NCBI GenBank assembly: GCA_964456455.1
Contig: CAYVZT010000002.1
Coordinates: 1-35,422 of the forward strand
Reading direction: 5' to 3'
Source: an uncultured Candidatus Peribacteria bacterium
GTDB taxonomy: Bacteria; Patescibacteriota; Gracilibacteria; BD1-5; JAGOOR01
Length of the DNA stretch: 35,422 nucleotides
In this document: one piece after another, positions 1 through 35,422 of the stretch
Numbering within the stretch: position 1 is the stretch's first letter
Layout of the letters: every line of letters begins with the position of its first letter
Translations under genes and position numbers: made by a program
Notes under the pieces: generated by a model
What the model was told of the DNA's origin: nothing
Database searches by the model: none
Seen by the model: only the letters and a program-made list of their open reading frames with translations

Positions 1-66
1 CAAATGGGGAGGACTGTAAATCCTTTGCTTCTAGCTTCGGGGGTTCGAATCCCTCCCGGCCCACCA
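1..66 (+). tRNA. tRNA-Tyr: tRNA-Tyr (anticodon GTA), 5' part cut off by the window edge
   Basis: Anticodon stem gagga(9-13)/tcctt(21-25). 7-nt loop ctGTAaa with anticodon at 16-18. Long variable arm (26-38), typical of bacterial tRNA-Tyr. T-arm ggggg-ttcgaat-ccctc (39-55). Acceptor 3' strand, discriminator A and an encoded CCA ending at 66. Confidence 0.85.
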
Positions 67-80
67 TTTGCAATCATCAG

Positions 81-108
81 AAAAACTCTCACATACGTGA
101 GAGTTTTT
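81..108 (+). terminator. Intrinsic terminator after tRNA-Tyr
   Basis: Perfect 12-bp hairpin aaaaactctcac/gtgagagttttt with loop atac, running into a T-tract. Confidence 0.7.
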
Positions 109-185
109 TGGTTGTCCGTTCGGGATTTCCTTACTCGGAGTGAGATTCACTCACTCCTCCCCCGCGCCCATCATTTGCAACACTT

Positions 186-218
186 AAAATCTCTTCTTTT
201 TCTGAAGAGATTTTTTTG
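186..218 (+). terminator. Second intrinsic terminator, part of a degenerate duplicate of the tRNA 3' end plus terminator unit
   Basis: Hairpin atctcttc(189-196)/gaagagat(204-211) followed by a T7 run. Confidence 0.6.
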
Positions 219-291
219 TTTCTCAATTCGATTTTCCAGGAACAATACAGTCTCCAGAAAACAAAATAGAATTTAGAGGGTTTTGCTTATA

Positions 292-2097
292 ATGCACTTT
301 ATGGCTCAAAAAATCTCCATAAAAAACCTCATCTCCACAGCACGATGGACCGTCAAACACGGTTTTCGCGAAGCTCCATGGTGGTATACGGGTATGATAC
401 TCTCACACGCCGGTACTGCTCTCTTCCCTATATTTCAGGCCTATACGATGGCGAGCGTGCTGGCACTCGTGGTCCAATCAATCAGTGTTCACATGGTCGT
501 ACCGCACCTCTGGTGGGCGATGGTATGATATGGTATCGCGACTCTCCTGATGCGACTTTCAGGATCTCTATCTCAATTTTTCTGGATGCGGATGAGATAT
601 GTCTCAGATAATGCTATCTATGGGAATTTTCTAAAGCGAATGGCTGAGATAGATATCCCCTATCATGAAGATCCAACATTTCAATCGACTGTAAAAAGAG
701 TCGAAGATGCTCTTGCATGGCGTGTCATGGGTATGCTGACAAACGTCTCGATGCTCGTCACCAATGCCATCGGTGCACTGACGATGATAGGAATACTTCT
801 GAAGCTCGACTGGTGGGTGCTTTTGGCTGTCCTAGCGCCAATTATTATCGATTATCTTATCAATACACATTTTGGCTCTGACATCTGGGGAATCTGGATG
901 TATAAGGGGGACGAGAGAAAAGAGGCTGATCATGCACTCGACGGATTCAAACACAAAGAAATCGTCCAAGAAGCAAAAATCTATGGATTTGGTCATTATC
1001 TGGCAAAGAAATATAATGATGCGAATCGTTCATTTATCGCGGCTGTCGTCGGAAAGATTAATAAAAAATATTTCTGGCTCACAGGAAACTCTATTATATC
1101 CGTCGGGATTTCTCTCGGTATACAGGTACTCCTTATTTTAAAAACTATCGCTGGTACCATCACCCTGCAAAGCTATGTTTTCTATGTTCAGAGCTTACAA
1201 CAGATAGCAGGACTTTTTCAGACAATACAGAACAATATTTCTGAACTCTACGAATATGGTCTCTATGTCCTCGATGCAAAAAATCTCTTCGAACTCACAG
1301 ACAAAATCGATAAAAGTAAAAGCACAACACTTATCGAGGATGCTCCGCCAACAATCGAATTCCGAGATGTGAGCTTCTCTTACCCGAGCTCTGAATCTCC
1401 TGTTATCGAGCATCTCTCCTTTACTATCAGACCAGGCGAACGTATCGCTCTCGTCGGAGAAAATGGAGCCGGGAAAAGTACTATTATCAAACTCTTGGCA
1501 CGTTTTTATGATGTCACTTCTGGTGAAATACTCGTGAATGGTGTGAATATAAAAGAAGTAAATCTCTCAAGTTACTACAAGCTCTGGGGAGTCCTCTTCC
1601 AATACTTCGCTCGATACTGGTTTACCGCACGAGAAAATATCGCTCTCGGAAATCTCGATTTCATCAATGACAATGAACGTCTCAAAAAAGCCATAGAAAA
1701 AGGTGATGCACGAGAACTCATCGATGGATTACCAAAAAAAGAAAATACCATGCTCTCGACGGATTTTCCACAAGGAGTCGATCTCTCCGGTGGTGGATGG
1801 CAGAAGATCGGTATCGCTCGTGGTATGTTTGCTGAGCCACGTCTCATCGTCCTCGATGAACCAACGAGTGCACTCGATGCACTAGCCGAAGCTCGTGTCT
1901 TTGAGCATATTCATACAGTTGCTGAAGGTATGACGATGCTCATGGTCTCTCATAGATTTTCTACTGTGCGAAAGGCAGACCGCATTATCGTCCTTGAGCA
2001 TGGCCGTATCGTCGAGCACGGGACGCATGATGAACTCATGACGAAGAATGGTCTCTACCATGAAATGTTTGAGACGCAGGCTGAGGGCTATCGATAG
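292..2097 (+). CDS. ABC transporter, fused permease/ATP-binding exporter (MsbA/multidrug-type)
   Basis: Track fragments 283..528 and 550..2097 share a frame and are separated only by TGA 526-528. The N-terminal half has several hydrophobic helices. Walker A GENGAGKST, signature LSGGGWQK, Walker B LIVLDEPTSALD. The start could instead be ATG 301, which lies 7 nt after a TATAAT at 288-293. Confidence 0.85.
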
Positions 2098-2099
2098 AA

Positions 2100-3239
2100 C
2101 TAGTGCTCTATGAGGACATACTGGTGATCGAATCGTTCGACCATTTCTTTCCAGAGTTTCCAGGAGATTTTGAGTTCTTTTTGTATACTGAGGCATTCGA
2201 GCTTTTTTAGACTCACCATGACATCAGCCTTTTTCTCCTGGAGGAGGTCACGATAGATCTGGAGCTGTCTGTGGAGCTCATCGACCTTTCTCTCAAATTC
2301 GCTTGCTACATGCTCAAATCTGGCTGCTATATTCTCTCTCATCGGCATATCTGGTAATTTTTCTCGGAGTGTTTCTATGATCATCTTGAGGTCTTTTTGC
2401 ATGAGATTGGAACGAATCACGAGACCATCTTTACTCCTGAGATTCTTGGCGAGGTGGAGCTTTTCGAGCATCCAGATCAGCCATTTCGTCGGGTCAAAGT
2501 GATACCACGAAATACCATTTCGATAATCATTTGGAAAGGCATGGTGATAGTTATGATATCCTTCTCCGAAAGTAAAAAATGCGAGGATAAAATTATCAAC
2601 CGCTGTGAGCTCTTTGGCATAAGTCTTTGATCCCCATGTATGAGCGAGAGAGTTGATAAAAAACATAGAATGATGAAACACAAACATCCAGGCCAAAAGG
2701 CACAGATACATACTTGATTTCCAATCAGTCAAATAAGCCATGAAAAATACAATCAAAATATTTATATTTATAGCTATTTGGTGGTAATATTTATGCTGAA
2801 TTCGTACCCATTTACTCGCCCAGAGATCAGGGATTTTTGCCGGATCCATAGCAGGACGCCTCAGGAGAAACCATCCCATATGGGCGAAGAAAAATCATCG
2901 CTTGATACTATAGGGATCTTCCATGGTATCTGTTTTGGCATGGTGTATACGGTGATCGTACGACCATGTCGCAGCAGAGCCAGCAAATCAGAGACAGCCG
3001 AGAAGGAGATATATGATTTCTATAACTGGATGTGCTTGGTATGTACGGTGTGAGAAGAACCTATGATATCCAGCTGTGATAGCTATAGCAGCAATAGTGT
3101 AGAGGAAACAACCGACAAAAAACGCTGTCCAACTCCAGGCACTAGAGAAGAAATATATGGGTGTCATGATGAGAAATCATCCATGCATGACGAGGATAAA
3201 TCCTATACTAGTCCAGTCATAACGAGAAACTGTTTTCAT
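2100..3239 (-). CDS. Acyl-CoA/acyl-lipid delta-9-type fatty acid desaturase with a C-terminal helical extension
   Basis: Three His boxes are present: HRFFSH, HRIHHAKTD and HNYHHAFPNDY. The N-terminal third is recovered only by reading three TGAs as Gly, for example KR-G-FFFAHMGW at 2895-2897. Ends in TAG. Confidence 0.85.
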
Positions 3240-3332
3240 GTCCAGAAGTATACAACTCTCGCATCCGTACTCAATAAAAAAGGCTTGCTCCGAGGAGAAA
3301 ATAGAGGAGAAATAATTCCAACGCAATGATTA

Positions 3333-4172
3333 TTATCCAAGCTCATTATTGCATGCTACAATTCTCCCACCGCAAAAGGTTTGTCCGGAATGTTCGGCAT
3401 ATAAAAAATCATTTCATCAAGGTAAAGGTGATTCAAATTTCAAACGTGAAACAGGATATAGCCTCTTTGCTATGTCAGAAATTAGTTGCCTTTTTATTCA
3501 ATTAATACCAAAAACACCTATTCATATTTCATTATTCATGAGATACAGCAATGCTCAAAGTGCTTCTTCCCTTGATATAAAGGTTCTATGTACTCATTCA
3601 GGAACAATTATTGGATCTTTATCTAACGTTTTCGACCACCTGTCAACCAAAAATTTTTCTGAAGGAACAATATTAAAAAATCGAATTATACGACTTCTTG
3701 AACGTCTCAAAATTTGCTCAGATAAAAATTTTGTTCTACCGTAGACATTGAAAGAAGTACAAGACATAGAACTCGATGCAAAAATAATTGTTGTATCGGG
3801 AGATGCGACATCGGATACATATTGTGTTGCAAAAGTATTATGTGCTAAAGCTTCTTTAACGTTATTTTCACACCATGGAACGCTCGTTTTAGCTGCTAAG
3901 TGAACTATAATTTGGGGATTAAATGTTCTTATAACTTGGGAAACTTGTTGTTTGTTTGCCACATCCATGCATTCACAGCCCTCGTTTCATAAACGATTTG
4001 TTGGTAAACAATTAATATTTAATTCCCTTAATTTACGAACCAATGCTCCACCAACAGATCCTGAGGCACCAGTAACCAAAATTCTCTTTCATAGCAAATT
4101 CGAAGTGTCTACTTGGAGTAATTCTGGAAATTCTTGACGGTCTAATATGGTCTCTAGAAATTGCTGCTCCAT
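3333..4172 (-). CDS. NAD-dependent epimerase/dehydratase (extended SDR) family protein
   Basis: Rossmann motif VTGASGSVGGALV and catalytic YGRTK. Continuous only with about 8 TGAs read as Gly. Ends in TAA at 3333-3335. The start is 6 nt downstream of the preceding gene's stop. Confidence 0.75.
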
Positions 4173-4177
4173 AGATT

Positions 4178-4579
4178 TTAATCGACAATAATATCACTAA
4201 AATCATCCCGTTTACCGTCCTTCAAATACTCATGAAGAGCATTGCGCGTGGCGAGAAGTGCGAGCACTTGAGCGCGCTGACGACGAGGAGAGACAGTAAT
4301 ACCTGTATCACGAATAATAGATGATTGATCCCAGGAAAACAGAGTCTCAAAATCGACACCCTGAACGATATCCCCAAAAAGTCCCGAACAGGCTATCGTA
4401 ATCATCGATGCTTTTCCTGTAAATGACCATTTTTTGATACTCTTATTTTCAATCTCCATAAATACCTCAATATCATCTCCACAGACACGATTATGCTCCG
4501 TGTATCTGATAGAAGCATCAGGGATTTCACCCATATGTTGGGGGTTTGTCGCGTAAAAATGTATCGTCTCTGATTGCAT
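4178..4579 (-). CDS. SufU/IscU-like Fe-S cluster scaffold domain protein (divergent)
   Basis: NifU_N-like pattern: NPQHMGEIPDA...NRVCGDDIEVFMEI...FTGKASMITIACSG. The third conserved Cys appears to be replaced (RRQRAQVLALLA), so function is uncertain. Confidence 0.6.
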   Translation of the reverse strand: MQSETIHFYATNPQHMGEIPDASIRYTEHNRVCGDDIEVFMEIENKSIKKWSFTGKASMITIACSGLFGDIVQGVDFETLFSWDQSSIIRDTGITVSPRRQRAQVLALLATRNALHEYLKDGKRDDFSDIIVD

Positions 4580-4681
4580 GAATAGATTATGTTACGAATA
4601 AAACATCTGTCAATACTTTCCATGTCTGAAAAGAGGGGTCAGGATTTGGAAACAGAAGAGAAAATATGGTAGTTTATACCC

Positions 4682-5584
4682 ATGACTGAGACTAATTTCA
4701 ATTCTACAACCGAAAAGGCTGACATCAGCGCGTATGAAAATACAGACCTTTCACAGCTCAACGCTCAAGTAGATGATACAAAACCAACTGAAGAGCGATT
4801 GGAGAAATTTCTCATACGAGTCGTTTTTACGGCAAAGGTCTTTGCCTGGATAGGCATATTTGCAGTGATTCTTTTGGGTCTCTACGGGTGGACTCGTAGT
4901 CAAAAACAAGATTCTTGGCTTATGAATCTCCCTCTCAGTATCGCTGGAAGCCCTGCTTGTACCTGGATGAACCGTGGATATGACGTAGGACTCAGAAAAG
5001 ACAGTGCTTTCCGAGACTATCTCACCAGTAAGTGAAAGACTTCTCTTGCTGACTTTATAGATAATGGACGTTGTCTCGCTCCTGATAGTATCACGACATG
5101 GCTTGAACTAGAAAAATCTCTCGCAAGTGATGAGCTTGCAAAGGCTTATGAAAAAATCATACCAAAGAAATTTCTCGGCACGACAGTGACTTCATCTCCT
5201 GAGCTCGATGTCATAGCAAGCCTGGCTCCATCTCATCGTATGCAACATGATGTTGTCCTACAGCTCATATCCGACACAACAGAAAGACTTTCTGAATCTG
5301 GAGCACGTATCACATGTCAGCAAGTACGATTTAGCGATTTAACTGCTGAGGCTCAGTGCCAAGTGACCACAAAAGCACCAATTCAACCGCGATCCAAAGC
5401 TATAGATTTTGTTAAATCTCTCAGCAATACTTCATCACTTCTCGTGATCTACCCGAGTATGCTCGATATGAGACTCGATGAGAAGACAAATTTTCTCACA
5501 ACAGAATTTAGTGTCCGAATGACCTATATACCATCAAGATACGAAGCGAATCAAATCAAAAAACTCACCTATGACAAACGATAA
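4682..5584 (+). CDS. Membrane-anchored protein, possible PilN/PilO-like pilus assembly component
   Basis: Fragments 4682..5035 and 5186..5584 share a frame and join across TGA 5033-5035 with no TAA/TAG between them. One TM helix (VVFTAKVFAWIGIFAVILLGLYGW). Sits directly upstream of pilB/pilC. Confidence 0.55.
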
Positions 5585-6836
5585 TCCTATCATTAATCTG
5601 AGAAATAGAGCCATAACATGGATCTCTATCGCTGTTGTATCACTCATCGGTGCATGGTGGATATTCACATTTTTTGGAGGTGCCAGCTCTCCTGAGATGC
5701 AGCATATACAAGAACTCAAAACAACACTTGAGCTCATAAAAAAAGAAGGTGCCATAACAACAAAAAACTGGGACGAGCTCACTGCAGAAGAAAGAAAAAC
5801 AGAAAGATGGAATACGATGACACGTCTTTCACCAACCATCCAAAAACTAGCGGGCATTTGAACACCGTCAGCTGGAAAGAATATCGTAACCATGAAAAAT
5901 ATCAGTACGAAGGTCGGAAGTGAAAATTACATTCCTTGGCTCGAAAAATCATGGACTGGTGATGCAGAAACATTTTTAACAAAAACACAATCTGACATCG
6001 CAGAAGTTATCCCTGTATTCACGGGTATATCCGAAGCGAATAGCACTCAGGATATCGCTGGTAAAATCACTCTCAAATCACTCAACGACTATATACAAAC
6101 AAATATTGTAGAAAAATATGGCCTCGCCAATGCATTTGGCCAGATAGGTATAGATCGTGTCAAATTCATGGAAGAAGCGCCAGAGGTATGAGTCTATGAT
6201 ATACCTCTCCGATTTGAAAAAGTACCAAATGAAAACGTCATCAATCTCCTCCAATTTCTCGGTAAAACCGGTGGTGTCAGAATCACAGAATCAGGAAAAA
6301 ATATCACTCTCGAACACATGAATCAAGAGCCCATAAAAACATCTGATGGAAGTCAGTCATCTCTCAAAAATCTCCTCATCACGGTCAAAGACATGAACAT
6401 CGCACCGACACGTCTCGACAATCAAGATGAAAAAAACATAAACATCAGCACCAAAACAAAAGGTCTCTGGGATGTAAACATCACACTTCAGTTCTATATA
6501 CGAGGTGTAAGTCGAGATCATATCGCAACTCTTGATGCGACTATCCTCTCTCTCCTAGACAAGGGTGGGTCAAAAAATTCTCTGATGGCTCAATGAAATA
6601 TGCTTCTCAAAGCATGTAATGGATGCTCTGAAGCTCCTCAGATCCGTGACATCATACACCTCCTTGAGCAAGCTCGTAGTGCTTATGATAGTTTTGTACT
6701 TGAGGAACGTGATCCAAAGAAAAACTTCTCTCCAATAGATGTCCTCCAGCACCGCACTGATCTCATGACAACACTTGAGACACTCCAACAAAAGCTCAAA
6801 ACTATGACTGCGCTTATCACCCCTTCTTCTGTCTAA
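5571..6836 (+). CDS. Membrane-anchored PilO-like pilus assembly protein (fusion of four track fragments)
   Basis: Fragments 5571.., 5892.., 6318.. and 6600.. are all in one frame, separated only by TGA at 5859-5861, 6189-6191 and 6594-6596. N-terminal TM helix. PilO-like segment IPLRFEKVPNENVINLLQFLGKTG. Its TAA lies 1 nt before the pilB ATG. Confidence 0.55.
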
Positions 6837-6837
6837 T

Positions 6838-8097
6838 ATGGCTTCTCTCGAAATACTTAAACAGGCAATATTCACGGGTGAAGACCCGGCGAAGGTGTGT
6901 GACCTCATGATTGTGGTCGCTATCGAAGCGCACGCATCAGATATACATCTCGAACCTCTCAATGATAAAGTACGTCTTCGTTATCGTGTTGATGGCGTCC
7001 TCACAGAAGTACTCGAATATCCCACCGTCAACCACCCTCAAATCGTCGCTCGATACAAAATCCTCGGTAATCTCAAGATGGACGAGACGCGTAAGCCTCA
7101 AGATGGACGTATCTCTCACGAGGTCGGTGATAAGGCATTTGATCTCCGTCTCTCTACTCTCCCTACTGTCCACGGAGAAAAGATAGTGATGCGTATCGTC
7201 GACAAGACAAAAAAAATCCCCGATCTCGAAAAACTCGGTCTCGAAGGAAAAAATAATGACATCATCAACCGTGCCATAGAACAGCCAAATGGCATCATCC
7301 TCAACTCAGGTCCTACTGGTTCTGGTAAATCGACGACGCTCTATGCGATCATGAAAAAACTCAACCAACCAAAGGTCAATATCATGACATTCGAAGATCC
7401 AGTCGAAATCGTGGTGGATGGGCTCAATCAGAGTCAGATTTTCCCAGATATCGGATATACATTTGCGACTGGTCTCCGTACCGCTCTCCGTCAGGATCCT
7501 GATATCATGATGGTCGGAGAAATCCGAGACCAGGAAACAGCCGATGTTGCTATCGAAGCATCTCTCACGGGTCACCTCGTACTCTCTACTATCCATACAA
7601 ATTCTGCCGCAGAAACGCTCACACGTCTCATCAATCTCGGAGTAAAAACATTTTTGCTTCCTGCAACAATCAATGCTATCATCGCTCAGCGTCTCGTACG
7701 ACGTATCAATCCAGAAAAGGCAAAACGAATCTCATTCTCAGAACTCGATATCAACCTCCAACAACGAGTCAAAAGTGTCATCGCGACGACTCCAAAAGAA
7801 GAAATCCGTGTTCGACTTACCGATGCTATCATGAAAGATCCAGGATTTCTCATCCCTGATATGACAAAAGTGGCGAATCCAGACCAAGCATACGAAGGAC
7901 GAATCGCTCTCTATGAAGTCATGGAAATTACTGCTGGAATCAAAGACATGATTATGCGTGAGGCTCCTGCGAGAGATATTTTTGGTGCAGCAGTACGTGA
8001 CGGAATGATCTCTCTCGAACAAGACGGTATTATCCGTGCTCTCCAATGAGTGACTACGCTCGAAGAAGTCTATGGTGCAGTAAGACAAGAGGTTTAA
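6838..8097 (+). CDS. pilB: Type IV pilus assembly ATPase PilB / GspE family
   Basis: Walker A GPTGSGKST, Walker B DPDIMMVGEIRD, His box TGHLVLSTIHTN, GspE N2-type LRLSTLPTVHGEKIVMRI. Reading TGA 8047-8049 as Gly restores the family C-terminus LQ-G-VTTLEEVYGAV. TAA at 8095-8097. Confidence 0.9.
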
Positions 8098-8109
8098 TAA
8101 TTATTTTTC

Positions 8110-9252
8110 ATGAGCAATCAAATCATCATTCTCTCCGAAAAATTTGAAGCACCAAAGTCAAAAATTCAAAAAACATGGTGGGAAGCTATCAATGATGCTA
8201 TTTTGACGAACCAAAAAGTACGACTCAAGGATAAAGTCACTTTTTACCGACTCCTCGCCACGATGGTGAATGCAGGTCTCACTGTCCTCCAAGCCCTGAA
8301 AGTCCTCCGTGATGAACAAAAAAATCCTGTCATGAAAAAAGTGCAGGATGCCATGATACAAGATATTCACTCTGGTCATAATCTCTCTGCAACACTTAAG
8401 ATGTTTCCAAAAAGCTTTTCTGATTCAGAAATAGCGATGATAGAATCGGGTGAAAAAACTGGCAAGCTCAATGTCGCCCTCCTCCAGCTCGCCGTACAAA
8501 TAGAAAAACTCTCTTCTCTTTCAAAGAAACTCATCGGAGCTCTCATATATCCAGCTCTTATCATCTGTGTCATGGTTGGTGTGGTATTTGTACTCATGTG
8601 GCAAGTGGTACCAAAATTGATTGGTATTTTCGCAGATTTTGGAGGCCTTCCCCCAGCGACTCAGATGCTTGTAGCAGCGAGTAATTTTGTCCAAAATTTC
8701 TGGTATCTCTTTTTTATACTTCCTTTTGCTCTCATCAGTTCATGGACAGCATGGAGAAAAACAGAACACGGACGGTATATGACGGATAAATTTCTCCTCA
8801 TGATACCTGGTGTCGGTACACTGTTACAAAAAATCATCGTCTCTCGTTTTGCTCGACTCCTCGCGAGTCTCATGAGTAGTGGAGTCTCTATCGTCGAAGC
8901 TCTCCGAATTATCTCGGGGGCAGTCGGAAATGAAGTGTATCGTCAGCGTATTCTCCTCCTCCGTGATGATGTCACTCGTGGTATCACGATGGGAAAATCC
9001 CTCGAAAACGACCCCCTCTTCCCTGATATGGTTACCCAGATGATCAAAGTAGGAGAAGAAACAGCCAAAATCGACCAAATCATCATCAAAGTAGCAGATT
9101 TTTACGATGAAGAAGTGGATGGTGCCGTGAGTTCCATCAATAAAATCATTGAACCCGTGATCATCGTCACCATGGCGGTATTTGTCGGCCTCATCGCCTA
9201 CGCTATCATGAGTCCTATCATGCAGCTCTCTGACGTGATTAGTCAGCAATAA
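8110..9252 (+). CDS. pilC: Type IV pilus platform protein PilC (GspF family)
   Basis: Two GspF-type repeats with three TM segments. Typical motifs: LATMVNAGLTVLQAL, FARLLASLMSSGVSIVEAL, MIKVGEETAKID. No internal TGA. Confidence 0.9.
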   Translation: MSNQIIILSEKFEAPKSKIQKTWWEAINDAILTNQKVRLKDKVTFYRLLATMVNAGLTVLQALKVLRDEQKNPVMKKVQDAMIQDIHSGHNLSATLKMFPKSFSDSEIAMIESGEKTGKLNVALLQLAVQIEKLSSLSKKLIGALIYPALIICVMVGVVFVLMWQVVPKLIGIFADFGGLPPATQMLVAASNFVQNFWYLFFILPFALISSWTAWRKTEHGRYMTDKFLLMIPGVGTLLQKIIVSRFARLLASLMSSGVSIVEALRIISGAVGNEVYRQRILLLRDDVTRGITMGKSLENDPLFPDMVTQMIKVGEETAKIDQIIIKVADFYDEEVDGAVSSINKIIEPVIIVTMAVFVGLIAYAIMSPIMQLSDVISQQ

Positions 9253-12200
9253 GCTCGTCTACTTCTTCTGCCCGACAGTACGCCACACGATGGTTAACAT
9301 AGGATACTGGAACTGGAGTAGCTCCGGTCTTTAATTTTTTGATAAATCGAGCTAAGAATTCATCATTAATATCAATTTCAGTCAGCCCTCTATCTCCGAA
9401 TGATTTTACTATTTCTGTCAAAATTTGGTCAACGCCAGATCCTGGGATAAACCCATCACGCTTACAACCATTCTTCATCACACCTTGCAAAATACCTTGA
9501 TCGGAAAGAGTTTTAATAACTCTCTGGCGCAGTATCTCTCGGCGCTCATGACCAACCTCACGATCACTGAAGCTGTCATAAGCATCACGTATTTTATCAA
9601 CTCCCGGTCTGACGACACCATGTTCTCAGTGAAAATGATACGTAGCTTCTCGGAGTAGAAGTGCAACATTACCCGACCCATGAGTTGATTGTGCCTGTCA
9701 CAATTCTGCTTCCAAATTATCTCGAGAGACATTTCGTATAATTAAAAATGTTCCATCTATTTTCTGAACAATAATTCGTGCTTTTTTGTTGCGCAAATCA
9801 CGCTTATAATCTCTTTTGAGTTTCACCAGGTCTTCTCTCGCACGAGTATCTTGATCAAGAGCAAAGAGTGTTCCGTCACCATTTTTCATGATGTTATAAA
9901 CAAAAGTGAGGAGTACATTTTCTATCCTTTGTCTTATTATTTGTCCATCTTTTTGAGGAGGATTATTCAGCCTGAATGAGACTACTGGCTGCAATGTCAG
10001 CACTGCTGACCAACCATTCATTTTGCTGAGAGTAACCGCCGTTGGAAAACCATTTTCATACCGTGCTGTAAAGAATCTATATCATGCTGTTTTACAAGTA
10101 GATGATAATCTCTCCATTTCAGCATTCCATTCAGCTTCACCATTTTTTCTTTTTTGTTTAAATGTATCAATTTTTTGATTAAGCGCCAACTTGAGATCTG
10201 CTGTATCGAGTGCTTCAGATAGAGAAAATCAGAGCGCAGTAAACTCCGCATCAATATCTTGAATTACTTTTTTAGCCGCCATTTCTTTTGCATCATCTTG
10301 TTCCTGTTTTACTCTGGCTCGTATCTTTTCTGCGAGAGCGATCATCATATCTTGAGCCTCTGGTTCAAGTACTCCAGATATGATCCCCGTATCAGTGATA
10401 GTCCATGATCTATGATGTGGTCGAACTTCGACTCATTCCTCATCCAATATCTGTAGTACAGATTGGATATGTTCATCTTCTAGGCGAATTGTGACAACAC
10501 CCTCAGTATATTCACCTTCTTGCTCATAGAATTCTTGGTGGTCTGAGAGTACCATGAGCGCAGTACTGAGACTTTGTGTTTCTTTATTTTTCTCTTCTTT
10601 TTCTTGATTTTCTTGACGCACTCTGACTCGTATTTCTTCTGCCAGAGACAGTATCACATCTCTCCCATTTTCTATTTCTGGAGTTATAGCCCCATCGTCG
10701 TCGACACTCCATTGTCTATGCTTTGGAAGTATTTTTGAAGCAGATGAAATATGTGACTCATCGAGCCGCAGAGTGACGACTCCATCCGCGTACACGCCTC
10801 TTGCTCGGTAAGCATCGCGATATGCACTCAATAGAGTAAGAGCAGCTTCCAGACTGGCTCTTTCTTTTTCTTCTTCGGTAGGCTCTGGCGCTCTAGATAC
10901 TGGCATCAGAGGCTCGGATGGCTTGTGCAAATAATTCGTTTCTAGAATAACTGTTTTTGTAGTTGTATTAATTTCGAATTCTCTCCCTTCTGGTGCAATA
11001 AAAGTCACTCTATAAACTATTTTTCCATTCTGCTGCAATGTTTCCTGTGGTACAGATATCATACCATCAGCTGGAAGTGGCATATTTTCATATATGAATG
11101 TATACTCTTTATCGCCAGGCATCTTGCGTGATACTGAGATGAGACTCCCCGCTGGATAACCAGTCATGAGAATCAACGAACAATCAATATACCCCGGCTG
11201 TTTCCTATCATGAAGTTCCAGTCCTACTAAAGTAGTATCGAGCTCAATTCTTTTTTCCAGATGAGCTGCTTTTATTCTTTCTTCCTCTAGTGTTCGAATA
11301 TCTTTAGGCGATAAAAATCGCCCCTCACATGCAGACGAAACACGTCCAGCAATACAACGACTGAGCTCAAGAACATAATTATTGAGTCTCTCGATCTCTT
11401 TTGCTTTATCAATTACCTTTATTCTATCATTCATTATATCAGTTATTCTGGCATTCACCTCAGCTCTTTTATTTTCCAAATCAGCATCTCCAAAGGTATT
11501 GAAATTTCGTGGCAATATATACTTTTCTACTTTTATTGCCCCATTCTGTGTTCCCTCTTCTTCTGATTGTAAGATAGAGGCCAGGTCATTCTCGTCAAAT
11601 AATTCTCTGAAAAATTTCCCTTCCACTGACAATGGTCGAGACGCTACATTTCTTCGCATTTCCTTATTTTCATCTAATAATCGTCGCCAAAGATAGAGAT
11701 ATGGTGTTGCAGTCAAAATATCCATCATCCCCCTATAGCAAGCGAGATGTGTGGCAGCAAGAAGTGATTTAAAAAAATCCATCTCATGTTGTCTTTTTGT
11801 TCTGTTAATTGTGACGAGATATTTCCGCAATGGGTCCTCACATTCCGGGATATCAAAAGTAACAAAATTTCACATAAATAACATAATCTCTGGCATATCT
11901 GTTGGCTGCAACTCAATCAAATAATAAAACAATGCACCCATTCCCTTGTCTTCCTTGTTTGGAGTCAATACTTGATCGATATGGGCATCGAGTTGTTCCT
12001 GTAGTCTGAGTGATTCAAAATACCCCGGAACAGCACTAGCGATCATTTTTTTTGTGTCCCATTTTCTTCTCGTGCCAATAAATCTTTTCTGCCTCACAAT
12101 TCCAGTACCTATTAATACATTATCTGGATGTGGGGTTATAAATGTACAGTAATAATTGGATGATAAAAATAAAAGATTTTGTGCATCTCTGCGTAGATTA

Positions 12201-12673
12201 TCGTGTACATCTGCAAAATCTACATCTTCAGTACTCTTGGCTGCCAAGAGGCGCTGAGTCAATGGAGTATTTCTCACAACTCATTTTTCGAGCATAAACA
12301 TCTGAAGCAGAAAGAACGGGAGAAATTTCCTTTTGTCATCAATCATTTCCTTCGAGATATGCATGATCATCCTCTCGAGATCAGGGCCATGTTCATCATA
12401 CATTTCCTGCATTTTTGAGCGTGCAAACTCAAACATCATTTTGTAATATGTAGCATAATCTCTATTACTGTTCAAGAGAAATTCCCCTTCCAACCCCTCG
12501 CAGTACGCATACAAATCATCAAAAAGTGTATCAAAAAGTTTTATCTTTTCTGGCTGAGAAATATGGGGGCTCTTTCTATAGGCATTGAGTCGGAGAACCT
12601 TTGGAATATCATCCAAGTTTATTTCCACTATTCTTTTACCTTCTTCTGATCTATTACTGGGCGCGTTTGACAT
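9239..12673 (-). CDS. Large hypothetical protein (1144 aa) with two tandem ~95-aa internal repeats
   Basis: Track ORFs 12281..12673, 11870..12277, 10433..11830, 9698..10021 and 9239..9490 all share one frame. Hand translation of the gaps finds only TGA (7 in total) and no TAA/TAG. ATG at 12673, TAA at 9239-9241. I recognise no family. Confidence 0.7.
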
Positions 12674-12684
12674 AATTGTCTCAT

Positions 12685-12711
12685 ATACTATAAAACATTC
12701 TTATATGTCAA
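12685..12711 (-). promoter_or_regulatory. Candidate sigma-70-type promoter of the 1144-aa ORF
   Basis: On the minus strand, TTGACA (12711-12706), a 15-nt spacer, then TAGTAT (12690-12685), 11 nt before the ATG. Confidence 0.3.
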
Positions 12712-12766
12712 TAAAAAGATGCCACAATAAATAAAGCAAAAAACACTATGGTATCGAGCTTTACTA

Positions 12767-13879
12767 CTAAATCCGAGCAGGTACTTTTTTTCTACTTTTT
12801 TTACGCTTTATTGGATAAGGCCTTTTTGTAGCAAAAATATCTGCAATAGCTCATCGTGTATAGAGTTGCACAACACGTGTTCACGAGCGACCAATTATAG
12901 CAGAGAGCTTTCGCGCCTTGATAAGCTGATCTATCACTCACTTTGATGTTCAAAATACTTTTTCCCAACCCGTGGCTGTATCAACGAGATCTGTCGAGTT
13001 TTCTCTCATATCTGCTCATATCTCTACCCCGTTCGGATCAGTCTTTCCTGCAACAGGAAGCGCAAGCCAATCATCCAAAGATTGGATCACTATGTCTGCC
13101 ACACTCTTGGCTACAATGCCTTGCACTACTCACACAATTTGTGATTCAGAAAACACACTTTGAATCCTCTTATTGGCAACAAAAACTTGTCCAGCAGGTT
13201 CTGCTCCCGCCATATAGGTACGTAGTCACCCGTCACTCATTTGTAGATATTGAGCCCAGCTTGGTATAGTCCCTATTCTCTGTCCTCTATCACCTGTTAG
13301 GTTGGTCAAAACAGGGAGATCCAATGATGTCATTCAGAGAAGATGTTGAAAGGCACTCAGGCGATACACTCGCAAGAATTGCGGAACTCAGACATCAGGT
13401 CTATATTTTGCTATTCGTATCCCCTGTTTATGCTCCAATTCTAGAGCACATCGATCTACGCGAGGCCATGTAATCTCTCCATGCATATTCACAAATCATT
13501 GTCGAGTGATAAATTCTGCCCCGTCAATCACACAAACTTGACGAGCATCAAGCTCTGGAAGTTTTGCCTGTTTGTACAATTTGAGACATGTATCCACTAT
13601 ATCCTTCTCAGAATACAACTCTTGTGTTGGTCTATTGGAGGCATCAAATCATGCAAATTTTGGTAACTCTTTTCCATCTATTTCTCGCAAAAGACTGGTA
13701 TGTGGTATACCATACAATTGTGACCAACTATGAAGAGTAGCATACTGGATACCTTTTTGGTCAAGTGAAAATCCACCACCAGAATATGTGATTTCTCAAT
13801 TCCCTCCTTCTGCACCAGTAGTAGTTGATACCGATTCTGATGCATGTGAATTTAGGCCTGATTCTATCTCATGTAACAT
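12767..13879 (-). CDS. Hypothetical protein with four excisionase/MerR-like (HTH_17-like) repeats and a basic tail
   Basis: 370-codon frame that is open only under table 25 (12 TGAs by hand count, no TAA/TAG); every line was checked by reverse complement. The pattern x-W-x2-(L/V/M)-(Y/F/H)-G-(I/T/E)-x4-(L/V)...K-L...G...(L/V)-(Y/F) recurs four times, e.g. YATLHSWSQLYGIPHTSLLREIDGKELP and TATGWEKVFGTSKGVIDQLIKARKLSAIIG. C-terminus KRKKSRKKVPARI. Missing from the standard-code track. Confidence 0.65.
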
Positions 13880-13935
13880 AAATATTTTAAATATAATAAA
13901 ATATTTATAATAAAGTCAATTTATAAAACCACCGG

Positions 13936-14928
13936 TTAGCTCGAATGAGCAATCTGGATACCACCATTCTGCATAGCTCTCATCACCGAGAGATCATGAC
14001 CGTGTCCGGCTGCAAACACCATAACTGTCCCAACAAATCGAGCTCCACCCTGAAGCGGTATACCATAGGCACCGAGTTTATCGAGGACTTCATGCATGAG
14101 AAGCTCGATATTTATGCCTCGAAAATCATATTCAGAACGAGGGTTTTCGATGCCTTTTTTACCGATAGATACAGTTCTGCTTGAATCAATATTTACTATT
14201 CTTTGAAAGACCGGCAAAGTATCTAGTATTCTCATGAGTTTACGACGAAAACCATAACTCGGAGTACGAGCCCCAGCTATGTAGCGCTGGATGACTTCGT
14301 CATTGATTTTGACTCGTGCCCTCTGAGTACCGATAGCTCCTGGATATGATACCATGACATCGACGATAAGCTCATTTCACCCTTCATCAGGCAATAAAAT
14401 AGCATACGATCATCTCTTATTCTCAAACTCGATTCTTGTTGGCTCTGCAACTGTAAAAGTTTTTCTTTTTCCCACGACAGACGTCTGACTTGGTTGCATC
14501 AGAACATCAGCATATTGCTGAACACAGTCTATCTTAGTGGGGAGCGATACCGAACGAAATGGAAATACTGAACTTCGGAGAATAATGTCTGCATCGATAC
14601 CAAGGCCTGCCAGGAGACCAACAACGTGCTCTAATACCTGCACTCGAGTTCGTCCAACGAGAAGACCAATATTATTTTTTCAAGGACTTACCGCAGAAAT
14701 ATCCAGAACTGTATGCGACTCATCATTAACGCATATTCCCGGCTTTCATGGCTGAGAACATGGAGAAAATCAGAGCTCCAGTGGACGCCTCCAAAACGTC
14801 GTTTGTTCTTGAAATAAAGCAGATTGTTCGAGCATCCTCTCTAGAGCCATGTTTCTACCAGGTTGATTTGTATTATCAAAGATAGGTACTGGGCGCTCTG
14901 GTATGTCTGCGACAGGGGTTATTTTCAT
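13936..14928 (-). CDS. LpxC-fold (UDP-3-O-acyl-GlcNAc deacetylase-like) zinc deacetylase paralog 2
   Basis: Fragments 14410..14643 and 13936..14355 plus upstream sequence join across 5 TGAs. LpxC signature segments: RVQVLEHVVGLLAGLGIDADIIL (compare E. coli [21 protein letters not shown]), AGARTPSYGF (ARTFGF), MHEVLDKLGAYG (HKMLDAIGDL) and AAGHGHDL (KSGHALN). The ATG at 14928 overlaps the end of the upstream paralog; ATG 15018 is an alternative start. Confidence 0.7.
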
Positions 14929-15959
14929 GTGAGAGGTAATATGAGATGTTTCAGTGCTGCCATACGGAAAACATGATTTGTATTCTCAAGAATAATCTTT
15001 CACTGAAAACGAGCTCATGCAAAAAATACCAATACCTCTCCCAATAAATCCAACACATTATGATACAAATGCTCATTTCCCCCAGCTCGAAACTCGGCTC
15101 ACATCATTCCTATAATGTCCTCTGGTGTATGACGATACCGGGCTCTTATGTAGGTCTTGTGGGTCATACCTGAGGATCCGAGATTAAAAAACCATAAGAG
15201 CACCTGAAGAGCAATAGAAAGTGTCAATCTTATAGCGGGCTTTTTATGAGTAGATGAGAGACGCATCATGGCTCTGGCATGCAGAAATTGAGAAATTTCA
15301 TTTTCTCATATTTCAATCGGCATCGAGTTTGGGCAATTTGGCATATCAGGCTGGAGAGCAGACTCGACTCGCACACGAAATTCACTACATGGTTCTATCG
15401 TCATTTTTCTCATTATACCATATTTATCATCGAATAATTCAAAAGCATTTTGACGTGTCACTTCTATGACCCTTCTTGTCTCCTCTTTATCAGAACAGTG
15501 CGGAAGTATTTGCTGCACAAATCACTCAATACCTGGTCAAGTAACTGGAATCCAGTAGGTATTTTTTTTAAATCAAAAAAATGGAAAATGGCTCGATGTG
15601 AGCGGCCCCTTGCAAGATGCGCCGATTTGTATGGTTATACCATTATCCAATCCGATAGCTCTCAAAGCACCGCAGAGATGCTCAAGAAGAAAAATCTGAA
15701 AATCATGCTCTGGAGAACGTAAAACGAGCATTCTGCCGAGACCAGAATCCATTGCCTCAATATGGTTGATACTATACGGTACTTTGACTCATTCAACTTC
15801 GAAAAATATACCCGGCACATCACTCGGAATAATATCAAAATACGCATCTTGTGGAGCAGTAGGGTCAAATGGTCGCCCCCTTACAGTTACTTTCTGTTTT
15901 AGGATTCTTGATGGAGGATTGAGAGATACAGGCAGTGATAAACTTTCTGGTGTATGCAT
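14919..15959 (-). CDS. LpxC-fold zinc deacetylase paralog 1
   Basis: 346-codon frame open under table 25 (9 TGAs); it contains track ORF 15306..15518. Segments FLLEHLCGALRAIGLDNGITIQI, WIPVTGPGIEGFV (compare EIPIMDGSAAPFV), FLHARAMM, LYHNVLDLLGEV and NTNHVFR match the LpxC Zn-ligand and catalytic positions (E-H, H..D, H). TAA at 14919-14921. Confidence 0.75.
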
Positions 15960-16011
15960 GAAAGCAGATTATGTTGATAATTTTATTTTTTCAATAATTA
16001 ATTAAATATAT

Positions 16012-16038
16012 TTGACAATAAAACAATTTATATATTTT
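16012..16038 (+). promoter_or_regulatory. Candidate promoter of the alpha/beta hydrolase gene, near-leaderless geometry
   Basis: TTGACA (16012-16017), a 15-nt spacer, then TATTTT (16033-16038), 6 nt before ATG 16045. Lies in the AT-rich divergent region shared with the LpxC-like operon. Confidence 0.35.
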
Positions 16039-16044
16039 GAAGGC

Positions 16045-16842
16045 ATGAGAAAAACCGTTATCGAAATGAAAAATGACTCTGGTGCACCATCTCAAATTCA
16101 AATCACTGGAACAAATATAAGTAATCTCGTATTTGCACAAGTTTGACTGGGTGAAGTTATAGAAGGACATCAATTTATCAGATCTCTCGAAAAAGAAACT
16201 GAAAAATGAACATTTAGCCTTGCAACCATGAATCATCCACTTCATGCACCTGGCAATATACGAACAGATAGCTCTGAATTCAAGTTAGCACTCTGTCGAG
16301 CATCAACACGACGAGCGTTGCAAAAAATTCTGTGAATTTCCGAAGTAAAAAAAGTAGTGTGAATAGGTTATAGTCTAGGATTCTGGTCTATTTTTCAAGC
16401 ATTGTGCACGATGGATAAAGACCCGAAAATAAAAGGCATTCTCGCCAAATCAGGTATTCATTCATATGAGAGAATCCTTCTCCGATTTTTAGGAAAATAT
16501 GGATACCCTCAAAATAAACCACAAGCATGGGCTCAACTATTTAAAGAATTTCAGATGGACGAAACAAGTTGAATATGACAGATGCCAGTCCTCCCAGATA
16601 ATCCTATACCAATGCATAGAAATTTCTTACGTTGAGCAAGAAATCTGAAAGAACAATCTTGATGTCCATATGATTTAGAATGTTGGCATGGAACATATGA
16701 TCACTGGTCTACACCGGAAGACATAACAACTCTCTCACCAAGAAAAATTCACACATTTGAATTATGACACAGCTTGCGACCAAATAGAGACATAAATCGC
16801 GCCATTTTTGCAGCAGCGGAAAAGATTTTTATAGCAGACTAA
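16045..16842 (+). CDS. Alpha/beta-fold hydrolase (esterase/lipase-like)
   Basis: 265-codon frame open only under table 25 (9 TGAs; checked codon by codon). Nucleophile elbow VV-G-IGYSLGF (GxSxG), acid region WHGTYDHW, catalytic His in FEL-G-HSL. TAA at 16840-16842. Missing from the standard-code track. Confidence 0.75.
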
Positions 16843-17785
16843 TTTTATCACTGAGAACGATACACATCTCCTCGTATCTTGCCCCATATTTTCCAGGAAT
16901 ATAAATACCTGGCTCGATCGTGATCACCATTCCTTCTTGAAGAGTTTCATTAGATTTGGAGGAAATTCCTGGGGCTTCATGAATATCGATACCAACACCA
17001 TGGCCGAGTGAATGAGTGAAATATGTCTCATATTTCCCAAGCATAGTTCGGGATTTTTTGTCTATATCAGCTATCTTCATACCCGGCTTAGCCCAGCGAA
17101 TGATCTCCTGTGTCACATAGGTCACGAGCTCTCCTATGATTCTCGCTTCTTCTGATAGATTTTCTTGATAAACCATTCGTGTCATATCTGAACAATAGCC
17201 ATCATAGATAAGTCACATATCGAGAAGTATGCTCTCTCCTGGTTTTAATGCTCTCTCTGTCGGACTATGATGTGGTATGGCGGAGTGCTCTCCAAAAGCC
17301 ACAATAGGAGGAAAACTCGGACCCGTTGCGCCCTGCTCCAACTGAATAATTTGTATTTTGCGAGCCACCTCTCGCTCAGTCACGCCGACCTGAAGAGATG
17401 GCAAGAGAGACTGGTAGACATTTTTATTTTTCTGCTGTGAGATTCTGAGTTTTTGTATTTCTTCTGGAGTTTTTATGATTCTTTTTTTGGTGATAGGACT
17501 CGCTTTCATGGTGAATTTTGGACCAAATTGTTCGAGTTTTTCTTTGAGTGATATGGTGAGATATTCTGGATCTACCTCGATAGATTCATACTTTTTTAGC
17601 TCGTCTTTCCACTGTCCTCTATCATCTATAATGCGATAATGTTCAGGATCAAATAATCCACTTGTTCGCATATCACAGAAAATAATCGGTTTCGCAGCTG
17701 CCAATAAAATCATAATCTCTCCTACATCATGTGAGCGGACTCCAGTGAGATAGAAAATATCAGATGGTGAGAGAATGAGATGCAT
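16829..17785 (-). CDS. M24 family Xaa-Pro aminopeptidase/dipeptidase
   Basis: Fragments 17213..17863 and 16829..17185 share a frame and join at TGA 17213-17215, giving DM-G-LIYDGYCSDMTR. Metal-ligand motifs HSLGHGVGIDIHE and ITIEPGIY. The likely start is ATG 17785 (MHLILSPSDIFYLTG). Confidence 0.85.
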
Positions 17786-17856
17786 AAAAAATGGAGGAAA
17801 GAGAGTTCTGGAAAGAATAATCGAGCCATTATTTTTTTGAAAAGTCTTCTTTTTTC

Positions 17857-17885
17857 TTGCCAAAATAATAAAAATTGCCTAGAAT
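17857..17885 (+). promoter_or_regulatory. Candidate promoter of the pilin gene
   Basis: TTGCCA (17857-17862), a 17-nt spacer, then TAGAAT (17880-17885), 31 nt upstream of ATG 17917. Confidence 0.5.
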
Positions 17886-17916
17886 ACTCCCGTTTATTAT
17901 ATTTTGTTTCCTTTCT

Positions 17917-18435
17917 ATGAAAAATCAAAAAGGTTTTACACTCGTGGAATTGATGGTCGTACTGGCGATTATTGCTATCCTCGCTACCTCTGGTATCTCT
18001 CAGTATGGTAAATTTATCAAGTCAGCTCGCGACACTACTCGTATCGCTGACCTCGGCGCTATCAATGTCGTCATTCTCGATTCTATCCAGTCGACTGGTA
18101 TAGTCCCTGAAAAGGCATCTGACTTGGCCGACAAAATCAAAGATGTCGCTGGTAAAAAACTGATCGATAAACTCAACGGGACATCCGCATGTCTCAAAAA
18201 AGATGGAACCGTGACACCATGTGGATACAAATATGCTACTTGTGATGGTCGAACAGGATATATCCTGGCTACCACATTTGAAAGCACAAATAATCTGACA
18301 AAGTATGAAAAAGATGATGTCAGTACTTCTGACCCTACTGTGCTCAGCCAAGACCTCTATGAACTCGGTACTTGCAATGCCATCGATGCTGGAGGACCGA
18401 TGACGGTCATATACGACCCGACAGAAAAAGCATAA
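17917..18435 (+). CDS. Type IV pilin (prepilin-type N-terminal cleavage/methylation domain)
   Basis: Class III signal MKNQKG/FTLVELMVVLAIIAILA with Glu at +5. 172 aa. Followed by a terminator. Confidence 0.85.
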   Translation: MKNQKGFTLVELMVVLAIIAILATSGISQYGKFIKSARDTTRIADLGAINVVILDSIQSTGIVPEKASDLADKIKDVAGKKLIDKLNGTSACLKKDGTVTPCGYKYATCDGRTGYILATTFESTNNLTKYEKDDVSTSDPTVLSQDLYELGTCNAIDAGGPMTVIYDPTEKA

Positions 18436-18451
18436 TATCTCTCTAGATTTT

Positions 18452-18477
18452 ATCCCGCCTTTTGGTGGGATTTTTTA
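18452..18477 (+). terminator. Intrinsic terminator after the pilin gene
   Basis: Hairpin atcccgcc/ggtgggat (one G-U pair), loop tttt, then T6. Confidence 0.7.
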
Positions 18478-18550
18478 TGGTTAAATTTTAAATTTGCATT
18501 TTTAAAAAATTATTTATAGTAACGAAAATTATTTATTCAGTAATAATGCT

Positions 18551-18745
18551 ATGAATAGTCATGGGCAAGCATGGACCATCTCTACTATGTGTGGAGAAAA
18601 TTACTACCACAATAACATGGTAGACCCCCCTGAATCTCTCAGAAGAGCTTTTGGCATACCGACGAATTCTACTGTGACCAATATATCATCTCATACATCT
18701 GCGAGCGCAGTCCACCTACTCTTAAAAGAAGAAGAGGGTCAATAA
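18551..18745 (+). CDS. Small ORF (64 aa) or non-coding transcript upstream of valS
   Basis: ATG..TAA ORF between an AT-rich region and a hairpin plus terminator. The composition is not convincingly protein-like. Confidence 0.25.
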   Translation: MNSHGQAWTISTMCGENYYHNNMVDPPESLRRAFGIPTNSTVTNISSHTSASAVHLLLKEEEGQ

Positions 18746-18772
18746 AGACTCACTCATCCTCTTTCATCCCAC

Positions 18773-18803
18773 AAAAATCCGCTTTTTCGAGCGGATTTTT
18801 TTG
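18773..18803 (+). terminator. Intrinsic terminator 58 nt upstream of valS
   Basis: Hairpin atccgc(18777-18782)/gcggat(18791-18796), flanked by an A-run and T7. Confidence 0.7.
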
Positions 18804-18860
18804 CATTTCCTGGACAGACCATAGAATAATCACATTCTCGTTACTTTAAGTCTCTTCACT

Positions 18861-21521
18861 ATGGAATTTCCAAAGGTCTACACCCCCTCTGAATTTGAAT
18901 CCTCTCTTGCCAAAATGTGGGAAGAAAAAGGCCTCTACGCACCACAAAAATCTCGCACAGGGAAAACATTTTATATCCCTCTTCCTCCGCCAAATGTCAC
19001 GGGCGTACTCCATACTGGACACGCTCTCATGCTCGCTCTCCAGGATGTCATGACACGATATCACCGTATGAAGGGCGATGAAACACTCTGGGTGCCTGGG
19101 ACAGATCATGCAGGCATCGCCACACAAAATGTCGTTGCAAAAGCTTTGTCAAAAGATGGCATACGTCGTGAAGAACTCGGGCGCGAAAAATTCGTCGAAA
19201 AAATCTGGGAATGGAAAGAAACTTCTGACAAAACTATCACCGATCAGATGCGCATGATGGGAGCAAGTGTTTCGTGGGATCATGAGCGTTTTACTCTCGA
19301 TGAAGCAAATAATAAGCTCGTCACCGATACATTTATAAAGCTCTACAATGATGGAATCATCTACCGTGGAGAATACATGGTCAACTACTGTCCGAAAGAT
19401 AAAACCGTTATCTCAAAATCAGAAATCGAATACCGAGAAGAGGCAGGATTTTTGTATGAAATCGCATACTTTGTCTCTGGAGCTGACAAAGAACTCATCG
19501 TCGCGACTACTCGTCCTGAGACACTCCTCGCCGATCAGGCTATCGCTGTTCATCCAAAGGATAAACGCTACAAAAAACTCATCGGTAAAACGGCTATCCT
19601 CCCCATCGCAAACAGAAAAATCCCCATCATCGCTGACGAGATGGTCGATATGGATTTTGGTACTGGTGCGGTAAAGATCACTCCTGCACACGACCCAAAC
19701 GATTTTGAAACAGGCAAACGACACAATCTCCCCCTCGATTATCGTGTCCTCGATAACAATGGTGTGATGATGAAGCACACAGGTGACTTCGCAGGAAAAA
19801 AAGAGATGGAAGCACGTGAGATGATGATCGAGATGCTTCGTGCACGAGGCAATCTCATGAAGGTCACTCCTCACACATCTCAGGTTGGATACTCTGAGCG
19901 TGGTGGTGTCCGTGTACAGACTATCGTCTCGACACAGTGGTTCGTCGATAGCAAAAAACTCGCAGAAAAAGTCATGGCTGGTTGGGCAAAAAAAGAATTC
20001 GAGATTATCCCCTCTCGCTATGGTGAGATATTTGAAACCCTCATGAGCAATCTCCACGAATGGTGTATCAGTCGTCAGCTCTGGTGGGGTCATCAGATAC
20101 CAGCCTACTATGACAAAGAAGGGAATCTCCTCGGTGTCACAGATGATCCGAGCAAACTCATAAAAAAATATGGTGCAGAAAATGTCGTCCGCGATGAAGA
20201 TGTCCTCGATACTTGGTTCTCTTCCGCTCTCTGGCCTTTCTCTGTCCTCGACTGGACTTTTGACGAACCTGGGAAACTGTTTAAGAAATTTTATCCAGCA
20301 CAAGTCCTCGAAACTGGTCATGATATCCTCCTTTTTTGGGTCGTGAGGATGCTCCTCTTTGGGTATGGTCTCACAGGTCAGACACCATTTAAGACGGTGT
20401 ATCTCCATGGTCTCGTGACCGATGATCAGGGTAGGAAATTCTCCAAATCTCTCGGAAATGGTATCGATCCGATAGAAGTCATCAAACAGTATTCTGCCGA
20501 TGCGCTTCGATTGTCTCTCATCGTCGGAAATACTCCTGGGAATCCATTTCGATTTTCTCTCGACCTCGTAAAAAATAATCAGACATTTCTGAATAAGCTC
20601 TGGAATGTAGCACGATTTGTCTGGATGAATGTCGGAGGAGAAAAGAAAATCGAAGTCGATACTGATGTCTCAAAGCTCGAAAAAACACTCACGAAAAACT
20701 GGAGCAAACTCCTCGACTACGAGCGATGGATACTCACGAGACTCAAGAGAACAAATCTCGATGTGACTCGCGGTATGGAAGAATATGATTTCTCTATGAT
20801 GGGAGAAAAACTCATGTCATTTACTCGTGATGAATTCGCGGATTATGCTATCGAGTGTTTCAAGCTCTCAAAAGACGAATCAAAATATGGAAAAGAAGTC
20901 ATGATGTATACCCTCCTGACACTGCTCAAGCTCTGGCATCCCTATATCCCATTTGTCACCGAGGCACTCTCAGGCATCCTCGTACCAAAAAAGACGATTA
21001 TCGATGCCGAGTGGCCAGAGTGTCCGTTTGAGATCGATACAGAAAGTGAAGAACTGATCAAATCGGTCTTCGAAGTCGTGAAAACTATCCGCACTATCCG
21101 TGGAGATCGAAAGATTAAGCCAGGAGAAGCAGTCGGCGTCGTCATCTATGCGAATCCTCGTGATCGTGCTGTCCTCGAGCGAAATATCGCCCTCATCGCT
21201 GGTCTCGGAAAAGCGAGTGAAGTCGAGTTTACCCTCACAAAAGACGGTCTTTCTCGAGAAAAATACACCTATGGTATGGCTGGAGAAATCGAGGTCTTCG
21301 TCGATACGAGTGCTTGTAGCCATGACGATGATATCGAGCGTCTCGAAAAACTCATCGCAGAAAAAGAGGACTATGTACGAACTCTCGAAATAAAACTCAT
21401 GGATCCTACTTTCGTGAATAAAGCACCAGAAAATGTCATCCGTCTCACGCAAGAAAAGAAAGAAGTGACACTCCGACAAATCGAGAAGGCACGGGAGGAA
21501 TTAAAGCAGTATAAGGGATAG
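18861..21521 (+). CDS. valS: Valine--tRNA ligase
   Basis: 886-aa uninterrupted ORF. HIGH region PNVTGVLHTGHAL, KMSKS region KFSKSLGN, C-terminal coiled coil. No in-frame TGA. Confidence 0.97.
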   Translation: MEFPKVYTPSEFESSLAKMWEEKGLYAPQKSRTGKTFYIPLPPPNVTGVLHTGHALMLALQDVMTRYHRMKGDETLWVPGTDHAGIATQNVVAKALSKDGIRREELGREKFVEKIWEWKETSDKTITDQMRMMGASVSWDHERFTLDEANNKLVTDTFIKLYNDGIIYRGEYMVNYCPKDKTVISKSEIEYREEAGFLYEIAYFVSGADKELIVATTRPETLLADQAIAVHPKDKRYKKLIGKTAILPIANRKIPIIADEMVDMDFGTGAVKITPAHDPNDFETGKRHNLPLDYRVLDNNGVMMKHTGDFAGKKEMEAREMMIEMLRARGNLMKVTPHTSQVGYSERGGVRVQTIVSTQWFVDSKKLAEKVMAGWAKKEFEIIPSRYGEIFETLMSNLHEWCISRQLWWGHQIPAYYDKEGNLLGVTDDPSKLIKKYGAENVVRDEDVLDTWFSSALWPFSVLDWTFDEPGKLFKKFYPAQVLETGHDILLFWVVRMLLFGYGLTGQTPFKTVYLHGLVTDDQGRKFSKSLGNGIDPIEVIKQYSADALRLSLIVGNTPGNPFRFSLDLVKNNQTFLNKLWNVARFVWMNVGGEKKIEVDTDVSKLEKTLTKNWSKLLDYERWILTRLKRTNLDVTRGMEEYDFSMMGEKLMSFTRDEFADYAIECFKLSKDESKYGKEVMMYTLLTLLKLWHPYIPFVTEALSGILVPKKTIIDAEWPECPFEIDTESEELIKSVFEVVKTIRTIRGDRKIKPGEAVGVVIYANPRDRAVLERNIALIAGLGKASEVEFTLTKDGLSREKYTYGMAGEIEVFVDTSACSHDDDIERLEKLIAEKEDYVRTLEIKLMDPTFVNKAPENVIRLTQEKKEVTLRQIEKAREELKQYKG

Positions 21522-21562
21522 AACACAATACAAAATATGATTAGATACAAATTGGGCTAAAA

Positions 21563-22324
21563 TTAATTCTTTCGAAGAGCTTCTTGGATGGCAATGCCAG
21601 CCCTAATACCTTCCTTTTGAAAGGAATATCAAAGAACCCTATTTATATGCTGATAATGTCGGATATACGTAACCAAAATTCCTGATACCCAAAAATCTTC
21701 TGGATTAGCCATTTTATGTAAAGATGACATAATACGTTGTAAATACTCATTTTCTCAAGAAAGCGCATACAAATTAATAAGACTATATAAGTTCAACCGT
21801 TCTATTTTGTCTTTACTCAATTGACTTATAAAAATTTTTGAGATATCACTGATAATTTCACAAATAACCCAAAGGCATAAGTCTAAATCTTTACGCACAT
21901 CTCCTCTCTTTTTAATTCACAATTTTCTAAAATATGCATGAGCATCCATACAATAATTAAACAAACGATCCGTAAAATCACAATATCACTCATCATCGCA
22001 TAATATATCTGGTAATCTTTTTAGCAAATGAAGACTTGCGCAAAGCCTTTCCTCAATATTTCTAGGCAAAATATCATGAAGTTTTTCTGGAGGTATTTCC
22101 TGATTGTCATCAAGGTATTTTCCATAGGAATTCATTGTAAATCTCTCATCTCATCCAAAACAAAAAATATAGTACAACTGTCAATCATTCATGTCTGTCA
22201 TTGATTCGAAATTTAGTATGCCCTCTGTTCTTGAACGAGTACGTATGACGATTGATGATGTAGACAATCTTTCTATATCATCTTTCAAACTTTCAATCAG
22301 ACTATCTAATCATTTTAGTGACAT
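21563..22324 (-). CDS. Hypothetical protein (253 aa, mostly helical, Cys-rich), TGA-rich orphan
   Basis: Frame open only under table 25 (7 TGAs; checked line by line). ATG 22324, TAA 21563-21565. Very AT-rich upstream region. Missing from the standard-code track. No family recognised. Confidence 0.6.
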
Positions 22325-22461
22325 ATGTATTAATTTATTTTAATATATTTATAATACATATAATTTTATATATTAAAAATGAATTAAATTAATAATTACA
22401 CGTACATTTTTAATCATTTCCATAATACCAAGCTGGAAAGCGAGTTTTTGTCCCGTCCAGA

Positions 22462-22518
22462 ATGAGGTTCACTCACTCTTTCTTGCTATTGATACTTTTG
22501 GCAATAAAAGTACAATAA
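22462..22518 (+). CDS. 18-aa hydrophobic mini-ORF (MRFTHSFLLLILLAIKVQ), fourth member of the Leu-rich peptide family seen at 27.96-29.0 kb
   Basis: ATG..TAA ORF ending 24 nt upstream of the VOC gene. Same length as the mini-ORF at 28944..29000 and identical at 9 of 18 positions in an ungapped alignment. Confidence 0.3.
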   Translation: MRFTHSFLLLILLAIKVQ

Positions 22519-22542
22519 AATCATATTTTTAACAACAATCAC

Positions 22543-22929
22543 ATGTCCCAAACTCTTACCTTTTGTATCAATCTCCCTGAAGCACACAAAGCAATCGAAT
22601 GGTATAAAAATGTCTTTGGTGCTGTCGTCGAGATGCAACACGACGATGAAGCAAGCGGCAAACTCTATCATGCCAATCTCCGATTCGGTGAGACACTGAT
22701 ATTCTGCTGTGAAGAACTCTGTATTCCTGGAGTGAATAGTCCACGAACACTCGGTGGAGCACACATGTCTATCAGTATCGAGGTAGCAAACCCTGACGAA
22801 ATCTTCGCGAAAGCTCTCGAAGCTGGCGCAGAAGAAGTCTCTCCTGTCGCTGATCAGACATGGGGCATGCGTTCTGGCACCGTTCGTGACCCGTTTGGTT
22901 ACAAATGGAGCATTTTTAAGCCTCTGTAG
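22543..22929 (+). CDS. VOC (glyoxalase/bleomycin-resistance/PhnB-like) family protein
   Basis: 128 aa. PhnB-like pattern AIEWYKNVFGA...HANLRFGETLIF...VRDPFGYKWSI. Confidence 0.85.
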   Translation: MSQTLTFCINLPEAHKAIEWYKNVFGAVVEMQHDDEASGKLYHANLRFGETLIFCCEELCIPGVNSPRTLGGAHMSISIEVANPDEIFAKALEAGAEEVSPVADQTWGMRSGTVRDPFGYKWSIFKPL

Positions 22930-23782
22930 ATTTATTCTTGATGAGGCTCCATCTCTTTCTGACAGAACGAGATATATTTTTTTGTGGCCGGAATATGAGA
23001 ATGCGGAGAGTCATAGAAACCATCTGAGACAATTTCAATCATATTGTTTTTAGCTTTCATTGTGCCATGACGGTCGTTTCTCGGAAATCTATCCATGGAG
23101 AAGCTCATATACCATGCCTATCATCCCAAGCAAATCACTTCCATGTATGAGGCTTGAGACCTTTCCCAGCATAATGTAATATTTTTGGTGTTTGTCCTGG
23201 CTTTCTGCGCATGACATTGAGAGCTGGTGGTAATCTATAAAAGTTCTTTTTTATAACTGCCCTGAGAGCATCTTGATCACATAATCGAATATCTTCTCGG
23301 TGATTTCTGACCCAATCAAGGGCTTGCTGAAAAAGCCCGCTCTGTCGAATTTTGTCCAAGTCAATAATCATAATACCTGCATTGAGATGTTCTCCTCCTG
23401 TACCTGGTGCAGCCGCGATATCTTGGTCAAATTCTTGTACAGCATCCTCAGTAATATCTTCTAGCACGAGCACATCTGTATCGAGATACATAATTCTCTC
23501 TACTTCAGGGAACAATTGTGGGAAAAATAATCGTACATATGTTGCTCTTGTTAGATGAGCGGCTTCTGGCAGATCCGCGCACAATTCATGTGTATCAACA
23601 TGAGAAAATCCAAAAGTATGCGAACCTTTTTCATATTCCAGAATATCGTGCATGCGTTTTCGTACATCTTGTTGGATATTATCACACACAATATGCAGAT
23701 GTATAACCCGACTGACGGAGGTTCGAAAAAGAGAAATAGCTGCTATAAGCCCTATCTCTACGACGTTTTTATCAAATACCAT
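22916..23782 (-). CDS. Glycosyltransferase family 8 protein
   Basis: GT8 pattern: HLHIVCD, ATYVRLFFPQLFP, DxD in YLDTDVLVL, NAGIMIIDL, ILHYAGKGLKPH. Read-through of TGA 23135-23137 and three further TGAs extends the C-terminus to TAA 22916-22918. Confidence 0.8.
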
Positions 23783-23892
23783 TCAAAAATGTACTTTTTC
23801 TGAATTTGTGTTCATTTATAGCAATATATAAAATATTTAAAATATACAATTTTATCCTTGTTTTACGTCTCATTTTTGAGAAAATAGGATGT

Positions 23893-24603
23893 ATGATACC
23901 TATCATCTCCGAAATCCACTCCATGAGAAACCCTGAAAAAATAAAAATCTATCAGGGATTTTTCAAGACGAGCAAAGGAGAATATGGAGAAGGTGATGTA
24001 TTTCTCGGTCTCACAGTGCCTCAAACACGAGGACTCGTAAAAAAATATGCTCCTACAATGACGCTCGATGATGTCGATATACTCCTCGCAGATAAACATC
24101 ACGAAGTTCGTCTTGCTGGAGTCCTCATACTCGTCTATTTTGCACAGCAGAAAATATACCCACTAAAAGAATTAGCGCGATTTTATATGCAACACGTACC
24201 AGGTATCAATAACTGGGATCTGATTGATACTTCCAGTGAACACATTATCGGGCCTTATATCCAGCACGAACTCACCCACGAAGAGCGAGTTGATTTTATC
24301 ACGCAATGCATGGCAAGCTCCAACCTCTGGATCAATCGTATCATCGTCCTCGCATCCTTTCATCAGATCAAGCAAGGGAATGCGAAACTCACCATCTACA
24401 TCGCGGAAAGAATGCTCTCGCACAAGCACGACCTCATCCACAAAGCCATAGGCTGGATGCTTCGTGAAGTCGGTAAGCGTTGTTCTCTGGAAGAATTACG
24501 CGGTTTTCTCGACCAATATGCACGGGAAATGCCTCGTACTATGCTCCGTTATGCGATAGAAAAGATGAGTCCAGAGGAACGACAGAAATACATGAAAAAA
24601 TAA
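23893..24603 (+). CDS. DNA alkylation repair protein (AlkD/AlkC-like HEAT-repeat family)
   Basis: Family pattern FFKTSKGEYGEGDVFLGLTVPQTR, HHEVRLAGVLILV, NNWDLIDTS, NLWINRIIVLASF, IHKAIGWMLREVGKR. Likely start is ATG 23893. Confidence 0.85.
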   Translation: MIPIISEIHSMRNPEKIKIYQGFFKTSKGEYGEGDVFLGLTVPQTRGLVKKYAPTMTLDDVDILLADKHHEVRLAGVLILVYFAQQKIYPLKELARFYMQHVPGINNWDLIDTSSEHIIGPYIQHELTHEERVDFITQCMASSNLWINRIIVLASFHQIKQGNAKLTIYIAERMLSHKHDLIHKAIGWMLREVGKRCSLEELRGFLDQYAREMPRTMLRYAIEKMSPEERQKYMKK

Positions 24604-24628
24604 CACCTCCTCTGAGGTGTTATTTTTT
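24602..24628. terminator. Bidirectional intrinsic terminator between convergent genes
   Basis: Hairpin aacacctc/gaggtgtt with T6 downstream on the plus strand and an A-run upstream, which gives a T-run on the minus strand. Confidence 0.7.
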
Positions 24629-24645
24629 GAGATATGATGAAGATT

Positions 24646-24990
24646 TTAGGCTGGTACTTTATCTGTCACTTTTGAGAGACCAATCATATCAAATATATAC
24701 TGTGTTTTGGGATGGACACGCTTGAAGGATATGGTCTTCCCTGTTCGATGTGTACGAGCGATAAATTCTGTGAGATAGGCCAGTGTCGTCGAGTTGGTGT
24801 AGCTGAGTTTTGAGAAATCACAGTCAATATGCTTATAGTCGTGCTTTTTCTCTATAGTATGGGTGAGTTCTGCAAAAGCTTCGTCAGCATTGGTCTCATC
24901 GAGTTCACCGGCGATGATGAGCTCGAGCTTGTCGTGATATTGCTTTCGGACCTGAATTGTATATGGTGTATGAAAAGCATGTACTGACAT
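24646..24990 (-). CDS. STAS domain protein (anti-sigma-factor antagonist-like)
   Basis: 114 aa. SpoIIAA-like pattern LELIIAGELDETNADEAF...IDCDFSKLSYTNSTTLAYL...ISFKRVHPKTQYIFDMIGL. Confidence 0.8.
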   Translation of the reverse strand: MSVHAFHTPYTIQVRKQYHDKLELIIAGELDETNADEAFAELTHTIEKKHDYKHIDCDFSKLSYTNSTTLAYLTEFIARTHRTGKTISFKRVHPKTQYIFDMIGLSKVTDKVPA

Positions 24991-25047
24991 AAAGATGAAT
25001 CTAGGAAGTAAAACTTAACAAGCATATTATGAATTATATTTTACATT

Positions 25048-26058
25048 ATGTCAAGTTTTAATTTTAAGTATACTAAAATAGAGAGTATTGCTGATTTAGA
25101 AGGTATTTCAATGAACAAAGAAAGTTTCTGGCAATCCCCTCTCTGGGCTGAAATACTCATAAAAACAGGACAAGCAGAGGTTTTTCTCTGTGAAAATGGA
25201 GAAAATCGCGTATGTATCGAGCGAAGGGCTCTATGGAATGGGTATTCTGGTCTCTATATCCTCTGAGTAGAATCCTCTCTGATAACGAGAGAATTTGTGC
25301 TTTCTATCAAGCATATTACGGGCCCAAAGGACCTGTTTCTCCAGATAGAACCTCTGGAACACTGTGATAATCATGCCTTTCCTTTTGATCTTTTCCAGAA
25401 GAATCGTGCACCTTTTCGTCGTTTTATAGAACCTGTTACTGCTCTACTCAATCTGACTACTCCCGAAGAGGAACTAATGGCAAATTTTGCAGAAAAAGGA
25501 CGATACAATATCCGCCTCGCCACAAAGCGCTGAGTGACAACACGGTGGGTAAAATGATCAGATAGCTACGGTCAGAAGACCTATGCAGAGGCTTTTTTTG
25601 ATCTCTTGGATGAGACGACCAAGCGCGATGGTTTTGCTCATAATTCTCTTATCTATTACCAGCACTTCATACAGACACTTGAAGCACATCAAGCAGGATG
25701 ATTGCTCATAGCAGAAAAAGATGATGTACTGCATGCTGCAGGCATCTTTGCGTACTGGGGGGATGCGGGTATATATTATTATGGTGCATCTTCGAGCGAT
25801 ACCAATATCCGTCGTGATATGGCTACCTATCTCCTCCAGTGGGAGGCTATCCGCGAAGGAATAAGACGTAAGTGTACAATGTATGATTTTCTCGGTATAT
25901 CTGCGGATGGAAAAGGAAAACTCGCGGGTGTCACAGAATTTAAACTCCGATTCAATCCTGAGAAAAAATACTGGATGAGTGAACGAGTGATGATTTTGAA
26001 GCCTTTGACGCTCTTTTTACTTCAGTGCATGAGTCGCATCAGAAAATTGTTTCGCTAG
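25048..26058 (+). CDS. FemAB-family peptidoglycan interpeptide-bridge aminoacyltransferase
   Basis: Three same-frame fragments (25048.., 25297.., 25702..) join across 4 TGAs. Motifs FWQSPLWAE, KGRYNIRLATKR-G-V, IYYYGASS and YLLQWEAIREG..MYDFLGI. Confidence 0.85.
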
Positions 26059-26841
26059 ATGATACCTCTCGATGTCCTCGATGCGTTCTCCCTCCCGCAC
26101 AATGTTGTACCACTTCCTGGAGGTCAGGGAAATTCATGGAGGGCGGGAGATGCCGTCCTCAAGCCTCACGAATCTTCGTATGAGTGAATCTCTCATATGG
26201 TGAATCAACTGCATCCGCAAGAGTTTCGTATCTCGCATCATCATGCGACGAAAGATGGGCATTATACATACCGGGGCTGGTGATGTACGCATTTCGAGCC
26301 AGGAGAAGAGGTCACAGGAAGAATCTCGGAGAAATACCATATTGCCCGCGAACTTCATGACCTCTTTAGAAACATAGAAAAACCCGATGGGTGGCATCCG
26401 AGCGAATCTCCATGGTCACAAGCACACGAAATAGTCTGGTGAGAAAGAGAATTGCCAAAAAACATACATCCAGAAATATATGAAGTAATACAGGGCGTCA
26501 TAAAATTATTACAACCACTTTCTCTCCCAAACCAGATTATCCATGGTGATTTGTGTGGAAATATTCTCTTCCATGAGACACTTGCACCCGTGGTGATAGA
26601 TTTTTCTCTTGATTACCGTCCCCGAGAGTATGCTGAGGCAATACTCATCGCTGACTCTATTGCCTGGGAAAATGGAGGAAAAGAAGCATATTCCCTCCTC
26701 CCTCCAGATTCCAAGCAAGTACTTCTTCGTGCCTGCCTTTTTCGACTCCTCACAAAGGCACTTTTAAAACCTGAGGATTTGGAGAATTTTCGAGCACGAT
26801 GAAAAGGATATGTTGATATTATCCAACAGATAACAAACTAA
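26059..26841 (+). CDS. Phosphotransferase (APH/choline-kinase-like) family protein
   Basis: 260-codon frame with 4 TGAs. Brenner-type motif IIHGDLCGNILF followed by VVIDFS. The ATG abuts the Fem gene's TAG. Confidence 0.7.
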
Positions 26842-26850
26842 CCTGATTCC

Positions 26851-27513
26851 CTATTTCTTCCGTATTTCGAGTATCCATCGTTCTTGTTCTGCGAGATGAT
26901 ATGTGAGGGCTTTGGTGAGTATCATGCCTCGATTTTTAGCCAGTTGCTGTCCGTCAGCCCATTCTTCTTCTGAGGCTTGTTTATAGATCCACGCTCGACC
27001 ATCCGTTTTGAGCAGAGGTTTTATCCAGGTAAAGAGATCTTCGATATAGGCAGCTGCTCGTGTCACGACGAGATCATAGTGATCGCTCGTTGATGGAGTA
27101 CCATCGAGAAATACTATTCCATTTTTATTGTGTTTTCTCTCTTCTTTCATCGTGGCAGAAGTCATATCTTCGACTCTTCCCCACTGTGGTGTGACATTCG
27201 TGAGCCCGAGTGATGTTGCGAATTCTCTGACGCAGTCGACTTTTTTTCGGGTAGCATCGAGGAGAGTGAAGTGATGTTGTGGGAGCATCGTCGCTAGCGG
27301 TAATCATGGGAATCATCCACCAGTACCCAGATCGAGAATCTTTAATTTTCGATCACCGAACTGTTCAAAAAGCGGCAACGTCACAAGACTATCCTCAATA
27401 TGCTTCACCCAAACCCCCTCTTCATCACGAATAGCAGAGAGATTGATGTGAGTATTTTTTTCAAGGAAAATCGAGACGAGCTTCTGAAGTTGTGAGTTTT
27501 CTCGGTAGGACAT
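26851..27513 (-). CDS. rsmG: 16S rRNA (guanine527-N7)-methyltransferase
   Basis: Fragments 27313..27513 and 26851..27288 share a frame. The junction reads ILDLGTGG-G-FP-G-LPLA, with both inserted Gly residues encoded by TGA (27313-27315, 27304-27306). Confidence 0.9.
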
Positions 27514-27548
27514 AAAACCATATTAAACAAAATCATAAATACACAATT

Positions 27549-27944
27549 TTATTCAAAAATTACCCTGCCACATTCACGGTGAATTATTTTCCCTGCTTGC
27601 TTATCAAAATGCCACAAAGTATCTTCTTGCTTGTTTATCGATATATCTCTCGGGCGGCTACACTGACATGGCAGATAATGAATATGTGTCCCTATGGATC
27701 GTGAGCTGTGACCAGAGCGTACCATACGAATGCACTCTACGTGCACGAGATCCTTCTGTCTTTTTGATATTTCTACAGTATGTATACAAGAAAGTACGTT
27801 TCCCGATGCAGTGAATTTTTCGTGAAAAAATCAACATTTACCGCCTAAAACAGTACATGTTTTATCGGCAAAAGCATGACAACATTGTATGCTATCTGGA
27901 GGAGAATATTGGTAGGAGAATGGTGAACTGATAATTTCTGGCAT
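27549..27944 (-). CDS. Cys/His-rich small protein (131 aa), unknown function
   Basis: Extends track ORF 27549..27746 upstream across one TGA to ATG 27944. Contains 10 Cys and many His. The segment THIHYLPCQCSRPRD resembles the JAMM HxHx7Sx2D motif but does not match it. Confidence 0.55.
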
Positions 27945-27963
27945 ATATAAAAACGTAAAAAAT

Positions 27964-28081
27964 AAAAAACCTCTCCATTTCTGGAGAGGCAAAAAGAAAT
28001 AATAGACACTTCTTAACTGACTCTCCGATGAAAGGAAAGGAGAGTGAGAAGGAGTGAAGTATTATATATCATTTGAAGCAT
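27964..28081 (-). promoter_or_regulatory. Module copy 1: Leu-rich mini-ORF, four pairing segments and an intrinsic terminator
   Basis: On the minus strand, ATG 28081 to TAA 28015-28013 encodes MLQMIYNTSLLLTLLSFHRRVS. Segments: seg1 CTTTCC (28039-28034), seg2 GGAGAG (28026-28021), seg3 CCTCTCC (27989-27983), seg4 GGAGAGG (27976-27970), then T6. The module ends 20 nt before the ATG of the Cys/His-rich gene. Confidence 0.5.
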
Positions 28082-28087
28082 GGTTCT

Positions 28088-28372
28088 TTAAATAATGTTT
28101 CATGTAAGTCTCATAAATTGACCATCGATGAGCAATTCCGTTTCGGCAAATTCCGATGACGAAAGGATCTGAACTATTCAAAAATGGATTTTATGACGAA
28201 TGCTATCTGCTAATTTTATACATCGAGGAGCAAATCATGACTGATGTATGATGGCAAAAATCTGTCCTGGAAACTGATTTTGTAGAGAAAGAGCAAGTTC
28301 TCGAGCTGATATAGGTGCTGCTGGTATATATATCTGATCCTGATGTTCAGATGGAATAGAAAGTGATGACAT
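28088..28372 (-). CDS. Small hypothetical protein (94 aa)
   Basis: ATG 28372 to TAA 28088-28090, with 3 TGAs. Same orientation as the flanking terminators. The antisense frame is also open under table 25, so confidence is limited. Confidence 0.4.
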
Positions 28373-28465
28373 AAAAAAATAATAAAAAAATAAAATTTTA
28401 TAGAGATCGCACGAATACCAGCGGACGATAGAGCAGAAAAAAGAAAGTAAACATAAATGAAAAAT

Positions 28466-28578
28466 AAAAAACCTCTCCAGTGACGGAGAGGCGAAAAAGA
28501 AATACTAGATACTTCTTAACTGACTCTCCGATGAAAGGAAAGAAGAAGCACGACGAGAAGTGAGAAAACGAGAAACAT
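28466..28578 (-). promoter_or_regulatory. Module copy 2: Leu-rich mini-ORF, four pairing segments and an intrinsic terminator
   Basis: On the minus strand, ATG 28578 (2 nt after the upstream gene's TAA) to TAA 28518-28516 encodes MFLVFSLLVVLLLSFHRRVS. Segments: seg1 CTTTCC (28542-28537), seg2 GGAGAG (28529-28524), seg3 CCTCTCC (28491-28485), seg4 GGAGAGG (28478-28472), then a T-run. Confidence 0.5.
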
Positions 28579-28580
28579 AA

Positions 28581-28856
28581 TTATGCATTAATAAAACCAT
28601 GCCCTCTCCACTTTTGTTCAGGATCATACCAGGCACGTAGAGCAGTGCAGGGGTATGTATTCAGAGATCAATTTGCAGTACGTCTTACTCACAATTCTTG
28701 CCATTCTCGTACAAAAAGACACTGCTGTCATAAAAGCTTGCAAACTCCATCTTGCACAAAGGGGCATACTATGGTGCCATCCCGAAAAACATATCATGAT
28801 CTCGTTCTATCCTCGGTAATAGTTGGTAACATTGGTGGCATACCCACTTCAGACAT
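28581..28856 (-). CDS. Small hypothetical protein (91 aa, 4 Cys)
   Basis: ATG 28856 to TAA 28581-28583, with 4 TGAs. The competing plus-strand ORF 28645..28860 looks less protein-like. Confidence 0.4.
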
Positions 28857-28885
28857 ATAAGTTAATCAAGACATAATTTTGAGAT

Positions 28886-29000
28886 AAAAAAACTCCCCCT
28901 GTTTGGGAGAGTGGAAAGTGCGTGATTTTTCTTCGCAACAAACTTACTCTCCCGTAGGGGAAAGAAGAAGCACGAGAAGGAGTGAACTTGTTTGACGCAT
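28886..29000 (-). promoter_or_regulatory. Module copy 3 (diverged): Leu-rich mini-ORF, compensated pairing segments and a terminator
   Basis: On the minus strand, ATG 29000 to TAA 28946-28944 encodes MRQTSSLLLVLLLSPTGE. Segments: seg1 CTTTCCC (28964-28958), seg2 GGGAGAG (28953-28947), seg3 CTCTCCC (28911-28905), seg4 GGGAG within 28898-28893, then T6. Confidence 0.5.
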
Positions 29001-29006
29001 GGAGGT

Positions 29007-29033
29007 ATTATACGGACAGTGAATATTTGTCAA
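29007..29033 (-). promoter_or_regulatory. Consensus-like promoter driving module copy 3, with leaderless geometry
   Basis: On the minus strand, TTGACA (29033-29028), a 15-nt spacer, then TATAAT (29012-29007). Only 6 nt (acctcc) separate the -10 element from ATG 29000. Confidence 0.45.
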
Positions 29034-29035
29034 AA

Positions 29036-29491
29036 TTAAACCACGACACCGAGTATCAATTCGCGTAGATTATTATATATACTTTCTTCTGGGAGTTCAC
29101 GTATCTCTTTGAGAGTTTTCCAGTCATAATCTGCTATCTCTGATGCTTGGGGTACGATATTGCCAGCGACGACATGAGCCAAGAAAAACTCTTCATATTT
29201 TCTCTGTGGTCCTCGATCATTTGTGTATTCTATTGTTTGGACACGTACTGGGGCTGGGAGCGTAGTGATATTTGGCTCCTGACAGAGAGTAATCATGCCT
29301 ATCAATTCGACTGTGAGTCCGAGCTCTTCTTTTGCTTCACGTATCATCGCCTGTTGAAATGTCTCCCCCGCTTCTACATGACCACCTGGGAGAGTCCATG
29401 GTTTATGTTGAGCATGTTTTACGAGGAGTATACGACCTTCTCTGTCGGTGATGATACCTCGTGCCGAAAATTGAAGAGGAAGTACTTTCAT
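29036..29491 (-). CDS. NUDIX hydrolase
   Basis: Nudix box GGHVEAGETFQQAMIREAKEELGL. 151 aa. Confidence 0.9.
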   Translation of the reverse strand: MKVLPLQFSARGIITDREGRILLVKHAQHKPWTLPGGHVEAGETFQQAMIREAKEELGLTVELIGMITLCQEPNITTLPAPVRVQTIEYTNDRGPQRKYEEFFLAHVVAGNIVPQASEIADYDWKTLKEIRELPEESIYNNLRELILGVVV

Positions 29492-29530
29492 ATGTCTCCA
29501 TTATAGCCGAAATAAAGGCATTTCAATGGT

Positions 29531-30769
29531 CTATCTACCAATCTGGTACATATTATAGAGCGCTTCGATCATTTCTTCCAGTGTATCAAAAAGCGTCTTT
29601 TGCTTGACTGTACGGAGTTCAGGAAGGGTATATTTTTCATCGAGAAGCATGGACCGCATCGTTTGCAATCCAGTGAGAATATTTTCATAAAAACCAGTCC
29701 TCCTGCCCGTGAGAAGTGGATTTTCAAAAGCGTCCGGCAATGGTTCAGCAAAGAGAACTCTTACTTTTCATTCTTGGCTATCTGTATACATCCTCTGTAT
29801 CTGATTATGGATATCGTGTGGTCGTTTTTTCGCATAAAACTTTGCCAAAAAAGGAAATTTATCGAGCCAATATGAGATGGCTTTTTCATTGCTCTCTGGT
29901 TCGAGATGTGGCCCATTATGATTTCAGAGCTTCACAATGTGGGATCCTCCCAACGTGCGAGCATAATCATACATGACTGGATCTGAGAAATAACCATCAA
30001 TCAGCTCTTCCTCCCCTACTTTTCTAATCGGTTCTGACCATCGAGGTATCGTCAGGGTCGCGGCCAGAGCTTTCTGAAATTCTTCTGGTGAAGCTCTATC
30101 AGATCGTATATATCGTGATTGAGGGTGTTCTCCTGTAGTCGTCGTCACGACATGAATAACAGGATTTTTCTTACCATCCGGCCTCGCCGTGTGATAATCG
30201 GGTGGAAGCACGGGTGTCTCATACCATTCTTGTGGGTTTTTTAGTTCTCTGCCCGTGAGGACACGAGAAAGGAGATCTTCTACCTGAAGAATATTTTCTA
30301 TTTTTTTACCGACAGCTTTCTCGAGAACATGCGTTACTTTCTTTGAAAAAAATCATATTATTTTTCTCACAGAAGCTGGTAGGACATCTACAGAACTAAT
30401 TAAATTCATCACATTTGGCACAATAGAAGCCGCCATGGTAGGAAAATGGATGGTTTCAGACGGGCCATGTTCGCGACAATAATCAACAATAGTGTTCTCG
30501 CCTGACATCCTCCCGAGAACAAAGCCCATACCAGCGAAAGAACCAGAAGAAGCAAAAATAATATGGTCAAAATCAGTCGGCTCAATACCTGCCTGGACGA
30601 GTGCTGCCATCATACCAATACTCGATGATGCGCGGTATTCTCCAGGATCGACGATGAGTATACGAGCTCATTCAGGACCCAGAGTATGGTCTTTTATACC
30701 TCTCAATACCTCATTTTTTATGAGGGGAGAAATTTTTTCTCATGTTTCTTGAAGTATATCAGGAGACAT
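29531..30769 (-). CDS. Patatin-like phospholipase domain protein (divergent motifs)
   Basis: Fragments 30353.., 29924.. and 29531.. plus the N-terminus share a frame and join across 5 TGAs; the gaps were hand-translated and contain no TAA/TAG. Patatin-like pattern ILIVDPGEYRASSSIGMMAALVQAGIEPTDFDHIIFASSGSFAG, and an Asp-dyad region ELIDGYFSDP. Confidence 0.7.
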
Positions 30770-30858
30770 ATACTATCAGAATAGCACAGAATAAACTGAT
30801 TATCAATCATAAAAAGTGTTTATTTTTACTATCCTCTGAGTACAATCGCCTCTATATC

Positions 30859-31584
30859 ATGAAGAAAAAACAAAAAATCATCGCGCCACGTGTTGCCAAC
30901 AAAGCAGGATATCAAGTTCAGGATGTCTGGTTTCATAAGGCAAAGGCTGCTGGATATCGTGCACGCAGTGCTTTTAAACTCCTCCAAATACAAGAAGAAA
31001 CAGGATTGATTCGAGCTGGAGACATAGCCCTCGATCTCGGATGTGCACCCGGCAGCTGGCTCCAGGTTATCACAAAGCTCGTTGGTGAAGAAGGAAGGGT
31101 CCTCGGTATCGATCTCCAAAATGTCGATAAATTTGCTCAAAAAAATATCACTACTTTCGTTGGCGATATGACAGTCAGCGGATCCCATGAAAAAATCAAA
31201 AAATACCTCTCAGAAATACGCACCGAAGGTCAAGAACAAGAAGCCGAAAAAGAAGCGTCTGGAGCCTGGTGAATCAATGATAATCCAAAACTCTCTCTAA
31301 AATGATTCAATGTTATCACTTCTGACGTGGCACCCAAGACAACAGGTCGAAATGATGATGATCAGTATCACAGCGCCATGCTCTGTCTCGAAGTCCTCAA
31401 AATCGCAGATAAATTCCTCGCTCCTGGAGGCAATCTTGTGATGAAAATCTTTGTCGGTCGAGACCTCGCACAAGTTCTCAATAAGGCAAAAAATATGTTT
31501 CGAAAAATACAGACTATCAAACCCGATGCGTGTCGGGATAGAAGCTTCGAAGAATATGTCGTGTGCCGAGGGTTTAAATCCTAG
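30859..31584 (+). CDS. rlmE: 23S rRNA (uridine2552-2'-O)-methyltransferase RlmE/FtsJ with an internal insertion
   Basis: Motifs YRARSAFKLLQIQEE, DLGCAPGSWLQV and SDVAPKTTG. Fragments 30742..31272 and 31327..31584 join across two TGAs. Likely start is ATG 30859. Confidence 0.85.
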
Positions 31585-31853
31585 AATGGGACATCCATTT
31601 CTGTTGCTGGTTTAATACTTGGACCAGATGACATGCCACCATTATCACGATTTTTCTGATAATCATTTTCGACGACGTAGTGTGTATCGCCATATTGTCC
31701 TGGTTCTTTGCGCTTGAGAACCGTCATATTGACATAGCCCTTTTCATTCACGATATCCTGCATATCTGCGAGTTTGAGCGAGAGATTGAGGATTTCACCA
31801 TACTGTGTTGAGACCGCTTTCGCAGACCCACCGATATATTTTTTATCAGCCAT
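31581..31853 (-). CDS. Small protein (90 aa) with an SSB-like C-terminal tip (…EMDVPF)
   Basis: Uninterrupted ORF directly downstream of nusA. Beta-rich core followed by a Gly/Ser-rich linker and an acidic D-V-P-F end, which recalls the bacterial SSB tail (D-D-D-I-P-F). The functional call is tentative. Confidence 0.5.
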   Translation of the reverse strand: MADKKYIGGSAKAVSTQYGEILNLSLKLADMQDIVNEKGYVNMTVLKRKEPGQYGDTHYVVENDYQKNRDNGGMSSGPSIKPATEMDVPF

Positions 31854-31874
31854 AAAAGAGTTTTATAAAATGTA

Positions 31875-32948
31875 TTATTCAGCCACTGTGCCCTCTTCTT
31901 CGACACCAACCAGACGGATGCGGTAGCCAGTGAGTTGCTCAGCAAGGCGCACATTACCACCAGATCGTCCGATAGCACGGACTTCTTCTGATTTTGGAAC
32001 AGAGACCTGAGCGACACCATCTTCATCGAATTGGACATCGAGGATACGGGCAGGGTTGAGAGCTTGAGCGACGAGTTCACGAGCATTATCAGTATAGTTG
32101 ATGACATCGACTTTTTCTCCTGAGAGTTCTTCAACGACGGCCTTCACACGGATACCCTTTGGACCGATGAGGGCACCAGCAGGATCTACTTCTTCAAATT
32201 CTGAAGCAACGATGATTTTTGTCTTAAATCCTGGTTCACGAACGATTTTTACGATTTCGATAGTCCCATCCTCGAGTTCTGGAGTCGAGAGTTCAAAGAG
32301 TTTCGCGACGAGTTGTGGATCCTTTCGAGAGAGGATGATCTTTGGATCACCATGCCCCTCATCTTCGACTTTTTTTACAAAGACATGAAGACGCATACCT
32401 GGAGTGTATTTATCACGACTGACTTGTTCTCCTCGTGGGAGGAGCACTTGAGAGCCGTTGAATTCGACGAAGACACGATCATTTTCGACCATATCGACAC
32501 GGACATTCACGATTTCGCCCTGTTTGTCTTTGAATATTTCATAGACTTTTGCCTTTTCAGACTCACCAATCTTCTGAATGATGACCTGACGAGCAGCCTG
32601 AGAAGCGATACGACCGAAGACTTGTTGGTTATCACGGAGGACATCACTCACATCGATTTCGATGATATCACCGATATCAAATGCATCAGCATCTTCACCG
32701 AGTTCAGCTTTGCTAATCTCAGTATTTGGATTGGTGACTTCTTCGACGACAGTTTTTTCGAGAGTGACAGCGATATCTCCAGAATCAAAATCGAGTTTTA
32801 CATTCACGATATCGTCCTTGGTACCATAGTCTTTTTTATAGGCAGTACGGATAGCAGATTCGATGATTTCGACGAGGTCTTCACGGCGGAGACCACGTTC
32901 GGCAGCGATATGATTGATAGCTGCTTCTATCTTTTTTAAGTCTAACAT
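31875..32948 (-). CDS. nusA: Transcription termination/antitermination factor NusA
   Basis: 357 aa. N-terminal domain (IEAAINHIAAERGL), S1 domain, and two KH domains (IGPKGIRVKAVVEELSGEKVDVI and AIGRSGGNVRLAEQLTGYRIRL). No TGA. Confidence 0.95.
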   Translation of the reverse strand: MLDLKKIEAAINHIAAERGLRREDLVEIIESAIRTAYKKDYGTKDDIVNVKLDFDSGDIAVTLEKTVVEEVTNPNTEISKAELGEDADAFDIGDIIEIDVSDVLRDNQQVFGRIASQAARQVIIQKIGESEKAKVYEIFKDKQGEIVNVRVDMVENDRVFVEFNGSQVLLPRGEQVSRDKYTPGMRLHVFVKKVEDEGHGDPKIILSRKDPQLVAKLFELSTPELEDGTIEIVKIVREPGFKTKIIVASEFEEVDPAGALIGPKGIRVKAVVEELSGEKVDVINYTDNARELVAQALNPARILDVQFDEDGVAQVSVPKSEEVRAIGRSGGNVRLAEQLTGYRIRLVGVEEEGTVAE

Positions 32949-33146
32949 GACATGAAAAGGTTAAGAGTTAAACGTTTATTATGAAACGTTGGGCTTCAGT
33001 CAAAAACAGTATAGAGAAACTCAGGGTAAAAAAAAGAACCTGGAGATCCAAATTCTTGCGTTATTGACTGATTACGGGGACAGTATATCGGAATACCATG
33101 GAAAATCAAAAAGAAAAATTGACAAAATATATTAGTAAGTCTTGAA

Positions 33147-34016
33147 TTATTTTTCTTCTTGCAGAAGATCGATTACTATGATCCTCTTTCCATCTGAGAA
33201 AGCCCTCTGACCTTTTAAAATATCTACTGGAAACCATATTCAGGCCAGACTTTGTTCCTCATTTTTATATTTGAAAGTAGTATTGCCCGTTCCCCAGTGT
33301 ATCTGTATTTCATGATCATATATATCAGTTATTTTCTGCGTTGCTTTTCGCCCATACCTATCCCAGAGTATGATATCCCGATTATTTACGAGATAATATT
33401 CCCCCTTATTCGGACCGAGAAAGACCATATCAAGTGGTACTGAAGGAGCAAGAATTTGACGCGTCAATACATCATAAAAAATATCTTTGCCTGCTTGTGT
33501 AGAGACAGAGATTCACGCTATGTTATTCGTAAACACTATGCTATTCAGTGCATTTTTTTCTTCGATTGTGAGACTACGAGCGTATGACTTTTTTGTTTCA
33601 TTATCATCGAGAAAACGAATCCGAATGGGAGTCCGAAAATCAGCTGTTCCTGCAGTATTTCGAGCAATAGAAACAAAAAAAGTCTGACTTTTGACTCCGT
33701 TGGAAACCAATATAGATCCATCTCCTGGTGGTAGACGTGTGATATCACATATCTCAGAACATTCTTGTTCACGAGACCATGGAAGAGTGAAATGAATCGG
33801 GTAATCAAATCCGAGAATGTGGATATCTTTCTTGAATAATTCGGCTTGGAGACGCACAATTACATGAGAAGGAGCATCGAGCTGGACTCGTAGCGATGAT
33901 ACATCCCAATAATACGTCTTCCCTACCACCCAGACAATACACCCGAGAATTGATACTACCAGAAATACTGGAAAGAAGAAAGAAAATATTTTGTCACGAA
34001 GATCGCGAATATCCAT
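33147..34016 (-). CDS. Membrane-anchored hypothetical protein (289 aa)
   Basis: Fragments 33513..34016 and 33240..33467 plus a tail join across TGA 33513-33515 and 33240-33242. N-terminal TM helix FSFFFPVFLVVSILGCIVWVV. TAA at 33147-33149. Confidence 0.6.
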
Positions 34017-34063
34017 ATGTGTTTTATTATCATCCGTGCAATAAAATGCACAAAATTAAAAAT

Positions 34064-34093
34064 TTGACAATATATCAAATTAACCATTATATA
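34064..34093 (+). promoter_or_regulatory. Candidate promoter of the sigma factor gene
   Basis: TTGACA (34064-34069), an 18-nt spacer, then TATATA (34088-34093), 21 nt upstream of ATG 34115. Confidence 0.45.
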
Positions 34094-34114
34094 CCTTAAT
34101 AAATAAAAAATACA

Positions 34115-35314
34115 ATGAATAATGAACCTCTCTGAGAATACCAAAATCCTAATATAAAGCGCTATTTTCGTGAAGTTATACACACTGATCTCTTAACACC
34201 AGAAGAAGAGCTAGAACTAGCAGAAAAAACACGTCGATGAGACCTCGATGCTCGTAATCGTATGATACGAGCAAATCTCCGATTGGTCGGAGAAATTGCA
34301 AAAGACTATATAGGGCGATGAGTGCAGCTCGCAGATCTCATTCAGGAGGGAAATATGGGGCTCATGGAAGCCGTAGATCGATTTGACCCCAGTCTCGGCA
34401 AACTCTCAAGCTACGCAACGTGGTGGATAAACAACTTTATGCATAAAGCTGTTGCTGAGCAAGGTCGTGATATTAGACTGCCCGTAAATATGCTCAGAAA
34501 AATCTGAAAAGTAAGCAAGGTGGCTATGAGTCTCACAGAAGATCTATGACGCGCTCCAAATGCCAGAGAAATAAGTGATGTCTTAGGTATTCCGAGAAGA
34601 AAAATTGCTATCATAATGGATACAAGCATCGCCCCTATCTCACTCCAGACTGTTATGCAAAGCCAAGGCGATGGTGATGGCGAAAGCGATGTGGATATGG
34701 GCAGAGAGTTTGTGTTAGCAGTGATAGATGAAAACAATGAATCACCTTTTGATAAATTAGTGACAGATGACATACTATGAAAGACAGATGTGTTATTATC
34801 TTGGTTGGAAACCAGGGATCCAAGAAAAAAAGAAATAATCGAATTGCGCTATGGCTTAAATGGTCAAAGACCTCATACTTTAGACGAAATCGGTACACAT
34901 GTATGACTCACGAAAACACGTGTTGCTCAATTAGAAAGGCAAGCATTGAGACTGATGAGATGACATCTGAGAAAATTAGAAAATCCAGATCTCATGCAAG
35001 CCAGAAACCTCAGACCTCAAGGTACAACAAAAAATATACTCGATACCCCTATTTGATTGAGGGTGACACCAGATCAGAAAGCAGATTTATTGGAACGGTT
35101 AACTAAAATAGGTCATGTTTATACACCTATCACTCTTATACGGGTAGCTATATTGATAGAAAAATTAATACAATCCCCAAATTTGACTCCCCGAGAGTTT
35201 GAATCATGTCTTGCGGGTCATGAATTACAGCATTTTGCGGTCCAAGATATACCTGCCCTGGTCATGCCAGACAAGAGTACATATCAATGTCTCGCCTATA
35301 TTCTCAGAAAATAA
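34115..35314 (+). CDS. RNA polymerase sigma-70 family factor with a ~110-aa C-terminal extension
   Basis: Regions 1.2 to 4.2 are recognisable: [98 protein letters not shown]. Nine in-frame TGAs. The first TAA/TAG in frame is at 35312-35314. Confidence 0.8.
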
Positions 35315-35367
35315 TACAAAAGAAGGGTGGGCATTTACGCTGAGTTTTTTCTCCTATAATGGAACTC

Positions 35368-35422
35368 ATGCTTTCAAACCAAATTATATCTCTTATCGCG
35401 ACCCTCAAAGATGGTTGATCTT
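35368..35422 (+). CDS. 5' end of an ORF (MLSNQIISLIATLKDGGS...), truncated by the window edge
   Basis: The ATG lies 7 nt after a TATAAT (35355-35360), which has TTTACG 15 nt upstream. Too short to assign. Confidence 0.3.

Follow-up and report, generated by a model that had tools for sequence, protein, structure and literature searches.

A probable flexible accessory locus beside pilC in a genus of code-25 Gracilibacteria, with an exchangeable tail in its largest protein

Introduction

In an uncultured Candidatus Peribacteria bacterium, five genes lie between the type IV pilus gene pilC and an M24 peptidase gene that adjoins the pilin gene. Do these genes work together as one system, or does some other kind of locus occupy this position? 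A first-pass annotation of the window (the whole 35,422-nucleotide stretch of DNA analysed here) had put forward the block at 9239-16842 as a candidate multi-gene system.

Results

Gene layout of the block

The block was read with TGA as glycine (code 25). Counting all six frames and including overlaps, ORFs of 150 codons or more amount to 19 kb under table 11 and to 64 kb once TGA is treated as sense; together with TGA codons on the conserved glycines of the GxGxPG motif in GidB and of the DxG motif in M24, this means that TGA must be a sense codon here. Under code 25, positions 9239-16842 are filled by five intact ORFs, and all of the ORFs annotated earlier were reproduced with their gaps and overlaps. 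The block and its flanks are laid out as follows.

8110-9252, plus strand: pilC (T2SSF, PF00482), the conserved left flank
9239-12673, minus strand: big, a code-25 ORF of 1144 aa
12674-12766, minus strand: 93-nt intergenic gap upstream of big, with TTGACA at 12706-12711
12767-13879, minus strand: HTH370, 370 aa, with repeats and a basic C-terminal tail (RKKSRKK)
13880-13935, minus strand: 56-nt gap upstream of HTH370, with a promoter-like TTGACT-18-TATATT at 13919-13890 (consensus match only)
13936-15018, minus strand: LpxC2, a putative divergent LpxC-fold zinc amidase (Pfam LpxC, PF03331, E 5e-10, 39.7 bits against a 27-bit cut-off)
14919-15959, minus strand: LpxC1, a more divergent paralogue (Pfam LpxC, 25.9 bits, just under the 27-bit cut-off)
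15960-16044, no strand: divergent intergenic region between LpxC1 and abH, with TTGACA on the plus strand at ~16013-16018
16045-16842, plus strand: abH, with a GxSxG elbow and S110, D219, and H242
16829-17785, minus strand: M24 peptidase (Pfam E 3e-59), the conserved right flank, outside the variable set
17917-18435, plus strand: type IV pilin (N_methyl motif)
18452-18471, 3' of the pilin gene: terminator-like hairpin (terminator scan)

Compared with a conspecific strain, the five genes have dN/dS values of 0.25-0.42 and every frame is intact; thus, they are real genes under purifying selection. Each contains 6 to 12 in-frame TGA-Gly codons, and the GC content is 0.396 in the block and 0.411 in the window, which argues that the genes are native and not imported. 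Independent assemblies from at least six samples contain the window sequence at 100% identity or close to it.

Both of the 14-nt convergent overlaps that had been described (big with pilC and abH with M24) proved exact, as did the 56-nt AT-rich gap (86% AT) and the 93-nt gap (74% AT). The 3' end of pilC, ATTAGTCAGCAATAA, provides the stop codon for the convergent big gene, and this junction sequence is kept in lineages L002, L007, and L009. pilC is 81-88% identical among congeners, and wherever a congener's contig extends far enough, M24 is found at this position. Of the TTGACA-type promoter assigned to the 93-nt gap, the hexamer is present, but a consensus scan called no site there, and the region as a whole showed no enrichment of promoter-like sites (29, versus 27.6 in shuffles). 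An Rfam search of the region gave no match, and the gaps showed no remnants of pseudogenes.

Gene content of the locus in relatives

Ten lineages with the same flanks (pilB-pilC and M24-pilin-ValRS) were compared, with relatives viewed over ~10 kb on each side of an anchor gene. Absence here means absence from the locus, and members missing from a relative's locus could lie elsewhere in its genome; all relatives are metagenome assemblies, for which chimeric assembly is possible. Across these lineages the five genes were found in eight different subsets, always in the order big, HTH370, LpxC2-LpxC1, abH.

All five genes: the window and L002
big, LpxC2, LpxC1, and abH: L182
big, LpxC2, and LpxC1: L180 and L181
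LpxC2 and LpxC1: L010
big and abH: L008
big and an unrelated ORF: L007
big alone: L102
HTH370 alone: L097 and L100

In the last two lineages HTH370 is the sole gene seen between M24 and pilC, the L100 contig stopping before M24. The co-occurrence expected of one five-gene system was therefore not observed, and LpxC1 and LpxC2 alone were inseparable. A random neighbourhood was not seen either: four gene families keep recurring at this locus, and their order does not change. In more distant Gracilibacteria that share the pilB-pilC pair, none of these genes was found within 10 kb, and the comparison of related lineages supported the reading of the block as a set of lineage-specific genes. The pilin gene lies close downstream of pilC in some other CPR bacteria (L018, L111, and L112).

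The LpxC-like pair

Both LpxC-like assignments held: LpxC2 scores above the Pfam cut-off, and the zinc and catalytic residues are kept in both proteins. These residues are E130-H131, H309, D313, and H339 in LpxC2 (invariant columns of alignment A3) and E93-H94, H300, D304, and H329 in LpxC1 (alignment A3 and the PDB alignment). With LpxC2 aligned to Pseudomonas aeruginosa LpxC (5u39), the pair resembles LpxC of P. aeruginosa and Escherichia coli at the zinc-ligand (His, His, Asp) and catalytic Glu and His positions. It differs from LpxC in scoring far under the NCBIfam equivalog level (20.8 versus 465 bits), in being two tandem overlapping paralogues and not a single gene, and in replacing the Lys beside the second zinc His, presumably the UDP-binding K239, with Glu in LpxC2 and Asn in LpxC1. 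This LpxC-like subfamily was found in this genus only.

The overlap between the two genes is real, but it spans 100 nt only if LpxC2 is read from its first ATG. Homologues of LpxC2 start at M31 (14928), which gives an overlap of 10 nt between the LpxC1 stop and the LpxC2 start (ATGAAAATAA, 14919-14928). LpxC2 homologues are present in L010, L180, L181, L182, and L183 (52-66%). By ORF coordinates, the 10-nt overlap recurs in L010 and L180, and LpxC1 adjoins LpxC2 in five of five lineages with either gene. We infer that the pair is the sole real multi-gene unit of the block, and its products are probably zinc-dependent amidases or deacetylases with coupled translation. The present host belongs to the CPR, a group reported to be without lpxC and lipid A synthesis (PMC5220378), so that the substrate is most likely a different sugar or lipid bearing an N-acetyl or N-acyl group, possibly one derived from a host.

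The giant protein and its exchangeable C-terminal module

No match to big was found in Pfam, NCBIfam, PADLOC, PHROGs, or the PDB, and an exhaustive HMMER search of 1.84 billion proteins returned 14 short fragment matches. By these searches, big is an orphan restricted to one genus; homologues of 982-1152 aa with 17-64% identity occupy the same position in L007, L008, L102, L180, and L181. Hydropathy analysis found neither a signal peptide nor a transmembrane segment. An AlphaFold2 model of residues 298-746 (mean pLDDT, 72.6) includes a beta-sandwich domain (pLDDT, 78-96), for which Foldseek returned Ig/Fn3/transthyretin-like matches only, none of them significant. The description of this ORF as repeat-containing was confirmed by two tandem units that are 41% identical (BLASTP, E 3e-25). 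Segments of big and of LpxC2 that bear on the following comparison are listed here.

10913-11200, minus strand: beta-sandwich domain of big (residues ~492-587), with helical and coiled-coil regions before it
10280-10870, minus strand: tandem ~100-aa repeat of big (residues 602-696 and 697-798)
9242-10297, minus strand: exchangeable C-terminal module of big (residues 793-1144, ~350 residues)
14400-15000, minus strand: strain-variable segment of LpxC2 (N-terminal ~200 residues), with a drop in nucleotide identity to L002

The motif LAEKIRARVKQEQ (10298-10336) closes the second repeat copy of big, and a three-way alignment placed the module switch point directly after KQEQ / LAEKIRARVKQEQ. Compared with conspecific L002, the C-module has 57-63% nucleotide identity against a background of 95-100%, with dS of 1.5-4.1 and dN/dS of 0.10-0.33; amino acid identity to the conspecific strain is 45-57% over most of its length. 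Compared with L181, which is a different species, positions 9750-10350 have 90-100% nucleotide identity against a background of 60-88%, and amino acid identity is 98% for residues 801-900 and 89% for residues 901-1000. Between L007 and L180 it is the opposite half of big that diverges, indicating that the gene is modular. The variable segment of LpxC2 has 69-75% nucleotide identity to L002, again against 95-100%, with dS of 2.0 and dN/dS of 0.12 over codons 101-200. The window lineage and L181 have the C-module allele of big in common, but not the allele of the LpxC2 N-terminal half. The sharp-edged divergent tracts with saturated dS and dN/dS of 0.1-0.3, the near-identical 600-nt tract across species, and the breakpoint at a conserved motif show, by their sequence pattern, that homologous recombination swaps gene segments within and between species.

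HTH370 and abH

HTH370 had no match in family databases, and two homologous clusters only were found among 5.8 billion proteins. Its earlier designation as a fourfold HTH protein could not be upheld: three of the four repeats are weakly related to each other (R1-R3, E 1e-3; R1-R4, 0.14; R3-R4, 0.19; none for R2), and all HTH_psq matches are sub-threshold. The AlphaFold2 model has a pLDDT of 34.5. DNA binding by HTH370 is possible.

The GYSLG elbow ascribed to the alpha/beta hydrolase is present at residues 108-112 of abH. Like the alpha/beta-hydrolase serine hydrolases (Abhydrolase_3 and MenH-like 2xmz), abH has GxSxG and the Ser-Asp-His order, and these are invariant in three orthologues (the window; L182, 69%; L008, 35-38%). 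It differs from them in having no significant profile match (Abhydrolase_3, E 0.032 in one of three members; PDB 2xmz, E 0.15), and its fold is predicted only. abH is thus a probable Ser-Asp-His alpha/beta hydrolase and may be a serine esterase or lipase-type hydrolase.

Discussion

With moderate confidence, we interpret the pilC-M24 interval in one genus of code-25 Gracilibacteria as a flexible accessory locus and not as a single five-component system. The locus would comprise four modules (big, HTH370, LpxC2-LpxC1, and abH), each dispensable at this position; because related genomes carry many partial combinations, the genes look separately dispensable and not like a five-part machine. Differential loss from a fuller ancestral set would be the simplest account of the subsets, with repeated gain as the alternative origin (phylogeny here consisted of one NJ tree from a single gene). 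HTH370 may be a repeat protein that binds nucleic acids and is expressed from its own promoter, and big may be a cytoplasmic multidomain scaffold composed of a helical region, a coiled coil, a beta-sandwich, and tandem repeats. That four families keep returning to one locus in an unchanged order could reflect a loose functional link among the genes.

Cooperation of all five genes in one system for defence, effector delivery, or envelope modification, with the partial sets as decayed or reduced variants, is quite unlikely. In its favour, the same families occupy this locus in fixed order in many lineages, little space separates the four minus-strand genes, and strain-level hypervariability is typical of conflict systems. 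Against it, every module is found without the others in one lineage or more, the genes that remain are intact (those compared across strains being under purifying selection), an AT-rich gap of its own lies upstream of HTH370 and likewise of big, and the alleles of the big C-module and the LpxC2 N-terminal half are inherited separately (the window and L181 share only the first). The locus is like defence islands and variable hotspots in that its content differs among close relatives between conserved flanks and is hypervariable among strains, and it is unlike them in drawing on the same four families in fixed order; a PADLOC search of the block gave no model, in agreement with the first-pass statement that no known defence system was recognised. 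Alternatively, big might be a polymorphic toxin-like or effector protein with a conserved body and an exchangeable C-terminal "warhead," the neighbouring enzymes being accessory or protective. As in CdiA-CT and Rhs systems, its C-module is bounded by a conserved motif, with a sharp junction after LAEKIRARVKQEQ, deeply divergent alleles beyond it, and horizontal transfer between species, and the gene is modular, as L007 and L180 illustrate. Such a role is nevertheless unlikely, as big has neither a signal peptide nor a transmembrane segment, no domain known for secretion, trafficking, or toxicity was found in it, and no small immunity-like ORF lies past its 3' end, where it overlaps pilC convergently; its alleles, moreover, are mutually homologous over most of the module and are not unrelated folds.

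Type IV pili are central for host contact in CPR bacteria (PMC11452946), and the genes might be pilus accessory factors, for example, cytoplasmic regulators or pilin- or envelope-modifying enzymes acting with pilB, pilC, and the pilin. The pilC-pilin position is conserved throughout the genus, and the stop overlap with pilC is kept in several lineages. We give this explanation little credence, since L010, L097, and L100 have pilB and pilC without big (L010 also has the pilin, while the L097 and L100 contigs stop before it), the LpxC pair, abH, or HTH370 is missing in other lineages, a pilus-related domain was found in none of the five proteins, and distant Gracilibacteria have pilB-pilC without these genes within 10 kb. 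It is very improbable that a mobile element (an island, prophage, or plasmid insertion) entered the pilus cluster and left the block as its remnant. Content varies between conserved core genes, the recombination boundaries are sharp, and the proximity of pilin to pilC in L018, L111, and L112 suggests an insertion. Yet base composition is the same as in the flanks, the genes need TGA-Gly decoding, and no matches were found for big and HTH370 among 50,697 phage records or for big, LpxC2, and abH in IMG/VR. The block had been judged not obviously a mobile island, and indeed no integrase-type family among the ORFs scanned, no tRNA in a tRNA scan, and no significant border repeats were found.

For the flexible accessory locus that we favour, the divergent alleles of the big C-module and their passage across species point to selection that favours diversity, as might arise in an interaction with hosts, phages, or competitors.

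Recoded genes of the pilC-M24 interval

With translation table 11, the region splits into short ORFs. Counting TGA as sense raised the summed length of ORFs of 150 codons or more (all six frames, with overlaps) from 19 kb to 64 kb, and the glycines of what we take to be the GidB GxGxPG and M24 DxG motifs were found to be encoded by in-frame TGA. This pattern fits code 25 (TGA = Gly) of Gracilibacteria and Absconditabacteria, and TGA reads as a glycine codon over the whole window (1-35422). The highly conserved pilC, pilin, ValRS, and NusA genes are TGA-free; each block gene, like the sigma factor gene, carries 6 to 12 TGA codons. Public gene calls for the organism mostly use table 11, and their genes are fragmented; in a few Logan contigs, called under code 4, Trp stands in place of Gly. 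Under code 25, the interval and its right border read as follows.

9239-12673, minus strand: Big, a 1144-aa ORF
12767-13879, minus strand: HTH370, annotated at first pass as a 4xHTH protein
13936-15018, minus strand: LpxC2, LpxC-like
14919-15959, minus strand: LpxC1, LpxC-like
16045-16842, plus strand: AbH, a probable alpha/beta hydrolase
16829-17785, minus strand: M24 peptidase
17917-18435, plus strand: pilin

The five ORFs of the first-pass annotation, with their gaps and overlaps, were thus borne out exactly, except that the LpxC1/LpxC2 overlap shortens to 10 nt (ATGAAAATAA) when LpxC2 is given the start of its homologues. The same 10-nt overlap follows from the ORF coordinates of two congeners, L010 and L180. 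The remaining window is ordinary chromosome (ValRS, NusA, sigma-70, GidB, FtsJ, an ABC transporter, and others). An Rfam scan of the window gave zero matches, and promoter-like sites were not in excess in the region.

Gene content of the interval in relatives

Loci of relatives (L numbers), all from metagenome assemblies, were fetched via the TGA-free flanking proteins and reanalyzed by tblastn under code 25, covering ∼10 kb to the left and right of the anchor gene. They came from exact-sequence look-up of pilC and pilin, from a pilC scan of GTDB representative genomes and JGI metagenomes, and from contigs reached through homologues of HTH370 and LpxC2. Because database gene calls in this lineage are fragmented, homologue counts are lower bounds. 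The window sequence itself was met again, at or near 100% identity, in assemblies made independently from at least six samples. In congeners, pilC is 81 to 88% identical and the flanks are syntenic.

Gene content between pilC and the M24 gene. L002 is a conspecific strain; the other loci are congeners. L009, in which a big homologue lies beside pilC and the contig ends within that gene, was left out of the count.
Left flank: NifU, two membrane-protein genes, pilB, pilC
Window, L002: Big, HTH370, LpxC2, LpxC1, AbH
L182: Big, LpxC2, LpxC1, AbH
L180, L181: Big, LpxC2, LpxC1
L010: LpxC2, LpxC1
L008: Big, AbH
L007: Big, unrelated 205-aa ORF
L102: Big alone
L097, L100: HTH370 homologue alone
Right flank: M24, pilin, ValRS

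Gene order is constant (pilC, big, HTH, LpxC2, LpxC1, abH, M24), and the components assort independently across these loci, so that no module depends on the others for its presence. LpxC1 and LpxC2 are the sole inseparable pair (five of five lineages), and the comparison indicates that they are a real two-gene unit of the locus. The first-pass annotation had proposed that the five genes form one system, to be judged by their co-occurrence in related genomes. By that criterion, with eight gene-content variants and separable modules, the proposal is refuted; the neighborhood is nonetheless not a random one.

In a rough pilC tree, sister lineages hold different subsets. The simplest reading would be that a fuller ancestral set was reduced by repeated losses; gain is an alternative, because pseudogene remnants of lost modules were not detectable in the intergenic gaps of relatives. 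At L097 2190-2226, the HTH370 homologue, the only interval gene there, ends in "...KATAD*," and its stop, embedded in the pilC 3' end, is the stop of the L007 and L009 Big proteins ("TTAD"); the window Big protein has the corresponding stop, with the C terminus "IAD." This ending is compatible with a deletion through which the HTH370 homologue was joined to the final codons of a big gene since lost, the shared stretch being too short for proof.

In some other CPR bacteria (L018, L111, and L112), the pilin lies ∼70 nt to ∼1.5 kb downstream of pilC. In more distant Gracilibacteria that carry this pilB-pilC pair, neither block genes nor a pilin occur within 10 kb.

The LpxC-like pair

The LpxC-like assignments were upheld by profile and alignment. 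LpxC2 matched Pfam PF03331 at 39.7 bits (cutoff, 27; E 5e-10; residues 107 to 349); LpxC1, at 25.9 bits, lies slightly under the cutoff and aligns over its full length with LpxC2 and homologues. An E-H pair, an HxxxD motif, and a later H are invariant in four of four sequences compared (alignment A3) and align with the zinc ligands (His, His, and Asp) and the catalytic Glu and His of PDB LpxC entries. Unlike LpxC of lipid A synthesis, the two proteins score far below equivalog level against NCBIfam PRK13188 (20.8 and 16.5 bits; cutoff, 465), and the Lys beside the zinc His, which we take to be the UDP-binding Lys of LpxC, is replaced by Glu in LpxC2 and Asn in LpxC1. No other lpx genes were found in the 35-kb window. 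We infer that LpxC1 and LpxC2 are enzymatically active as zinc amidases and that their substrate lies outside lipid A biosynthesis. According to published work (PMC5220378), CPR bacteria have neither lpxC nor lipid A synthesis. None of the papers searched names both LpxC and Gracilibacteria, and no relative turned up when JGI metagenomes were scanned with the LpxC2 alignment.

Mosaic alleles of big and LpxC2

The window and L002 are 95 to 100% identical in nucleotide sequence over the region, except in two sharply bounded tracts.

9250-10400: last ∼350 residues of Big; 57 to 63% nucleotide identity to L002
14400-15000: N-terminal ∼200 residues of LpxC2; 69 to 75% nucleotide identity to L002

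In both tracts (0.6 to 1.1 kb), dS against L002 is saturated (1.5 to 4.1) and dN/dS is 0.10 to 0.33; outside them, dN/dS is 0.25 to 0.42 in block genes and at most 0.11 in the flanks. The saturated dS combined with this dN/dS indicates that the divergent tracts are old alleles introduced by recombination, and it excludes decay as their origin. Recent positive selection was likewise rejected by the dN/dS of 0.1 to 0.3 in the variable tracts. Hypermutation of the diversity-generating retroelement type fails on the saturated dS and on the absence of its parts: no reverse transcriptase domain among the window ORFs scanned and no template-like repeat in 8000-19000.

A third locus, L181, belongs to a different species (background nucleotide identity, 60 to 88%; N-terminal part of Big, 42 to 65% identical in protein to the window). 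It nevertheless shares with the window a tract of ∼600 nt at 90 to 100% nucleotide identity (window 9750-10350), exactly where L002 differs. Within the species, Big alleles are 45 to 57% identical over most of the C-terminal module, whereas residues 801 to 1000 are 89 to 98% identical to those of another species. In a three-way alignment, the switch point falls directly after LAEKIRARVKQEQ, the motif at the end of the second unit of a tandem ∼100-aa repeat in Big. The reverse pattern is seen between the Big proteins of L007 and L180 (N-terminal part, 19 to 36% identical; C-terminal part, 84 to 94%). Co-inheritance of the Big C-terminal module with the LpxC2 N-terminal half was rejected, since the window and L181 have one in common and not the other. 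The big gene is a giant orphan with a mosaic structure.

Big matched nothing in Pfam, NCBIfam, PADLOC, or PHROGs, and profile searches against Pfam and PDB were also empty. When 1.84 billion representative proteins were searched exhaustively by HMMER with a TGA-free 449-aa fragment, 14 hits were obtained, all short fragments, at 38 to 74% identity. With full-length Big, no homologue was among the 8000 candidates considered, which were probably taken up by low-complexity Glu/Lys-rich words. In the AlphaFold2 model of the fragment (pLDDT, 72.6), helical segments are accompanied by long helices resembling coiled coils and by a beta-sandwich predicted with confidence; the sequences modeled here were this TGA-free fragment and database proteins translated with code 4. 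Foldseek with the fragment found nothing significant in PDB, and its BFVD matches reflected generic beta-sandwich/coiled-coil likeness (TM of at most 0.3 among top-ranked hits). Neither a signal peptide nor a transmembrane segment was found in any of the five block proteins.

Big resembles polymorphic toxins in that its C-terminal module is variable and is preceded by a conserved motif at the junction. It differs from them in that Pfam and PDB searches gave no secretion/trafficking domain or recognized toxin domain and in that a downstream immunity gene is absent, because the convergent overlap of the big 3' end with pilC leaves no room for one.

HTH370 and AbH

HTH370 and AbH matched nothing in Pfam, NCBIfam, PADLOC, or PHROGs. 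Homologues of HTH370, which has a basic C-terminal tail, form only two clusters among 5.8 billion proteins. The reading of this protein as four HTH repeats is unproven: in hhalign comparisons, repeats 1, 3, and 4 are weakly related (R1-R3, E 1e-3; R1-R4, 0.14; R3-R4, 0.19), but R2 is unrelated to the others, and HTH_psq matches, seen for repeat 1 only, fell under the cutoff (E 0.018 to 0.12). An AlphaFold2 model from two sequences was unusable (pLDDT, 34.5). For AbH, the serine-hydrolase motif reported earlier stands: the GxSxG elbow and Ser-Asp-His occur in canonical order, with S110, D219, and H242 invariant in three of three orthologues. Its profile matches are weak (Abhydrolase_3, E 0.032, in one of three members; PDB 2xmz, E 0.15, at the elbow).

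Borders, defense, and mobility

The first-pass view that the interval resembles no recognized defense system and is not obviously a mobile island was supported. PADLOC matches were absent for all five proteins, and the components assort independently. No tRNA, no significant or meaningful border repeat, and, among the ORFs scanned, no integrase-type family was found; viral homologues were also absent, with no match in IMG/VR (Big, LpxC2, and AbH) or by phage tblastn (Big and HTH370). The GC content of the block is 0.396, versus 0.411 for the window.

In three convergent gene pairs, the overlap is exactly 14 nt long (9239-9252, 16829-16842, and 22916-22929) and has the pattern TTA-N8-TAA/TAG. 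The first two, one taken as reverse complement, match at 12 of 14 positions, and both give the C-terminal "IAD." Their use as inverted-repeat recombination sites was rejected, as neither L008 nor L182 conserves the abH end, and it is also undercut by the third overlap, of unrelated sequence. The likeness is probably chance, because it is not conserved in relatives.

Other features of the window

An NAD-dependent epimerase/dehydratase-like gene (3333-4172, minus strand; Polysacc_synt_2, RmlD_sub_bind) lies between a fatty-acid desaturase gene and NifU. By tblastn, it is present in this strain (L001, L003, and L004), not in L002, and at no corresponding position in L007, L008, L009, L180, or L181; it is a second strain-specific insertion/deletion and lies in the kilobase of the window with the lowest GC content (0.361). 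Upstream of pilB, two conserved genes (4682-6836, plus strand; 300 and 452 aa) without a Pfam match carry one hydrophobic segment each near residue 45 and evolve fast (52 to 68% identity between congeners); their products may be pilus alignment or platform proteins of the lineage. L008 (12923-14047) and L102 (5520-6610) each hold two tandem pilin paralogues, 59 to 67% identical to the single window pilin, which in the window's species is followed by a 64-aa ORF (window ∼18551-18745). Two candidate ORFs overlap on opposite strands: 24646-24990 (minus; 114 aa, TGA-free) has a STAS domain in precomputed annotations of L087, and 24634-25011 (plus) is probably spurious. A 412-aa protein (29531-30769, minus strand) with a weak, subthreshold patatin-like phospholipase match (E 4.7e-4) would be a further candidate lipid-acting hydrolase, the organism being presumably lipid-scavenging.

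Discussion

Native, lineage-specific genes make up a flexible accessory locus in this interval, which is neither a five-component system nor a known defense system nor a mobile island. Of the first interpretation, the lineage-specific accessory genes thus survive and the single five-gene system does not. A wider proposal, which we consider improbable, is that Big would be a new kind of polymorphic factor through which CPR episymbionts interact (as an effector, a toxin, or a recognition protein, with no known secretion signal) and whose C-terminal module circulates among co-occurring species, and that the LpxC-fold pair, alone or along with the serine hydrolase, would break down or salvage glycolipids of the host envelope, e.g., lipid A precursors, together making an optional host-exploitation toolkit beside the pilus genes.

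Gracilibacteria are uncultivated, UGA-recoded, and host-dependent, and their lineage-specific genes are mostly unstudied. Table-11 calls in public databases fragment code-25 genes and hide them from homology searches. Between identical anchors, the eight gene-content variants and exchangeable segments make this locus a clean natural experiment, in which the content variants separate functional linkage (the LpxC pair) from mere proximity. LpxC-fold enzymes that look catalytically intact are present here, although lipid A synthesis is reported to be missing from the group, and an orphan protein with a module exchanged between species is a candidate for interaction with a host or a competitor.

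What the first reader, a model, noticed from the sequence alone, without database searches (positions are those of the whole stretch)
13936..15959. Two overlapping, TGA-rich LpxC-fold deacetylase paralogs in a lineage not expected to make lipid A
Both ORFs are invisible or fragmented in the standard-code track. Under table 25 each gives a ~330-346-aa protein with the diagnostic LpxC segments:
- (V/L)LEH(V/L)xGxLxxxG(I/L)D, compare E. coli [16 protein letters not shown]
- an ARTFGF-like segment (AGARTPSYGF and HARAMM)
- H-x-V-L-D-x-L-G, compare HKMLDAIGDL
- the distal His (AAGHGHD and NTNHVF)

So the Zn ligands and the catalytic Glu/His appear to be retained in both. The genes overlap by 10 nt (ATGAAAATAA), which suggests translational coupling and possibly a heteromer.

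LpxC is normally a single-copy, committed-step enzyme of lipid A synthesis in diderms. No other lpx gene is in this window, and code-25 CPR bacteria are generally described as lacking LPS biosynthesis. One speculative possibility is that a duplicated, divergent LpxC-like pair acts on host-derived acylated amino sugars or on another N-acetylated substrate. These lineages are thought to be epibionts or predators of other bacteria.
Basis: partly seen in the sequence, partly recalled or inferred. Interest (0 to 1): 0.8.

Follow-up and report, generated by a model that had tools for sequence, protein, structure and literature searches.

The report
Coupled LpxC-like enzyme pair, no lipid A
Two overlapping genes in a Gracilibacteria genome (where TGA codes for glycine) encode very divergent relatives of the lipid A enzyme LpxC that keep its zinc and catalytic residues but lack its UDP-binding lysines, and their rare families occur in tiny symbiotic bacteria and archaea that make no lipid A, so they probably cleave some other, unknown amide.

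Summary
Under code 25, window 14919-15959(-) encodes B (346 aa) and 13936-14928(-) encodes A (330 aa), overlapping by 10 nt. Both belong to the LpxC superfamily: subfamily profiles match canonical LpxC at 99.3-99.5% hhalign probability, and a confident AlphaFold model of B's ortholog matches only LpxC structures. E78, H79, H238, D242 and H265 (E. coli numbering) are invariant in 49 relatives. The diphosphate-binding lysines K239 and K262 are replaced in both, scores fall far below NCBI's LpxC cut-offs, and the window has no other lpx gene. A and B are not a recent duplication. B-like proteins form a separate clade (99% bootstrap) that also occurs in Nanoarchaeota (DPANN) MAGs, while A-like proteins sit nearer canonical LpxC. 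Only 77 relatives exist among 1.84 billion representative proteins. The B-to-A junction ATG-ARR-ATA-R is conserved in 11 contigs, and both genes are under purifying selection. Best reading: two co-expressed, active zinc amidohydrolases with a non-lipid-A substrate. The substrate and any heteromer are untested. This is a new variant of a known kind, of moderately high interest.

The parts
14919..15959 (-). Gene B (upstream): 346-aa B-like LpxC-superfamily protein, 9 TGA(Gly) codons
   Evidence: Code-25 ORF. Pfam LpxC 25.9 bits, E 8e-6. B-like profile vs canonical LpxC: hhalign 99.3%, E 4e-20. AF2 model of the 96%-identical ortholog: pLDDT 89.5; all top PDB hits are LpxC, E ~1e-16. dN/dS 0.1-0.4.
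13936..14928 (-). Gene A (downstream): 330-aa A-like LpxC-superfamily protein, 5 TGA(Gly) codons
   Evidence: Code-25 ORF. Pfam LpxC 40.1 bits, above the cut-off of 27. A-like profile vs canonical LpxC: hhalign 99.5%, E 1e-22. The ortholog P0001 is named LpxC by NCBI. dN/dS 0.12-0.31.
14919..14928 (-). 10-nt stop/start overlap ATGAAAATAA. B's frame reads TGA(Gly)-AAA-TAA(stop); A's frame reads ATG-AAA-ATA.
   Evidence: Sequence. The pattern ATG-ARR-ATA-R is conserved in 11 contigs from at least 7 lineages, including B orthologs at only ~41% identity.
15678..15683 (-). B codons E93-H94 (= E. coli E78 general base, H79 zinc ligand)
   Evidence: Invariant in 42/42 B-like sequences; coordinates.
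15036..15062 (-). B motif H300-N301-x-x-D304-x-x-x-E308 (= H238 Zn, K239 replaced by Asn, D242 Zn, D246 replaced by an invariant Glu)
14973..14984 (-). B N326...H329 (= K262 replaced by Asn; H265 general acid retained)
15261..15275 (-). B motif R229-A230-M-M-R233 (= R190-T191-F-G-F194): the oxyanion Thr is replaced (Ala here, Pro in most B-like proteins), and there is a B-specific, nearly invariant Arg
15183..15239 (-). B residues 241-259: long hydrophobic helix in an enlarged Insert-II-like region (the region that forms the acyl-chain tunnel in LpxC)
   Evidence: AF2 secondary structure H241-259, pLDDT ~75. Kyte-Doolittle 19-residue maximum 1.65 at residue 242. Orthologs L001, L003 and L005 carry a 12-residue deletion here.
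14626..14631 (-). A codons E100-H101 (= E78, H79)
   Evidence: Invariant in 10/10 A-like sequences; coordinates.
14263..14265 (-). A T222 in ARTPSYGF (= T191 oxyanion Thr, retained)
14068..14094 (-). A motif H279-E280-x-x-D283-x-x-x-A287 (= H238 Zn, K239 replaced by Glu, D242 Zn, D246 replaced by Ala)
13993..14013 (-). A A306...H309-G-H-D312 (= K262 replaced by Ala; H265 retained; A-specific invariant Asp three residues later)
14473..14868 (-). Recombination tract inside A (aa 21-152, N-terminal domain) relative to the sister strain L007
   Evidence: ~55% aa identity in the tract against ~96% in the flanks. Tract dS 2.3 and dN/dS 0.16; flank dS 0.07.

Best explanation
Genes B and A encode two distinct, catalytically competent zinc-dependent amidohydrolases of the LpxC fold. 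They are made together from one transcript by termination-reinitiation at a conserved stop/start overlap. Each would use the LpxC mechanism: a water bound to a His-His-Asp zinc site, activated by the adjacent Glu, attacks an amide carbonyl, and the distal His acts as general acid. Their substrate is not the lipid A precursor UDP-3-O-acyl-GlcNAc. More likely it is another N-acetylated or N-acylated compound, plausibly a lipid- or glycan-linked amino sugar, used in envelope building or scavenging by ultra-small, host-dependent cells. In this Gracilibacteria clade the two enzymes act together, either as a complex or in consecutive steps. Shown: the fold, homology, residue conservation, purifying selection, coupling architecture and rarity. 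Inferred: activity, the change of substrate and the joint action.
For: Homology and fold: hhalign 99.5% (A-like) and 99.3% (B-like) against canonical LpxC, across both domains. The AF2 model of B's ortholog was built from a B-like-only MSA without templates (pLDDT 89.5, pTM 0.90) and matches only LpxC structures at TM 0.71-0.80 and 14-16% identity. Active site: E78, H79, E234, H238, D242 and H265 are the only invariant columns besides Met1 and one Pro in 49 A-like and B-like sequences. Selection: dN/dS 0.1-0.4 in both genes. Not canonical LpxC: NCBIfam LpxC equivalog scores are 16-21 bits against a cut-off of 465. K239 becomes Glu in A and Asn/Thr in B; K262 becomes Ala in A and Asn in B. No lpxA, lpxD, lpxB, lpxH, lpxK or kdtA is in the window. 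Gracilibacteria are reported to lack lipid A and an outer membrane (PMC6851277). B-like members occur in Nanoarchaeota MAGs, one on a 198-kb contig and one next to an archaeal-type CMP kinase. Coupling: the junction ATG-ARR-ATA-R is conserved in 11 contigs although dS is saturated between most pairs of lineages. Location: no signal peptide or clear membrane span.
Against: No biochemical data exist. The substrate is unknown, and gene neighbourhood gives no pathway clue: the M24 peptidase, a large unknown protein and the type IV pilus genes are simply syntenic among close relatives. B-like genes stand alone in another recoded lineage, so a heteromer is not obligatory for B. Canonical LpxC is a monomer (my own knowledge). 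The residue mapping of K143, F161 and D197 is uncertain because those regions align poorly. A retains an aromatic residue at the uracil-stacking position, so some nucleotide binding is not excluded. The AF2 model of A was poor (pLDDT 54). The whole genome could not be searched for lpx genes.
Confidence: 0.6

Rival explanations
1. One or both are genuine LpxC enzymes making a lipid A-like glycolipid, with the rest of the Raetz pathway encoded elsewhere in the genome.
For: Pfam LpxC is the only family hit. NCBI and JGI pipelines name several members LpxC. All catalytic residues are retained. A keeps T191 and an aromatic residue at the F161 position.
Against: Scores are 16-21 bits against an equivalog cut-off of 465. 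K239 and K262 are lost in both proteins. There are no lpx neighbours in 35 kb. A curated Gracilibacteria genome lacks the pathway and PilQ. B-like relatives occur in archaea.
Confidence: 0.07
2. The two enzymes are functionally independent. They are co-transcribed but have different substrates and no physical or pathway link, and the overlap is only compact-genome packing.
For: A and B come from different deep branches. B-like genes occur without an adjacent A-like gene in other lineages. Short overlaps are common in small genomes (my own knowledge).
Against: The exact 10-nt junction and the gene order are kept in at least 7 lineages whose synonymous sites are mostly saturated. Every contig that carries a Gracilibacteria-clade member and extends far enough shows both genes.
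Confidence: 0.2
3. One partner, most likely B, is a non-catalytic regulator or scaffold, and only the other hydrolyses substrate.
For: B lacks the oxyanion Thr191 (Ala here, Pro in most B-like proteins). Some B orthologs have an extra residue between the zinc-ligand His and Asp, giving HxxxxD.
Against: The zinc ligands, the Glu base, the His acid and a Glu at the D246 position are invariant in 42-44 B-like sequences across bacteria and archaea. Such conservation is not expected in a pseudoenzyme. B-like genes also exist alone.
Confidence: 0.08
4. The ORFs are artefacts of applying the wrong genetic code, or are decaying pseudogenes.
For: Both are broken by TGA under the standard code, and no tRNA in the window confirms the code.
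Against: TGA recoding lengthens ORFs across the whole window. TGA aligns with Gly in orthologs. dN/dS is well below 1. Full-length orthologs exist in many contigs. The AF2 model is confident.
Confidence: 0.01

Closest known systems
LpxC, UDP-3-O-acyl-N-acetylglucosamine deacetylase (EC 3.5.1.108; PF03331; e.g. E. coli 4MQY/4MDT, P. aeruginosa 2VES, A. aeolicus 1P42)
   Same: Same two-domain fold. Same zinc ligands H79, H238 and D242. Same Glu78/His265 acid-base pair and E234. Similar size and no signal peptide.
   Different: Only 14-17% identity. K239 and K262 are replaced in both proteins. T191 is lost in B and D246 is lost in A. B has an extra loop of ~20 residues after the EH helix and an enlarged Insert-II region. 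There is no lpx context. The hosts are reported or expected to lack lipid A (Gracilibacteria; archaea: my own knowledge). Two different members are genetically coupled, whereas LpxC is usually a single-copy monomer (my own knowledge).
LpxC-FabZ fusion proteins (NCBIfam NF009667 / PRK13188)
   Same: This is the best NCBIfam match for both proteins, through the LpxC half only.
   Different: Scores are 16-21 bits against a cut-off of 465. There is no FabZ domain, and the link to fatty-acid and lipid A synthesis is absent.
Metal-dependent de-N-acetylases of other folds (LmbE/PIG-L family such as MshB and BshB; CE4 polysaccharide deacetylases). This comparison rests on my own knowledge and was not tested here.
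   Same: The likely chemistry is the same: zinc-assisted hydrolysis of an N-acetyl or N-acyl amide on an amino sugar, outside lipid A synthesis.
   Different: The folds are unrelated, and neither A nor B shows any sequence or profile match to them.

Membership tests
LpxC superfamily / fold (PF03331) | Significant profile match to the family | tested here: met
   A: 40.1 bits, above the gathering cut-off of 27. B alone: 25.9 bits, just below it. Subfamily profiles against canonical LpxC: 99.5% (E 1e-22) for A-like and 99.3% (E 4e-20) for B-like. 36/44 B-like members hit PF03331 and no other family, apart from one marginal DUF7666 match in a single member.
LpxC superfamily / fold (PF03331) | Two-domain LpxC fold | tested here: met
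   B (ortholog P0004): AF2 pLDDT 89.5. The 50 listed PDB hits (54 with E <= 0.001) are all LpxC, at TM 0.69-0.80 normalised to the target. A (ortholog P0001): the model is poor (pLDDT 54) but still matches only LpxC at E ~1e-9, so the structural test is inconclusive for A on its own.
LpxC superfamily / fold (PF03331) | His-His-Asp zinc site plus Glu general base and His general acid | tested here: met
   A: H101, H279, D283, E100, H309. B: H94, H300, D304, E93, H329. All are invariant in 49 relatives.
Bona fide LpxC (EC 3.5.1.108, lipid A committed step) | Score above the curated equivalog cut-offs (TIGR00325, NF009666, NF009667) | tested here: not met
   16.5 bits (B) and 21.1 bits (A) against a cut-off of 465. 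A related B-like member scores 30.7 against 187.
Bona fide LpxC (EC 3.5.1.108, lipid A committed step) | UDP/diphosphate-binding lysines K239 and K262 (roles from my own knowledge of the LpxC product-complex structures) | tested here: not met
   A: E280 and A306. B: N301 and N326. Subfamily majorities are Glu/Ala for A-like and Thr/Asn for B-like.
Bona fide LpxC (EC 3.5.1.108, lipid A committed step) | Oxyanion Thr191 and Asp246, which orients His265 | tested here: inconclusive
   A keeps T222 but has A287 at the D246 position, with an invariant Asp312 nearby. B has A230 at the T191 position but an invariant Glu308 at D246.
Bona fide LpxC (EC 3.5.1.108, lipid A committed step) | Co-occurrence with lpxA, lpxD, lpxB, lpxK and kdtA, and a diderm envelope | tested here: inconclusive
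   None are found in the 35-kb window or in the syntenic loci. The whole genome could not be reached. The literature reports no lipid A pathway or outer membrane in a curated Gracilibacteria genome (PMC6851277).
Translationally coupled two-subunit enzyme | Conserved stop/start overlap and strict co-occurrence | tested here: met
   The junction is conserved in 11 contigs. Both genes are present wherever the contig allows within the Gracilibacteria clade.
Translationally coupled two-subunit enzyme | Physical A-B complex | not testable with these tools

The most novel reading that the evidence does not exclude
[quoted passage not shown] It strips N-acyl or N-acetyl groups from host-derived glycolipids or amino sugars, so that cells unable to make lipids or UDP-GlcNAc can recycle them.
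Probability: 0.2. Interest if true: 0.8.

Novelty: new variant of a known kind. Interest (0 to 1): 0.62.

Why it matters
LpxC is regarded as a hallmark of lipid A synthesis and is a major antibiotic target. Automated pipelines already label these proteins 'LpxC' in Gracilibacteria and even in Nanoarchaeota. That would wrongly imply LPS synthesis in organisms that lack it. The data show the LpxC fold has at least two further catalytically intact branches with changed substrate-binding residues. These branches are almost confined to host-dependent, ultra-small bacteria and archaea. This offers a concrete, testable entry into how such cells build or scavenge envelope components. It also warns against using PF03331 as a marker for diderm envelopes. 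In addition, the junction shows how TGA reassignment turns an ancestral ATGA stop/start overlap into a longer one.

Tried and rejected
**Genetic code and RNA genes**
- tRNA and Rfam scans of the window found nothing, so a tRNA-Gly(UCA) could not confirm the code.

**Public collection scans**
- Two scans of GTDB species genomes found no relatives. One search pattern included a TGA-encoded position, which weakens that scan.
- The first metagenome scan found nothing. An alignment of 23 sequences was too diverse to search with.
- The second metagenome scan gave two loci. One is identical to P0024; the other is an ordinary high-GC LpxC.
- A viral contig scan found nothing.

- The last word-indexed search returned only 12 proteins. 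P0090 and P0091 among them are ordinary LpxC.

**Weak or negative analyses**
- Profiles built only from close orthologs were too shallow: A against B gave 17% probability and E 1.4e-3, and A1 against PDB gave E 0.6. The broader subfamily profiles resolved this.
- The AF2 model of A was low-confidence.
- PADLOC and PHROGs gave no hits for A, B, g11 or g14.
- Promoter-like sites were no more frequent than in shuffled sequence and terminator-like sites only marginally more (5 vs 2.3 ± 1.5), with none convincingly placed for the pair.
- g14 has no meaningful PDB match.
- Literature searches found no description of LpxC-like proteins in CPR or DPANN.

**Rejected idea**
- A recent lineage-specific duplication is rejected by the tree.

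Full report
**Observation.** Translating the window with TGA as a sense codon lengthens ORFs throughout. On the minus strand it yields B (14919..15959, 346 aa, 9 TGA) and A (13936..14928, 330 aa, 5 TGA). They overlap by the 10 nt ATGAAAATAA. Under the standard code both genes break into fragments of 52-139 aa. Across orthologs, TGA aligns mainly with Gly and never with Trp. This fits code 25 and the closest genome, a Candidatus Gracilibacteria MAG (GCA_018000535.1, locus L001, syntenic). B is TGA-rich (2.6 per 100 codons against a window mean of 1.05), while A is average. The window has no tRNA or Rfam hit.

**Identity.** Pfam LpxC (PF03331) is the only family hit. A scores 40.1 bits, above the cut-off of 27. 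B scores 25.9 bits, just below it. NCBIfam LpxC equivalogs are missed by a wide margin, at 16-21 bits against a cut-off of 465.

Close homologs are very rare, with three clusters for each protein. An exhaustive HMMER search of 1.84 billion representative proteins with a joint A+B profile found only 77 hits. These sort cleanly into three groups:
- about 45 B-like clusters;
- about 9 A-like clusters;
- a few sequences nearer canonical LpxC.

With these wider subfamily alignments, profile-profile comparison is unambiguous:

| Comparison | hhalign probability | E-value |
|---|---|---|
| A-like vs canonical LpxC | 99.5% | 1e-22 |
| B-like vs canonical LpxC | 99.3% | 4e-20 |
| A-like vs B-like | 98.9% | 4e-17 |

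All three alignments span both domains.

B's ortholog P0004 is 96% identical to the window's B once its TGA positions, printed as Trp in the database entry, are read as Gly. Modelled with a B-like-only MSA and no templates, it gave pLDDT 89.5 and pTM 0.90. Foldseek returned only LpxC structures, at E ~1e-16, TM 0.69-0.80 and 14-16% identity. A's ortholog P0001 modelled poorly (pLDDT 54) but again matched only LpxC.

**Active site.** My recalled E. coli LpxC sequence was verified as identical to 4MQY chain A. In a 49-sequence A-like plus B-like alignment, the only invariant columns besides Met1 and one Pro are E78, H79, E234, H238, D242 and H265.

| E. coli residue | Role | Window A | Window B |
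|---|---|---|---|
| E78 | general base | E100 | E93 |
| H79 | zinc ligand | H101 | H94 |
| T191 | oxyanion | T222 (kept) | A230 (Pro in most B-like) |
| F194 | hydrophobic patch | Y225 | R233 (nearly invariant Arg in B-like) |
| H238 | zinc ligand | H279 | H300 |
| K239 | UDP/diphosphate binding | E280 (lost) | N301 (lost) |
| D242 | zinc ligand | D283 | D304 |
| D246 | orients H265 | A287 (lost) | E308 (invariant Glu) |
| K262 | diphosphate binding | A306 (lost) | N326 (lost) |
| H265 | general acid | H309 | H329 |

The roles of K239 and K262 rest on my own knowledge of LpxC product complexes. Their loss in both proteins points to a different substrate head group.

B also has an extra loop of about 20 residues after the EH helix. 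Its Insert-II region is enlarged and contains a hydrophobic helix at residues 241-259. Neither protein has a signal peptide.

**Evolution.** Both genes are under purifying selection, with dN/dS 0.1-0.4. An NJ tree (281 columns, 100 bootstraps) gives these results:
- B-like forms a clade with 99% support.
- A-like falls on the canonical-LpxC side of that same split.
- A+B as sister groups gets only 14% support.

So the pair is not a recent duplication. It is two old branches that became genetically linked.

B-like members include W-rich sequences, which are recoded lineages mistranslated with TGA as Trp, and ordinary-code sequences. Two ordinary-code members are NCBI entries from Nanoarchaeota MAGs: MFC1728274.1, on a 198-kb contig, and MEK6823130.1. 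The contig of the second also carries an archaeal-type CMP kinase (TIGR02173, above its cut-off). In another recoded lineage, B-like stands alone beside a DnaQ-like exonuclease and FtsH, with no A-like gene within 10 kb.

**Coupling.** Every Gracilibacteria-clade contig that reaches far enough has B followed by A. The junction ATG-ARR-ATA-R is conserved in 11 contigs, including L002, where B is only ~41% identical. In B's frame it reads TGA(Gly)-ARR-TAR. Under the standard code this would be the classic 4-nt ATGA stop/start overlap. By inference, the 10-nt overlap is that ancestral coupling site, lengthened by two codons when TGA became Gly.

**Context.** A Pfam sweep of the window genes found no lpx gene. 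The neighbours are:
- an M24 peptidase;
- two TGA-rich orphan genes, g14 and g11;
- a 1144-aa orphan protein;
- type IV pilus genes.

Envelope-related genes elsewhere in the window are FemAB, GT8, a Polysacc_synt_2 enzyme and a fatty-acid desaturase. Sieber et al. 2019 report that a curated Gracilibacteria genome has no lipid A pathway, no PilQ or outer membrane, and depends on external fatty acids and UDP-GlcNAc (PMC6851277). No paper in the library describes LpxC-like proteins in CPR or DPANN.

**Conclusion.** It is wrong about a lineage-specific duplication, and it remains untested on the heteromer and the substrate.

The most likely reading (confidence 0.6) is two co-expressed, active zinc amidohydrolases acting on a non-UDP N-acyl or N-acetyl substrate. 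They belong to two rare LpxC-superfamily branches found mostly in ultra-small, host-dependent bacteria and archaea.

Noticed in passing
window 14473..14868 (-), inside gene A: Compared with the sister strain L007, A is a mosaic. Residues 1-20 and 153-330 are ~96% identical, but residues 21-152 (the N-terminal domain) are only ~55% identical, with dS 2.3 and dN/dS 0.16. The adjacent gene B is 96% identical. This is a homologous recombination tract from a divergent allele, not diversifying selection.
   Followed up: yes
window 14919..14928 and junctions in L001-L009, L017, L021: The conserved 10-nt overlap contains ATGA. Under the standard code, B would stop at that TGA, giving a 4-nt overlap. 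TGA reassignment appears to have added two codons (Gly-Lys/Arg/Glu) to B's C-terminus in every lineage.
   Followed up: partly
whole window, e.g. 18861..21521 (+), 31875..32948 (-), 8110..9252 (+): TGA(Gly) use is bimodal. Conserved housekeeping genes have none: ValRS (886 codons), NusA, T2SSF, pilin, NifU and the DNA-alkylation repair gene. Lineage-specific genes (g4, g11, B, g14, g18, g35) use TGA for 33-50% of their Gly codons.
   Followed up: partly
window 16045..16842 (+) and 12767..13879 (-): Two TGA-rich orphan ORFs flank the pair: g14 (265 aa, with a GYSLG motif resembling a serine-hydrolase elbow) and g11 (370 aa). Both are present in the close relative L007 but absent from the syntenic loci L001, L003 and L017. 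Neither has a Pfam, PHROGs or PADLOC match, and g14 has no meaningful PDB match.
   Followed up: partly
window 9239..12673 (-): A 1144-aa protein with no Pfam domain sits between the pair and the type IV pilus genes T2SSF and T2SSE. A ~990-1010-aa ORF occupies the same position in L001.
   Followed up: no
window 2100..3239 (-) and 29531..30769 (-): A membrane fatty-acid desaturase (PF00487, 64 bits) and a weak patatin-like phospholipase hit, in a lineage described as unable to synthesise fatty acids. This is consistent with remodelling of scavenged lipids.
   Followed up: no
L010, L011, L013, L014 (gene at ~10001..10996 in L013): In a different TGA-recoded lineage (including GCA_964387665.1), the B-like gene is a singleton. 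It is conserved next to a DnaQ/RNase_H_2-like exonuclease, FtsH and a HAD hydrolase.
   Followed up: partly
proteins P0065, P0070, P0082, P0080: A further small group of LpxC-like proteins lies between canonical LpxC and the new branches. P0065, P0070 and P0082 keep K239 but have ARP instead of ART at the oxyanion position. Their origin is unknown.
   Followed up: no
protein P0060: An 858-aa protein built from ~14 near-identical 57-residue repeats matched a short stretch of the joint profile (E 1e-6). It is probably a spurious repeat-driven hit.
   Followed up: no
window 22916..26841: A cluster of a GT8 glycosyltransferase (-), a DNA-alkylation repair gene, a FemAB-family transferase and an APH-like kinase. 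GT8 is a family often involved in LPS core synthesis in diderms, but here it sits in a monoderm context.
   Followed up: no

What the first reader, a model, noticed from the sequence alone, without database searches (positions are those of the whole stretch)
27955..29035. Three tandem copies of a ~100-nt module: Leu-rich mini-ORF, four mutually exclusive pairing segments and a terminator, each placed in front of a small gene
On the minus strand, three consecutive intergenic regions carry the same module. They lie after the NUDIX gene, after the 91-aa ORF and after the 94-aa ORF. Equivalently, they lie just upstream of the 91-aa, 94-aa and 131-aa Cys/His-rich ORFs.

(a) Mini-ORF. Each copy has a mini-ORF of 18-22 codons: MLQMIYNTSLLLTLLSFHRRVS, MFLVFSLLVVLLLSFHRRVS and MRQTSSLLLVLLLSPTGE. 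Each contains 5-6 Leu codons (CTC/CTT) within 8-9 codons. The length difference between copy 1 and copies 2/3 is exactly one codon, which argues for coding constraint.

(b) Pairing segments.
- seg1 is CTTTCC and overlaps the last Leu/Ser codons.
- seg2 is GGAGAG and lies inside the ORF, 6 nt before its TAA in copies 1 and 2.
- seg3 is CCTCTCC and seg4 is GGAGAGG followed by a T-run; together they form the terminator.
- seg2 is complementary to both seg1 and seg3.

(c) Covariation. In the diverged copy 3 all the segments change together (CTTTCCC / GGGAGAG / CTCTCCC / GGGAG), so the three-way complementarity is kept.

This is the textbook geometry of ribosome-mediated attenuation as in the leu and trp leaders. 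A ribosome stalled on the Leu codons would mask seg1, which favours 2:3 pairing and read-through. A ribosome that reaches the stop would mask seg2, which favours the 3:4 terminator. Here, however, the modules control small Cys-rich genes of unknown function, in an organism type not expected to make leucine.

An alternative reading is that the peptides are Ibs-like type I toxins. E. coli Ibs peptides are 18-19-aa hydrophobic peptides found in tandemly repeated SIB loci, with sequences such as ...VLLLISF.... Copy 3 also has a consensus TTGACA-N15-TATAAT promoter that would give a leaderless mini-ORF.

I am not aware of a described RNA family with this sequence.
Basis: partly seen in the sequence, partly recalled or inferred. 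Interest (0 to 1): 0.85.

Follow-up and report, generated by a model that had tools for sequence, protein, structure and literature searches.

The report
Three serial leucine leader-peptide attenuators
Three copies of a short RNA switch, each with a tiny leucine-rich reading frame and a transcription stop signal, most likely let this Gracilibacteria-type bacterium turn on three small unknown genes when leucine runs short; it is the classic attenuation mechanism, apparently not yet described in this reduced-genome group.

Summary
On the minus strand, three about 115-nt modules (28885-29000, 28465-28578, 27963-28072) each carry a Leu-run mini-ORF, complementary segments 1-4 and an intrinsic terminator. 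Each precedes a real small gene once TGA is read as Gly (code 25).

The attenuation reading is supported by comparison. The module recurs in about 20 Gracilibacteria/'Peribacteria' genomes with conserved mini-ORF geometry. In relatives it precedes isopropylmalate-synthase-like genes. Sister leaders on the same design carry Ile runs before citramalate-synthase-like genes, Thr/Lys codons before aspartate-semialdehyde dehydrogenase, and (one case) a Met run before a SAM hydrolase.

Co-transcriptional folding predicts antitermination only while a ribosome sits at or before the regulatory codons.

Copy 3 has its own promoter and a leaderless mini-ORF. The mini-ORFs of copies 2 and 1 start 2 and 6 nt after the upstream gene's stop, so the three probably act in series.

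The Ibs-like toxin alternative is rejected. There is no Rfam match at threshold, and I found no literature for this group. It is a new member of a known kind. No expression data exist, and the cargo function is unknown.

The parts
29036..29491 (-). NUDIX hydrolase gene, the upstream neighbour and a conserved synteny anchor
   Evidence: PF00293, E = 2.5e-21. Homologs at 56-89% identity served as handles to reach related loci.
29007..29033 (-). Promoter-like site of copy 3 (type A): TTGACA (29033-29028), 15-nt spacer, TATAAT (29012-29007). It ends 6 nt before the ATG, which implies a leaderless mini-ORF.
   Evidence: Read directly from the sequence. TTGACA-N15-TAnnnT followed by 6-7 nt and ATG is present in 15 of 15 type-A leaders.
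28944..29000 (-). Mini-ORF of copy 3: MRQTSSLLLVLLLSPTGE plus TAA. Leu codons at 28982-28962, seg1 CTTTCCC at 28964-28958, seg2 GGGAGAG at 28953-28947, immediately before the stop.
   Evidence: Orthologs: MRQISSLLLNLLLSHRES, MRPSQSLLLSLLLSHRES and MRQSQSLLLALLLSPLGRGS.
28885..28912 (-). Terminator of copy 3: 5' arm ACTCTCCC (28912-28905), 3' arm GGGGGAGT (28899-28892), then the T-run (28891-28885). A second CU block, ACTTTCC, lies directly 5' of it.
28581..28856 (-). ORF91: small protein with 4 Cys and four in-frame TGA (Gly) codons. Cargo of copy 3.
   Evidence: Family members of 68-97 aa follow type-A leaders in 9 further loci. 30% identity to the ORF in L014. Coding-type substitution pattern against L127. 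No Pfam match.
28516..28578 (-). Mini-ORF of copy 2 (type B): MFLVFSLLVVLLLSFHRRVS plus TAA. Its ATG lies 2 nt after the ORF91 stop. Seg1 CTTTCC at 28542-28537, seg2 GGAGAG at 28529-28524.
28465..28492 (-). Terminator of copy 2: GCCTCTCC / GGAGAGGT plus T-run
28088..28372 (-). ORF94: small protein with three in-frame TGA codons. Cargo of copy 2.
   Evidence: Orthologs follow type-B leaders in L074 and L109. P0080 and P0081 are 63-65% identical. No Pfam or PDB sequence match.
28013..28081 (-). Mini-ORF of copy 1 (type B): MLQMIYNTSLLLTLLSFHRRVS plus TAA. Its ATG lies 6 nt after the ORF94 stop. Leu codons at 28054-28037, seg1 CTTTCC at 28039-28034, seg2 GGAGAG at 28026-28021.
27963..27990 (-). 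Terminator of copy 1: GCCTCTCCA / TGGAGAGGT plus T-run
27549..27944 (-). ORF131: Cys/His-rich protein (9 Cys, 9 His). Cargo of copy 1.
   Evidence: Orthologs follow type-B or B' leaders in L024, L088, L109, L078 and L127. Only 2 clusters among 5.8 billion proteins. Coding-type substitution pattern.
26851..27513 (-). rsmG/gidB, the downstream neighbour and a conserved synteny anchor. No terminator was found between ORF131 and it.
   Evidence: GidB Pfam hits on the public gene calls; translation.

Best explanation
Each module is most likely a ribosome-mediated (leader-peptide) transcription attenuator that senses charged tRNA-Leu.

How one module works:
- RNA polymerase transcribes the leader while a ribosome translates the 18-22-codon mini-ORF.
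- When Leu-tRNA is plentiful, the ribosome runs through the Leu codons to the stop, which lies 0-5 nt after seg2. There it covers seg2, so seg3 pairs with seg4, the terminator forms and transcription ends at the T-run.
- When Leu-tRNA is scarce, the ribosome stalls on the CTT/CTC run. This covers seg1 and leaves seg2 free. Seg2 captures seg3, the terminator's 5' arm, before seg4 is made, and polymerase reads on into the cargo gene.
- With no ribosome at all, 1:2 and 3:4 form in type-A leaders, which terminates transcription.

How the three fit together:
- Copy 3 has its own promoter, ending 6 nt before the ATG, so its mini-ORF is probably translated from a leaderless mRNA.
- Copies 2 and 1 have no promoter. 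Their ATGs lie 2 and 6 nt after the stops of ORF91 and ORF94, so they are probably translated by ribosomes that have just finished the upstream gene.
- The locus would then be one transcription unit with three attenuators in series. ORF91, ORF94 and ORF131 would need one, two and three read-through events, which gives a graded response with a progressively sharper threshold.

Shown in silico: the anatomy, its conservation, the match between codon run and cargo, and the folding behaviour.

Inferred: translation of the mini-ORFs, leaderless and coupled initiation, actual termination and read-through, and the series logic.
For: 1. Conservation found without using the mini-ORF. A scan on stems alone recovered Leu-run mini-ORFs ending at seg2 in about 20 Gracilibacteria/'Peribacteria' MAGs and almost nowhere else.
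2. Synteny-based orthologs, reached through NUDIX or ORF131 and so independent of the RNA, carry the module in L013, L014, L015 and L127.
3. Constant geometry. From the last Leu codon to seg2 is 7-12 nt, and from seg2 to the stop is 0-5 nt, in 27 of 27 copies. The promoter is present in 15 of 15 type-A copies.
4. Coding signature. Of 171 Leu codons, 167 are CTT or CTC. The codon between the two Leu triplets varies freely: V, S, N, A. CTT is a minor codon in the window's genes, at 15% of Leu codons, but makes up 70% in the leaders.
5. The codon run matches the cargo. Leu leaders precede IPMS-like enzymes (171-246 bits, the best-scoring family). Ile leaders precede a citramalate-synthase-like enzyme (149.5 against 65 bits). 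Thr/Lys leaders precede Asd (379.6 bits against a cut-off of 223). One Met leader precedes a SAM hydrolase.
6. Stem changes. The Ile class changes the partner of the codon run from AAGAAG to AUAGAAAUAAU. Class B' has GCCCUCC/GGAGGGC arms, with seg2 GAGGGAG in L078. Class TK1 has GAGAGGG/CCCUCUC/GAGAGGG.
7. Folding with seg4 not yet made and the ribosome stalled. Seg2 captures the 5' arm in 28 of 28 copies, with mean ddG about -10 kcal/mol. The sliding footprint puts the switch 1-3 codons after the run in all classes. Shuffling only the seg2 region places the real leaders in the lowest 0-8% of shuffles for 12 of 14.
8. Weak Rfam similarity is only to terminator-type leaders (Phe_leader, PyrG_leader).
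Against: - There are no transcript, Term-seq or ribosome data, so termination, read-through and translation are unproven.
- At full-length equilibrium with seg1 masked, the terminator still forms in most copies. Seg2 then pairs with a CU block (ACUUUCC) just 5' of the terminator. The switch therefore has to be kinetic, as I recall it is for the E. coli trp leader.
- For loci found with my stem pattern, seg2:seg3 complementarity was imposed by the search, so that evidence is circular. Only about 14 leaders in 5 classes are independent of it.
- The per-leader shuffle statistics are modest. Most values lie between 0.00 and 0.08, and one is 0.21.
- In several type-B copies the antiterminator is the minimum-free-energy fold even without a ribosome.
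- There is no Shine-Dalgarno sequence before any mini-ORF.
- The window's own cargo (ORF91, ORF94, ORF131) has no known link to leucine.
- Diversity within each class is low, so no formal covariation test such as R-scape was possible.
Confidence: 0.8

Rival explanations
1. The element is an RNA-only attenuator or riboswitch-like switch. The mini-ORF is not translated. A protein or small molecule binds the CU-rich 5' half and releases seg2 to act as the antiterminator. The 'Leu codons' are a by-product of CU-rich pairing with GA-rich segments.
For: The CU-rich and GA-rich segments account for much of the complementarity on composition alone; shuffled seg2 regions still give -2 to -6 kcal/mol. 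No mini-ORF has a Shine-Dalgarno sequence. CTT-to-CTC changes are also tolerated by pairing with G.
Against: The ATG, the frame and the stop position are conserved in 27 of 27 copies despite indels. The same design carries AUU/AUA (Ile) and ACA/AAG (Thr/Lys) runs, which are not CU-rich, and their cargo matches the amino acid. The codon between the Leu triplets is free to vary while the Leu codons change only synonymously. The promoter-to-ATG spacing of 6-7 nt is fixed, which makes sense for leaderless translation. No riboswitch family matches.
Confidence: 0.07
2. The mini-ORFs encode functional hydrophobic peptides. They would be Ibs-like type I toxins or other small membrane proteins, in repeated loci, with the hairpins acting as ordinary terminators.
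For: The loci are repeated. Leader peptides that act in trans do exist (peTrpL, PMC7298713).
Against: The hydrophobic core is only 7-9 residues, and its central residue can be N or S. Sister leaders on the same scaffold encode polar, charged peptides such as FTTKTPK and TSTTKKPPK. No antisense RNA signature was found: there is no plus-strand terminator in the modules, and promoter-like sites are below the chance level, 4 against 8.8. The only conserved peptide features are the codon run and the residues encoded by seg1 and seg2. The codon run tracks the function of the cargo.
Confidence: 0.04
3. The modules are simply the intergenic ends (terminators plus flanking repeat) of duplicated small-gene cassettes. 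They have no conditional behaviour and are constitutive terminators between independently transcribed genes.
For: The leader-plus-small-gene units come and go between genomes like cassettes: L127 lacks the ORF94 unit, while L109 has all three. At full-length equilibrium the terminator is the stable state.
Against: No promoter is seen downstream of any terminator in front of the cargo genes. The cargo ATGs lie only about 15-25 nt after the T-runs in copies 1 and 3. A plain terminator would not need a conserved in-frame mini-ORF whose stop sits next to a segment complementary to the terminator's 5' arm, in five classes with different stems.
Confidence: 0.06

Closest known systems
Enterobacterial leu operon leader (leuL; Rfam Leu_leader RF00512) and the classic trp, his, thr, phe and ilv leader-peptide attenuators
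   Same: A short leader ORF with a run of codons for the regulating amino acid. Mutually exclusive 1:2, 2:3 and 3:4 pairings ending in an intrinsic terminator. In relatives, control of an isopropylmalate-synthase-type gene. General theory in PMC1183508.
   Different: No detectable sequence or structure homology: no Leu_leader match even at E <= 10, and the best sub-threshold matches are Phe_leader at 27.6 bits (cut-off 55) and PyrG_leader at 26.8 bits (cut-off 65). The mini-ORF has no Shine-Dalgarno sequence and is either leaderless or placed 2-14 nt after an upstream stop. It has 5-13 Leu codons, mostly CTT. In this window the cargo is three small Cys/His-rich proteins of unknown function rather than a biosynthetic operon. 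There are three attenuators in series within one locus.
Leader-peptide attenuators of leuA and other genes outside Proteobacteria: Actinobacteria (PMC1262725) and the Leu-rich attenuator peptide of the Staphylococcus aureus ilv-leu operon (PMC5794164)
   Same: A Leu-codon leader peptide upstream of branched-chain amino-acid genes in non-proteobacterial lineages, predicted or tested to act by attenuation.
   Different: A different phylum (Gracilibacteria, code 25), an unrelated sequence, serial internal copies, and non-biosynthetic cargo.
Polycysteine-encoding leaderless short ORFs of mycobacteria (bioRxiv 10.1101/834739)
   Same: A leaderless short ORF at the 5' end of an operon, with a run of codons for one amino acid, that acts as an amino-acid-responsive attenuator of downstream genes.
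   Different: I did not read the mechanism of that system in detail. The present elements have an explicit intrinsic terminator and an antiterminator. Leaderless initiation here is inferred only from the promoter spacing.
T-box leaders specific for tRNA-Leu
   Same: The same physiological signal (tRNA-Leu charging) and the same output (terminator or antiterminator).
   Different: T-boxes bind uncharged tRNA directly, are about 200 nt long and need no translation. No T-box match was found in Rfam. Here the sensor is the translating ribosome.
Ibs/Sib type I toxin-antitoxin loci of E. coli
   Same: Repeated loci that encode 18-19-aa hydrophobic peptides.
   Different: No antisense RNA signature. 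The peptide content changes to polar Thr/Lys or to Ile in sister elements, in step with the cargo function. The ORF is embedded in a terminator/antiterminator switch.

Membership tests
Ribosome-mediated (leader-peptide) transcription attenuators (mechanistic class) | A short leader ORF with a start and stop codon upstream of the regulated gene | tested here: met
   ATG...TAA/TAG ORFs of 18-29 codons in 27 of 27 Leu-type copies, with a conserved position relative to the RNA segments.
Ribosome-mediated (leader-peptide) transcription attenuators (mechanistic class) | A run of regulatory codons for the amino acid to which the regulated genes relate | tested here: inconclusive
   Met in relatives: Leu with IPMS-like, Ile with CimA-like, Thr/Lys with Asd, Met with a SAM hydrolase. 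The window's own cargo (ORF91, ORF94, ORF131) has no known link to leucine.
Ribosome-mediated (leader-peptide) transcription attenuators (mechanistic class) | Mutually exclusive protector (1:2), antiterminator (2:3) and terminator (3:4) pairings, with a T-run | tested here: met
   Predicted folds. Terminators found by the scan. The 2:3 capture exceeds the seg2-shuffle controls in 12 of 14 independent leaders. In silico only.
Ribosome-mediated (leader-peptide) transcription attenuators (mechanistic class) | Geometry in which a ribosome on the regulatory codons masks seg1 but not seg2, and a ribosome at the stop masks seg2 | tested here: met
   Sliding A-site footprint: the antiterminator is predicted up to 1-3 codons after the run and the terminator beyond that, in all classes. 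The distances are given.
Ribosome-mediated (leader-peptide) transcription attenuators (mechanistic class) | Premature termination in vivo that is relieved by starvation for the cognate amino acid | not testable with these tools
   No transcriptome, Term-seq or Ribo-seq data were available.
Rfam Leu_leader (RF00512) and other curated leader families | A covariance-model score at or above the family's gathering threshold | tested here: not met
   No family reaches its gathering score in the window. At E <= 10 the only leader matches are Phe_leader at 27.6 against 55 and PyrG_leader at 26.8 and 21.4 against 65. Leu_leader does not match.
PyrG leader (reiterative-transcription attenuator) | A 5' GGGC start and a CTP-sensitive poly-G extension that pairs with the terminator's 5' arm; no leader ORF | tested here: not met
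   The sub-threshold hit covers only the terminator and its A/U-rich flank. The model's 5' GGGCUC aligns to GAGUCA.
Type I toxin-antitoxin (Ibs/Sib-like) | A cis-encoded antisense RNA overlapping the toxin ORF | tested here: not met
   No plus-strand terminator lies within the modules. Promoter-like sites number 4 against 8.8 expected. These are simple consensus scans only.
Type I toxin-antitoxin (Ibs/Sib-like) | A conserved hydrophobic, membrane-active peptide | tested here: not met
   The core is 7-9 residues with a variable, sometimes polar centre. Sister elements encode polar Thr/Lys peptides. Toxicity itself was not testable.
HMGL-like synthase pseudogene remnants (as an explanation for the small ORFs) | Residual similarity of the 1.5-kb region to the IPMS-like genes of relatives | tested here: not met
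   tblastn with code 25 gives no hit better than E = 1.9 in the region or anywhere in the window.

The most novel reading that the evidence does not exclude
Gracilibacteria may use a modular family of leader-peptide attenuators as a general system for sensing amino-acid supply. The family shares one RNA design and is re-coded for Leu, Ile, Thr/Lys and perhaps Met, plus a 'non-run' class whose signal is unknown. In the Leu branch it would drive a graded starvation programme through three attenuators in series, rather than a biosynthetic pathway. The outputs would be tiny, lineage-specific Cys/His-rich proteins (ORF91, ORF94, ORF131) that act on the cell's own physiology or on its host to restore leucine supply.
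Probability: 0.3. Interest if true: 0.8.

Novelty: new member of a known kind. Interest (0 to 1): 0.6.

Why it matters
Patescibacteria (the CPR) are described as lacking amino-acid biosynthesis and depending on hosts (PMC11665869). Almost nothing is known about how they sense nutrients or regulate genes.

If these elements work as proposed, they would matter in four ways:
1. They would be the first leader-peptide attenuators reported for this radiation, as far as Rfam 15 and the searchable literature show.
2. They would show that tRNA charging is read out by translation-coupled termination in a code-25 organism.
3. They label, from sequence alone, the genes that respond to Leu, Ile or Thr/Lys shortage. 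These include lone IPMS-like and citramalate-synthase-like enzymes and three families of unknown small proteins, which makes the function of those genes testable.
4. They offer a native, compact, amino-acid-responsive expression switch for a group that has no inducible genetic tools.

The mechanism itself is textbook, which limits the surprise.

Tried and rejected
1. Rfam, at gathering and permissive thresholds: no family fits.
2. The small ORFs as decayed leuA fragments: rejected, because tblastn with code 25 finds nothing.
3. Full-length equilibrium folding with seg1 masked as a test of the switch: uninformative. The terminator persists because seg2 pairs with a CU block upstream of it. I replaced it with co-transcriptional folds.
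4. A fixed 13-nt seg2 window for duplex statistics: it cut off part of seg2 in types B and B', so the results were uneven. I replaced it with shuffles of the seg2 region inside the full fold.
5. Column-wise covariation counting on the model-made alignment: abandoned. Types A and B are offset by one column in the 3' arm, and the RNAalifold consensus kept only 7 pairs.
6. A protein-guided metagenome scan with the ORF131 family: only one extra locus, L127.
7. Homolog searches for ORF131 and ORF94: 2 clusters each.
8. Structure prediction:
   - The models of the database homologs were poor, with pLDDT 34.7 and 50.9.
   - The fold search gave only weak thioredoxin-fold matches (E >= 0.03), which I do not rely on.
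9. The PyrG-type reiterative-transcription idea prompted by the Rfam hit: rejected, because the match covers only the terminator.
10. The Ibs-like toxin reading: rejected (see the rival explanations).
11. My first automatic choice of stall codon for the Thr/Lys leaders masked seg2 and gave false negatives. This was corrected by scanning all codon positions.
Full report
**Context.** The window reads as a genome in which TGA is a sense codon. Recoding TGA raises the residues in ORFs of at least 100 aa from 7,693 to 20,057. In the cargo genes, TGA columns align with TGA or GGN Gly codons in relatives in 10 of 13 cases. The closest named relatives are Candidatus Gracilibacteria MAGs, some labelled 'Peribacteria'. 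So the code is 25. The finding lies on the minus strand between a NUDIX hydrolase gene (29036-29491; PF00293) and rsmG/gidB (26851-27513). Public gene calls for the same contig, which split genes such as gidB and so appear to read TGA as stop, leave this 1.5-kb interval empty.

**Check of the observation.** The three modules exist as described.
- Each has a CU-rich seg1, a GA-rich seg2 at the end of the ORF, and a hairpin followed by a T-run.
- The hairpins are called as terminators: 7 terminator-like sites in 3 kb against 1.9 expected.
- Each copy folds better than its dinucleotide shuffles (z = -5.6, -3.9, -2.1).
- A covariance model built later finds exactly three copies in the window: 105, 83 and 80 bits at 28885-29000, 28465-28578 and 27963-28072.
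- A separate scan for a terminator with an upstream mini-ORF finds no others.

Corrections:
- The copies are separated by genes, with spacing of 421 and 502-503 nt.
- Seg2 ends 5 nt, not 6 nt, before the stop in copies 1 and 2.
- Copy 3 differs in kind from copies 1 and 2 (see 'Two subtypes' below).

**The downstream ORFs are real genes.**
- Under code 25 they are 91, 94 and 131 aa long.
- None has a Pfam or PDB sequence match.
- All three have orthologs in the same position in other genomes.
- Codon alignments show the coding signature. Differences at codon positions 1/2/3 are 46/29/67 for ORF131, 24/11/29 for ORF91, and 29/14/42 and 9/5/26 for ORF94, with many synonymous changes.
- They are not remnants of a leuA-like gene.

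**Related loci.**
- Through NUDIX homologs I fetched five syntenic loci. Three of them (L013, L014, L015) carry the module directly after NUDIX, with mini-ORFs MRPSQSLLLSLLLSHRES, MRQSQSLLLALLLSPLGRGS and MRQISSLLLNLLLSHRES.
- In L015 and L013 the next gene is a 451- or 589-aa HMGL-family enzyme. Its best NCBIfam matches are 2-isopropylmalate synthases, at 246 and 171 bits, below the equivalog cut-offs.
- A scan of 185,579 species genomes used a pattern that fixes only seg2, seg3, seg4 and the T-run. It returned 111 stretches. Among them, Leu-run mini-ORFs ending at seg2 occur almost only in Gracilibacteria/'Peribacteria' MAGs, often as pairs 340-380 nt apart.
- The covariance model added copies that the pattern had missed: L071:1362, which precedes a 451-aa IPMS-like gene; L109:1212; and L078:942, which has 13 consecutive Leu codons.
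- L109 reproduces the window's layout: A, ORF91-like, B, ORF94-like, B', ORF131-like.
- L127, found through the ORF131 protein, lacks the ORF94 unit. The 'leader plus small gene' units therefore behave as cassettes.

**Two subtypes.**
- Type A includes copy 3. All 15 type-A copies have TTGACA-N15-TAnnnT ending 6-7 nt before the ATG. The distance from the last Leu codon to seg2 is 7-9 nt, and from seg2 to the stop 0-4 nt. This promoter-to-ATG spacing implies a leaderless mini-ORF. That is an inference.
- Type B includes copies 2 and 1. The 12 type-B copies have no promoter. In most, the ATG lies 2-14 nt after the stop of the upstream small gene (2 nt and 6 nt in the window). Seg2 ends 5 nt before the stop. 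This suggests translational coupling, which is also an inference.

**Evidence that the mini-ORF is read as codons.**
- Of 171 Leu codons in the leaders, 120 are CTT and 47 are CTC. In the window's long genes CTT makes up 15% of Leu codons and CTC 51%.
- The codon between the two Leu triplets varies freely: GTG, AGC, AAC, GCT, GCC.
- Most telling, the same design carries other codon runs, and the cargo changes with them:
  - Ile runs (MYAKNIIISIIILS..., MYTKNIIIAIIILS...) precede an HMGL enzyme whose best match is citramalate synthase (149.5 bits, against about 65 for IPMS).
  - Thr/Lys-rich leaders, MQINFTTKTPKLLTSRG followed in tandem by MSHHLSLITSTTKKPPKRGG, precede aspartate-semialdehyde dehydrogenase (379.6 bits against a cut-off of 223) or a weakly aspartokinase-like protein.
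  - One Met-run leader (…NMMMMLF) precedes a SAM hydroxide adenosyltransferase/SAM hydrolase.

**Structure.**
- With no ribosome, type-A leaders fold into a long 1:2 hairpin plus the terminator. In the 1:2 hairpin the Leu codons pair with AAGAA(G), and CUUUCCC pairs with GGGAGAG.
- In the Ile class the partner of the codon run changes from AAGAAG to AUAGAAAUAAU.
- Class B' has terminator arms GCCCUCC/GGAGGGC, with seg2 GAGGGAG in L078.
- Class TK1 has GAGAGGG/CCCUCUC/GAGAGGG.
- At full-length equilibrium with seg1 masked, the terminator persists, because seg2 pairs with a CU block (ACUUUCC) just upstream of it. This does not argue against attenuation. As I recall, 3:4 is also the more stable pairing in the E. 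coli trp leader, and the antiterminator wins by forming first.
- In the co-transcriptional situation (seg4 not yet made, ribosome stalled on the last regulatory codon), seg2 captures the terminator's 5' arm in 28 of 28 copies, with a mean gain of about 10 kcal/mol. With no ribosome the arm is free in 17 of 28 copies, mostly type A.
- I slid the ribosome's A-site over every codon. The antiterminator is predicted up to 1-3 codons after the last regulatory codon and the terminator beyond that, in the Leu, Ile, Thr/Lys and Met leaders alike.
- Caveat: for loci found with my pattern, 2:3 complementarity was imposed by the search. I therefore took 14 leaders found independently of the pattern, in five stem classes, and shuffled only the 18 nt before the stop. 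The real sequences lie in the lowest 0-8% of shuffles for 12 of 14, and at 5% and 21% for the two TK2 leaders. Each test is modest. The consistency across classes is the argument.

**Mechanism.** The anatomy, the conservation, the match between codon run and cargo, and the folding all fit classical ribosome-mediated attenuation sensing tRNA-Leu charging.
- Copy 3 opens the unit from its own promoter.
- Read-through allows translation of ORF91.
- Ribosomes that finish ORF91 start mini-ORF 2 two nucleotides later, and the same happens after ORF94.
- ORF91, ORF94 and ORF131 would then need one, two and three read-through events.
- No terminator follows ORF131, so some read-through into rsmG is possible. 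This was not resolved.

**Rivals.**
- An untranslated CU-binding switch is hard to reconcile with the Ile and Thr/Lys versions and with the fixed ORF geometry.
- Ibs-like toxins are unlikely. The peptide core is short and variable, sister peptides are polar, and no antisense signature is seen.
- Plain terminators on duplicated cassettes do not explain the mini-ORF and seg2 geometry that is conserved across classes.

**Comparison with what is known.**
- No Rfam 15 family reaches threshold. The only weak matches are to terminator-type leaders.
- Literature searches found no paper that combines Gracilibacteria, Patescibacteria or the CPR with transcription attenuation, nor Gracilibacteria with isopropylmalate synthase. 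'Leader peptide' occurs once each in two CPR papers that I did not read.
- Leader-peptide attenuators are known in Proteobacteria, in Actinobacteria (PMC1262725) and in Staphylococcus (PMC5794164). Leaderless codon-run sORF attenuators are known in mycobacteria (bioRxiv 10.1101/834739).
- This is therefore a new family, in a new lineage, of a well-known kind. Its notable features are the leaderless and stop-adjacent mini-ORFs, the three attenuators in series, and the unknown small cargo proteins.
- It is of added interest because Patescibacteria are described as lacking amino-acid biosynthesis (PMC11665869).

**Limits.**
- There are no expression data.
- Diversity within each class is low.
- The function of the cargo is unknown. 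Structure models were too poor to use.
- I could not inspect whole genomes for the remaining Leu or Ile pathway genes.

Noticed in passing
whole window (for example the in-frame TGA codons in 28581-28856, 28088-28372 and 27549-27944): The genome uses TGA as a sense codon, most likely Gly (code 25). Recoding nearly triples the residues in long ORFs, and TGA aligns with TGA or GGN in orthologs in 10 of 13 columns. Public gene calls for the same contig, which appear to read TGA as stop, break or miss many genes.
   Followed up: yes
L001:2449-2561 (minus strand); same genome as the window, about 1.5 kb beyond window position 35422: A fourth attenuator-like leader with no codon run (MHHSLSHIAAKVNLHSQGE) precedes a 111-aa unknown protein whose ATG overlaps the terminator's T-run. 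The same class occurs in L074, L086, L124, L107, L103 and L056. What it senses is unexplained.
   Followed up: partly
L015:6206-6462, L013:6591-6873, L078:2825-3089, L088:3393-3652 (minus strand), and the end of L127 after rsmG: Two tandem Thr/Lys-rich leaders (MQINFTTKTPKLLTSRG, then MSHHLSLITSTTKKPPKRGG), each with its own terminator. They precede aspartate-semialdehyde dehydrogenase or an aspartokinase-like gene. They lie just after rsmG in relatives, and the window has different genes at that position.
   Followed up: partly
L048:1305-1433 (minus), L084:838-965 (minus), L123:6200-6317: Ile-run leaders on the same RNA design (IIISIIIL). Two of them precede citramalate-synthase-like HMGL enzymes.
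   Followed up: partly
L023:971-1089: A single leader with four consecutive Met codons (MTHFSATTRNMMMMLF) precedes a SAM hydroxide adenosyltransferase/SAM hydrolase, an enzyme that releases methionine. Only one instance was seen.
   Followed up: partly
L064:3443-3558 and L067:6906-7042 (minus): Possible leaders in other CPR lineages. In a 'Patescibacteria group' MAG, a mini-ORF with two His codons plus a terminator precedes HisI (PF01502, 102.8 bits). In a Saccharibacteria MAG there is a Leu-run mini-ORF (MINKSNLLLGLLLTT...) whose cargo is unclear.
   Followed up: no
L032, L041, L096, L125 (Lentimicrobiaceae and Sulfidibacterium MAGs): Mini-ORFs of the form M..RHIIISFVVLIGNSL lie upstream of the same stem pattern. 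They are probably Ile/Val-type leaders of Bacteroidota.
   Followed up: no
About 20 Bacillus cereus-group loci (for example L017, L018, L022, L027): All match the stem pattern with a span of the same length (74 nt) and mostly have no mini-ORF. This looks like an unrelated conserved element that shares GGAGAG...CTCTCC...GGAGAG-T5.
   Followed up: no
window 28581-28856 and 27549-27944; L024, L071, L078, L088 and L109 cargo genes: The core of the ORF91 family and the N-terminus of the ORF131 family share a motif, C-x-[HF]-x(4-6)-C-x3-G-x2-C-x-[FY]. This suggests a common small Cys-rich (metal-binding?) module.
   Followed up: no
window 29007-29033 and 14 orthologous sites: The type-A promoter has a 15-nt spacer between TTGACA and TAnnnT in 15 of 15 copies, shorter than the canonical 17 nt. 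The standard promoter scan, which allows 16-18 nt, therefore misses it.
   Followed up: partly
L013:4125-5894, L015:4127-5482, L071:~1488-2843, L056:6632 onward: The IPMS-like genes under the Leu leaders are lone genes; in L013 and L015 they are followed directly by gidB. They come in at least three divergent forms (451, 456+ and 589 aa; 30% identity between two of them). No leuB, leuC or leuD was seen nearby.
   Followed up: partly
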